A stretch of 63,481 nt of DNA, the filler included, from Guillardia theta CCMP2712 (Eukaryota; Protista; Cryptophyta): the NCBI RefSeq assembly GCF_000315625.1. It is 6 parts of 6 records of this genome, joined end to end, with 100 filler letters (N's around TTAATTAATTAA, not from the genome) between each part and the next. Parts side by side here need not be neighbours in the genome. Positions count along the whole stretch, not along the records: positions 1 to 28,922 come from NW_005434568.1; 5 more parts are not named here. One strand, written 5' to 3'. The position numbers and the translations under genes were made by a program. This document shows positions 1 to 63,481 of this stretch, piece by piece. Position 1 is the stretch's first letter. Every line of letters starts with the position of its first letter. The notes under the pieces are model-generated. The model saw only the letters and a list, made by a program, of their open reading frames with translations, was not told the DNA's origin and did no database searches.

Positions 1-963
1 AATCTCACTCTCTTACTCTTTCCACGTTTTATCCCGCCTCCTCTTCCCTCCTCCCCTCTTCCCTTTCGCTGTGTCGTCCACCTCTCCCTGTCCCTTCCCT
101 CCCCTCCCCTCCCTCCCTCCCTCCTCTCTTACCGCTTCCAGCTTCACTGTACAAATGCTGCTGGCCAGAGACACCGTCACATCTCGCACAGCTGGGCTCC
201 TCTTCAGCCCCTGCTCGATCCTCCTCACGCATGCCCCACACGTGATCCCTTCGACTTGGAAGCGCCTCCTCTCTTCAGGGCAAGTCGAGCCGAGCAGGCA
301 GACAGGGCTTGCCAGATGCTCCTCCAGCGTCTTGAGCAGAAGACTCTTGTCAAGGGAGGACGACGAGCTGATGGTGACGGTGCGGGTGTGACGGTTGATG
401 TCATAGCCAGTCACTTTCAAGGGAGGATGGAAGGAGGAGGAAAAGGAGGAGAGGGAAGAGTCGGTCGAGGAGGGAGGAAGACGAACGGGGAAGGAGGAAG
501 ACTGGAGGCAGGATAGAAGCTTGTTCAACTTGATCACCACATCCTCCGATCTCAGATCTGGAACGTAAAACGTAGCAGAGCAAACGTCACTATGCTCCTT
601 CTGACTGTCGGAAGTCCGTTCCGTCTGTTCCATTCCTCGATGCTCTCCTCCTCCTCCCCCTCCTCCTCCTCCTCCTCCTCCTCCTCCACTCATTGCCCCG
701 GCCCCGGCCCCTCCTTCTACCCCCTCTACTGCCGTGCATCCGTACCCCGCCGCTATCACCGCTCCTACAAGCTCCGACGTCGCTCCTCCTTCCACGTACG
801 CCCTACCCCCTTCCAGCTCCACCCGCACCTCCTTCACGCCATCGATAACTCGCAGCGCCTTCTCCACCCGCCCGACGCACTTCCTGCATGTCATACCCTC
901 AACGATGAGCCGTGCAGGCATTGCCTTAGAGTTTCTCTCACTCTCCTCCTCCAGGGCCATCAC
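1..963 (-). CDS. Heavy-metal (Cu-type) P1B ATPase or multi-HMA protein, N-terminal part; continues off the window
   Basis: HMA motifs VEGMTCRKC and VEGITCGAC plus a degenerate middle HMA-like unit. Likely GTAAG donor near 132. The ATPase core is not in the window. Confidence 0.75.
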
Positions 964-1741
964 ATTCTGTGAAAGCGTTTAGCTGAACTTGTCGATGACC
1001 TGCAGACCTGAAGCGTCACATGCTTGCAACCTTCACCACATCTTCAGAGCTCTCCTCTGTTCTGCTCTGCCATGAACGTTCCTCTCCTCTCTCTCCTTAA
1101 GCTTCAACTCTCTCTCTCTCTCTCTCTCGATCTCGATCTCGATCTCGATCTTTCTTTTTCTTCCCCTGCCTGAGGCCCCTTGCATGTTGTACATCGACCA
1201 ACCAAAAGCTAGAACCTTGGCTCACGTCCCTTACCGTTACATGACGGTTACAATCCTGTGGATCCGAGCCTGAGGGGCCGACCGTGGCGGCACAGTGGCC
1301 GGGCCGGGCCGTGACCGTCACTGAGGCTCACTGATCCCGGCGCTGCGGCGGCGCCCCCGGTGGCCGGGCCCGGCGGGCTCAAGCTGGCCGGGCGGCGGCC
1401 GCGACCTCATCGAGTCACCGAGTCGTCTCGACCTTTCAAGTACCGTACTGTTGGAGTGCGGCAGTGCCCATGTTGACTTTTTCTGAACGATTTTGGAACT
1501 TCGGAACTTTTGCCAAAAAAATCTCAAGCAATTTCGTGGTTTTTACAGTTGTTATAGTGCAGAGCGCTGGTCACGGTACCGGTACGGCATCATGTGTTAC
1601 CGCTGATCTCCCCGAGTCCCGCCGGCCGGCCCGGGCTCCCGGCCTAGCCTGGTACCAAGGCATAAGAACAGACACTCTTAGCTTGTGTCTTGTATCTAAG
1701 AAAGACCCTCGACCCATCTTGTTAGTGTTTCATTCAACGAA

Positions 1742-3951
1742 TTATTTCATCCCATTGCCATACTCTAGACCATTTTCGAAAACTTCACCTTGTGACAAGG
1801 CATCTTTCTTCGACAGTGAGAAGCTCTTTGTGTAGAACGAGTTCCCCTCTTGAAGCTTCAACGAGTTCCTGTGGTCTCTTGAGTACGATTGAGAGAGGAT
1901 CTCTTTTCGCATTAGCTTCCTTCTCTTCTGCACGTTCCCTTCTATGAATGAGAACTTCTCATGGAAGCATCTCAAATCCGAAGAGATTCTCTCGAGATCC
2001 AGAACAATTGGTGCATTGTGCAAATTTGCCATCTCATCAATGATCTCTTCTGGACACTTCCCGCTCACGAGCTCAGTTTGATATCGGTCTGCTTTTCAGC
2101 CGAGGCGATCGCAAGTCCTTTCAAGGCCTTCATCACACTGTCAATATTGTCGCTGTTCCATCCAGCGATTCCGACCTTGCTTGCGAAATGCAGTTGAAGT
2201 TTGGTGTACCTGAACATGACCAGCCGTAGCATGCAACCGAACCCAGCCTTGGAGAGGAGGCCACTCTTGCTCGACAGACCAGCGTACTCGACAAACGCAT
2301 ACCAATCCTTCAGCTCGAAGATGACGGGAGGCATCAGCCTCATCTCGCGGAATGCTGACTGAAGCTCCTTGAAAGACATCGACTCCTGATCATGCGTTTC
2401 ATCCATGCAGTTCCCCTTAGAAACACATACAGCTTTCCACAGTTTGCCCAGCCGGACCTCCAGGTCTTCAAGGTCGACGCTGTCCAGTAGCTGTTCGACA
2501 AGAGACTTCAAGCCAAATACGCTTCTCTGGACATACATGACATTGGGGTCTTCATAGGGTCGTAGATTCACTCCAGTGTTGTTGCTCGGCGAAGAGCAAA
2601 ACTTATCCACAAGCACGCAGATCACGATGTTGACCAGAGTGAAAGTGATGATCAACTGATAGCTCACAAAGAAAATACCAACACCCGCAGGATTTCCTGT
2701 CTGTATAAACAATTGTCGAACAATATCAGACCAACCATCGCCTGTCATAAATTGCCACAAAGTGAACATTGCTCGGAAAAACGTGCCAAAGTCTTCTACA
2801 GTGTAGGAAGCAAAAAAGTTGACGCACATCATGGCGTAAATTGAGGCAATCAGAAACAACAAAAGATATGCATTGGCCATCGCTGGTATCGCTTCAAAGA
2901 TTGACTCTACAATCCTTTTCAAGCTTGGCACGCGCTTGAAAAGTCGGAAGACACGAAAGGTACGCATCAATTTCAAACTGTTTGAACCAGGAAAATTTCC
3001 AGCAGCTATCGAGAGAATTCCAAAGAAAACGACAATGAAATCAAAGTGATTCCAAGGATCCCTGAAGAAGTCTCGGAAAAGGTTTGCAAACAAGTTGATG
3101 GAGAGTTCAAAGGCAAAGATCAATGTGAAAGACATGTCACAGAAATCTAGAAAGTCCAAAAAGCTTGGAGGTAGCTGAGAGCTGATTATGTTTATCCCGA
3201 AATTAAAACAAATGAAGGCAGCAACAACAAGCTGGAACTGAGGCTTCATATAAAAGTATCTCACTTTCCACCTCAGAAAACCAAGGCGATTAACATGGCA
3301 CATTTGAGAAGCTGTTTCATACTTCAAGGCTCTTCGAAGACATTCAACCCAAAAGTCTCTCTCTTCCTTTGTCTGACATTTGAATTTGAGCGGTTGTCCT
3401 CGGAAATGACCGAACGCACTAGTAAGAAGAACAAACTCCTCATCCCCTGCCTGCAGGGCACTTACAGAATGAAGAGCTCGTCTCGATAGTGTTCTTCCTG
3501 GGAAGAGATTAGCATGTTCAGATTCAAACAATTTTGATAGGTCGTCAACATGCTCAGATTCGTGCAAGGAGGTTTGTCGTAGAAACGCATTGAACTTGTA
3601 CTTAACATCCTCGTGGGCTTGCTCAGCACAAAGCGAAGTAGCAACGCCTATGATATCCCCGTAGGACACGATCAAAGGAAGTGCTTCGTTCAATCTAGCA
3701 GAGACTTTCAAGCCTTCGCCGTTAAGCTGCACTAATCGGTGCGAGTATGAATATGTACATCTCATCCATTCCTTGCAGTGCAGTTTTAGCCATCCCTCTG
3801 TTCTGACCTCCTTTAGAGGCCTTCCATCTTCAAAGAACTGACGAGTGTTGTTCCAAGCCTCAGAGAAATGTCGCCTTGTCGATAGTAATCGTGGCGTTTC
3901 ATTCAGTTGGTGGTCAGCCTTCAACTTCCTGCAAGCATAAAAAAGTGCCAT
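1742..3951 (-). CDS. PH-domain plus single-domain (6TM) voltage-gated cation channel (Ion_trans; BacNav/CatSper/EukCat-like)
   Basis: ORF 2065-3951 has a PH signature (EGWLKL...FKCQTKEERDFWVECLRRAL), S1-S3 (FFRDPWNHFDFIVV), S4 (LMRTFRVFRLFKR), filter TLWQFMTGDGWSDI and S6 (TLVNIVICVLVDKF). ORF 1742-2068 may be a 3' exon after a GTGAG donor. Confidence 0.85.
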
Positions 3952-4319
3952 GTTCGAGAACTGACGATGCAGGCACCGCGACAGTACTTTTATGATAGCA
4001 TGGAGTTGTCAGAACCCTTGAGAAGAACTATCCAACTACACATGTCAACAAGAAAAAGGCGTCAAGGTGTCTTCTATGCTCACGCTCTTGCTGTAAAGTT
4101 TGCATCATCATCCTGCAGTCCAAGCAAAGGTAGCATCATGAATGCATTGACGTGATATCACCCATGACCCTTACAGCTTCATGATCACAATATAATGATT
4201 CTCACTCATCACATCATGGATGTCTGCAGATAAGTTCCCTTCCTATGTGAAGCATGGTCCTGCGCATCTTGCCCGGTGGTTCAACCATGCATCTCATTTG
4301 CAATGACACATGCCGTGCT

Positions 4320-5340
4320 CGATTAGGTCCTTCTCACATTCACCACCCTCCTGTATCTCCCTGTCACCACCCCCTCCCCGGCATTACTTCGAACCGTGAT
4401 CTACCCTACACCCCACCCTGGGCCTAGCCCCCACCCCTACGGTGATTTTTTGAGGCCCCAATCTCCAGGGTGGGTCCATCCACCACCCCTCCCTCCTCAT
4501 GTATAGACTTCTTTGATCCCACCACCCGGTCCTTACACATATCCCCTATCTCCCCTAGAAATTTCTATCTCCGAACCCACCCCCTGCAAACCTTTTTTCC
4601 CCGTCTTTACTACACTGCCTGAAGATCACGAAGGGCTTGAAGGAATGCCGCTACCCCCACCCCCACCCTCACCTCCACCCCCACCCCCTCCCATTTTCAC
4701 GACTGACCCCCCCTCGACTCCGAGGCTCATTTTGGGAATTTCCGAGCCTCACCCTCACCGCCCCTACCACTGTCAAGTACCCACGGGTCCTACTAGGCTG
4801 TATTCAGAAAGAGTTTTCGACCAACTGCAGGGCACTAGGCTACATATAGTACCCCCCCCCCCTAGGCCTCGAAGCAACCGTCTGCCAGGTGTCGTCCCGG
4901 TCACTACTAGCAGCAAAAAAAAGCAGCAGCTCACCACCCTACCCCATGAGGTCTCAGCCCTTCTTAGCACCGTCAAGTACGGAGTGTTCGGAGTGATGAC
5001 TCCCCTGCCCTGGCACGGGCCCGGCCAAGTTTCTGCCAGGCTGGTCAGTGACCCGGCTGTGGTCAGTGGAGTCAGAGTTTACTCTGAAAGTTGAATAAGT
5101 TACTTCAAGCCGGGCTCAAAGTTACTAAAAGTTAGGTTGAAAATCAATGTGTGACAACACTGTGACACTGTGATCGGACAGCCTGTCCGAACAAGTTTCC
5201 TGGTGAGTCCGAGTCACCGCGCGGCCCGGCCCCCGCGGCCGCCGGGGCACCCGGAGCCACGGCACTGTGGCAGGCCTGCCAGGCTTCGGCCCGTGCAGTG
5301 CGGCCCAGCGGCGGGGCCCGGGGTCCGGCGGGCCGCCATT
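4320..5340. repeat. Intergenic repetitive block: C-rich tracts followed by a CpG/palindrome-rich block
   Basis: Recurrent CCACCC/CTACCC/ACCCCC runs at 4320-4960, then dense CCGG/GGCC/CCCGGG at 5000-5340. Similar architecture recurs elsewhere in the window. Confidence 0.5.
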
Positions 5341-5826
5341 CAACGGTTCCAACGATACTTGGCAAGGTTAATCGATACTTACCGTACTACGGTACCGTGG
5401 CTTGAGTGGCGACATTGATAACAAGTGGCTCATCTTTCCGAGCGGCGGCCCTGCCAAATTACAGTATTTACGTTAGCCAGGGACCGTGACGTTCCGATCA
5501 CTTTAGTTGATCATCCGATGATCGGCTGCAACAAATCTTCCGACAAGGCTTCGGAAAGTTCCATTTTTAGTTAAATCACCCGGCCAAGATGGCATCATGT
5601 TTCGAGGCCTCCCAAAATTCAGTTGATACTGAAGTAATCCTAATAACGACAGACAAGCTCTCGTTCTGCGTTAGACCATGATCTTTGTGGGGTATGCCCA
5701 CCTCACAATACAGGCCCCTGAGATCCATGCGCAATCCTTTCAAGAGGATCAGCCTTGCTTCTGTGCAAATGAGCCTTCTGGCTACCGACGCCGGAGTTTG
5801 CAAGAGACCTGATATCATTGTGTCAG

Positions 5827-6886
5827 TCACGTGGAAGAGGGGCGCCATTGAGCTGACCTCGGGTTTGCTGTCGACCCGTACATGGAATGGTACTGCTTGT
5901 CGTAGTTGTCCCTCTTCCGCTCGCCATCTCTTGATGTTTCGTAGGCAGTTCGCGGAGCACTTGCACCTTAGCAAGAAATACGTGAGAAGGCGCAGGGAGG
6001 CAACAGGAGACGAAGATAAATCTTACTTGCGAGTCGACGCTCAAGCGCACTCATGTGCTCTTGTCCCTGCAGGATTGTGACTACTTTCGAGTGACGTGGG
6101 ACAACAGAATGCACTTACAGGTCGTTTGTGTCGCTTCCATTCTTCATCGTCAGAATGATCGCGTGTATCTCGCTTCCTCTTCTTGTCCTTTTTCTCGGCT
6201 TTCAGTCTTTTCTTCTCCTGCTTGTGGGCCTTTTTCAACTCTTTCTTCAGCTTCTTGTCACTTTTGCCCTTGTGATCGGTCGACGAGTTCCATTCACCTG
6301 CTTCAATGCTTGCCAGCAATGCAGCATGATCAGTGTCGTCATCCTTATGGCCGTGATTGCCGCCTGAGAGGTGATTCTGAAGGATCTCGTTGATATTTTG
6401 CGTTCCCTCCTGTCGTTCGTGGGTTTGCGTTTCAAGACTTGCTTGCAGGTTCTCCACTTTAATGGGAGCAAACCCAAGACCTTCAACTCTTTCGCCAAAG
6501 GATTCGCTGGCAATGCCATCTGCGATGGTACCAGCTTCTGCATTGCCTTTCTTGAACAGCTTGTTCTTCTCCGCTCTTTCCAGGGCCACTTCGGGTCTTT
6601 CCATAGGTTTTTCACCAAGGAGTTGCGCCATCAGGTCATTTTCTCGTGATTTCACCATGTCGATTTCCGTTTTCCCGGACTTCTTCAGATCTACCTTCGT
6701 TTCATTGACGTACCAGTTAAGATCCTTGAACTTTTGCCATCTTCCCGCTGCTGCCTTCACAGAGTGACCTAGATAGTTTTGAGCTTGAAAGACGGTGTCT
6801 CCATGTTTCTCCTTGATCTCGGACCAGTCAAATTGGTCCTTTCCTCCTCGAGTTCCTCCTCGAGCAGGACCATTGTAGATCGCCAT
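5827..6886 (-). CDS. MMTAG2: MMtag domain protein (multiple myeloma tumor-associated protein 2 homolog)
   Basis: RGGTRGGKDQFDW...NYLGHSVKAAAGRWQKFKDLNWY matches the MMtag motif, followed by a Lys-rich tail. Introns predicted near 6068-6118 and ~5968-6027; 3' end approximate. Confidence 0.88.
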
Positions 6887-7313
6887 GAGCGTATCCTTGT
6901 TCTAGGTACAGATTTATTCCCTACCACTCCTTCCGATCTAGCAACGAGCAGAACCACACGGTATCTGCATGAAAGCGATCAGCTGGAGAAGCTTACACTT
7001 CAAAACAAACAAGCATTTTTTTCTATTCAACCCATCCCCTTGCTCCCTTCTCAATCTCTCCCCTATTACCTCCCCCACTCATCCCAATCGCCACACCGCC
7101 GTTGGTTCCCACTACCTGGCTGCCACCCTGCCTCTTCCGCCCCACATTCCCTTTATCCTTTGCCCATGCGCCTCCATCTCTATTCCCCCCTTCAGTCGCG
7201 ATCCTTCACGCCCTCTATCCTTCTCCCGCTTCCTTCCTTCAGCTCCTCTCCTCTCCTTGTCCTCCCCGTGCATCAGCCGCCTGCTCCTGCTTCCCCAAAA
7301 CTTCCCTTTGGTT

Positions 7314-7479
7314 TCTTTGCTCAAAGTTAAGTTAAAATTCAGTACGAGATCATTTGACCATCATGAGTCAACTGAGAGTCGGAGAGCCTCCGGGCGGCCC
7401 TCGGAGACCCCGGCTGAGAGACTCGAGAGCCTCGGAGACCCAATCATGGGCCTGCCAACTGCTGTCCCCCAAACTTAAC
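7314..7479. mobile_element. Short non-autonomous interspersed element, copy 1
   Basis: Left end TCTTTGCTCAAAGTTAAGTTAAAATTCAGTACGAG and right end CCTGCCAACTGCTGTCCCCCAAACTTAAC are shared with the copy at 7666-7817; the middle differs. Confidence 0.6.
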
Positions 7480-7653
7480 TGATACCTTCACTTAACTGCG
7501 CGCAGGACCATTCCCCCGCGCCACTAGGCTTCAATCAGGGCCACTGCAATGGGGCCCGGCCGGTACGACTCCGATTGCCGGGCCCGGGGCCTTCCGGCGG
7601 GGCCCCTGAGCCTCCGACGCAGCGGGCCGGGCGACCGGCCGGCGGGGGGAAAC

Positions 7654-7829
7654 CGTTGAACAGTCTTTACTCAAAGTTAAGTTAAAGATCAGTACGAGGA
7701 CAATCAGGAGAGACGAGGAGGCTTGACCCAGACACTGTCGCACAGGCCAAACGGCGAGAAGAGAAAAGACAGCGAGAACCAAACCCAATCCTGCCGACTG
7801 CTGTCCCCCAAACTTAACGTTGAACAGTC
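7654..7829. mobile_element. Short non-autonomous interspersed element, copy 2, with flanking direct repeat
   Basis: CGTTGAACAGTC at 7654-7665 and 7818-7829 flanks a 152-bp body with the same terminal blocks as the other copies. Confidence 0.7.
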
Positions 7830-8375
7830 ACGGTTAGATTAGAATTTTCACTCAATTGTAAGCAAAATCTTTGGGTACCGTACATTGTAGGTAAAATCAA
7901 CCAACGGGCGGCGGCGGTACCGAGTAAAGAAAGAAAGTTTACCGTGGAGTACGCCCGGCGACAATGTCAACGGTTTTCAACGGTCACAAAGAAGGGGTAG
8001 TACCCCACCACCTTACCTAAAGTACCCCCATGTCCTACGACAAGAGTACTTTACAAATTTGACTGAATGATTTTGATATCATCAAGTGACGGTAGCAGTA
8101 GCGTAGCGGCACAATGCCGCCGGCCTCGCGAGCAGACGTGATGACGTGAGTGACTGAGCACTTAGACAGTGGATGAGACCAAGAGCAAGCACCCGTGATA
8201 GCATCGCTCAATGCTGGACTATCGTGAGAGACAAGCCTTCGCGCTTGTGAGCAAGAAGTACATTGAACGAGTATCTCAAAGCTGGATTTGAAGCAGTGCT
8301 CATTTTTGAAACAGCTCATTCATACTGCTACAGCACATCGAGATCTCTGTTGCCATTAGGACTCTTGTCTATCCC

Positions 8376-11300
8376 ATGATGCTTCCTAGTCCCAGGCTTC
8401 TTCTTGCAGCCGTAGTCTTCCTGCTCTCCTTTCCATCCCCGGCCCTTTCAGTGCAATGCGGTTCCTGCAACTTCATTGTCACCTCAGGCGTCCTGACAAG
8501 GGAGGGCGACTGTCCTACCGACTGCTTGAACCTCGGGCTGACGTACATGTCGATCTCCAGCATCGTGCCAGGAACGTTCAACAACCTGACCTCGCTGGTC
8601 GGAGTCTATCTTCAATCGAACCGCTTGCAAAACATCACGTCAGAGCAACTGGCGGGGCTGCAGGGGCTCAAGTACCTGGATCTGTCTTACAACCAGATAT
8701 CGTATGTGCCGGCAGGAGCTTTGTACAACTTAGGGGGACTTGTTGGTCTTAGCTTCCAAGGAAATATGCTGGTGAACATCTCTTCGGACATGTTCTCCGA
8801 GCAACACGTTCTGATGTATCTTGATCTTTCATACAATCGCATCTCGAACATTGCTTCAGGTGCCTTCAACAGTCTTTCGTCCCTCTATTCCCTCGCCTTG
8901 AACGGAAACAGCTTGTCAAGCATATCGTCAGACACGGTCAAAGGACTAGGGAGTATCTCATATCTGACCCTGGACTCCAACAAGATCACAAGCATAGCTT
9001 CTGGAACCTTCAGCAACCAAGTCTACCTTGCTAGCCTTAGTCTAAACGGGAACAACCTCACTAGCATCTCTTATGATACCTTCAAAGGACTATCGAGACT
9101 CAGTTCACTTTACCTTGGCAACAACAGGATCTCCAGCATTGCTCCTGGAACCTTCAGCAGCCTGACGTATCTGTACACCCTCGATCTGCACGGGAACAGC
9201 CTCACTAGCATCTCTTCTGACACTTTCCAAGGACTAGCAAGACTGACATATTTGAACACATCCTTCAATCAATTCTCAAACATTGCTCCCGGGGCCTTCA
9301 GTAACCTGACGTCTCTGAACTCCCTGGACATCTCCATGAACAACCTCTCGAACATCTCTCCCCTCACCTTCGCAGGGCTCTCATCACTACAGTACCTGTT
9401 TCAGTGGAGTTGCAAGGTTTCGTCTGTAGCTCCAGGCTCCTTCGCCGGCTCTCCACTCCTGAAGATAGTCGATCTGTCGTCGAACAGACTGACCACCATC
9501 GAGGCAGGCGTCTTCAACTCTCTCAGCAGCCTTTCCTCCCTCTCCTTGGGAAGCAACCAGATCAGCTGCGTGGCTCCTGGGGCCTTCAACCCCCAGCTGC
9601 AAGCAGGTCTTCGAGTCAACATGTGGTACAACCCTCTTCCTTGCTTGGAGCCCTCGGTCGTCCCGCTCGTGACGCCTCTGATCCCTCCATGCACCGCCGA
9701 CACGCGATGCTCGATGAACGCGACAGTCAAGGCCATCCAGCTGGTCGAGCTGCTCAAGGTCATGTACGAGGCTCTAGACGTGGCCGGAGCGGGTCAGGTG
9801 TGCGTGAGAGACATCGCGGGGGCGGCGGGGAACCTGAGCTCGTACTACCTCGCTACCTCGGGCAGGGTGGAGCTATCGCAAGACTGGGTGAGCGGCTTGT
9901 TACGGTCGTTCGTGGCTGAGGCGGGGGCGGAGGGGCAAGTGACGTCGAGGAGGCTCTTGCTGGGCATTGTGGGGGGGGTGACGCCGGAGTGGAGCCCGGA
10001 AGAGAGCGTGGGCGACCTGATGCTGCGAGTGTCAGCCGTGTTGATCAGCATGGCAGACTCAGACAAGGATGGCAGGGCGGGAGGGCGGGAGCTGGAGGGG
10101 ACGTTTGGGATCCAAGGCGGACTGCTGGATGTGGTAAGGAGAGCTTGAGGGGGAGGCAGAGGACTGACGAGGAGGGGGAGGTCAGGTGATGCAGGTAGCC
10201 GCCAAGAAGAACGGGCAGCCTGTCGGGCAGGTAGGAGCGTCAGAGCTGGCGTACCTGCTGGAGTCAGCGACGGCGTACATGCGGGGCGAGAAGCTGCCGC
10301 GGGACCTGGACGGGATGACGAGGGAGATGGTGCTTGTGCTGGTGAGGCTGGCGGATGCCAACGGAGACGAGGCGATCTCGATGCAGGAGGGGAGGATGAT
10401 CGGCATACCAGGTCCAGCTCTCGCCGAGGTGAGTGAGGTGGTGGGGTAGAGGAGGGGGTCGTGAGGCCGGTTGAGCAGGTGGACGGGGACGGGAACGGCG
10501 TGGTGACCGCCGAGGAGATGATGGACGCCAAGCGACGGATGCTCAACAGCCTGGCGACGTCGTCAGGCTACGTGCACGTGCGAGACAAGGCAGCGAAGAT
10601 CTACTTGACGTCTGTGTGGACGACAGGGAACCTGACGATGCTGCTGCAGCCGTCTTGGTTCTTCCCTAGGCGGGCGGTCGATGCCCCGGCGGTGGAGCAG
10701 TGCGGGTCAAGCGGCTCTGCGGCAGGAGGGTCGACAGGCTCTGGAGCGGAGACGTGGAGCTACGGGGACCTCGGGGAGGAGATGGTTGAGCTGATAGGGC
10801 CTGGCTGCTCGTTCGCAGACTTTGTGAGGTACGGGCTCGCGTTGGGACCCTACGCAGAGCAGCAGGCGACATGCAGCTCGATACTGCCATGGACGCTTGC
10901 TCCTCTGCTCGTGACCTCGCTCGATCGGAACCTCGACGGAGGGCTGTCGATGGACGAGACGATCTGCTTGGGGAGCGCGGTCTTCCTGGACATCTCCAAG
11001 GGGTCCTGGCGGATAGAGGGGCAGATGCTGGAGGCCTATCTGCTCCGCACGGGTCAGGTGGGAGGCCCGGTAAGCAACGGGAGCGACTTCGCCTTCTTCC
11101 GGATGCTGTTCGGGGAGCGACTGGACCCGTCCTTGAACAGCTCTGCCATCTTCCCGCACATCGTGCTGCCGGACCCGAGCAGCGCTGAGCTGAGCGCGAG
11201 CTTCTTGCTGGGGCTGGGGATGCCGGGAGGGCGATACCAGGAGCTGTTCTGCGGCTCGTTGCCATGCGTCGGGAACGAGAGCCTGTCGGGGCTCAACCTC

Positions 11301-12798
11301 ACGGCGCTGCAGAGGCTGCATGCTTCAGCGGTGTCGGCCTACTGCTCGGGCAGCTGGCTCATGCAGTACAGACGCTCAGCCGGGAGCTCGTCGTGCTTCG
11401 CAAGCTTGATCGACACGCGATGGGCCGTGACTAGCGTAGCGTGCGCGTACCAGGCTGTCAACCCAGCGGACGGGAGCGTGACGGTGAGGATGACACGGGC
11501 GGACGGGTATCGGATCGAGGACGTGGTGAGGGTGTCTAGCCATCCTGGCTACGGATCTGATCCGGGGAGGTATGACGTGGCGCTGTGCGAGCTCGGGGCT
11601 GCGTCGCTAGGGAGGCCTGTGGAGCTCTACGACGGGACGATGGTGCAGGCGATGGAGTGCAGGAGCATGGAGCTCGTCGTGGGCAGCCCGTTGAGCATGA
11701 TGCCGGTCCTGTGCGATCCGAGCCCGGGCATCCTGCAGGACCTGAGGCTGTCAGACCCGTCGCGGCCCTCGTGTCCGGCTCCATGCAACCCGCCCGTCGC
11801 GATGCCCAAGATGGCGGCAGGGACAGCGATGGTGGTGCGAGACGGGAGGAGCCCGGGGAGGGAGTGGCTGTACGGGTACGTGTCGGAGTCGAGCAGCGGA
11901 GGGCAGACGTGGATGGGGGTGAGGGAGGTGCTGGAGTGGATCTTGAGCGGGGACGGGGTGGGGAGACACGGGGCGAAGGTGATGCGGGTGAGGGTGACGT
12001 CGCTGGTGCTTCCGGCGGGAGGGTCGCTGAGAGTGTCGGCGGGTCACCGGGGGGCGATGGAGGTGGTGGAGGAGCCCTGCAGGGAGGAAGTAGTCTACAC
12101 GGACGGGGGGACGGGGTCGATGAGGCTGGAGCTGCTGAGCTCGTGCGGGCTGTGTGGGAAGGTGGAGGTGAAGGTGAGAGGGGAGGAGGAGGGAGGGGCT
12201 GTAGGGCTGACCGGGTGGGAGGTGCAGGCGGAGGTGGAGGTGCTGTCTTGCAGGGAAGCTCAGCGCAGCACGGGCGTGTGTCCTGAGGGATGCGCGCAAG
12301 GATACAACAGGACAGGGACGGGGGCTGTGTGCGAGGTAGAGCTGCTGCTGGGAGGGGAGAGAGGCTGACTCGTCCTGTCAGGATCCTCAATGCAATGTAA
12401 TCATGCCGGCTAGTCGTGCTATAGAGCTCATCAAGCAGAACAAGGCGAGACGAGGTGAGAGGTCGGCAGGAGGCGACGGCAGTGGGTGACGGATGGAGCA
12501 GGCGGGGTGAGGGCGAGGGATCCGCGGTATCACTCGTGGGTGTGTCTCAAGGACTGGGACGAGGAGGAGATGCTGTCTTGCGGGATCGACCGCAACGAGT
12601 GGGCGTGCTTCAGGTGGGCAAGGGAGAGGGAGGGCGGGAAGGAGGGAGGGGGAGGAGAGGGGAGGAGGCAGAGGGATGGAGGGGCAGCAGGGGGAAGGGG
12701 CTGACAGAGAGTTGGGGCATGGCAGGTACCTGAAGGAGAGCATGGAGCTGGAGTTTTACGGGCTGAACAGTCGGGTTCGTCTAGTACAGGAGGGATGA
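8376..12798 (+). CDS. Secreted LRR / EF-hand / inactive trypsin-like / CUB-like protein, copy A (15 LRR units)
   Basis: Signal peptide, Cys cap, 24-aa LRRs, NPLPC cap, EF-like loops (DANGDEAISMQE, DGDGNGVVTAEE, DRNLDGGLSMDE) and trypsin-fold motifs. Predicted exons 8376-10133, 10186-10428, 10479-12335 (probable extra intron 12174-12227), 12382-12454, 12502-12613 and 12727-12798. Confidence 0.85.
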
Positions 12799-13231
12799 GG
12801 GCAGTAGGAGGGGCAGTCCCCTCATGGTTGCTGGCGGAGGAGGAGGATTGATACATCTATTTAACATCCTACTATTTCAAGTGACGCGTCAAAACTGTTG
12901 CAATGATACAACCTCGTACACAAGTTTCTCGCAAGGGAGTAACTGCTGAATGGCACATGGCACCTAGGTGGACCAGACGATCATGTCCTGACATGCAACA
13001 TCTTTCAAGAACAACCTTGTGCAGCACCAATGATGGGTCTGTGAAATTTCTCAACATTCATCCTCGCGATCGAGGACAGGGAAGAAAGAAATGCTGCTGT
13101 CTTCACTCCAACGCCCATGAATCTGTACCAGTGTTCCCTAAGCTGCGAAGCAAGCAATCGATTACACTCTGAGACAAGAGCCTTGCATCAGGTCTTGTTC
13201 TCTTGGAAGTGAATGCCCTTGACCTGATTCT

Positions 13232-14650
13232 CTATTTACATGGGAACAACAACACTTTGTTTGAATACTGATCCTTCAAGCAAACAGTCTCGGCAACCAT
13301 TGACCCCCAGCTGTATTTGTGCAGTTTGTCCTTTGCTGGGGCTCCTGTCTCAGTCAGTCTAGGGCATTCACTCTTGACATGTCCCACTTTCTTGCAATAA
13401 AAGCACTTTGTTTTCTTCTTGTCAAACTTGTTCGCTCGAGACCCTGCAGCGGTCAAGGACCGCACCTTCGTGGGAGGTGACTTCACTAGAAACACCTTCA
13501 AGTCTGTTTCATCAGCTTGCGTCTCGTCTTCGTCCAAGTACTCCGCCCAAGTATACAAGTCTGAAAGGTGTTTGCCGAACGCCTCCATCGAACAGTACTC
13601 ATCCACCGTACCTTCACGTTCCAGCGCAGCCCTCAACCTCTCCTTCATACACACTCGCACAGCTTGACGATAGATCCCAGCAACGAAGATTTTCTCCAAG
13701 AAACCTGCAATGACTATCTGCTTGCATAGAAGCTTGTAGCAACCGATGATGTGATGTGCATATCTCTTGTACCTCGTGATATACGACGACATGTTCTCCC
13801 CTGAGCTCTGTCTGATCTCCTTCAGTTCCTCCACCAGCCTCTCAACCTTGCTTTCCGGCAACCAGTGCTTTGCCATGAGCTCTTTGAAGCTCTTCCAGTC
13901 CCCACCCCCGGGCAAGCACATGCTCTTGTCCCTGTCCGGTAACGACTCGTACCAGTCGCGCGTATCCCCTTCCAAGAGCGTCGAGGCTACAGCACACCAG
14001 GTGTGGCCGGGGACGTCTTGACAGCGGCACTGCAGCTCTACCTCGCACAACCATGTCACGACCGACCTGCACACGCTGAAGTCTCCGTTGAATCGACGCG
14101 CATGCTCGGAATGGAACTGACCACCTCTCCTCGGTGCCACCATCCTCCCTTCTGCATTGAGCTCAGTTTCCTTCAGGTGCTTCGCGTCTCGCGCTGGCTG
14201 TGATGTGCCAATGTCTGTCCTCTGCGAACGCAGTGAAGCCATCTCCTCCTGAAGCTCCTCCTGCACACGCTTCATCTTCGCAATCTCTCCACGCCATGCA
14301 TCCGTCGAACGATGTAACCCTTCTTGCCGCTCCTGCAACTCCCGGCAAGTAGCTCGAAGAAGCATGTTCTCCTCCTCTAGTTGACCATAGCTTCTCTGTG
14401 AGTGTGACGCCTGTTGCTCTTCATCTGTTCTCAGTAGGCCGGCTTTTCTATCCCATGTAAACCCATCCAGTGATGGGAGAGAATCGTCTGATGCAGATTC
14501 GGGCCCACAAGATCCCAGCGCATCGATCTTACATGGAAGCGAATCGATCCCAGCCTCGTCGTGTCGTTCCTTCATGGTTGATCGTTGAGGAGAGCCGATC
14601 GCAGTCGTCTCTGTCATCTCCTTCACCATCTGATTCTCGCAACCTAGCAT
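13232..14650 (-). mobile_element. gag: Stand-alone LTR-retrotransposon (Ty3/gypsy-like) Gag ORF
   Basis: N-terminal coiled coil, capsid region (FNGD...WL...LLEGDTRDWYESL...WKSFKELMAKHW), MHR-like LKEIRQSSGENMSSYITRY and zinc knuckle CFYCKKVGHVKSEC (CX2CX4HX4C). No protease, RT, integrase or LTRs seen in the spacer. Confidence 0.88.
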
Positions 14651-14867
14651 GCACGTGAAGTTGAAAACCTTTACTGACAGTTGAATTATTGACGATTCTT
14701 GAACTTATACTTTATGCACATTCGAAGGACGTGAGTCTTCCTGCTGTCCTGCCCTCCGACCGAAGAGACTCAGTGGATCCGATCGGATCGGCACGGCGGC
14801 CGGGACTCACCGAGACCTGAGCACTCAGCCCTATCATGCACATCCAGGCTACTCCCTCCTACTGCCC

Positions 14868-17800
14868 TCATCCCTCCTGTACTAGACGAACCCGACTGTT
14901 CAGCCCGTAAAACTCCAGCTCCATGCTCTCCTTCAGGTACCTGCCATGCCCCAACTCTCTGTCAGCCCCTTCCCCCTGCTGCCCCTCCATCCCTCTGCCT
15001 CCTCCCCTCCCTCCTCCGCGTCGCCCTCCCCCTCCCTTGCCCACCTGAAGCACGCCCACTCGTTGCGGTCGATCCCGCAAGACAGCATCTCCTCCTCGTC
15101 CCAGTCCTTGAGACACACCCACGAGTGATACCGCGGATCCCTCGCCCTCACCCCGCCTGCTCCATCCGTCACCCACTGCCGTCGCCTCCTGCCGACCTCT
15201 CACCTCGTCTCGCCTTGTTCTGCTTGATGAGCTCTATAGCACGACTAGCCGGCATGATTACATTGCATTGAGGATCCTGACAGGACGAGTCAGCCTCTCT
15301 CCCCTCCCAGCAGCAGCTCTACCTCGCACACAGCCCCCGTCCCTGTCCTGTTGTATCCTTGCGCGCATCCCTCAGGACACACGCCCGTGCTGCGCTGAGC
15401 TTCCCTGCAAGACAGCACCTCCACCTCCGCCTGCACCTCCCACCCGGTCAGCCCTACAGCCCCTCCCTCCTCCTCCCCTCTCACCTTCACCTCCACCTTC
15501 CCACACAGCCCGCACGAGCTCAGCAGCTCCAGCCTCATCGACCCCGTCCCCCCGTCCGTGTAGACTACTTCCTCCCTGCAGGGCTCCTCCACCACCTCCA
15601 TCGCCCCCCGGTGACCCGCCGACACTCTCAGCGACCCTCCCGCCGGAAGCACCAGCGACGTCACCCTCACCCGCATCACCTTCGCCCCGTGTCTCCCCAC
15701 CCCGTCCCCGCTCAAGATCCACTCCAGCACCTCCCTCACCCCCATCCACGTCTGCCCTCCGCTGCTCGACTCCGACACGTACCCGTACAGCCACTCCCTC
15801 CCCGGGCTCCTCCCGTCTCGCACCACCATCGCTGTCCCTGCCGCCATCTTGGGCATCGCGACGGGCGGGTTGCATGGAGCCGGACACGAGGGCCGCGACG
15901 GGTCTGACAGCCTCAGGTCCTGCAGGATGCCCGGGCTCGGATCGCACAGGACCGGCATCATGCTCAGCGGGCTGCCCACGACGAGCTCCATGCTCCTGCA
16001 CTCCATCGCCTGCACCATCGTCCCGTCGTAGAGCTCCACAGGCCTCCCTAGCGACGCAGCCCCGAGCTCGCACAGCGCCACGTCATACCTCCCCGGATCA
16101 GACCCGTAGCCAGGATGGCTAGACACCCTCACCACGTCCTCGATCCGATACCCGTCCGCCCGTGTCATCCTCACCGTCACGCTCCCGTCCGCTGGGTTGA
16201 CAGCCTGGTACGCGCACGCTACGCTAGTCACGGCCCATCGCGTGTCGATCAAGCTTGCGAAGCACGACGAGCTCCCGGCTGAGCGTCTGTACTGCATGAG
16301 CCAGCTGCCCGAGCAGTAGGCCGACACCGCTGAAGCATGCAGCCTCTGCAGCGCCGTGAGGTTGAGCCCCGACAGGCTCTCGTTCCCGACGCATGGCAAC
16401 GAGCCGCAGAACAGCTCCTGGTATCGCCCTCCCGGCATCCCCAGCCCCAGCAAGAAGCTCGCGCTCAGCTCAGCGCTGCTCGGGTCCGGCAGCACGATGT
16501 GCGGGAAGACGGCAGAGCTGTTCAAGGACGGGTCCAGTCGCTCCCCGAACAGCATCCGGAAGAAGGCGAAGTCGCTCCCGTTGCTTACCGGGCCTCCCAC
16601 CTGACCCGTGCGGAGCAGATAGGCCTCCAGCATCTGCCCCTCTATCCGCCAGGACCCCTTGGAGATGTCCAGGAAGACCGCGCTCCCCAAGCAGATCGTC
16701 TCGTCCATCGACAGCCCTCCGTCGAGGTTCCGATCGAGCGAGGTGACGAGCAGAGGAGCAAGCGTCCATGGCAGTATCGAGCTGCATGTCGCCTGCTGCT
16801 CTGCGTAGGGTCCCAACGCGAGCCCGTACCTCACAAAGTCTGCGAACGAGCAGCCAGGCCCTATCAGCTCAACCATCTCCTCCCCGAGGTCCCCGTAGCT
16901 CCACGTCTCCGCTCCAGAGCCTGTCGACCCTCCTGCCGCAGAGCCGCTTGACCCGCACTGCTCCACCGCCGGGGCATCGACCGCCCGCCTAGGGAAGAAC
17001 CAAGACGGCTGCAGCAGCATCGTCAGGTTCCCTGTCGTCCACACAGACGTCAAGTAGATCTTCGCTGCCTTGTCTCGCACGTGCACGTAGCCTGACGACG
17101 TCGCCAGGCTGTTGAGCATCCGTCGCTTGGCGTCCATCATCTCCTCGGCGGTCACCACGCCGTTCCCGTCCCCGTCCACCTGCTCAACCGGCCTCACGAC
17201 CCCCTCCTCTACCCCACCACCTCACTCACCTCGGCGAGAGCTGGACCTGGTATGCCGATCATCCTCCCCTCCTGCATCGAGATCGCCTCGTCTCCGTTGG
17301 CATCCGCCAGCCTCACCAGCACAAGCACCATCTCCCTCGTCATCCCGTCCAGGTCCCGCGGCAGCTTCTCGCCCCGCATGTACGCCGTCGCTGACTCCAG
17401 CAGGTACGCCAGCTCTGACGCTCCTACCTGCCCGACAGGCTGCCCGTTCTTCTTGGCGGCTACCTGCATCACCTGCCCTCCCCCTCCTCGTCAGTCCTCT
17501 GCCTCCCCCTCAAGCTCTCCTTACCACATCCAGCAGTTCGCCTTGGATCCCAAACGTCCCCTCCAGCTCCAGCCCTCCCGCCCCGCCATCCTTGTCTGAG
17601 TCTGCCATGCTGATCAACACGGCTGACACTCGCAGCATCAGGTCGCCCACGCTCTCTTCCGGGCTCCACTCCGGCGTCACCCCCCCCACAATGCCCAGCA
17701 AGAGCCTCCTCGACGTCACTTGCCCCTCCGCCCCCGCCTCAGCCACGAACGACCGTAACAAGCCGCTCACCCAGTCTTGCGATAGCTCCACCCTGCCCGA

Positions 17801-19642
17801 GGTAGCGAGGTAGTAGGAGCTCAGGTTCCCCGCTGCCCCCGCGATGTCTCTCACGCACACCTGACCCGCTCCGGCCACGTCTAGAGCCTCGTACATGACC
17901 TTGAGCAGCTCGACCAGCTGGATGGCCTTGACTGTCGTGTTCATCGAGCATGGCGTGTTTGCAGTGCATGGAGGGATCAGAGGCGTCACGAGCGGGACGA
18001 CCGAGGGCTCCAAGCAAGGAAGAGGGTTGTACCACATGTTGACTCGAAGACCTGCTTGCAGCTGGGGGTTGAAGGCCCCAGGAGCCACGCAGCTGATCTG
18101 GTTGCTTGCCAACGAGAGGGAGGAAAGGCTGCTGAGAGAGTTGAAGACGCCTGCCTCGATGGTGGTCAGTCTGTTCGATGACAGATCGACTATCTTCAGG
18201 AGTGGAGAGCCGGCGAAGGAGCCTGGAGCTACAGACGAAACATTGCAACTCCACTGAAACAGGTACTGTAGTGATGAGAGCCCTGCGAAGGTGAGGGGAG
18301 AGATGCTCGAGAGGTTGTTCATGGAGATATCTAGATCCAAAAGTAGTGTTAGACTACTGAAGGCCCCGGGAGCAATGTTTGAGATGTTGCTTGAGGCAAA
18401 ATACAGGCTTCCCAGATTCTTCAGTCCATAAAATGCATCTACTGTGATGGTGGAAATGTTGTTGCCATGGATGTCAAGACCACGCAGTAATGTCAGGCTG
18501 CTGAAGGTTCCTGGAGGTATGCCGGAGATCTGGTTGTAGCCAACACTCAGATATTGGAGGTTCCCGACTCCGGCAAAGGTATCAGGAGAGATGCTAGTGA
18601 GGCTGTTCCCATCCAGATAGAGGGTGTACAGATACGTCAGGCTGCTGAAGGTTCCAGGAGCAATGCTGGAGATCCTGTTGTTGCCAAGGTAAAGTAAACC
18701 GAGTCTTCCTAGTCCTTTGAAGGTGTCTGACGAGATGCTTGAGATTCTGTTCCCCCATAGATCGAGTTCGTAGAGTGACGACAGGTTGTTGAAGGTCCCC
18801 GGAGGTATGCTGGAGATCTGGTTGTAGCCAAGATAAAGCGTTCCTAATTGTCCAAGCCCTTTGAAGGTGTCTGACGAGATGCTTGAGATGCTGTTCCCCC
18901 ATAGATCGAGGGTTTTCAGGTACGTCAGGTTGCTGAAAGCCCCGGGAGCTATGTTCACAATTTTGCTGTTCCACAGAAGAAGGGTTTGGAGTGAAATTGG
19001 CCCAGAAGAAAACTCAACAGTGATATTAGGCAAGTTGTTCCCATGCAGGTAGAGACTGTTTAGGCTTGTCATGTCTTTGAAAGACCCAGAAGCTATTTTG
19101 GAGATGCGATTGTATGAAAGATCAAGGTACATCAGGTTCTGCAGTCCCACATACATATCCGAAGAGATGTTCACCAGCATGTTGCTACGGATGTACAGAT
19201 TAACAAGTGAGCTTAACTTGCTGAAAGCTCCTGCCGGCACATACGATATCTGGTTGTAAGACAGATCCAGGTACTTGAGCCCCTGCAGCCCCGCCAGTTG
19301 CTCTGACGTGATGTTTTGCAAGCGGTTCGATTGAAGATAGACTCCGACGAGCGAGGTCAGGTTGTTGAACGTCCCTGGCACGATGCTGGAGATGCTGTTG
19401 TACCCCAGGTAGAGGTACTGCAAGCTCGAGAGCCCAGTGAATGCGTTGACAGATATCGAGGTGATTGACATGTACGTCAGCCCGAGGTTCAAGCAGTCGG
19501 TAGGACAGTCGCCCTCCCTTGTCAGGACGCCTGAGGTGACGATGAAGTTGCAGGACCCGCATTGCACTGAAAGGGCCGGGGATGGAAAGGAGAGCAGGAA
19601 GGCTACGGCTGCAAGAAGAAGCCTGGGGCCAGGAAGCATCAT
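14868..19642 (-). CDS. Secreted LRR / EF-hand / inactive trypsin-like / CUB-like protein, copy B (20 LRR units)
   Basis: Inverted paralog of copy A with the same exon structure. Start taken at ATGATG 19642; the first-exon ORF is 120 aa (5 x 24) longer than in copy A. Confidence 0.85.
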
Positions 19643-20159
19643 CAGTTTGAACGGCGGAATATCTTTGACAGATATCGCAACGCTGGAGGGACCTAGATCA
19701 GGAACACGGTGAGTGAACATTATTTACACGTATCAAGGCAAGCTTCTCTTGGCTTCTGCGATGTTGCACTTATACCATCTCATGGGTTCTGCTCCCACTG
19801 CGTTTATCAAAATCCTACTCACAACCTTCAGCTCCGACCAATGGTGACAGCCGAAGTCAGTCTTGCGTGCTCTTCCTGCTACCTTATCTCCATCACATCA
19901 ACTTGGCTTTTCTCATTCTTCTTCAGCTCTCCTTCTCTCTCTGCCCTCAACTGGCGTCCTTTGTTCATACCGCCATGACTAGGTTTTGCCCAATTCCGGC
20001 GGGAACCTGAGGGGAATGTCCTTAGGGGCAACCTACCGGTGGTTTACCGCGAGATAGGGGGGGTTACGTGCGAGTGATCACTCTATGGAATTGTACGCCG
20101 GTACTTTTCACGCTCTGAGCCAGTAAACTGACCACCCCTACCCCCTTCTGGTATTTAAT

Positions 20160-20700
20160 AACCGATGTGAGGTATGGGTACGGATATGGAAACGGGCACG
20201 CGTACGGGTACGAATCACCGAATTCCGTACGGTACACTGGCCCGGGGTACGGCGCAGGCTACCGTGGCCCGGTACGCCGCCCGCCGTACGGGGTACCGTA
20301 CGACGGTACGGTGAAGATCATGACCGTAATGGGCCGCCGGCAGCCGCGGAGCCGCCGTGTGGCCTGAGAGCCTCCGCCCGGCCCGGCCGGTCACCGGGTC
20401 GGGCCGCTGACCGTACCGCCTGTGATCCCCGGCGGCGCTCGGTGCCACGACGGTGGACGGTCCTCAGGTCGAGCCTGGAGGCCCCTGAGGCGGCAAGTTT
20501 CAGTTTGCACTGACTGCGGCTGACGCACTGAGATCGCCGTCGGACTCTCGGAGCAGTTCCGAGCCCAGTGAGCCTGTCGGAGGCTCACGGACTCCGACCG
20601 GCGGACCGGGGCCGCCGGGAGTGGCGGGCCCGGCCGTCACTGTGTGACTCGGACGGTTGCACTAGGAGTGAGCAGTCCGATCACAAGTTCACTGAGTTGA
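20160..20700. repeat. CpG/palindrome-rich intergenic block
   Basis: Dense GTAC, CGTACG, GGTACC, CCGG and GGCC words; only low-complexity ORFs. Confidence 0.5.
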
Positions 20701-21405
20701 CTCGGCGGTCAGACTGAAGAATGCTTGCGGTGAGGCTCTGACTTCTACTTCAAGGCTTTGGCTCGGTGGCCGAGCAGAGTCAAGGGTTCTGCCATTGAGC
20801 TTTCATTGCAGAGCATCAACCGTTGTCATCAACCTGCCTCATGCGGCTATCCTGGATGAATCTCCACATATCCTCAGTTTGATTGAATGAGTCATTATCG
20901 TACCTCTGTCTTCGTTGTTTTACAATTTCCGTTTTGAATACTATGATCTCAGTGACAGATGAACTGTGAGTTCACATTGCTCGAAGTGTTCGGTAAGATC
21001 GGCTATCAGTATGCAAACAATTCAGTCTGAGCATGGCCCGCCTCTTTGTGGAGGCGGCGGCGGGAGGCAAGGTGAGGCTTGTCATCACGTGTATTGAGAT
21101 GGATACCTGAGAACAGCCCGGCCCCTCCTGGACATGATCTCAGGTGACTAGGTGGTAGATGCTTCTTCGTTTACTTCTGCGTTCTATCGCATTCACCGCC
21201 ATCAATTACATGTACACCTCGTAACAAACTCATCCGCACCAGACACGTTTCGCTGTACACAAGTCACGTTGACTCTCGTGGGCAACAACCATCAAGTCCC
21301 ATCCTTCTCAAGCACTCCATGCCTTTGACTCGTTTGCTTCTCTCGTTGCCTCCTTTCCTTCCCGCCTCCATTGTTTCCGCGTCCTTCCCCTCCTTCACGG
21401 AACTA

Positions 21406-21933
21406 TCAGAGATGGAGCTTGTCTCCCGTTGCTCCGTAGACGGTAGGAGGGTCGTCTTGAGACAGGAGGTCAATACAGTAGGCAAGAGCCTTCAGCTGCC
21501 TCTCTCTGAATGCCCCGAGGCTCATCGCGGGTGGATCAGCCCAGTCAACATGGTCCGACTTGTTCGTTGAGCGAGGTGAACTGTTTGTCGACAACAGATC
21601 CATGCGGCTTGAAAGGACGTCCATGTCAGCCTCAAAGGCCCAATGTTCGCCCCCGTCGTTGTGAAGGCTGAGTTCGCGGAAGGAGGGTTGATGCTGCCAT
21701 GCCTCGAGCGCAGCAGCAGAGCAGGGGGGAGAGTGCGATGAGTCTGCGAGGAGTGAGGGAGGGAGAGAGGACATACTTGAGTCCCCGGAAGGACTTGAAA
21801 TCGCAGAGGACTTGACCATGGCGTCTGCCTTGGAACAGTACAGGACTCCGTAGGAAGCAGGGGAACAGGACGAAGAGGTTAACTCGCCCACTGGAGGCGG
21901 CGACGCAGTTTTGACGGGTCGCATCAACTTCAC
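21406..21933 (-). CDS. Hypothetical protein (Ser-rich N-terminus)
   Basis: 175-aa ORF with a non-repetitive C-terminal half; no family recognised and the start is uncertain. Confidence 0.3.
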   Translation of the reverse strand: MKLMRPVKTASPPPVGELTSSSCSPASYGVLYCSKADAMVKSSAISSPSGDSSMSSLPPSLLADSSHSPPCSAAALEAWQHQPSFRELSLHNDGGEHWAFEADMDVLSSRMDLLSTNSSPRSTNKSDHVDWADPPAMSLGAFRERQLKALAYCIDLLSQDDPPTVYGATGDKLHL

Positions 21934-22163
21934 TGAGTTCAGTTCTTACTACGACTGCCAACTCGAACAAGTCATTTTACACGGCCGCCCGGCGGATCCA
22001 GGCTTGTACCTGAATGTTTACTCATCTTGCGGGAACCCAATTTGCTACACCAGTGGCGCCGGGATACCACTGGCACGTGCCGCCTGAAACCGCCGGGCCG
22101 GGCCGGGGCAGTGACAACGGTGAAAGTACCGGCGGGCCCGATGGCAACTTTGAGTTAAAAATC

Positions 22164-22308
22164 TTTACTCAAAGTTAACTTAAAGATCAGTACGAGGATC
22201 GGACAACCAGGAGAGTCGAGGAGGCCCTTGACCCTCGAGAAACTATGATGAACCAAGTTTGTCAAACTCAGATTGGCCGTACTGGTTTTTAACTTAACTT
22301 TGAGTAAA
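22164..22308. mobile_element. MITE-like arrangement of the same element family (31-bp inverted ends)
   Basis: 22164-22194 and 22278-22308 are reverse complements at 28/31 positions. The left part matches 7665-7729. Confidence 0.65.
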
Positions 22309-23047
22309 AGCCGGCCACCGTGCGGCCCTTCGGAAGGCTAACGGGGCGTGATACCGTATGATAACGTAGTATGATTGAAAAAGCCGCTAGGAAGTTGAGA
22401 CGATCATCGGATGCCTGGATCACAGAACCCGGCTACGCCGTCAGAGCTTGAGACAACAAGAGGACTGCTCCTCTTTTTCTCAGTGGCACTGAGACGGTCG
22501 GCGGAGGCGGCCACAGCGGCCAGGGGGTAAAGTACGGTAAGGTACTCCGGCGTAATCGAGCCCCAGACCCCGGTCACCGGGTGACAGACCGGCGGCGGGC
22601 CGCTGGGGCTGGGACTCTCGGTCCGATGGTCAACCGTTCAGGCTACGCCGTGACGGTCCGATCACCGGGTTCGGAACCCGGCCCGGCGCGGGGGCCGGCC
22701 GCCGCCGCACAAATGCAGGCCCGCCTCAGTTCTGAGGGCCGGGCCGCCGGGGCTGCGACCCTCCACGTCGAGGGGCGATCATGGTCGGCAGGTGAGGAGA
22801 GAGCGAGGACGGGCTCGGAACGTGATGGCAAGATGGTGAGATGTTGATGATCGGACTGAGGTGAAGATATCAGATTCTTGAATGAAGAGCTGAGACGATG
22901 GAGTGATGGAGTGATGGGTTCAAGAGGGATGTTTGCTCGACCTTTTGGGACTTCTCTTCCATGGTGAACTTTACATGCACTGGACATGTTGGAGCTGGTT
23001 CTGGCCGACGCTTAACCTCCTCCAGCAAAGTCACAGGGGTAGATAGA

Positions 23048-24327
23048 ATGAAGATCATTTCATCTCTGTTCTTGCTCGCGCTGCTCACATCCGGTATGCC
23101 TGCATGAAGTCTCTGAAACACTTTCAACATCTGATTCGATTGCTGGTAGGTTGTCGTGCGCAGAATCAAACAAACGAGATCCCCTATGTGGCTGGAACGT
23201 GGGAGATTACGTACACGTACAATGAGATGTTCGGTCCTCTTGGAGGGGTGATCACCAATCCTTGCCGCGGCCCGTTTCCTTATCGTTACACGTGGAACGT
23301 GTTGATTTACCAACTTGTAAGTGATGTGAATGGCACCAAGCAAACAACCGGAAACATCCGAGCCTGCTGGTCTGATCGGATGAATTGCATCAACGATGCT
23401 CTCAACTGGACCATTCGCGAGGGTGACAGGTAAAGTAGAGGTTGACCGCATGTGACAACATTCTGAACCTCATGTCAAGCTCCTACGTTAAGCAAGAATG
23501 TTATTTTCGTCCTTACGACCAATACGGAAGCAATTATATCCTATACCCTGGATATCCTCAGGGTTTGTTGCTTTGTCGCATGTGTGTGCTGCAACGATTC
23601 ATAACGGTTGCTCGACAGGGGGATATCAAACTGAGATCAAACCAACAGATCGGTTTGGAAACACCATCTCTTCGAGGCTTTACAGCCGGTTTGCTGTACC
23701 CAATACTTCTCCGGTACCTCTTGACGAGCTGATGTCTTGACACCTGACTTCTTCGGCTTCAAGTTTGTGTACGGCTCATTCTGCAATCAGTTTGCATGGT
23801 ACGATGGAACCACGACTGTCAAAGACACCCCTCTCTACAAGTATATCTTGTGAAAGCAGTGCGACTGAAGATTGACGCAAGTGCATGGAAGGGGCTCATG
23901 GCGATATGACAATGAGACTTGGATCTTTCTGAGACCGATCGAGAACTGCCCCTGCTTCCCAGCGTCAGTACTGCCATCCTCGTACGCCTCTTCTGATGAA
24001 TGTTCCAGGTGCTCTGAGTGCGAGGAGACTATCCCCAACACGATTCTCAAGCAAGTCAGGAACGACGGAGGCGCGTGTCTGGCCAAGTACGGCTACAGCA
24101 TCAAGGACTGCGAATGGTCCATCGTCGGGGTTGGCGGCGGGCCCGCCGTGTTCCCCCCAGCCACGACAGGACTGCCGCAGACAAGCAGGGGAGAGGATCA
24201 GGTCTGTTTCTCTTACGCCAACATCAAAGGAACCAAGCTCAAGGGTCCCACCTCCCTGCCGCAAGTGGTCGCAGCTAGCTGGGGAAAGATTGGAATACCC
24301 TCCCAGAATTTGAATCCAAACCCCTGA
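23048..24327 (+). CDS. Hypothetical secreted Cys/aromatic-rich protein, multi-exon
   Basis: Signal-like MKIISSLFLLALLTS followed by a GTATG donor; in-frame exons (GCRAQNQTNEIPYVAGTWEITY..., ...WIFLRPIENCPC...). No family recognised. Confidence 0.55.
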
Positions 24328-24673
24328 GCACACTTACAAGGCAGCGGGCAGCAAGGGTCGCTGCTTCACAGTCAAAGATTCAAGCAGCGAAGCCTCACGC
24401 GTTTTTCAGATTCGTTTGAACGTGAAAGCATGCAAAGAAACACATCATGACCCCTTCTCGCGTCTCCGAAACAATCGTTGTCAAAGGGAAAGCAAGGCAA
24501 GAGGAGGCAGAGGTGGGACAGTGTTGGAGCAGGCACCGCGATTGTTTCTGGGTTGGACATCCCTGCTGGCAGCGGCTCGGTAGGGAGAGTCACTTGAGTT
24601 CGAGGTCGACCAAGGGAAAGAGCAGCACGTGTTGATCGCTACTAGAAGCAACAAAGAAGTTCAAACGGCTAAG

Positions 24674-27135
24674 TCAGGTGAAGTTGTACAGGAGTGCCTT
24701 CCCGTCATCCCCCGATGTGACCAGCAGCTGTTTCATGTGAATCAGATCTCAGGCCCGACTGTGCGGTCAATTACCTCGCTGGTTGACTTCCCCGCCATCA
24801 CCTCAGCTGATGCGATGCAACGAACCGCAGCTTTGTTCGCCCCCAACCCCCAGCAGACGGCACCTGAGAACAATGAGGAAAGGAGAAGACGAGGATGTTG
24901 TCACCTGTCTCTACGTCGTGGGCGAGCAGCATTCCGTCACCAGCTCCACTAAGAATGATACTTCCAGCCATGGCGAGAGAGTATATGAAGTCCTCGAGGT
25001 TGAACTGAGTTTGTACATTGAACACGTAACTAGATGTACCTTGTGCTCTGTGAAGGTGAACCTTGGCTGAAACCCACTCCTTGCGTCAAGAACCTGATTG
25101 CCATCTCAACCTGACGTATGGATGGTTGTTTCTTTCCACCTGAACCCGGCAGTCTGCTCCGGCAGTTACCACGTCTGTCGTAGCCATGTTGGGAGAGGTT
25201 CTCCTGACGACGATGTTTCCTACGGCGCCCGAACCTGAGTCTTGGGCGTTAGATGTATCATGACGATCTCATGGATGGAGAAAGACCTTGCTGGGTAACA
25301 TGTGCTGCAATCTGATGGATAAACCGCTCCTCTCTCACGTCCCATACCTTCACTTTGCCATCCTGCACTCCCTTCAGGTCAGGATGTGGTGAAGAGGAGG
25401 AGAGAGAAAACGACGGGAGGGTGGGGGGTGAGGAGACCTGTGCTCCTACTAGGAAGGTATTGCCGTCAAGCCATGCCAGGCTTGTTATGTGCCCGCCATG
25501 TCCCGGTATTCTCCTCGACTTGTTCGCCTGCTCCGACAGGACTTCAATCCTGAGGTTCACTTCCCCAGCCCTCCTCGGCCTCTTCCACCTCCACGTCCCA
25601 CAACATGGCGACACCGTCTCTGTCCCCCGAGACAAGGCTGCTCGTCTCCGCCTGCTCTTGCGGTTCAGGACCGACCTCCTCCTCACTTGCTCGCACCACA
25701 GCCATGCAGAGAACCGGTGCCGAGTGCCCTGACCAGCTCGTCACAGGAAGCTTTTGGAGGAAGAGAAAGGTCACCTTTCAGCGAAGACGCAAGGGCTCGA
25801 CTGGCATGTTTGCTCAGGTCCCACACGCACACCTGAAAGGAGGGTGTGACTTGAAGCGTCGTCTGACGGCTATCGGGGAACCGTCTTGTCGTAGCTCGAG
25901 GTGAAGGCGAAGTTGCCACCTGAAGCAGCGAGCAACGAGGATGTGACTACAACTGTCTTACGGCGAGGGGGGAGGAGAACCTCCGTCGCTCTGCACTGCC
26001 TTCATGTCACTGATGCTTGCCGAATGTCCTTGCAGATCAGAGCATTGAGCTCCTGTCCACGTTGCAGCATGTGAGCGACGAGGAGAAATACGAGGATGAA
26101 TGGAAGACGGAGAAGGGAGGAGGGAGGAGGGAGGGAGGAGCAGGAAGCGGGGGGTAGAGAAGTTAGAGTGGCATTGAGGGTTGAGGACGAAGGAAGAGAC
26201 GAGAAGAAAAGAAAGAGGAAGCGCAAGGGAGGGAGAGAGGGAGGAGCCGGTCTTCAAGTAGCGCACCAGCTTTGTTCCACAAGCAGAGTTTCCCGTCCAT
26301 ACCCCCCGAGAGGACGCGGCCATCTGCGGTATGGGAGACGCAGGTGACCCACTCAGTGTGGCCGTGGGTCTGAGGAGGGACGAGGTGAGCGAGGAGGAGC
26401 GGAGGGTCGAGCGACCTTGGTGTAGAGGGTTCGCGATTTCCTCTGCTTGACTAGGTCGATGCCGTAGAGCGCGTGATCGGTAGAGCCGATGACTGCTTCA
26501 CCTCCCCTTCAGCAGGGCTGTCAGCTAGTCCCCAGCTGCTCGCCTCCCTGTACCAGACGCTGATGCAAGTGTTGGGGCGGTCGCTCAGGTCCAGCAAAGT
26601 TCCTTCAGCGTTCTGAATCATCAGGTTGGTCAGTCGTAGAGGACGGAGGAGGAAAGAAGAGGAATGAGTGAGGGCGAGGGAAGGAGAAAGGAGGGATGGA
26701 GGAGAAGGGAACGACGAAGGATGTGAGGAGGATTATGGAGCGAGGGAGCGATCAGCAAGATGGATGGAAGGATGGATGGAGTTGAGAAAAACGTAAGGAG
26801 AAGTAAAGTGTGAGAGAAAAAGGAACAAGATGTTAGGTAGTCCACCTCCGGCCCAGATTTCCAAGACGCTCTTGTGCTCCAAATGGATAAAGTTTCAAGT
26901 TGAGTCGTCAGCTTTCCGATCGATTCCAACGCTGATCATCATCGCGATCACTCCCCACTGGGGTAGGAGGGGAAGAGGATAGCAACAAGTGAAGGTGAGG
27001 GAGGAGAGGAGGAGAGGAGGAGAGGAGGAGACCGCTCATCCTCGCAGCTCCTTGTGTTGTCTTGGCCACTTGCTGCTTTGCCGCCTCGGGCGTCTCGCCA
27101 CTCAGCAGGGCGTATGCGGCGTGAAAGTTTTCCAT
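24674..27135 (-). CDS. WD40 repeat protein, multi-exon
   Basis: Spliced WD motifs: GHTEWVT/CVSHTADGRVLSGGMDGKLCLWN, GHSAPVLCM...LVSGDRDGVAMLWD, GHGGHITSL...DGKVKVWD, and terminal GDDGKALLYNFT*. Confidence 0.85.
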
Positions 27136-27479
27136 GTAGCTGCGTCAGCGTCAGCTCAGCCTCGGGCAGCAGACGCGACGACTTGTCGTTGAGCGCGTGG
27201 CTGCGGGAGGCATGACCAGCCGTCGCCTGTAGGAGAGTGAGTGGCGAACCGATCCCCTCCGACGCCTTCGCATCCTCCGTCTCTCCGTCTCTCCGTCGCT
27301 ACCCTCCTACCTCCTCCCATTCATCTCTCCTTTCGTACCTCCTCTTTCCCTGCATTGCTATTTCCCTGCCTGCCTCGCTCCTTCCGTTCCTCTCTCCAGG
27401 CCTTCTCCTTCCTCCCTCCCCCCCCCCCCCCCCCCCGTCCCCTTTCCCCCCTCCCTCTCCCCTTGCTTTGGAATAGAGC

Positions 27480-28197
27480 AGTCAGGTATCACCTTTCTCC
27501 CCAGCAACGCTGTCTCGGCATAGAGGACCTTGACCTTGTCCGGGCTGACATCGAGGCGTCAGACACGCAGGATCTCCTTCCTCGCCCTCCTTCACCGCAC
27601 GAGATGGCCATGGTTCTTCTGGCACTTGAAATATTTCTTCCCCTACCCAGCCCATCATGACGGCAGCGCCTCTACTCCTGCCTCCTGCCTCCTGCCTCCT
27701 GCCTCCTGCCTCCTGCCTCCTGCCTCCTCCTCATGCATGCTCCTCCCTACACCCAACTCTCTCCTTCTGCCTCTTTCTCTCCTCCGCCCTCCATCCCCTG
27801 TCTTCTCTCCTCTCTCCTCTCTCCTCCACTTTCCTCCCTCCATCCTCCGCCCATCCTCCTCCTGACCTTGATAGTTCCGTCATTCTTGCCTACTGGCTGA
27901 TCATACACAACTCCGACCCACCTTGTGCAGAACGTCAGCAGGTCCAGGCAGAACGCAGCATTCTTTCATCGCACAACATCGGAGCAACAACACACAGATT
28001 GTGAGATAATCGGCAAGGGAGGAAAACAGTGCAGGGCCATGGCACATACATTCCAGATGGGAGATCTGGAAGATCGGAGCCAAGAAACGCGATTTCACCT
28101 AAAACAAGACTGTCAGCAGAGAGCTGAACAAGTTGAGTTCTTACCGGTGTTTCCATCTACAACACATCTCTGACCAACTTCCATGTGTTCAGCAGCA
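27480..28197 (-). CDS. CAP-Gly domain exons (C-terminal part of a gene)
   Basis: Spliced reading MEVGQRCVVDGNT/GEIAFLGSDLPDLPSG/WVGVVYDQPVGKNDGTIK/GKKYFKCQKNHGHLVR/PDKVKV, containing the canonical GKNDG motif. Confidence 0.85.
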
Positions 28198-28922
28198 CCT
28201 GATCGAAGTGTCCATTACTACCCTAGACACCCCGATCGATTTGCCCTAATCCCTCGTTCTGTTCCTTTCTTTACCTCTGTCTCCCATACCTGCATAGCCC
28301 TCGCTCCCTCCTTCCTTCCCTTGCCCTCCCTCCCATCCCCGTCTCCTTCTCCCCCTAACCCCGCTCCTCCTGCTCCTCCTGCTCCTCCTGCTCCTCCTGC
28401 TCCTGCTCCTGCTCCTGCTCCTCCTCCTGCTCCTCCTCCTGCTCCTGCTCCTCCTGCTCCCCCTTCCTCCTCCTCCTGCTCCTCCTCCTGCTCCTCCTCC
28501 TGCTCCTCCTCCTCTTTGTTATCGCCCTCCTCCTCCTCCATGACCTCAATCCAATCCTTGTGCCTTCGTCTGCGTGCTATGTCCTCCTCCTCTTCCATCC
28601 TCCCTCTCCCCGTCTCAACCCTTCCTCCCCTCACGCTTTTTCGTAGCCTCCTGAGCTGTGGTGGGACGGAGCTTACCCAGACATGGTGGACAAGCTCAAA
28701 CAGAAAGTTGTCAACTGGTGTACAGACTATATCACCTCTCCTTTGCTCACAATCAACATCTCATCTTGCAATCTATCTCTTCTCCCATCTCACAATTCAA
28801 TATCTCCCTCTCTCCTCTCCTAATAACTCCCTCCCGTGAGCTTACGCTCCTTGCAAGGTTCTATGTCATTCCAAGAACGCATGTAAGGTTGAAGAACAGA
28901 TACAACAGGTTCTATAGGTGAT

Positions 28923-29022
28923 NNNNNNNNNNNNNNNNNNNNNNNNNNNNNNNNNNNNNNNNNNNNTTAATTAATTAANNNNNNNNNNNNNNNNNNNNNN
29001 NNNNNNNNNNNNNNNNNNNNNN
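28923..29022. other. Assembly gap spacer
   Basis: 100 bp of N with a central TTAATTAATTAA (stops in all frames). Confidence 0.98.
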
Positions 29023-29099
29023 ATTTCATCCAAACTCGTCAATTTCTTTCTTTCAGTCAGCAGTAGCAAAAGGAGGAGGAGAAGATGGAAGGAGGAGGT

Positions 29100-31657
<2,558 letters not shown>

Positions 31658-31829
31658 AGAGGAGGTTCGAGAAGTCAGCTCGTTGGCTCCATGCTGAAAA
31701 TTCTGAAGTCAATCTCTCAGCGACTCATCAGGTTCTCTCCTCCTCCCTCTCTCCTCCCTCTCGCCTCCTGCTTTGAAAACCGCGCATGATGTAGTTTGAC
31801 CTTTTTCTTTGTTCTAGCTAGTACCGTAG

Positions 31830-31873
31830 CTGATTGTCCTCGTACTGATTTTTAACTTAACTTTGAGTAAAGA
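31830..31873 (-). mobile_element. Solo terminal fragment of the short element family
   Basis: Reverse complement TCTTTACTCAAAGTTAAGTTAAAAATCAGTACGAGGACAATCAG matches 7664-7707. Confidence 0.7.
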
Positions 31874-32367
31874 ACCGTAGAGTAGTTGGATCCGATCCGA
31901 GTCACTCGGATCCGGTCAGACTCCTCGGCCCTCAGGCTGATCGCTCAGCCGCTGGGCAGCCTGGCCGGGCACCTGCAACTCCACTGAGATTCTGGATGGA
32001 CACAGTCGCGACTGAGCCTGCAGAGAATGAGTGTTTGACGGACATGCGAGGTGAGGTCAACTGCTACGGTTTGAGCCTCTTGTTCGAAGTGCGGCATCTA
32101 CATGTTCTGATCGCTCTACAAGAACTCACGATTGGCAGTTGTACAATGATTCATTCACGTCTACAGGCTCTCAGTCTTGGAGGAACTTGGGGATTGTACC
32201 TGCTCTCTGGTATCCAGAGTCTTCGAAAAACAGTACACCCTGGTAGCTTCCTTTGCTCACTTGAGTTGCTCACTTGGTTACGATATGAGATTGCAGTGTG
32301 CGAACATGTTCACTCGGTCTGATCGTTAGTTACATCCTTACTTTATTCGTCACCGAATGTCACAGGT

Positions 32368-32898
32368 TTACGAGGAGTAGGTGACAAACTCAGCAGCAGC
32401 CTTGGTGACGGCGGTACCAGCGCACCTGCAAGTGAAGTGAGAAGACAACACTCCATCCTCCCCTTCCTTGCTCCTCCTCATAGCTCCCTTTTCCTTCCTC
32501 CTCTGCCAGCGCTCACATGTAGGAGATGTCATCGCAGTTGGAGTTGGCGACAGAGTCAGAGTAGCTCTGCATGGCGCTAGCTGGGGGAGCTGGCTCGACG
32601 ATGTCGGAGATGGAGAGCGACACAAACTGGCGGATGGTCTGCAAGAAGATGGTCAATTGCACGTCAGACAACAAGCTCATCATGTCTGCACGTAGTCTGG
32701 AATGAAGACCAAGGACAGATGAAGCCGAAGATTTGAGTAGAAAATGACAAGAGCAACACAGTAGGGGTTGAGACTTAGTCTCAACCTCTCAGGCACAAGA
32801 GCAATCCCGTAAGGAAGGAGGAAGGAGGAAGGAGGAAGGAGCGGGAAGAAGGGCGCGGCACAGAGCATGTGGCGACATGGCGGCGGTACCTGGAACAT
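32368..32898 (-). CDS. Small spliced peptide (~62 aa), unknown function
   Basis: gccATGTTCCAG/GT start. Canonical splicing gives MFQ-TIRQFVSLSISDIVEPAPPASAMQSYSDSVANSNCDDISYM-CAGTAVTKAAAEFVTYSS* with C-ending codon bias. Confidence 0.6.
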
Positions 32899-32949
32899 GG
32901 CGATATCGGCCTTCTAGTCCTTGAGAGCGATAAGAGGAGTCAAAGTAGT

Positions 32950-33950
32950 CTGGGGGTAGGGTGGAGCAAGGCTCAGACGTATGGGTGGGTACTGGGGTGG
33001 GATTGAAACGACCTTCTTGTGCGTATGCACCAGATGATGTAGGGTGGGGTAGACGAATTTGACCTTATATGGGGGTACTTTAATTGTGAAAAGAGGGGGT
33101 GATAGTGGAACTAAGGTCCAGAAGTGGAGCCGGGGTGGGGTTATGGTCCTAATGAAGTCAACGTGGAGGGGTAGTGACAGTGGGCCGACTCCGGTGAAAG
33201 TTCAATTTAAGACTGAAAGGAGGGGGGTGGGGTACTGGAGAGAGGGCGGCACCAAAAGCGTACCTTGGAGGAACTGGGAGGAGGGGGTCATTGAAGCATG
33301 AGATTGAGGTAAAAAGGGGTGGTGGGGTGGTACGCGGAAAATTGACTGATGTGACGAGTGAGAGTGAGCTGGGAAGGGGTGGAACATAGCACTATTGAGG
33401 GGGTAGGGGTAGTCGTTCTCTCCGCGGAGTCTATTTCCGGGCCGCCTTACTGAACTGGCACCGTCGGGTAAAAGGCCGCTCTCGCGAGCCCGGCCCGGCC
33501 GGCGGCGGCCCGGCTCTCACGACACTGCGGGGCCGCCCGGGGGCCCGGCGCCGCGCGGCTGCCGCGTACGGTCCCGACCGTCGACGGTCCGACGGTCCGA
33601 TCCGATCAGTGGACCCGGTACGCCGTTGACTCACGGTACCGTGACCGTACGGTACAGTCGTGTGACCCCCGCCCCGGGCCGAGTCCGCCGATCCCGCGAT
33701 GATCCCGAGTCTGTCCGGCCGGCGGCGATGATGCGCACTGAGCGGCTCACTTCGACTCCTGCTCGGAGGAGGTCGGCAAGACCCATACCGGGTACCGGGT
33801 CGTCGGGGTCCCGGGCGCGGCCCGTGCCGCCACCGGCGGCGGCCCCCGGGTGCCAGTGACAGCGGCGTGACAGTCACGCGGCCCCCGTGTGACCTGCCGG
33901 GCCCGCCGCCGGCGGTTCCTTTAATACTTGGCTTCCGGTGCGGGCCCGGA
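32950..33950. repeat. Intergenic block: G-rich tracts then CpG/palindrome-rich block
   Basis: GGGTGG/GGGGTAG runs at 32950-33420 (opposite-strand counterpart of 4320-4960 in style), then a CCGG/GTAC-rich block. Confidence 0.5.
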
Positions 33951-35045
33951 GGTTCCTTGTAGGTCTTAAAAGTTTCAGTCAACTCGAGAACAATTGTTTT
34001 TTTTGCCAAGAGCTCTTATTTCTCTTTTAAACTCCTGAAAAGGTGTGTTTCCAGATAATCACCTCCGTGACTCCGGAGTCCCGGTATCTACTTCAATTGC
34101 CTTGCCTTGAATCATCCGGCAGACATCTCATTTCTTTCAGTTCTGTTTCTATGTAATAAACCCATAGGTCCTCACTTGAGCCTCCTGGAGCTGGGTTGAC
34201 CGTCAATCGACCCTGGGAGTCGCTTCTCTGATCCCCCATGACTTATTATTCGAAAATGAGTCTTTTGAATCATATCCGAATATCTCGAGATTTTAAGTAC
34301 CAGACGAAATGTCTTTTTGACCCCTTGGAATGATCTACAGATACAAACTAAACCGTACAAGATATCCACGTTGAGCTAAACCCTCCTCTCCAGGACATGC
34401 AAGGCTCCGGAAACATGGTACATGAGTACCCCCCATTTTGACCCAAAAAGCCAGTCATCAGGGTGGTGGGTACGTGATTTACTCGAAGGCAGTAGTCCTT
34501 GATCATGTTTGACTCTCGAGATTGAAGATTTGAAAAGAAGTCTTTTCATATCAGGTAAATCAGATCTCGAGGTGTGATATCCATTCTGCACCCTACCCCC
34601 TAGACGCGATGTTAACAACAAGGGGGTGATTGAAAACTTACTTCACACCAACAGAAACTGTCAATTAAATTTCAAATTGTTATTCTTCATGTTATAAACA
34701 GATGAAACTATTTGACCACCCCAGTCACTAAAATTTACTTGCATCACCCTACCCCCCTCTTGCTTTCTTGGCTCTTCTTCCCCGCACTCCGTTCGGCAGC
34801 CGCGATCTACTTCCTCTCTCCCTCCTTGCACGAACGACAGCAATCCCTCCCTCCCCCCCTCCTGCCCTCCTGCCCTCTCCTCTCCTCCTCTCCCTTCTAC
34901 CGCTCTCCCGCTCCTTCTCTTCCTCTGCTCCCCTCCCTTCCTTTTCTTCCCTTGTCTCCTCCACACCTTGCCAGCCCCTCGTTCGTCGTGTCACGTGGAG
35001 ACCACAGCCGCTTTACTTGCGACCTCCTCTCATTTTCTATCGCTC

Positions 35046-35595
35046 ATGGCAGGACAAACAGTTTGCGTGAACGCTCGAGTGAGAGATGGGTACGAAGAGA
35101 CAACACGCACAGTCAACCTGGATCTTGACATGATAAGGAGCTTGTTTTACCTGAAGCAGGAGGACGCTGCTGTGCAACTGGTAAGCGCGTGCTGTTGCGG
35201 AACGTGATGACGCGTCTGACTTTCTTGTCCAGGGCATCTCCCTCACAAGCTTGAAGACAGCCTGCCGCAAACTCGGCATATCGCGATGGCCTTACTCCAG
35301 GACCCGGAGCGCTTCTATCACCGGCAGGGATACTTCACGAAGCTCGCCGAGCGAGGCTATGGACCAAGTGATGGAGGAGGAGGTAGAGGGATCGAACGCG
35401 AGCATGAGCTGCATGGAGGATGTCTACAGTGATGCTGGCGTGTGTGACGACTGGATGATGGACATGGAGATCGTCAACAACCAGCGGGACTTTGTGGAGC
35501 TGGCGTTGAGTGTGCTCCCCAGGGAGCATGATTGGATAGAGTGGTACGTCAGGAGCGACGACAGCGAGCCTGTCATCCGTGATTGGCCTCTCTGA
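35046..35595 (+). CDS. RWP-RK domain transcription factor
   Basis: LDLDMIRSLFYLKQEDAAVQL / intron 35181-35232 / GISLTSLKTACRKLGISRWPYSR, followed by an acidic tail. Confidence 0.92.
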
Positions 35596-35624
35596 ACTCT
35601 CCGCCTCCTCCTCTGTAATTTGTG

Positions 35625-35724
35625 NNNNNNNNNNNNNNNNNNNNNNNNNNNNNNNNNNNNNNNNNNNNTTAATTAATTAANNNNNNNNNNNNNNNNNNNN
35701 NNNNNNNNNNNNNNNNNNNNNNNN
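35625..35724. other. Assembly gap spacer
   Basis: N run with TTAATTAATTAA. Confidence 0.98.
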
Positions 35725-36079
35725 TTCCCTCCTCCTCCTCCTCCTCCCACTCAAGGCTCTCGTCCTCCTCTCCTCCTCAACGACCTCCTCCTCCTCCTCC
35801 TCGAGCTCCTCCAGCTTCTCCTCTTGCTTTTCCTCTCCCTCCACCCTCCTCCTCTTTCCCCCTCTTGCTTTTTTCTCATCCTTCTGCTTTTCCTCCTCCT
35901 GACTCTTTGCTTGGCCCCGTCCCTCGAGCAACCCCTCCTCCACCTCCGCTAACGCAGCCTTGGGCTTTCATAGCCTACGGCTCAACCCGCGCGGGTTCCT
36001 ACCTTCCCCTACCTGTCTCAGAGCCTCCCTTCCTCTCCTAGCGATGAAAATGATATTCAGATACAGGTACAGATAAGGT

Positions 36080-36165
36080 AGCAGTGGGAGGGCGAGGAGG
36101 CTTGTAGCTTTGTTATTATTAATGTACAGATCCATCTCCTACATCCTCCTCGCCCTCCCACTGCT
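36080..36165. other. Inverted repeat / hairpin with a 21-bp perfect stem
   Basis: AGCAGTGGGAGGGCGAGGAGG (36080-36100) pairs with CCTCCTCGCCCTCCCACTGCT (36145-36165). Confidence 0.8.
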
Positions 36166-36282
36166 CCTCCTCCTCCAGCACCAACACCAACACCACCACC
36201 TCCTCCTCCACCACCAGCACTTCCTCGCCCTCCTCCTCCTCGTCCTCCTCTAGCACCAGCCCCTCCTCTCTCCCCCCCTACC

Positions 36283-40672
<4,390 letters not shown>

Positions 40673-41447
40673 TGAAAACAAATTTCAGCCGCATGCGATA
40701 CCTTCCCTCTTACTCGTCCTCTCCCTCCTCCCTCTCCCTCCTCCCCCGCTGCTGCTTTGAGTTTTTCTTCCTCTTCTGCTCTGCTTATTTGGACTTCTCC
40801 TTACAACCTTCTTCTTCTTCCCTTTTGAAATCTTCTTGCTGATCAGCGCATCTGGACAACCGAATCAATCACAGCCAACGCAAAGTGAAGCGAGAGGGAG
40901 GGAGGGAGAGAGCTGAAGTTGATACACACCTTTTCCTGTCTCTGTCCCCGCATTCTGATCTGGCTGCATCTTGATGTTGATCTTTGATCTGCTTCATAAT
41001 CAGTCAGGTAGTTTCAGTTGACATCAGTCTCCTTTATCCTCTCGCCACTCCTCCCAACTCTTCTCTAAGCCCTTCCTCCTTTCCCCTTCCCCACACTACT
41101 CTACTGCTTTCTTCCTCCCCTCCCATCTCATCTCTCCTCCTTCCTTCCCTTCCGCCCCTCCTCCCTCCTCCCTCCTCCCTCCTCCCTCCTCCCTCCACCG
41201 CCTCCTTCGCCCTGTTCTTCCCCCGCATGTTCGTTTGACTTCTTTATTGACTGAAAAAGAAGGACAAACCGGCTTCAGTTGAAGAGTGACCGTTATAAAA
41301 CGTTACAATATGCCTATGGTTGTAACCGTCGTTGACTTAATCTCTTGAGGCGAGCTCGCTTGTGTATTTGACCCGCTAAATGCGGCGATATGGATGGGAA
41401 GGAGACAACAAGGAAGGGGGAGGGAGGGAGGGAGGGAGGGAGGGAGG

Positions 41448-41488
<41 letters not shown>

Positions 41489-42146
41489 ATGGTTGGCATG
41501 CAGAGACAGAGAGACAGGCACATTCTGGGAGAGCGAAGGGTGAGGAAGAGAGCGGGAGAAAGGACAAGAACGAGAGGATGAAAGGGAGGATGACAGATAC
41601 GGGACACACAGCTTGTAATGATAACGGTTATCAGATGACCTTCGCACTGCTCAAGACTGCCATGACAGCGAGTCTGTACAATGTGATACCTCAACCTGCG
41701 TCTATCGCTCGCTGACGACTGCGAGCAGAACTGGTACGCGACTGGAGTCGATATGGACGGTGGGATGCGCTAGTTGCTGACAATACAGAAGTAGCTGACG
41801 TTGTCGAGCAGACACGGTAAACGACTACCATCAGGGGTAAGCTTCCTTCTCCTCCTTCCTCCTCACGCCGAGCTTCTCCTCTTCTTCTCCCTCCTCACGT
41901 TGAGCAGGGGGCCCTATGATGTCCCAAGCGGCACGGCATGGTCCGACGGCGCGTCAGGGTTCGGAGAGAGCTGGGACGATACGCAACGTATGGCAGCCGC
42001 TCCTCGCTTGTTGATTCCGTGACGTGGCATGCAGATTGAGCTCCTATCCCTCCTCGCTCGCTCCAAGCTCTGCCTCTGCCTTCACTTTCCTTCGCCGGCC
42101 TCGTCCCCTTGATCAGTCTGCATTCCTATTCTGCTTGCTTGTCAGG

Positions 42147-43661
42147 TCAAGAAGGGTTGCGGCAAGACATGTACATGGTGTATGAGAGCGTGGAGCCGGT
42201 AGTGTCGGTCACGATCAGAGCGTTGAGGCTGCTGGTGAGGGCGAGGGAAGCTGTTCTCCACCGGGTCTTGTCCTCCACCTGCTCCAGGAACGGGTTGAAC
42301 TCCCACAGGTGCAGCAGCGACCCCTTGAGCGCGTGCCACACGTAGATCTCCCTCCTTGCCACCACTCCCACCAGCTTCTTCCCGCAGCTCGTGAAGTCCA
42401 CGGCCAGCACTCTGCTCTTGACCTTCTGTATCCTCAGAGTCTCTGAGATTCGCGTCCCTGACCCGACGCTGCTGGGAAGCAGCCACACTCGGATGGTGCT
42501 GTCCTGAAAGACGAGAGAGCTTGAGGGGGTGAGACAGGCTGAGCAGACGTTACCTCGCTGCTCGTGACAAGCTTCTGCCCGAACATGTCAAACGCGACGG
42601 CATGCACGCTATTCGTATGCCCCAGCACCGTCGCTATGCACTTCCACGTCTGGGAACTCCAGAGCTTCACACCTGGTCAAGTCTCAGCTGGGGTAGAGGT
42701 GGAGGGAAGCAGTCGACTGGAGTCGTAGGAGCCGGTGGCGAGGAGGCTCCGGTCGGGGGAGAAGCAGACGCAGTGGACGGCAGCCGCGTGGCCTCGCAGT
42801 GACTTGACGCGCGAGAGCCTCGGGTCAGACGTCACTCGCCACACGCGCGCGAGGTAGTCGTCGGAGCAAGTGGCGACTAGCTCGTCGTCCTCGCCTGCGA
42901 GAGCGCGTGAGGGCAAGAGGACGCGAGTGGCAGTCAGACAAGGCAAGGGAGGGGAAGGATGAGGGGCAGAGAGGAAGAAGAGAGGGAGGAAGGCAGAGAT
43001 CAGTGAAGAGCTCGTACTCAGTATCATCCCGTTGATGCTCGCATCGTGTGCCGCATCGAGTCGACTGACCTCCAGCCCCTCGTTGTAGAGGAGGAGGAAA
43101 CGACCGCGAGCGAGGAAGACTGACTTGCCGTCGTTGCTCACTGCCGCAAAGTCTATCGGCTCAGCCAGCTCGAAGCTCTGCAACGTCCTCCCTGTTCTTG
43201 TCTCCCTCACCATAAACTGCTCCCTCCCTGCGCGCCTCTGACTCGCGTCGGTGTTGACGTCTGAGCGCTTGGACAGGAAGCAGCTCGTCTCTCCGCTCGA
43301 CGACAGGCAGCAGGGCGTGCTCTTGAGCCGACGAATGCGCGGTAGGAGTCGCCGAATGCCTGCGGATGCATCAGCTGGAGAGACGGAGGAGGAGGAGAGC
43401 GACTGACGGGGCCAGCCTCGGGAGGACGCCTTGTCGTAGTCAACCTTGTCCTTGCTCCACACGCTCAGGTCCCCTTCGAACGTCCCTGTCGCCTGCAGAG
43501 GCAGTGAGCGAGGGGGGAGGAGCAGAGGGGGAGGAGCAGAGGCAGCTGGTGAAGTCCTACGATAAATTCTCCTCTGCTGCTGATGGCGACGGACGACAAC
43601 TGACCCTGCGGTCGAAGAGCAAAGAGCTCTTCTCCTGCAGCCAAGCGTGAGGGCAGGGGGG

Positions 43662-43694
<33 letters not shown>

Positions 43695-46600
43695 CCTGTG
43701 TCCGTGTTCCACATCCTGGCGGTGCCGTCGAGGGAGCAAGACAAGACGACGCGGCCGTCAGGCGACACTCTCAGCTGCTTCACCTCCTTGTCGTGCCCCA
43801 CCAGGTTGCGGAGCAGCAGCCCGTTGCGGAGGGACCAGAGCTTGAGCTTGCCGTCGATGCCGCACGAGATCAGCCGCTTGCTGTCCGGCGCGAACGCCAA
43901 GTCCCGCACGTAGCTCTGATGCCCGTCCTCGGCCTTCTTGGGCAGCTCCAGAAGCTCTCGGAGAGGAGCGCGGAGGTTGCGGGGGAGCTCGAAGATGCGT
44001 ATGCGCGAGTCAGCTCCTGCCACCGCCAACTTCCCGTCGCGAGACAGGCAGCAGGCGAGCAAGACGCGGTTGAAGGCGACGGTCTGCATGACAAACTCCT
44101 CCTGCTCGTTCCCCATCACAACCTTCCTCGCCGAAGGCTCCGCATCCTCGTAGTTGCCCAGCAGGGAGTGAGCTGGGCTGTCGTCGTAGACAGTCAGGCC
44201 GGGAGTCTGCTGGGGGGCGGACGTTGCAGGCTTGAGGTTCCAGAGCTTGAGGGTGGCGTCCTCGGCGACGCTGATCATGATGGAGGCGGAGAGGTCGAGG
44301 TCGAGCGCGTGGATCTTGTCCGAGTGCTCGCTGAACCTCTGGAGCCTGAGCCCTGTGTCGGTCTGCCACAAGCAGATCACTCCCTTGCCGCAGCCCGACG
44401 CGACCTTGGAGCTGTCGGACGTGACTCGCAGACACGAGATGGCAGCGGCGTGTCCTCGGAGGGTGCGGAGGAGCTTGTGCTTGTCGAGGGACCAGAGGAC
44501 GACCGAGTGATCGGAAGTGCCGGCGAGGAGGTAGAGATGGTTGGGGGTGAAGGCGGCGCAGGTGATGGAGCAGCCGCTGAGCTTCTCCTTGAACACCTCG
44601 CGCACTCCTCCCGCGTTGGTCCAGCCCTGCCTGCTCCTCGAGAGGATGTCTCGCAGGTCAAGAGACTTCTTGGTGGCCTCCTGCGCCTGGAGGAAGGAGC
44701 GGAGGGAGGAGGCGAGCGAGTACTCCTCCATGTCAAACTCTCGCTTCCAGCGCCTCACCGTGAAGTCTTGAGACGAGCTCACCATCCACCGCTCGTCCGG
44801 CATGAAGCAGCAGCTGTAAACTGCTCCCTCATGCCCTTCAAACATCATCTGCTCCTCTATCCCCTCTCCGTCCTCCCGCCATCGCCACAGCACAAGCTTC
44901 CCGTCCTCCCCCCCCGTCACCACAAAACTTCCGTCCTCCGAGCTGTCGATCGTCCAGACAGTCCCGACGTGGGGGGCTCGGACCTTCCTGCTGCCCCCCT
45001 GCTGCACCTCCAGCAGGTTCACGCATGCTTCCTGCCCGCACGCCAGCAGCAGCTGGTCGTCTGGGGTCCAAGCGATCCCGCAGATCTGCGATGGCGTCAG
45101 AGGAGGGGGAGGGAGAGGAGGGGGGAAGGGGAGAGGAGGGGGAAGGGGAGGGACCGGCAGGTGCGAGGGACGGAACTCGCGGACTAGGGTGAACTTGACT
45201 GTTTCCCATAGAGCAAGAGAAGCGTCGTCTGAGCAGGAGGCGAGAAACTTTCCCGCGTGTGAGAACCTGACGCTGTTGACGCATGCCGAGTGAAACTTGA
45301 GAACCGCCCGAGGATCAGCTTGTCGTCGACCAGCCGCCGCCTCCAGGTCGTTGGGAAGGTTCCAGACCTTGACAGTCTTGTCGGAGGAGCAGGAGGCGAC
45401 GAGGCCCTGGCGCTTGTACTGACGCTTCAGGGACACAAGGATGCCGTCTCGGAGGGAAGAGGCAGGCGGGAGGTCAAGCGCGACGATGGGGACGGAGGTC
45501 GGGATCGAGACTCGCTCCATCTCCACCGTCTCGAGAGGCACGAGGATAGCGAGGGGACTCAAGTCAGCGACGGCGCTGAGATGATGCTGAAGCAGCTCCG
45601 CCTCCCGCCCCTCCAGCTGCAGCAGCACCAGTCGCCCCTTCACCCGATCCTCCGACGAGTACGCCTGCACCGGCTCTACCTCAGCTCCTTCCCCTGACAA
45701 CCTGCTCTGAGTCCGTCGGATCGATGGAGTTCGACTGATGGAGCCAGTACGACTGATGGAGCCAGTACGACTGATGGAGCCAGTGCGGTTGATGGAGCCA
45801 GTGCGGTTGATCGCCTTGTGCTTGCGGGAGTCCGAGAGAGGGTGGGAAAGGAGAAGCTCTCCGTTGAGCATGAGAGGATACGACAAGAAGCCGTCTTGCC
45901 TGTCAAAGTACTCGTTCACGTACCTCCCCGCCACCCGCATCAACTCCCTCTCGCTCTCCGACTTGTCAAGCCCGACGAAGTATGACAACTCCACGTCCCC
46001 CTCGAACGTCCGCCCGAAGTCGCCGCACCAGACAGGCGTGTCATGGGCGACGATCTTGAGCAGGGGGCTGCTGGAGGCCTGCAGAGGAAGCGACCAGAGC
46101 AAGAGAGTCCCGTCGCGACCGGTCGACAGAAGCAGCTGGTGGTCAGCTGACAGGCAGCAGTGCAGGCCGTGATCCTCGTGCGCTTTGACGGCAAACAGCA
46201 GCGACCCCTCCATGGCGTCAAAGACGTAGAGGAAGGAGGAGCGACCGACGGCAAAGATCAAGTCCCTCGAGGAGCAGCAGGAGTTCAGCTCCACCTCCTT
46301 CACCTCGCTCGCAAACTTGTACATCCCCATGATCTGCGGCTTCGACAACCACACCAGCTGCGGACGATGCTCTCGCCTCGCCTGCCAGACCTTCTTGGCT
46401 TGACGCGAAGGGCCAGTGACGTCCGGCAGGTTCAGAGCAAGCGAGAAGAACCAGTCGGACCGCCTCGATAGCTCATCGCAGTAGCGCTGGATCATAGCCT
46501 GAGCAGTCACAGTCAACATGGGGCATCAACAAACGACGACACGTCATCATTCAACATCTACTATCCCACTCATCGCTTAAGGCATCGCATGTCGACATGA

Positions 46601-49600
46601 ACGTCTTGCCCTACGTAAACGTCCTTCACTTGGATCAGATCGTGCTTCGTCCACTGCTCCCCACCGGCTGCTGCCCCCACAACTTTCCGCAGACTCCAGC
46701 ACAAGGAGGAGAGGGAGAAGACCCCGAGACAAGCCCGAGCCTCGCAGTAGCGGAGGGAGCAGACGGTCCGTAGCAGCTCCTTCCACATGCTCGCGCCCAG
46801 CAAGTGGTCCACCAGGTTCAAGATCTGAGGTAGGCTCGGTCAGTCAGACAGACAGTCAGACAGTCAGTCAGTCAGTCAGTCAGTCAGTCAGTCAGTCAGT
46901 CAGTCAGTCAGTCAGTCAGACAGTCAGTCAGTCAGTCAGTCAGTCAGTCAGTCAGTCAGTCAGTCAGTCAGTCAGTCAGTCAGTCAGTCAGTCAGTCAGT
47001 CAGTCAGTCAGTCAGTCAGTCAGTCAGTCAGTCAGTCAGTCAGTCAGTCAGTCAGTCAGTCAGTCAGTCAGTCAGTCAGTCAGTCAGTCAGTCAGTCAGT
47101 CAGTCAGTCAGTCAGTCAGTCAGTCAGTCAGTCAGTCAGTCAGTCAGTCAGTCAGTCAGTCAGTCAGTCAGTCAGTCAGTCAGTCAGTCAGTCAGTCAGT
47201 CAGTCAGTCAGTCAGTCAGTCAGTCAGTCAGTCACTCACCTTGAATCTGTTCTCGCCATGCCAGCTCTCATCCTCGAGGAACCTGAGGTTCGTCAGGTAG
47301 TGAAGAGCCACTAGCTTGTGCCCCTCCGTCTTGTCCAGCTGCTCACAGGCGGCAGCCAACCAGCTCATGCGCTGAGGCGAGCTTGCCATGACCAGGCTTG
47401 TCTGACCGAACGGCAGCAACGAGACCGCGGGCTTGAGGTCGTTGATCAGCAGCTGGTAACGCGGCCATGAGCATCGCGACGGCGGCAGCTGGAGCTCCTC
47501 GCTGAAGAGGTTCAGCAGCTCGTAGAGGTCTTGCTCCAGCAGCCCCTCCCTCCCGACGAGCAGCAGCAGCACCAGTCTCTGAACTGAAGCCTTGCCGTGA
47601 TGCTGGTACAAGGCTTCCAGCACCTGCTCCTTCCCCAGCTCTGCTCCCAGCTCCAGCCTCTGACAGATCCCCAGCTCGTTCCAAGCAGCATGGAACGTGT
47701 GTCCGGTAGCCGGCAATGCCGACGACTGGGGGTCAGCGTGAGAGCGGTGGGAGGAGGCGGAGGAGGGAGGAGAGGAGGGAGAGGAAGGGCCGTCGAGGGA
47801 GGCGCTGTCAAGCCAGATCTCGTAGAGCTCAGAGGAGTGACCGAAACTGGTGCGAGACTGCTTCAGGTTGTTCAGGAGCCGACCATCGCTGCAAGACACC
47901 ACGAGCTTGAAGTTGAAGGGAAGAGACTGCGGCAGCCAGTCCACCTCCTCCAACCTCCTCCCGTCTCTCTCCAGCAAGTCCAAGTCCTCCAGCACCAGGT
48001 ACAGTCTGCTCGTGATCTTGGCCTGCAGCAGAAGCGACGCGAACTCTTGCTTGAGAGGCTCGTAGTCCAGCTGGGGGATGCTTCCTCGGAGGTGGAACTT
48101 GGCGCGAAGCTCGAGGCAGACTCGAGTGAGCAGGAGGGAGATGTCCTGGGAGAAAGGAGAGCCCCCGACACGGTGATAGATCACCCCGTCGCTCCTGCTC
48201 TGATACTCGAGATGCTCCACCACCGTTTGAAAAAGCTGGGTCCTAGCTGGACCCGGCTCGCCGACGAGAGCGACAGGCCAGTTGGAGTTTTCCTGGGCAG
48301 CTGAGAGAGTCTCGTCGAACTCTTCCTGGAACTCACTCACGTTGGCGGGCTGGGAGGTCCCGAGCCTCTGGCCGTCAAACTCCGGTGTGTCAAACAGCGA
48401 CGATGCGTCAGCCCCTTCAGTCGCTCGCTCGACCTCCTCGAGTTGCGCCAGGCCCACCAACGGGATGCTGTCTCGCAGGTCCGCTAGCGCAAGCTCCTTC
48501 AGCTTCGTCAGCCACCTCGTCAGCTGGGCCTCTGCTGAGTCCCTGAAGTCTCTCCTCACGTCCACTCTAGCTCGCAGCCCCTCCCCGTGCAGCTGCTCGA
48601 CCTTGGAGGAGATCTTGAAAGGCATCTGAGACAGCAGGCGCTCCTTCTTCCTCTTCGCTTCCTCGCTCTTCTCCCGCAGCTTCTCGCACACCTCCGAGTA
48701 GTCCAGACTCCCTCCCTTGTCCTCGTCCAGATGCTCCCACACCAGGTCCACCTGCTCCTCCTCCAGCTCTACCCCACACGACTGCAGCCCCTTGACAAAC
48801 TCCATCCTGTCGAGACTGCCGTTGCCGTCCTCGTCCAGCTCCTCGAACACACTTGTAGCATCGCGAGCTTGTCCCGTCATCGGGTTACGGATCAACGCAG
48901 TGAAGATCAAGTCTGTAAGCTTCAAGACCTCCATCTTACGTTGCCGCGATCTCTCTCTCTTCTTCTTCTTGATCAAACTCAACTTGTCCTGCAAACATAT
49001 CAATCACTTGTATCTCATCTCTTACTTGTATCTCATCTCTTACTTGTATCTCATCTCTTACTTGTATCTCATCTCTTACTTGTATCTCATCTCTTACTTG
49101 TATCTCATCTCTTACTTGTATCTCATCTCTTACTTGTATCTCATCTCTTACTTGTATCTCATCTCTTACTTGTATCTCATCTCTTACTTGTATCTCATCT
49201 CTTACTTGTATCTCATCTCTTACTTGTATCTCATCTCTTACTTGTATCTCATCTCTTACTTGTATCTCATCTCTTACTTGTATCTCATCTCTCTATTTCG
49301 CATTGTTTCCCTCACCTGTGTCGCTTTGACCGCTCGCTTTGATCCGGAGCCAAGTGAGTCGGAGACGCTGACGGAGCCGAAGAAGCTGGCGGAGACGGAG
49401 GACTCATGGAACGAATCTTGAGCTTGCATGCTACTGCTGTCGGGGTCGACACACACGTAGAAGAAGGCGCGCGGGCAGCGGCTGCTCTCGCCCTTGAGCG
49501 TGAAGGACAAGCTCCCACGCTTGGCGACCTCCGTGCAGAGGAAGTCGAACTGTGAGGGCTGAGAAGCATCGAGGGACGAGGAAGAGAGCCCACCATAGGA

Positions 49601-51870
49601 GTAGCCGATGAGAACAACAAACATGGCGTTGCTCTCTGACAACGCGGGAAACGCCTGACAGAAATCAAAGAAACGTCAAGTCAAGCTCTACCATACACAA
49701 GTCAAGCTCTACCATACACAAGTCAAGCTCTACCATACACAAGTCAAGCTCTACCATACACAAGTCAAGCTCTACCATACACAAGTCGAGCTCTACCATA
49801 CACAAGTCAAGCTCTACCATACACAAGTCGAGCTCTACCATACGCAAGTCAAGCTCTACCATACACAAGTCAAGCTCTACCATACACAAGTCAAGCTCTA
49901 CCATACACAAGTCAAGCTCTACCATACGCAAGTCGAGCTCTACCATACACAAGTCAAGCTCTACCATACACAAGTCAAGCTCTACCATACGCAAGTCAAG
50001 CTCTACCATACACAAGTCAAGCTCTACCATACACAAGTCGAGCTCTACCATACGCAAGTCAAGCTCTACCATACACAAGTCAAGCTCTACCATACACAAG
50101 TCAAGCTCTACCATACACAAGTCAAGCTCTACCATACGCAAGTCGAGCTCTACCATACACAAGTCAAGCTCTACCATACACAAGTCAAGCTCTACCATAC
50201 GCAAGTCAAGCTCTACCATACACAAGTCAAGCTCTACCATACACAAGTCAAGCTCTACCATACACAAGTCAAGCTCTACCATACACAAGTCAAGCTCTAC
50301 CATACACAAGTCAAGCTCTACCATACACAAGTCAAGCTCTACCATACACAAGTCAAGCTCTACCATACACAAGTCAAGCTCTACCATACGCAAGTCAAGC
50401 TCTGCTTTGCTGCTTTACCAGGTCGGGGCTTCTCAGCTGCTGCTGGGTCATGGTGACGTGATCGCATTCGATCTCGCGGATGTTGACTTCAATCTGAGCC
50501 CGCGCCATCATCTGGCAAGGAGCAGCTGAGCGACGGGGGGGGAGGGAGGAGCACCTGGCGGAGGGCAGGAAACACTTCACGCCACAGCAGCGACACCTCC
50601 CTCTGACAGTCGCCGCTGGCTCGGAGGACGTAGACGTTGACGAAGGACCATGGGTACGGATGCCTCGAGCTCTGATTCCAACTTGTTCGCAAGCCTGTCA
50701 GGCAGTCAGCGCTTGAGGTGACGCTGCAGTCACCCGCGACCTTGCCCCTGCTCTCTCCCTCCTTCCCCTTGCACGTCTTTCGTTAGCGAGAGGAGAGAGG
50801 AGGAGAGGGTCTCACCGGCAGCCTCCTCGAACTTGTCCGCTTGTCGTTGTCGGTTGAGCTTCTGCGGCAGGCGGTGAGGAGGACGAGGACGAGGACGAGG
50901 ACGAGGAGGACGAGGACGAGGACGAGGACGAGGAGGAGAGCCGGATCACACACTCGCACGATCTCCTTGGCCTTCACCACAGCCAGCACGTTGATAGAGG
51001 CTCGCCGGAGATTCCGCTGGTTCTTGCTGACCGTCTCCTCCCCCCCACCTGCCTCCCCCCCGTCACCGCATGTCAGCCGCCGCTGCCAGGACCTGGTCGT
51101 GAGGCAGCCACCGACCGCTGGACAACTGCCGGACGACTTGGACGATTCTCTCTCGCTGCTGCTTCAGAGAGCTTATCTTCCTTCGAACCGCCTTGGTCTC
51201 TCCTCGCGTCCTCTCCCGCTCCTGGACAGCCGAAGGTCACGATGAGGAGGAGGAGGCGGCAGCGGTACCGCATCCTGCCTTCCCGTGCTTCGATTGTCGG
51301 AGGAGAGCGAGAGCGAGTCTCCTGCTGCATCTGCCGCTGCTGAGTTGAGATCCTCCCCCTGCTGTCGCTCTCAGTGCAAGTCGTTGCCACTCACGGCACC
51401 TCTGCTGGCTCCAGTTGAGAGTCGGACTCCACCACCTGGTGAACGTGATCAGAGACCAGCTGGAGGGGAGCTGAAGCTCAACCTTGACATCAACCGTCGC
51501 AGAGGTCAGCACCTCCTCATCAGGCTCCGGCACCTTGACGAACTTCTGGCTGAGAAGCTCCCTCCTCCGATTCTGTCGGGCGATCAGGAGCAGCGAGCGA
51601 GGACGTCCATCACCTCGAGGTAGACGGCTGACTCTCTCTTCTGTCTCGCTCCTGTGACGTCAAGCTTGTTCGCCAGGGCGCTTGCCATGCTGACTCCGCC
51701 CAACACTCTTCGCGCTCCCACGGTAATCTTCTCCTTCATGTTCCTGCCCCTCAACATCAGCTGCAGGTTCAAGCGAGCAAAGCTCTCACCGGTAAGCGTA
51801 TCTGCTGTACTCCGAGAGCCGTTCGCCCACCATCTCCTTCCACTCTCCTCCTCCTCCTCCCCTCTCTCCA
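42147..51870 (-). CDS. Large DUF4062-like / EF-hand / degenerate NACHT-type STAND / multi-WD40 protein (TEP1/NWD-like)
   Basis: DUF4062-like exons (REVSLLWREVFPALRQ; FVVLIGYSYG), EF pair DEDGNGSLDRMEF and DEDKGGSLDYSEV, VALVGEPGPART, LYLVLEDLD, DWLPQSLPFNFKLVVS, then many GH...W[DN] WD40 repeats. 5' end uncertain because of the gap at 51910. Confidence 0.82.
46839..47233. repeat. (CAGT)n microsatellite filling an intron
   Basis: ~395 bp, directly visible, abutting the GTGAG donor at ~47239. Confidence 0.97.
49006..49291. repeat. 18-bp minisatellite (ACTTGTATCTCATCTCTT), ~16 copies, intronic
   Basis: Directly visible. Confidence 0.95.
49676..50402. repeat. 21-bp minisatellite (AAGTCAAGCTCTACCATACAC), ~34 copies, probably intronic
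   Basis: Directly visible, with two recurring single-base variants. Confidence 0.95.
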
Positions 51871-51909
51871 CGCTCGCTCCTCCTCCGTCTCTCCCTACGC
51901 TCCTGCCAT

Positions 51910-52009
51910 NNNNNNNNNNNNNNNNNNNNNNNNNNNNNNNNNNNNNNNNNNNNTTAATTAATTAANNNNNNNNNNNNNNNNNNNNNNNNNNNNNNNNNNN
52001 NNNNNNNNN
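51910..52009. other. Assembly gap spacer
   Basis: N run with TTAATTAATTAA. Confidence 0.98.
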
Positions 52010-52879
52010 TGCCCACTCCACCCTCGCTATCCCTCCTCCCTCTCCCTCTCCTCTCTGTCGCTCTCGCCCTCGCCTCGCCCTCCCCTCCCCCTCCTCCTCT
52101 CCCCTCCCTCTCCCCTCCCTCTTCCTCTTCCTCTTCCTCTCCTTCTCTCCTCCCCTCCCCTCCCTCTCCATCTGCTCTCGGTCGCTCAGCATTCCTCAAG
52201 AAGGCGCATCAACGGCATGCTCATCTTAGAGGATACAAATCGAGTCCGCCTCGGATATTATGGACCCTGGTTCGTCAGGGCAGCAGCCAGAATTACTTGA
52301 TGGAATAGGTGCAAGAATGAGAGGGAAGTTGTAATGCGGGGATCCGCCCTGACTGCAGCAAGCAGGGAGGAAGGAGGTGGACGAGGCGGGGAGGAGGAGC
52401 GAGATAGAGAGGAAGTTGGAACTGCAGCTCATGGCTGAACAGGAGGTGAGGAGGAGGACGAGGAGGAGGGGGGTTGCGGCCTCTGAGGGCGGAACAACGA
52501 GAGTGGTCGCAGGTGGATAAGAAGACTTTGAAGATGCCGAGGAAGAAAAAAGGAGTTTTGAGCGTTGTCGTGAGGATGGTTGTTATGACAATGACGATCA
52601 GCTTCATCTGCGCGTCTTGTCTCAGCTCTCCTCTTGGCTCGGACGATGCACGATGGAGGGTGAACACGACGACGAGCAACATCAGCGGGGACGTGCGAGC
52701 GGGTTCGAGCAAGGAGCGAGGGATGCAACAGGGAACTACTTCACCTGCAGAAAGAGGAGAAGAAAACGTCTGTGAGGAGAGCAAGGACGGCGGGAATGAT
52801 TACATCTACACCGATGATGTCGAGACCATGAGAGCCATCAGGAGGTGCTAAGAGGAGGGGCGTGCAGGAGGAGATGAGA

Positions 52880-52963
52880 TAGGGGAAGGAAGGGGGTAGC
52901 TAGGGGAAGGAAGGGGGTAGCTAGGGGAAGGAAGGGGGTACTAGGGGAAGGAAGGGGGTAGCT
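52880..52963. repeat. ~21-bp G-rich tandem repeat (TAGGGGAAGGAAGGGGGTAGC) x4
   Basis: Directly visible. Confidence 0.9.
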
Positions 52964-53079
52964 CGCCGATGGAGTACATGGAGAGGGAGGGTCAAATGGG
53001 ACGAAGGGGTCGAAGAGGGTTAACGAGAGGAAGAAGTTGTGCTAGTTGAAGGTGAAGATTCTTTCGTTCTTGTGTGCAG

Positions 53080-54720
53080 GACGTACAACACCACCGCAAG
53101 TGTCAACGAGAGGAGGATCGTCTGGTAAGAAAGCCGCTGGCGCTCAACGTGTGATGGGGCTTGCAAGGTACAAAGACCCTGTCCGGAAAGAGCTGAGCTC
53201 GGCGTCTGCTGGGGGTGGCGGGAAGAGAAGCTCTCGCTGCATCCATGGGGTGAGGGACCCGAGGTGTGTATGCCTGGCATACTGGCCAACGAGCGTTTGC
53301 AGGGCTGCACACGGCATGCCAAGTATGGCATGTTCGACAGCGTGTACGTGAACCTGCGATGCGGAGGAGGAAGTTGAGCTGACAGGGGTGTGCTGCTCGT
53401 CAGGTCCAAGAGGAGGCAGCTATTCTGCGCCATCCACCGCCGTCCTGCCGACGAGGACCTGCGGAGTGAGGCGCTTTTTCTGATCCATCCTTGTTGCCTG
53501 ACCGGCCATGGCAGGCAAGCGCTGTCAGACGCCAGACGGCTGCAGGAATCCTGCGAAGTTCGGGCTGTCATCCCAAGGTGCTCCGTGCTCGCCTTGCTGT
53601 TGGTGGTGTTTGAGAGTCCAGCAGGAGCTCCGCTCTTCTGCAAAGAGTGAGACGAGCACAGTAGCTCATCTCTTGCGATGCTCACGGCCGTTGCCAACAG
53701 CCACAGGCAGAAGGGGGTGCATGTGTACCTTGCTTCCAAGAGGTGGATAACATCGCCGCTGGCTCTACTCTGACCTGATCCCTGCCTGCTTCAGGTGCGA
53801 GCATCCAGGCTGTTTCCTGTCACCCTCCTACGGCGATGTAGCTGGCAGACGGCAAGCCCCCTCGCTCCTGCTCTTGCCGCCATGCTCATGGATTTTCTCA
53901 GCGCTCAATTCTGCTCGAAACACAAGAAGAAGTCTCAAGTGCTTGTTAAGCGCAACAAGTGCCAGGTGCCGTTTGTTGCTGTCCCAACTCTGCTGCTGAA
54001 CTGCTCCTTTCAGTTTCCAGAAGGGTGCTGCGCACATTCTGCTCCCTACTACCAGACAGTTTTCAACTCCAAAGGTAATGATTTGGCTATGAGGTGGACT
54101 GAGATGACAAGAACCGGAGGGATAGAGAGGAGGATGCAGGAGGAGGATGAGGGGGGAGGTAAGGGGAGGAGGATGCAGGAGGAGGATGGGATGGTAGAGG
54201 TGAACTGAAGACTTGTTCTACAGTGAGCTGTGAGAGTTTGTTGAACAAGACGACAACCCCCGCGGATTTCTCGAATGGGGTGAAGTTGTGCAAGGGGCAT
54301 CAGGTAGTCTGCGGGTGGGGGGCGGGAGATGAACGAGGAGACAGAGAGTCTACAACGTGAACAAGAAGACGAAAGGAGCTGAGACGGCGAAGAAGGCGGA
54401 GCTGAAGCAGGTGTGCTGGGATCGTTGTCTTGCCGGGAGTTTGACCTCCTGTTGACCCTCTAGAGGAACGATGGCTCGAGGAAGGGAAGGAATGTCACTC
54501 TTGAGATCCAAGAGCTCTGCCGAGCTGTACAGCCCGAGCTGCAGGAAGCACCTTCGAAGAGCAAAGGTGCACAGCATGGGCCCACCCTTCTTATGCTGCT
54601 GATGTGACGCCATGCCAGGGCCGAGCATGTCGATCCTGTGGTACCAGCGACTCTCCAAGGGATAGGCATGCGCCAGCTGCGGCATGAGAGCATGAGATAG
54701 GATGCGAAGACAAGGATGTC
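53080..54720 (+). CDS. EsV-1-7 type Cys/His-rich repeat protein, many small exons
   Basis: Spliced repeats RCIHG/GCTRHAKYG...FCAIHR, KRCQTPDGCRNPAKFG...FCKE/HR, CEHPGCFLSPSYG...FCSKHK and NKCQ/FPEGC. Boundaries approximate. Confidence 0.72.
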
Positions 54721-54933
54721 GTTCTGCATCGCTGGGGAGGGGGGGAGGGCAGCCATAGAGCGACAGGACTGACCCAACTCTCCCTCCCTCCCTCCCTCCT
54801 GCCTTTCCTCAGTCTGACCTGACCGTCGGGCAGACGATCTGGTCAAAGAGGTGGGTGGTAAAATTGAGAAGAAGGGGTAGGGGTGGGAGGCCGTTGAATC
54901 GGTAAGGGGATCAAAGGGAGGAGGGAGGGGACC

Positions 54934-54967
<34 letters not shown>

Positions 54968-55303
54968 GAGCAGGGAGGGGGCTCCCTGGGTAGCAGCAGC
55001 AGGGCAGCAGGAGCAGGAGCAGGAAGAGGAGGAGACGATAGGACGAGGAGAAAACAAAGACAGCGAGTCCTTCCTATCATATTGAAGCTTGCTGACATGC
55101 AGAGCAGGTTTTGCTGCTGTCGGCATTAGCGGAAGTTAATGGACTTCCCTGAATGGAGAGGAAGGAGACTGTTCCAGTCAGGTTGCGACTGCTGTCGTGT
55201 ACTCCCCTGACATGCCACTAGAGGACAACAGGAGACGGTCGTTCCAACCAGATGTCAGAGTGAAGGTAACGGGGAGTCGTAGGAAGCGATCGACTTACGG
55301 AGC

Positions 55304-55556
55304 ATGCAGGGAGATCTGAGGCTGGAGAATGAGCGGCTGGTCCACGAGAATGCACAGTTGAGGAAGGAGGTGAAGGCACATGAGGGAGGAGGAGGAGACG
55401 GGAGGAGGAGGAGGAGGAGGAGGAGGAGGCTGATGCTTTTTTGGTCAGAATGAAGAGATAAAGAGGAGTATGAATGAAGCCACGAACCTCATACGGCGCT
55501 ACGAGAACCTGGTAGACGATGACTTTGAGATGAGAGCGGAAGTTGAAGTTTTGTGA
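55304..55556 (+). CDS. Short coiled-coil exons (terminal part of a gene)
   Basis: DLRLENERLVHENAQLRKE/NEEIKRSMNEATNLIRRYENL... joined by a GT-AG intron. Confidence 0.3.
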
Positions 55557-55812
55557 TCTTGATCGTCATGCGAGGAGTGTGTTGATGTTGATGATCGTGC
55601 TACTGTTTGTGCTGATGCGATAGTGCGTGCAGCATCTTTGTGACCTCCTTGCTTGACAGATAGTCCAGCTATCGCGGAAATCAGGTTTGAAGATGAAATC
55701 GAACGCGTCGAACACGAGAGAAGCAAACTAGAACGAACGAGATGCAAAGGAAAATCACTACAAGCAACTTGAAACATCCCCCGCTCCCCGCTCGCATCGC
55801 CGCTACGAACTC

Positions 55813-56520
55813 TCATCTTTCCTTGACTTTCAACTTCAACAGATCAGCCCGCCAGTGCCGTAGCCCCCAAGAAAGACACCTGCCATGACACACTAGTTCC
55901 TCGCTCCCTCCGATCGTCTCCCTCGCCTCCTCCCTCCTACCCTTCCCCACCACCTCCAACCCCACTCCGCAAACCACACAGGATTCTTTGCCTGCCCTGT
56001 AAGCTGCCTCCTCCTCCCCGGCCACCTGAGCCTCCCACCACTGCCGCCACTCCCTGATGCCAGAGGAGAGCACGCGAGCTTGCAGCTCGTCCTTGTCCAC
56101 AGAGACCTGAAGCTTCCATGCTAGGCGAGACGCGACGGAGGAGAGGGCAGCGGCACCTGAGATGTACATCTCCATCCTACTGCTCCTGAGAACCTCCTCC
56201 TGCAACTGAGGGTGCGCATTTTCCGCACCCGCCGCTGCCTGGAACTGCTCCAGGATGAGGGCGCAAGTCTTCAGCTCCTCCATGCTGGCCGTCAGCATCT
56301 GAGCGCGCAAGTTCTGCAGGAATTCCTCGTCCACTGCAGGGCGGGAGAGAGAGGAGCCACTACTCTCTTGCCCTTCATCGTTCCTGTAGCCGAAGAGCTC
56401 TCCCTCCTCCTCGGAGTCTTCGTCCAGGTTGAACTTCGTTGCTCCACTTGTCAAAGCCGTCTCTTCGTCTCCCTTAAACACCTCAGGAAACGCCTCCTCC
56501 TCCTCGAACGCCCCGAACGC
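55813..56520 (-). CDS. Hypothetical protein, C-terminal fragment truncated by a gap
   Basis: 222-aa ORF with a helical region and CVVC...CHGRC near the end. Confidence 0.45.
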   Translation of the reverse strand, partial: AFGAFEEEEAFPEVFKGDEETALTSGATKFNLDEDSEEEGELFGYRNDEGQESSGSSLSRPAVDEEFLQNLRAQMLTASMEELKTCALILEQFQAAAGAENAHPQLQEEVLRSSRMEMYISGAAALSSVASRLAWKLQVSVDKDELQARVLSSGIREWRQWWEAQVAGEEEAAYRAGKESCVVCGVGLEVVGKGRREEARETIGGSEELVCHGRCLSWGLRHWRADLLKLKVKER

Positions 56521-56540
56521 CCCGAACTCTTCCTCCTCTT

Positions 56541-56640
56541 NNNNNNNNNNNNNNNNNNNNNNNNNNNNNNNNNNNNNNNNNNNNTTAATTAATTAANNNN
56601 NNNNNNNNNNNNNNNNNNNNNNNNNNNNNNNNNNNNNNNN
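56541..56640. other. Assembly gap spacer
   Basis: N run with TTAATTAATTAA. Confidence 0.98.
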
Positions 56641-56715
56641 AGTCTCCTCTCCTTCTGTTTGTCTTCTCTCTCCTCCCTATCCTCCTCTTGCTCCTCTCTG
56701 ATGTGCGACGACGAA

Positions 56716-57710
56716 GGCAATTTGTCTTCATTGTCGGTCGGCAACAACAAGATCGCAAGGATCCCCTCCTCCATCGCCTCCTGCAAGAAACTCAACGAGC
56801 TGTCAGCTGGCAGCAACCTGATTTCTCAACTTCCGCCTGAGGTTGTTTGACCTTCCATCCTCCTCCTTCCTCCATTCCTCCCTCCACCCATCTCGATCTT
56901 CTTCCCTTTTCGCTCGTCTCTCGTCCTCTGACTGTACCTTCAGATCGCTCAGGTCCACTCGCTCACCAAGCTTGTCCTATCGCAGAACAAGTTGGCTACC
57001 TTGCCCGACTTCCTCTTCGATCTTGAAAAACTCGAGACTTTGGTAGGACAGAGAGGAAAGAGAATTCAAGTAACGGAAGGGGCAGGATGTCGCCGACAAC
57101 GAGCTGGAACAACTTCCTCCTCCTGTCTCGCGCCTCAAGGCCTTGACCAACCTCTTCATACAGGTACTCCCTTCCCCTCCCCTCCCTTCCCCTCCCCTCC
57201 TCCCCTTCCTCCCCTCTCATGTGCTCGTCCCGTTGCTCTGGTTCCTCTTCGTTGCCTTCCTCAGAGTCTGGCAGGGCAACAAGATCGTTGAGCTGCCTGA
57301 GACTCTCCGGGACCTTCAGAACATCAAGAGAATCACCTTGACAGGAAACCCGATGGACCTTCAGGACTCGCGATACCTCCAAGTCTCTACTGCCTCTCCT
57401 CCCTCGCTCCTTCTCCTCCCTCGCTCTCTCCCCGTCGTCTCCTTGTTTGCTCTCCTCCCCCTCCTCCTCGTCCTCTGCTTACTTGTATCGAGCAGCTGTC
57501 GGGTGACTTGCAGACACTTTGCGAGGCCAATGGCGGACGTTTCACAGGTCCCTCCCCTTGCTCTGAGTGTGGCGGCTAACAAGCGTGCGAAGGAGCGGAA
57601 AAGGCTGAGGGAGGAGGAAGCAAGCTCAAGGGGTTGGGCAAGTTCAAGCTCGGTGCGACTATTGACTTTCATAGATCACACTCATCTACTTACAGGAACA
57701 TGAGAAGACA
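56716..57710 (+). CDS. Intracellular-type LRR protein (SHOC2/RSU1-like repeats), 3' part
   Basis: LSVGNNKIARIPSSIASCKKLNELSAGSNLISQLPPE, LSQNKLATLPDFLFDLEKLETL, GNKIVELPETLRDLQNIKRITLTGNPM. Confidence 0.8.
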
Positions 57711-57838
57711 TGAATGCTCCTCCTCCTTCTCCTCCTCCTTCTCCTCTGCTACATACTCTTACAATCTCCTCTTCCCCGACTAGTTAACCGCACTAGGAGG
57801 CGCTGGTCGATTCGCTAGATTACATTCAAGTGATGACG

Positions 57839-59625
<1,787 letters not shown>

Positions 59626-59881
59626 GCCGGCAGCTGACCAGAAGCAGAGAGACCTGAAACAAGCAGTGTGAACACCAAGCAAGGAGTCAACACTGCTGCT
59701 CTTACACCACCATTCCCCTCTCCCCCTCCCCCTCCCCCTCCCTCTCCCCCTCCCTCTCCCTCTCCCTTAATCGCATTTTGTTTTTCGCGTCTACCACCCT
59801 CACGACCACCCCTACCCCCTCTGATTCCTTTTTTCACCCCACCCTCGGGTGAACATCCTAACAGGACTAGGGGAAGCGGCG

Positions 59882-60846
59882 ATGATGCAGGAGGGGAGGA
59901 GCGGAGGCGAGCGAGGGGAGCGGGCGGGGGAGGCGCTAGAGCAGATTCTAGGGGAGGGAGGGAGAAGGGAGGCGCTCGAGCAGATCCTTGGCATGACCGG
60001 AGACAACAAGGCGCTCGTGATCGACCCCTCCTTGTCCGGACCCCTTGGCCGAGTCCTCGACCTCAACCTGCTGAAGCAGCACGGGGTGGAGAAGACGATG
60101 CACCTCCGTACGGGTCCGCTGGGCATCTCGCAATGCAGAATCATCTACATCGTGCGCGCCAACCTGCCCAACATGAAGATGATCGCCGAGCAGATCCGGC
60201 ACCTGATGCAGGACGTGCGCAGGTTCGAGTACAGAGTCTGCATGTTCCCAAGGAAGACCACCATGTGTGAGCGGGTGCTGGAGGAGGAAGGAGTCTTCGA
60301 CGACATCTCCCTCACCGACTTCGACCTTGGCTTCATCCCCATCGACGATAACCTCATCTCTCTGGAGATGAGCGACGCCTTCCGGGAGGTACCTCCTCCT
60401 CCTCCTTGTCCTCCCATACCCCTCCCCTCCCCTCCTCCTTGACCTCCCCTGACTCGCTTATCCTCAGCTCAAGCTCCACCAGGACATGACCAACCTCTTC
60501 GACGCCGCCAAGGCGATCATGCAGCTGCAAGTGCTCTGCGGCATCATCCCTGTGATCAAGGGCAAGGGAGAGAACGCTAAGGTGGTGGCGGACATGCTGA
60601 TAAAACTGAGGGAGGAGGTGGGACGAGAGGACGAGGTGGTCGAATCAGAGCTCACGATCGACGAGCTCATCCTCGTGGACCGCGAGCTGGACCTGGTGAC
60701 GCCCATGCTCACTCCTCTCTCCTACGAGGGGCTCATCGACGAAATCTTCGGCATCCAGCATGGCTTCGCTGCCCTCCCCTCAGAGCTCGTGCCGGGAGCA
60801 GGCAACCAGTGGAACCAGCGGGACAACGAACAAGCTCGAGTGAAGG
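59882..60846 (+). CDS. VPS33: Vps33 (Sec1/Munc18 family), 5' part; remainder lost in the gap
   Basis: KALVIDPSLSGPL...LLKQHGVEK, CERVLEEEGVF, FIPIDDNLISLEM and LILVDRELDLVTPMLTPLSYEGLIDEIFGI. Confidence 0.9.
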
Positions 60847-60896
60847 TGACACAGAAGCTCAGCCTCCTCCCTCCCTCCCTCCCTCCCTCCCCACCT

Positions 60897-60996
60897 NNNN
60901 NNNNNNNNNNNNNNNNNNNNNNNNNNNNNNNNNNNNNNNNTTAATTAATTAANNNNNNNNNNNNNNNNNNNNNNNNNNNNNNNNNNNNNNNNNNNN
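60897..60996. other. Assembly gap spacer
   Basis: N run with TTAATTAATTAA. Confidence 0.98.
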
Positions 60997-61256
60997 GCTC
61001 CCTTCCCCCCTGCTCCCCTGCTCCCCACCACCTCCCTCCCCTCACCTCTCTGCTCCCTGCTCCCTGCTCCCCTGCTCCCCTGCTCCCCTGCTCCCTGCTC
61101 CCTGCTCCCTGCTCCCTGCTCCCTGCTCCCTGCTGCCTTCTCGCTTCCCTTCCTATTCCGTCACTCTCCTCCTCTGTCTCCCTTCCTGTCTGTTTCGTTT
61201 CTTCTTCTAGCTGTTCTTCTCTCCTGCCCGCATGCTCTGCTCGCTCCCTCATTCTC

Positions 61257-63375
<2,119 letters not shown>

Positions 63376-63481
63376 CTTCTGCACCTCCTGCTGCCCTCGT
63401 CCTTTCCTTCATCCTCCTCCTCCTCCACCACCTCCTCCTCTCCTTCTCCTCCTGCATTCTCTCTCTCTCTCTCTCTCTCTC

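What the first reader, a model, noticed from the sequence alone, without database searches (positions are those of the whole stretch)
8376..19642. Palindromic pair of secreted LRR receptor-like genes with constant ends and a variable LRR cassette array (VLR-like logic)
Seen: two convergent copies share a near-identical signal peptide, Cys cap and first LRRs, and a near-identical 3' region (9330-12812 vs 14854-18328; one residue difference across the 635-aa ORF). The middle differs strongly: 8721-9329 (609 nt) vs 18329-19225 (897 nt), a difference of exactly 4 x 72 nt, giving 15 vs 20 LRR units overall with frame preserved. Established: constant-variable-constant LRR architecture is how agnathan VLRs diversify, and LRR module shuffling is described for brown algal ROCO genes. 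Inference: this is a diversifying recognition receptor locus in a unicellular alga, with constant parts homogenised between palindrome arms.
Basis: partly seen in the sequence, partly recalled or inferred. Interest (0 to 1): 0.92.

Follow-up and report, generated by a model that had tools for sequence, protein, structure and literature searches.

The report
Inverted pair of algal LRR genes
Two mirror-image, tail-to-tail copies of a cryptophyte-alga gene for a secreted leucine-rich-repeat protein are almost identical except in the middle of the repeat array; this is a familiar way for such genes to vary, and nothing here points to a lamprey-like antibody system.

Summary
Arms 8376-12812 (+) and 19642-14854 (-) form an inverted repeat around a unique 2041-nt spacer that carries a retrotransposon gag ORF. 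Each arm is one complete six-exon gene (models of 1371 and 1491 aa). The domain order is signal peptide, a 4-Cys N-cap, 15 or 20 exact 24-residue LRRs in a single exon, a C-cap, four EF-hand loops, a trypsin-like domain lacking His57, and a Cys-rich tail. There is no transmembrane segment. The nearest relatives are cryptophyte proteins (Guillardia, Rhodomonas, Hemiselmis, Hanusia).

Homology begins exactly at the start codon and ends 14 nt after the modelled stop, and the flanks are unrelated. That rules out an allele mis-join and favours long-term arm-to-arm gene conversion. Exons 2-6 have pS 0.005 and introns 2-4 are identical.

The array core differs by 72- and 144-nt unit gains or losses. 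Its synonymous divergence is old (dS 0.6-1.1), and it contains 76- and 125-nt islands of perfect identity. dN/dS is below 1 in every site class, both genes are intact, and there are no donor cassettes in the 28.9 kb.

The "VLR-like" reading is therefore unsupported. The closer analogy is plant Cf/Ve-type LRR paralogues combined with a mini-palindrome.

The parts
8376..12812 (+). Arm A = gene A. Modelled exons 8376-10133, 10186-10428, 10479-12335, 12382-12454, 12502-12613, 12726-12798; product 1371 aa.
   Evidence: repeat; GT-AG model, intact CDS; 3' exons match the conserved C-terminal motif of cryptophyte relatives.
14854..19642 (-). Arm B = gene B. Modelled exons 19642-17525, 17472-17230, 17179-15323, 15276-15204, 15156-15045, 14940-14868; product 1491 aa.
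   Evidence: same splice sites as A and no internal stops. ORF.
12813..14853 (.). Unique spacer between the arms (2041 nt).
   Evidence: no other copy in the window and no LTRs; no arm-to-arm similarity beyond the boundaries.
13232..14650 (-). Intact 472-aa retrotransposon gag + zinc-knuckle ORF inside the spacer; no pol.
   Evidence: PF03732 E 8.7e-11, PF00098 E 4.9e-4.
8376..8525 (+). Signal peptide and 4-Cys N-terminal cap (CGSC...C..DC), shared with Hanusia phi and Cryptomonas LRR proteins.
   Evidence: AF2 gives a beta-hairpin cap with pLDDT 84-95. dS vs B is 0.08.
8526..9605 (+). LRR array of gene A: 15 units of 72 nt in one exon.
   Evidence: LRR_8 E 3e-81; solenoid, pLDDT 82.9.
18053..19492 (-). 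LRR array of gene B: 20 units of 72 nt in one exon.
   Evidence: (LRR_8 E 4e-136).
8723..9323 (+). Divergent array core of A (about 8.3 units); the counterpart in B is 18335-19223 (about 12.3 units).
   Evidence: unit identities 54-76%, apart from the A8/B11 island (97%); dS 0.6-1.1.
18335..19223 (-). Divergent array core of B.
8598..8722 (+). 125-nt tract identical to B 19348-19224 (units A1-A2 = B2-B3).
9107..9182 (+). 76-nt perfect-identity island (A8 = B11, B 18695-18620) inside the divergent core; candidate short conversion tract.
19394..19465 (-). Extra 72-nt unit in B relative to A near the 5' end. A unit 0 is an in-register hybrid of B units 0 and 1; the position is ambiguous by 3 nt.
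18588..18953 (-). 144-nt (two-unit) tandem super-repeat, 2.5 copies; source of B's extra unit pairs.
   Evidence: TRF, 77% matches; B8/B10 83%, B9/B11/B13 72-75%.
10056..10091 (+). EF-hand loop 1 (DSDKDGRAGGRE). Further loops at 10354-10389, 10482-10517 and 10923-10958.
   Evidence: 12-residue loop pattern. Relatives P0001 and P0002 carry Pfam EF-hand hits. In this gene Pfam is sub-threshold.
11343..11930 (+). Trypsin-like (S1) domain lacking the catalytic His; codon 11439-11441 is Ala where trypsin has His57. Asp102 is kept.
   Evidence: PF00089, 24.7 bits, cut-off 20.6; alignment to beta-trypsin; family alignment.
12502..12798 (+). Last two exons, encoding the conserved Cys-rich C-terminal motif (W.C..DW.EEE..C......CF...G.N...LV), followed by the stop.
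   Evidence: local alignments to seven cryptophyte relatives.

Best explanation
This is a nuclear locus of a cryptophyte alga close to Hanusia/Guillardia. It holds two tail-to-tail paralogous genes. Each encodes a secreted modular protein: signal peptide, a cryptophyte-type Cys cap, a 'typical'-class LRR solenoid (15 or 20 units), a C-cap, about four EF-hand Ca2+ loops, a non-catalytic trypsin-like domain, and a Cys-rich tail. The inverted duplication is old. Intrachromosomal arm-to-arm gene conversion keeps the 5' 350 nt and everything from the last four LRRs to the stop codon nearly identical, introns included. The core of the LRR array escapes homogenisation and differs in three ways: (i) in-register unequal recombination or slippage has added or removed units in steps of 72 and 144 nt; (ii) anciently diverged units are retained; (iii) occasional short conversion patches occur. 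Once unit number and sequence differ, heterology itself hinders conversion through the core, so selection for diversity is possible but not required. The outcome is two proteins with different LRR binding surfaces on one shared downstream module. Shown: the anatomy, the domains, the divergence pattern and the boundaries. Inferred: conversion as the homogenising process, the age of the duplication, and the extracellular binding function.
For: Repeat geometry. Both genes are intact with conserved GT-AG sites, and the 3' exons are validated by homology. Homology is confined to the start codon through stop +14 nt, with random-like flanks. Introns 2-4 are 100% identical and exons 2-6 have pS 0.005, against dS 0.08 at the N-terminus, 0.03 after the LRRs and 0.6-1.1 in core units. 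A single recent duplication cannot produce that heterogeneity. Perfect 125- and 76-nt islands lie in the mosaic. There is a two-unit 144-nt tandem period, and unit counts differ by 1+2+2. Domains. No TM. Cryptophyte kinship.
Against: Only one genome window was available, with no outgroup, population or read data, so conversion is inferred and not observed. Higher GC3 in the homogenised parts (0.82 vs 0.63, p 3e-4) would fit GC-biased conversion, but it is confounded with domain. The G. theta homologue, which lies on a 9.9-kb scaffold where no second copy or LRR was found, has GC3 0.77, and within LRR units alone the difference is not significant (p 0.13). Import of core units from unseen paralogues cannot be excluded. 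The gene model has no RNA support. The LRR-to-EF/S1 junction rests on frame-preserving 52- and 50-nt introns, not on homology.
Confidence: 0.6

Rival explanations
1. The inverted duplication of the gene is recent. The array core of one or both copies was later overwritten by ectopic gene conversion or recombination from other, diverged family members elsewhere in the genome (germline cassette exchange, as at plant R-gene clusters).
For: Core units have dS 0.6-1.1 while the rest has 0.005-0.08. The structure is a mosaic with perfect islands. A wider cryptophyte family with the same caps exists.
Against: Both duplication breakpoints would have to coincide by chance with the start codon (0 nt) and the stop codon (+14 nt). 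No donor units lie in the 28.9 kb. No close paralogue appeared in 15 billion proteins or in JGI metagenomes, although the source genome itself is not in those collections.
Confidence: 0.2
2. This is a germline diversifying recognition locus. Positive or balancing selection on ligand-contacting LRR residues maintains the difference between the arms while the signalling or effector part is homogenised.
For: Architecture is constant-variable-constant. The LRR ectodomain resembles animal receptor ectodomains (LGR4/5, LRIG1, TLR3, Toll5A). A Hanusia homologue of the ectodomain is a type-I membrane protein. In pairs A3/B4 and A10/B15 the changes cluster at LxxLxLxx x positions.
Against: dN/dS is 0.6 at exposed positions, 0.75 on the convex side and 0.17-0.26 elsewhere, and never exceeds 1. 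Unit A4/B5 keeps its exposed residues identical despite dS 1.1. With only two sequences and saturated dS the test is weak in both directions. No TM or signalling domain is present.
Confidence: 0.15
3. Assembly artefact: two alleles or a fold-back chimera were mis-joined into a false palindrome.
For: Near-identical inverted arms are a known artefact class, and no read data were available here.
Against: Upstream flanks (1-8375 vs 19643-28922) share no inverted similarity and carry different genes. The arms differ by 5 LRR units and by old sequence. The spacer is unique and holds an intact ORF. Alleles would share their flanks, and fold-back chimeras have identical arms and no spacer.
Confidence: 0.03
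4. VLR-like somatic assembly: the LRR array is rebuilt in individual cells from donor cassettes.
For: Only the formal constant-variable-constant layout supports this.
Against: The germline genes are complete and in frame. There is no non-coding intervening sequence and there are no flanking cassettes. All units lie in one exon.
Confidence: 0.02

Closest known systems
Tomato Cf-2/Cf-5 and Cf-4/Cf-9 (Hcr) LRR receptor-like protein paralogues
   Same: These are extracellular LRR proteins whose paralogues differ by whole-unit LRR number and by substitutions in one block of the array, while the rest is near-identical. Cf-2 has 37 LRRs and Cf-5 has 31, a difference of six LRRs plus 78 substitutions (PMC4030839). 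Sequence exchange between linked copies generates the variants (Parniske 1997, as cited in PMC4030839).
   Different: The plant genes use the plant-specific LRR consensus, have a TM anchor and short tail, and are arranged in tandem. Here the LRRs are of the 'typical' 24-residue class, there is no TM, the C-terminus is an EF-hand plus pseudo-protease module, and the arrangement is an inverted pair.
Tomato Ve1/Ve2 locus
   Same: Two closely linked, inversely oriented eLRR genes (PMC3914901).
   Different: The Ve genes are TM receptor-like proteins, and no CDS-bounded palindrome with identical introns is described for them.
Primate X/Y-chromosome palindromes with arm-to-arm gene conversion
   Same: Inverted arms flank a unique spacer, arm identity exceeds 99% including non-coding DNA, and identity is maintained by intrachromosomal conversion (PMC3723533, PMC8981503).
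   Different: Those arms are many kilobases to megabases long and homogenised throughout. Here the arms are 4.4 and 4.8 kb, equal one CDS exactly, and contain an unhomogenised core. The GC-bias signature is ambiguous.
Agnathan variable lymphocyte receptors (VLR)
   Same: An LRR solenoid with N- and C-caps, and a constant 5'/3' with variable middle layout.
   Different: The VLR germline gene is incomplete and is completed somatically from hundreds of flanking cassettes. Here there are two complete genes and no cassettes. VLR structures are not preferentially matched; the top PDB hits are LGR4/5, LRIG1, LINGO-1 and TLR3.
Ectocarpus LRR-ROCO / NB-ARC-TPR candidate receptors (PMC3341825, PMC11378527)
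   Same: Algal LRR genes with variable repeat arrays, proposed as recognition molecules.
   Different: In Ectocarpus each repeat is its own exon and varies by exon shuffling, and the proteins are cytosolic ROCO GTPases. Here all LRRs lie in one exon, the proteins are secreted, and there is no ROC-COR domain.
Cryptophyte EF-hand + S1-homologue proteins (Guillardia theta XP_005818078, Rhodomonas, Hemiselmis) and cryptophyte capped LRR proteins (Hanusia phi, Cryptomonas transcripts)
   Same: The 3' two thirds align to the G. theta protein over 533 residues (E 3e-24), including the EF loop, the His-less S1 domain and the C-terminal motif. The LRR caps match the Hanusia and Cryptomonas proteins.
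   Different: None of those relatives combines the two modules. The G. theta locus has no LRR, and the Hanusia LRR protein ends in a TM helix.

Membership tests
Agnathan VLR system | Germline gene is incomplete: 5' and 3' coding parts are separated by non-coding intervening sequence | tested here: not met
   Both genes read through 15 and 20 LRRs in one uninterrupted exon.
Agnathan VLR system | Arrays of partial LRR donor cassettes flank the gene | tested here: not met
   tblastn of the LRR protein against the whole window finds only the two genes. The rest of the genome was not available.
Agnathan VLR system | Somatic, cytidine-deaminase-associated assembly giving clonal diversity | not testable with these tools
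   This needs single-cell or long-amplicon data and the whole genome.
Plant LRR receptor-like proteins (Cf/Ve type) | Signal peptide plus extracellular LRR array, with paralogues varying in unit number | tested here: met
Plant LRR receptor-like proteins (Cf/Ve type) | C-terminal transmembrane helix and short cytoplasmic tail | tested here: not met
   The best 19-residue hydropathy outside the signal peptide is 1.33, against 3.44 for the Hanusia homologue's TM.
Plant LRR receptor-like proteins (Cf/Ve type) | Plant-specific LRR consensus (LxxLxxLxLxxNxLxGxIP) | tested here: not met
   Units read LxxLxLxxNxIxxIxxGxFxxLxx, the 'typical' class; best Pfam hit is LRR_8.
Palindrome maintained by arm-to-arm gene conversion | Inverted arms around a unique spacer | tested here: met
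Palindrome maintained by arm-to-arm gene conversion | Arm identity above 99% that includes non-coding DNA | tested here: met
   This holds for 10183-12812: 4 substitutions in 2444 nt and introns 2-4 identical. It does not hold for the LRR core.
Palindrome maintained by arm-to-arm gene conversion | Direct evidence of conversion events (phylogeny across species or strains, polarised paralogous variants, GC bias) | tested here: inconclusive
   Indirect evidence only: CDS-bounded homology, heterogeneous dS, perfect islands. The GC3 contrast is confounded. No outgroup was found.
Brown-algal LRR-ROCO exon-shuffling receptors | One LRR per exon, plus a ROC-COR GTPase | tested here: not met
   The array is a single exon and Pfam gives no Roc/COR hit.
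S1 (trypsin-like) peptidase family | Sequence match to the trypsin fold above the curated threshold | tested here: met
   PF00089 scores 24.7 bits against a 20.6 cut-off, covering only the N-terminal barrel. PDB trypsins match at E 0.008. The AF2 model was too poor to confirm the whole fold.
S1 (trypsin-like) peptidase family | Catalytic triad His57-Asp102-Ser195 | tested here: not met
   TSVAC replaces TAAHC, so His is Ala. Asp102 is kept, and no GDSGG motif can be aligned. Most cryptophyte relatives also lack the His. The domain is therefore a non-catalytic homologue.
EF-hand Ca2+-binding modules | 12-residue loop D-x-[DNS]-x-[DNS]-G-x-[ILV]-x-x-x-E in a helix-loop-helix | tested here: inconclusive
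   Four loops fit the pattern and relatives score Pfam EF-hand hits. In this protein Pfam is sub-threshold (E 0.14), and the AF2 model of this part has low confidence.
Cryptophyte capped LRR ectodomain family (Hanusia phi, Cryptomonas) | N-cap CGSCxFxVxxGVLxRxGxCxxDC and C-cap N.ISCVA..AF...NP.PC...C...C around typical LRRs | tested here: met
   35% identity over the ectodomain, E 2e-41, with both caps aligned.

The most novel reading that the evidence does not exclude
The mini-palindrome is a built-in two-copy exchange device of a cryptophyte recognition system. A shared EF-hand/pseudo-protease effector module is kept identical by conversion. The LRR cores are reshuffled between arms, and with other family members, by short conversion patches and unit slippage. 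Strains, or even clonal lineages, would then carry different arrays under pathogen- or virus-driven selection. That would be an independently evolved, germline or semi-programmed LRR diversification system in a unicellular alga.
Probability: 0.1. Interest if true: 0.75.

Novelty: new variant of a known kind. Interest (0 to 1): 0.38.

Why it matters
If the locus is real, three points follow. First, the processes known from plant R-gene clusters (unit-number change plus patchy sequence exchange in LRR arrays) and from sex-chromosome palindromes (arm-to-arm homogenisation) act together on a single gene-sized palindrome in a cryptophyte, a lineage with almost no described recognition or adhesion molecules. 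Second, it defines an undescribed protein architecture, a capped LRR ectodomain fused to EF-hands and a His-less trypsin-like domain, together with a cryptophyte-specific LRR cap. Third, it gives a concrete locus at which concerted evolution versus diversification can be tested across strains. It does not provide evidence for adaptive-immunity-like receptor assembly in algae.

Tried and rejected
- The word-indexed protein search with the 635-aa ORF gave nothing. That is uninformative, because full-length kin exceed the length window. The exhaustive representative search then gave only 19 weak hits, the best being G. theta at 31%.
- The same tool with exon 1 returned only generic LRR proteins at 25-37% identity, plus the two cryptophyte capped proteins.
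- Two JGI metagenome scans, one with the 3' module and one with exon 1, found no relatives.
- An exact look-up of the gag product found nothing on record, so the source genome is not in the collections.
- The AF2 model of the 3' module with a 12-row alignment had mean pLDDT 42.9. It was too poor for a fold search, so none was run on it.
- The GC-biased-conversion test (GC3 against arm identity) was significant overall but confounded by domain and by the G. theta homologue's GC3 of 0.77, so I do not use it as evidence.
- Homology between the post-LRR region or exon 2 and G. theta P0001 was not significant. The junction between the LRR and EF/S1 modules therefore rests on the splice model only.
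- A bacterial promoter/terminator scan of the spacer is irrelevant for a eukaryote.
- Literature searches for cryptophyte LRR families or LRR palindromes found nothing specific.
- Allele mis-join was considered and rejected because the flanks are unrelated.
- The sequence is not human and not a toxin or virus of animals or crops.


Full report
**Observation.** The window holds a large inverted repeat. Arm A (8376-12812, + strand) pairs with arm B (19642-14854, - strand) across a 2041-nt unique spacer.
- From 9324 to 12812 the arms differ at 33 positions, 8 of them indel positions in a G-rich intron. Between 10183 and 12626 there are only 4 substitutions in 2444 nt.
- The two 635-aa ORFs differ at one residue.
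- The 5' 180 nt are 96.7% identical. After a 72-nt indel, A 8553-8722 differs from B at 2 of 170 positions.
- The LRRs are exact 24-residue units, 15 in A and 20 in B.

**Source organism.**
- The neighbouring ion-channel ORF (2065-3951, -) is 78% identical to a Hanusia phi protein. It is 94.6% identical at the DNA level over 2.7 kb to an ENA metagenome contig.
- The closest relatives of the gene's 3' part come from Guillardia theta, Rhodomonas and Hemiselmis.
- The window is a nuclear contig of a cryptophyte alga near Hanusia/Guillardia. Its own proteins are not in the searched collections.
- It is not human.

**Gene anatomy.**
- GT-AG introns of 46-112 nt that preserve the frame join six exons in both arms. 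All splice sites are conserved and there are no internal stops.
- The small 3' exons are confirmed by homology. They encode the C-terminal motif (W.C..DW.EEE..C......CF...G.N...LV) present in seven cryptophyte relatives.
- The products are modelled at 1371 aa (A) and 1491 aa (B).
- Exon 1 encodes a signal peptide, a 4-Cys cap, the whole LRR array and a C-cap. An AF2 model of this part is a confident solenoid (pLDDT 82.9, pTM 0.82). Its nearest solved folds are LGR4/5, LRIG1, LINGO-1, TLR3 and Toll5A ectodomains.
- Both caps are shared with a Hanusia phi and a Cryptomonas protein, which defines a cryptophyte LRR ectodomain family. The Hanusia member ends in a strong TM helix. The proteins here have no hydrophobic segment outside the signal peptide.
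- Downstream lie four EF-hand-like loops and a trypsin-like domain (PF00089, above the curated cut-off). In that domain His57 is replaced by Ala and Asp102 is kept. Most cryptophyte relatives have also lost the His, so this is a family of non-catalytic protease homologues.
- The G. theta homologue aligns over 533 residues (E 3e-24), but it has no LRR and none lies in its locus. The LRR fusion is therefore specific to this lineage or paralogue.
- The LRR-EF/S1 junction rests on the splice model. Homology does not cover it.

**How the arms differ.**
- A unit-by-unit matrix shows a mosaic:

| A unit(s) | B unit(s) | nt identity |
|---|---|---|
| A1 | B2 | 100% |
| A2 | B3 | 89% |
| A3 | B4 | 65% |
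| A4 | B5 | 74% |
| A8 | B11 | 97% |
| A9 | B12 | 76% |
| A11 | B16 | 88% |
| A12-14 | B17-19 | 97-99% |

- A unit 0 is an in-register hybrid of B units 0 and 1.
- The five-unit difference splits as 1 + 2 + 2. This fits a two-unit (144-nt) super-repeat that TRF detects in B.
- Exact-match tracts of 125 nt and 76 nt sit next to, or inside, sequence that is only 65-76% identical.
- Synonymous divergence is very uneven:

| Segment | Synonymous divergence |
|---|---|
| Exons 2-6 | pS 0.005 |
| Post-LRR part of exon 1 | dS 0.03 |
| N-terminus | dS 0.08 |
| Units A1/B2 and A8/B11 | 0 |
| Units A3/B4, A4/B5, A9/B12, A10/B15 | dS 0.6-1.1 |

- dN/dS in the divergent units is 0.17-0.37. Split by structural class, it is about 0.6 at exposed beta-strand x positions, about 0.75 at convex x positions and 0.17-0.26 at framework positions.
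- The variable core is therefore old or foreign sequence under overall purifying selection. It is not a young copy driven apart by positive selection. With two sequences and saturated dS, the test has little power to exclude selection at a few sites.

**Boundaries.**
- Similarity begins at the A of the shared ATGATG start (8376/19642) and ends 14 nt after the modelled TGA (12812/14854).
- The 300 nt beyond each boundary align no better than shuffled sequence. The two outer flanks carry unrelated genes.
- This rules out mis-joined alleles and fold-back chimeras.
- Introns inside the arms are identical while DNA immediately outside is unrelated. That is what long-term concerted evolution predicts, because conversion can persist only where selection preserves homology. 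A recent duplication would need both breakpoints to fall on the CDS ends by chance.

**Mechanism.**
- I conclude the following at about 0.6 confidence. This is an old tail-to-tail duplicate pair whose ends are homogenised by arm-to-arm gene conversion, as in primate sex-chromosome palindromes (PMC3723533, PMC8981503).
- The array core changes by unit gain and loss and by short exchange patches, as in plant Cf-type LRR paralogues. Cf-2 and Cf-5 differ by six LRRs (PMC4030839), and Ve1/Ve2 are inversely oriented (PMC3914901).
- Heterology in the core may by itself block homogenisation, so selection for diversity is possible but not required.
- A GC3 excess in the homogenised parts (0.82 vs 0.63) would fit GC-biased conversion, but it is confounded and I do not rely on it.

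- The VLR comparison fails on the defining features that could be tested. Both genes are complete and there are no cassettes in 28.9 kb.
- The brown-algal ROCO mechanism has one LRR per exon (PMC3341825). It does not apply, because the array here is a single exon.
- 'Receptor' is not shown, because the protein is predicted to be secreted.
- The homogenisation claim is supported.

**Limits.** No reads, transcripts, outgroup locus, other paralogues or strains were available. The 3' module could not be modelled reliably.

**Verdict.** This is a real and tidy example of known LRR-gene dynamics in an unusual organism, with an undescribed domain combination. It is a new variant of a known kind, of moderate interest.

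Noticed in passing
window 13232-14650 (-), within spacer 12813-14853: An intact 472-aa retrotransposon gag + CCHC zinc-knuckle ORF sits exactly between the palindrome arms. It has no pol, no LTRs and no second copy in the window, so it may be a solo or domesticated gag or a remnant.
   Followed up: partly
window 1684-4409; L001 137-2862: The ion-transport channel gene region is 94.6% identical at the DNA level to ENA metagenome contig ERZ930071 k127_160798, and the protein is 78% identical to Hanusia phi. A very close relative of the source alga is therefore present in an environmental data set.
   Followed up: partly
window 8376/19642 and 12812/14854: The arm homology coincides with the coding sequence almost exactly: it begins at the first base of the start codon and ends 14 nt after the modelled stop. 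The introns inside are identical and the flanks outside are unrelated.
   Followed up: yes
window 8526-9605 vs 9606-12798: Composition shifts sharply within one gene. The LRR array is about 50% GC (GC3 0.64-0.66) and the rest is 64-66% GC (GC3 0.81-0.85). Neighbouring genes have GC3 0.50-0.65. The cause is unresolved: GC-biased conversion, codon usage, or a separate origin of the LRR module.
   Followed up: partly
window 10134-10185, 10429-10478, 12336-12381, 12455-12501, 12614-12725: The introns of the pair are very short (46-112 nt) and 43-62% G. CTGAC-like branch motifs can be read in introns 1, 3 and 5. The last intron holds a 22-nt G-rich tandem repeat with the only indels between the arms.
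   Followed up: no
window 7664-7729 and 22162-22234: A roughly 70-nt dispersed direct repeat (86% identity) lies upstream of each gene of the pair, 0.65 kb from A and 2.5 kb from B. It may be a small mobile-element fragment or a shared regulatory element.
   Followed up: partly
window 9390-9461 (unit A12) and the B17 equivalent: One LRR unit (QYLFQWSC.V...) lacks the conserved Asn of LxxLxLxxN. It is the only low-confidence stretch of the predicted solenoid (residues 338-359) and is conserved in both copies.
   Followed up: no
window 13-963 (-), 6041-6886 (-), 25258-25686 (-): The flanking genes are ordinary. There is a heavy-metal-associated (HMA) domain protein cut by the window edge, an MMtag-domain protein, and a WD40-like fragment. 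Several other ORFs of 100 aa or more have no Pfam match.
   Followed up: no
P0001, P0004, P0006, P0011, P0012 (cryptophyte relatives): Most cryptophyte EF-hand + S1 proteins have lost the catalytic His (TSASC, TTSSC, TTARC), while the Rhodomonas members keep TAAHC. This is a lineage-wide family of secreted protease homologues that appears undescribed.
   Followed up: partly

Follow-up and report, generated by a model that had tools for sequence, protein, structure and literature searches.

We have analysed a window of 63,481 nucleotides from Guillardia theta CCMP2712 (GCF_000315625.1), i.e., the whole stretch of DNA under study, which joins six parts of the genome with filler. Judged from the ORF list, the Pfam matches and the homologues P0001 and P0040, the open reading frame (ORF) at 13232-14650 on the minus strand is the gag of a Ty3/gypsy retrotransposon of the chromovirus type. 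The copy in the window is probably an internally deleted, 3'-truncated and LTR-less chromovirus-type fragment in which gag is still open. Most probably, then, this is an ordinary relic of a transposon rather than a capsid gene adopted by the host. The sequence-only reading that drew attention to this ORF had offered two options, a co-opted capsid of the Arc, PNMA or Fv1 type, or the scar of an element that could have seeded the inverted duplication around the ORF. An element scar as such fits better. Against the co-opted capsid stand an attached integrase remnant, the transposon relatives, the lack of any relative above 50% identity among 1.84 billion cluster representatives, and the near-identical arms of the inverted duplication.

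The ORF encodes 472 aa, starts with ATG, has zero internal stops and ends with the stop codon at 13232-13234. Together with the repeat coordinates, the ORF list confirms the earlier claim of an intact 472-aa ORF filling most of a 2041-bp spacer. The modules that had been noticed in it, a coiled coil, a capsid, an MHR-like segment and a CCHC knuckle, are likewise backed by the Pfam matches, by a helix in the AlphaFold2 model and by the pattern Q281-x3-E285-x7-R293. In Pfam, Retrotrans_gag (PF03732) matches aa 221-300 with E=8.7e-11 and 42.4 bits against a cut-off of 24.1. The zf-CCHC match at aa 415-430 reaches 20.5 bits in the whole protein, below the cut-off of 20.8, and rises to 25.1 bits against the same cut-off when the C-terminal piece is scanned alone. 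The knuckle pattern is C-x2-C-x4-H-x4-C (aa 416-429). This zinc knuckle (nucleocapsid) lies at 13361-13408 on the minus strand with KFDKKK ahead of it, and is assigned from the Pfam piece scan and from nucleotide identity to the contigs L005-L007. The MHR-like motif has been read straight from the Gag sequence (13772-13810), and in a family alignment of 38 members its Q281 reaches a conservation of at least 90%.

The N-terminal coiled-coil helix is placed at about aa 77-148 (14207-14422, minus strand) by the AlphaFold2 model built with an alignment and by alignment A3, in which the conserved motif S-[YF]-x-[DQ]-[LI]-x-EEN-x-x-LR-x-x-C is common to the relatives P0001 and P0040. Within this region, aa 88-148 form a long helix in the model, at pLDDT 95-97. 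Since the coiled coil is common to the transposon relatives, it is a family trait and not an addition specific to domestication. The capsid (CA) region, about aa 175-380 (13511-14128, minus strand), is delimited by pLDDT, Foldseek and Pfam, and includes the Retrotrans_gag match (13751-13990) as well as the MHR-like motif. With the 38-sequence alignment, pLDDT exceeds 90 across most of aa 175-380 and reaches 74 for the whole model; this run replaced one on Gag as a single sequence, which gave an unusable pLDDT of 43.6. The top Foldseek matches in the PDB are the capsids of PNMA2 (8rb3), Arc (6gse), dArc1 (6s7y, 6tap), BLV, HIV-1 and Copia, with probabilities up to 0.99 (0.97-0.99 for PNMA2, Arc and dArc1) and E values never under 0.03. 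These matches lend the predicted two-lobed capsid fold of the window Gag qualitative support, statistically unproven as it is. Both the profile comparison and the structure comparison that had been proposed together with the capsid claim have thereby been run, with Retrotrans_gag found at the E value given above and the PNMA2 and Arc capsids leading Foldseek at E of at least 0.03. A PDB sequence search with the Gag gave coiled-coil and knuckle noise only and was set aside, and a PHROGs search with it gave no match. The GC3 of gag is 0.61, inside the range of 0.50-0.84 spanned by the host ORFs, and is therefore uninformative on its residence time.

Relatives of this Gag are few. We have searched 1.84 billion cluster representatives exhaustively with HMMER, the protein sets of G. 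theta and Hanusia phi among them, and have obtained 50 matches at E<=1e-3 and two at E<=1e-30; no relative among these representatives exceeds 50% identity, the maximum being 47%. The best homologues are P0001 (E=4.6e-82) and P0040 (E=3.2e-32). A word-index search with the Gag gave one match, a first metagenome scan with the single protein as query gave no relative, and a second scan with alignment A3 as query gave two more copies (L008 and L009) of the type found on contig L002, and nothing else. The named relatives are hypothetical proteins of G. theta CCMP2712 and transcripts of Hanusia phi at ~25-34% identity. Overall, the relatives group with the cryptophytes G. theta and Hanusia phi and with unassigned metagenome contigs. 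As judged by these sequence relationships, the window lineage is a chromovirus-type Ty3/gypsy lineage found, among named sources, only in cryptophyte algae. One paper (PMC12220804) notes nested retrotransposons in the genomes of cryptophytes, among them a Copia element that lies within a polinton-like virus of G. theta. A literature search found no published description of this Gag or of its element family.

All the Gag relatives with enough flanking DNA are transposons. The question had been raised whether other copies have pol or LTRs, and the relatives seen in context do: L002 and L007-L009 have gag and pol, and L001 and L003 have LTRs. P0040, with 27-29% identity, 476 aa and the same coiled-coil, capsid and knuckle layout, sits on L002; the 1075-aa ORF behind this gag is separate from it and holds domains for protease, RT, RNase H and integrase. 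Gag and pol are also present on L008 and L009, L007 carries the gag C-terminus with the knuckle and then pol, and in P0087 gag and pol are fused and a chromodomain is included. The closest relative, P0001 at 44-47% identity, is found on L001, where an LTR with a CA end and a primer-binding site (PBS) of the TGGTAGCG type come before it and the start of pol follows; the LTR of L001 is 94% identical to a G. theta LTR. The gag of L001 has an in-frame TAG between KFD and the CCHC knuckle (1537-1640), beyond which the knuckle is conserved, and which could mark either a broken copy or a read-through design.

In G. theta itself, L003 (JH993054.1) holds at 9347-12217 a compact element of the order LTR, gag, integrase/chromodomain, LTR, without protease (PR), RT and RNase H. 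Its LTRs of ~180-215 bp run from TG to CA, share a 130-nt core that is 100% identical, and are followed by a PBS. The gag of this element (GUITHDRAFT_116005) is decayed, and a 384-aa integrase-SH3-chromodomain ORF at 10804-11958 is open. Near the element, at 15.5-17.3 kb, lies a fragment of an autonomous element of the L002 type, with 84-91% nucleotide identity to L002. The stretch from KFDKKK to the CCHC knuckle of the window copy (13361-13433) has 78-82% nucleotide identity to L005 2061-2133, L006 1066-1138 and L007 440-508. This conservation is unusually strong for gag, as the gags of the same elements are otherwise hardly alignable as DNA.

The claim of a stand-alone Gag does not hold cleanly, since tblastn shows that the ORF is integrase-derived at its end, as is the sequence past its stop. 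The first remnant of the integrase core (13214-13288, minus strand) is in the gag frame and crosses the gag stop, with 44-55% identity to L002 pol aa 870-889 and to the L003 integrase. Here L002 pol aa 870-889 aligns to 13273-13214 and continues across the stop, the window residues being DQYSNKVLLFPCK, the stop and then RIRSRA against DQFSNRVFLYPCKKSITSKG in L002. The second remnant (13023-13187, minus strand) lies in a different frame, is bounded by stops and is matched by the same two queries: L002 pol aa 905-956 aligns to 13187-13023 with 31% identity, and the L003 integrase matches there with 38%. Both remnants together give a summed E of 1e-5 with the L002 pol and of 2e-7 with the G. theta L003 integrase. 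In the second remnant SDNG has changed to SECN and the HPQ motif has been lost. Between them, the two remnants show a stop codon, a frame change and the loss of catalytic motifs. Overall, the ORF is integrase-derived over its final 14-20 codons, and the homology extends ~250 bp past the gag stop. For the rest of pol, tblastn with the L002 pol found no other match anywhere in the window. The Pfam rve profile was not detected on the remnant, and the integrase call therefore relies on family-specific tblastn. The integrase ancestry of the remnant is solid, as two queries independent of each other hit it, strand and order are right, and it lies immediately behind gag.

The tail of the ORF agrees with this picture. 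In the alignment, the gag of P0040 ends 10 residues past the knuckle, and the window ORF goes on for 32 residues further. The Gag tail at aa 437-472 has pLDDT below 50 in the AlphaFold2 model and is predicted to be disordered. As a decayed integrase core is fused to the C-terminus of the ORF and also continues beyond the stop, the gene is best regarded as a deletion derivative of a gag-pol element.

We have also looked at what the copy is missing. The spacer of the inverted duplication (12813-14853, with no strand assigned) is unique: the repeat search found no second copy of it within the window. Behind gag, about 420 bp had been described as free of a protease motif. This is indeed the case, as the 419 bp after the gag stop contain no D[ST]G motif in any of the three minus-strand frames, all of which are rich in stops. 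Of these, the 210 bp that separate the last integrase homology from the left arm (12813-13022, minus strand) are unassigned and have stops in all frames, and tblastn with the L003 integrase ORF is silent past 13023; this segment lacks the remaining integrase sequence, the chromodomain and a 3' LTR. Ahead of gag, the 203 bp between the right arm and the ATG (14651-14853, minus strand) are without a recognisable LTR or PBS. The absence of an LTR pair, also claimed earlier, is borne out by local alignment, in which the 203-bp and ~210-bp flanks align with a score of 15 against a shuffle mean of 16.4, i.e., no better than shuffled sequence. In addition, the repeat search found no direct repeat inside the spacer, and no TG..CA terminal repeat pair was seen there. 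The alignment of the 203 bp with the LTR and PBS of L001, L002 and L003 is equivocal. These three contigs have a TGGTA(G)CG... PBS right after an LTR ending in CA, and nothing like it occurs within the 203 bp upstream of the window gag. The short upstream similarities CTTCACGTGCATG, GGTTTTCA and TGATAGG were considered as LTR or PBS traces and dropped, being at chance level. Neither tRNA genes nor Rfam families were found in the window. Having no LTRs, no primer-binding site and no pol, the window copy is unable to transpose.

Based on the above analyses, a course of events can be proposed. The ancestor would have been a Ty3/gypsy (Metaviridae) LTR retrotransposon of the chromovirus type from the cryptophyte lineage. 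An internal deletion would have taken out the natural stop of gag, the protease, the reverse transcriptase, the RNase H as well as the N-terminal portion of the integrase. Through this deletion, gag would have become fused, in frame at its end, to the central part of the integrase core. What was left of the integrase would have decayed afterwards, and the remaining integrase, the chromodomain and both LTRs would have been lost from the window copy. If transcribed, the gene would yield a normal retrotransposon Gag, with the coiled coil probably serving oligomerisation, the capsid shell assembly and the CCHC knuckle RNA binding. This design is that of retrotransposon work, and nothing here leads to a host function. 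The order of these events is inferred, as is the view that the ORF is open through the youth of the fragment, or of the last gene conversion or duplication, and not through selection.

How young the fragment may be is indicated by the inverted duplication. Its arms (9324-12660 and 14998-18334) are 99% complementary in the repeat search, an inner piece (12636-12812 and 14854-15030) leaves exactly 2041 nt between them, and outer, more diverged parts extend to 8376 and 19642. The left arm (8376-12812, plus strand) carries an LRR_8 ORF at 8376-10148 and then a 635-aa ORF at 10461-12368; the right arm (14854-19720, minus strand) carries an LRR_8 ORF at 17510-19720 (736 aa) and then a 635-aa ORF at 15290-17197. 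In both arms the gene points toward the spacer. We have counted 4 substitutions between them in 10183-12626 (~2.4 kb, 0.16%) and 0 in 12657-12812, and the lower identity of the inner piece reflects an indel cluster in a GGAGGG low-complexity run. The LRR ORFs differ between the arms (590 vs 736 aa), the right one having a 144-bp tandem array; the zones of difference in the LRR repeats lie at 9200-9330 and 18413-18988 of the window. Near-identical 3' parts (~2.6 kb) and unequal LRR numbers suggest a recent duplication, or concerted evolution with a change of repeat number.

The 635-aa ORF that follows the LRR block is GC-rich and has weak Trypsin (E=2.4e-5) and EF-hand matches in Pfam. A word-index search restricted to 350-1100 aa found no homologue of it and thereby did not locate the orthologous G. 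theta locus. The ORF may represent only the C-terminus of an LRR protein that is much longer. Many long antisense ORFs around the two 635-aa ORFs are by-products of the high GC content. Between the Gag and the LRR genes, position is the sole link, and no functional tie is seen.

Several observations concern the window beyond the duplication. An ion-channel ORF at 2065-3951 on the minus strand shares 78% identity with a protein of Hanusia phi and 96% with a metagenome protein, and the window is co-linear at 1684-4409 with contig L010 (ENA PRJEB17505) at 94.6% nucleotide identity. These matches and the named relatives of the Gag place the host among the cryptophyte algae, near Guillardia, and not in human. 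The ORF has 734 aa in L010 vs 628 aa in the window, diverging past residue 620, and a frameshift, an indel or an intron may lie at the 3' end of the window gene. A dispersed repeat of ~35-73 nt with 86-94% identity occurs at 7314-7348, 7664-7729 and 22162-22234, and inverted at 22278-22308; the copies at 22162-22308 form an inverted pair ~150 bp across, which is MITE-like. This repeat was not found in the two G. theta loci compared. Long CTC/CCT-rich low-complexity tracts lie at 610-735 and 28311-28557, at both ends of the piece.

With respect to selection on gag, the arms are informative in one direction. If the fragment is as young as the arm divergence implies, only ~1-2 changes are expected in 1.4 kb, so that the intact ORF needs no selection. 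On the other hand, gene conversion could keep the arms identical and thereby mask the true age of the spacer. The integrase bears on the same question. In the integrase segment, L002 and L003 are 88% identical, yet their gags are only ~25% identical, and the window remnant is only 31-58% identical to L002 or L003. As the integrase decayed extensively while 472 gag codons stayed open, this asymmetry also fits selection on gag. The simplest reading is that the integrase decay came earlier, during propagation as a gag-dependent non-autonomous element, and host-level selection is an alternative source of the asymmetry. With the nearest relative of the Gag at 44-47% identity, synonymous sites are saturated. 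Nothing among the 1.84 billion representatives hints at an orthologue conserved as a host gene, and the best match (47%) is itself a transposon copy.

A young host co-option, where the alga would keep the Gag as a capsid-forming or RNA-binding protein, e.g., a restriction factor or an RNA carrier, is the first alternative to be weighed, and we consider it unlikely. The intact 472-codon ORF beside a heavily decayed integrase remnant speaks for it, and so do the preservation of every Gag module with a confident predicted capsid fold and the absence of pol and LTRs, as in Arc, PNMA and Fv1. In a variant of this explanation, the Gag and the two convergent LRR genes might share their regulation. 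However, an orthologue above 50% identity is found nowhere, not even in the protein sets of G. theta and Hanusia phi, and the exact Gag protein is absent from a collection of 15 billion sequences, so that no called gene or transcript is on record. In addition, the end of the ORF, ~30 residues derived from the junction and the integrase and predicted to be disordered, looks accidental, and the near-identical arms permit a very recent origin, which makes the open ORF uninformative. A very young, lineage-restricted domestication, e.g., of a Gag interfering with related active chromoviruses and placed between convergent, concertedly evolving LRR genes, seems to us quite improbable.

An explanation of another kind takes the fragment as a marker of how the palindrome arose: a retrotransposon cDNA or a resident element would have been captured or cut at a break or template switch, and the spacer would be the junction filler. 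This agrees with a doubly truncated fragment that fills most of the spacer, with transposon sequence ~200 bp from each arm, and with arms that are near-identical right to the spacer edge. The 203-bp and 210-bp flanks may nevertheless be ordinary intergenic DNA, and an insertion into a pre-existing spacer followed by deletions fits equally well. Such an origin is compatible with the transposon relic and adds only history to it, and we rate it as very unlikely.

A still-mobile, non-autonomous, gag-only element that uses pol in trans from autonomous relatives would also account for an intact gag beside a decayed integrase, by selection for a working Gag. Actually, the element at L003 9347-12217, with its 100% identical LTR cores, shows such a design. 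The window copy itself argues against mobility, with flanks that align like shuffles instead of an LTR pair, no recognisable PBS, no second copy in the window and no close copy in any database searched; we therefore regard this explanation as highly improbable. That the inverted duplication and spacer were mis-joined in assembly, with gag coming from elsewhere, is hardly credible: arms only 0.16% apart are a structure that assemblers can create or collapse, but the arms differ in LRR repeat number (590 vs 736 aa) and by scattered real substitutions, the spacer is unique and asymmetric, and the gag and integrase findings are independent of the palindrome.

The main value of the truncated transposon copy, as we read it, is one of correction: the apparent stand-alone Gag is a truncated chromovirus-type copy. 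The analysis also documents a sparsely sampled Ty3/gypsy lineage, with the Guillardia/Hanusia clade as its only named sources and with an unusual N-terminal coiled coil. In addition, the transposon fragment in the spacer offers a dated landmark for the origin of the near-perfect inverted LRR pair. If domestication were true, this would be the first documented Gag co-option in a cryptophyte, and if expression and conservation held, it would be a Gag co-option outside animals, plants and fungi.

Finally, the window copy can be compared with known systems. Arc/dArc1, PNMA, PEG10/RTL and Fv1 are syntenic across species, under purifying selection and expressed. Like them, the window gag is open, without pol and without LTRs, but it has an integrase remnant attached, and, unlike for Arc, PNMA, PEG10 and Fv1, the search for conserved orthologues is empty; its predicted capsid fold has the PNMA2 and Arc capsids as best PDB matches in Foldseek. 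The nearest systems are the Ty3/gypsy chromoviruses of the Guillardia clade (L002, L008 and L009, which are autonomous, as well as L001 and L003). Like the L002-type elements, the window Gag has a coiled coil, a Retrotrans_gag capsid and KFDKKK with a CCHC knuckle, and the integrase core is homologous. Unlike them, the window copy is without PR, RT, RNase H, most of the integrase, the chromodomain, the PBS and the LTRs, and its ORF is longer by ~30 residues derived from the junction and the integrase. Like the L003 element of G. theta, it has lost PR, RT and RNase H between gag and integrase and has retained gag. The L003 element has LTRs and an open integrase with a decayed gag, whereas the window copy shows the reverse. 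In the L003 deletion the break comes ahead of the knuckle, and the sequence picks up again at the integrase HHCC domain; in the window copy the break comes only past the knuckle, and the sequence picks up again midway through the integrase core. Since these junctions differ, the two deletions are independent; the PR-RT-RNaseH block has thus been deleted more than once in the clade, a recurrent loss in this cryptophyte Ty3/gypsy lineage.
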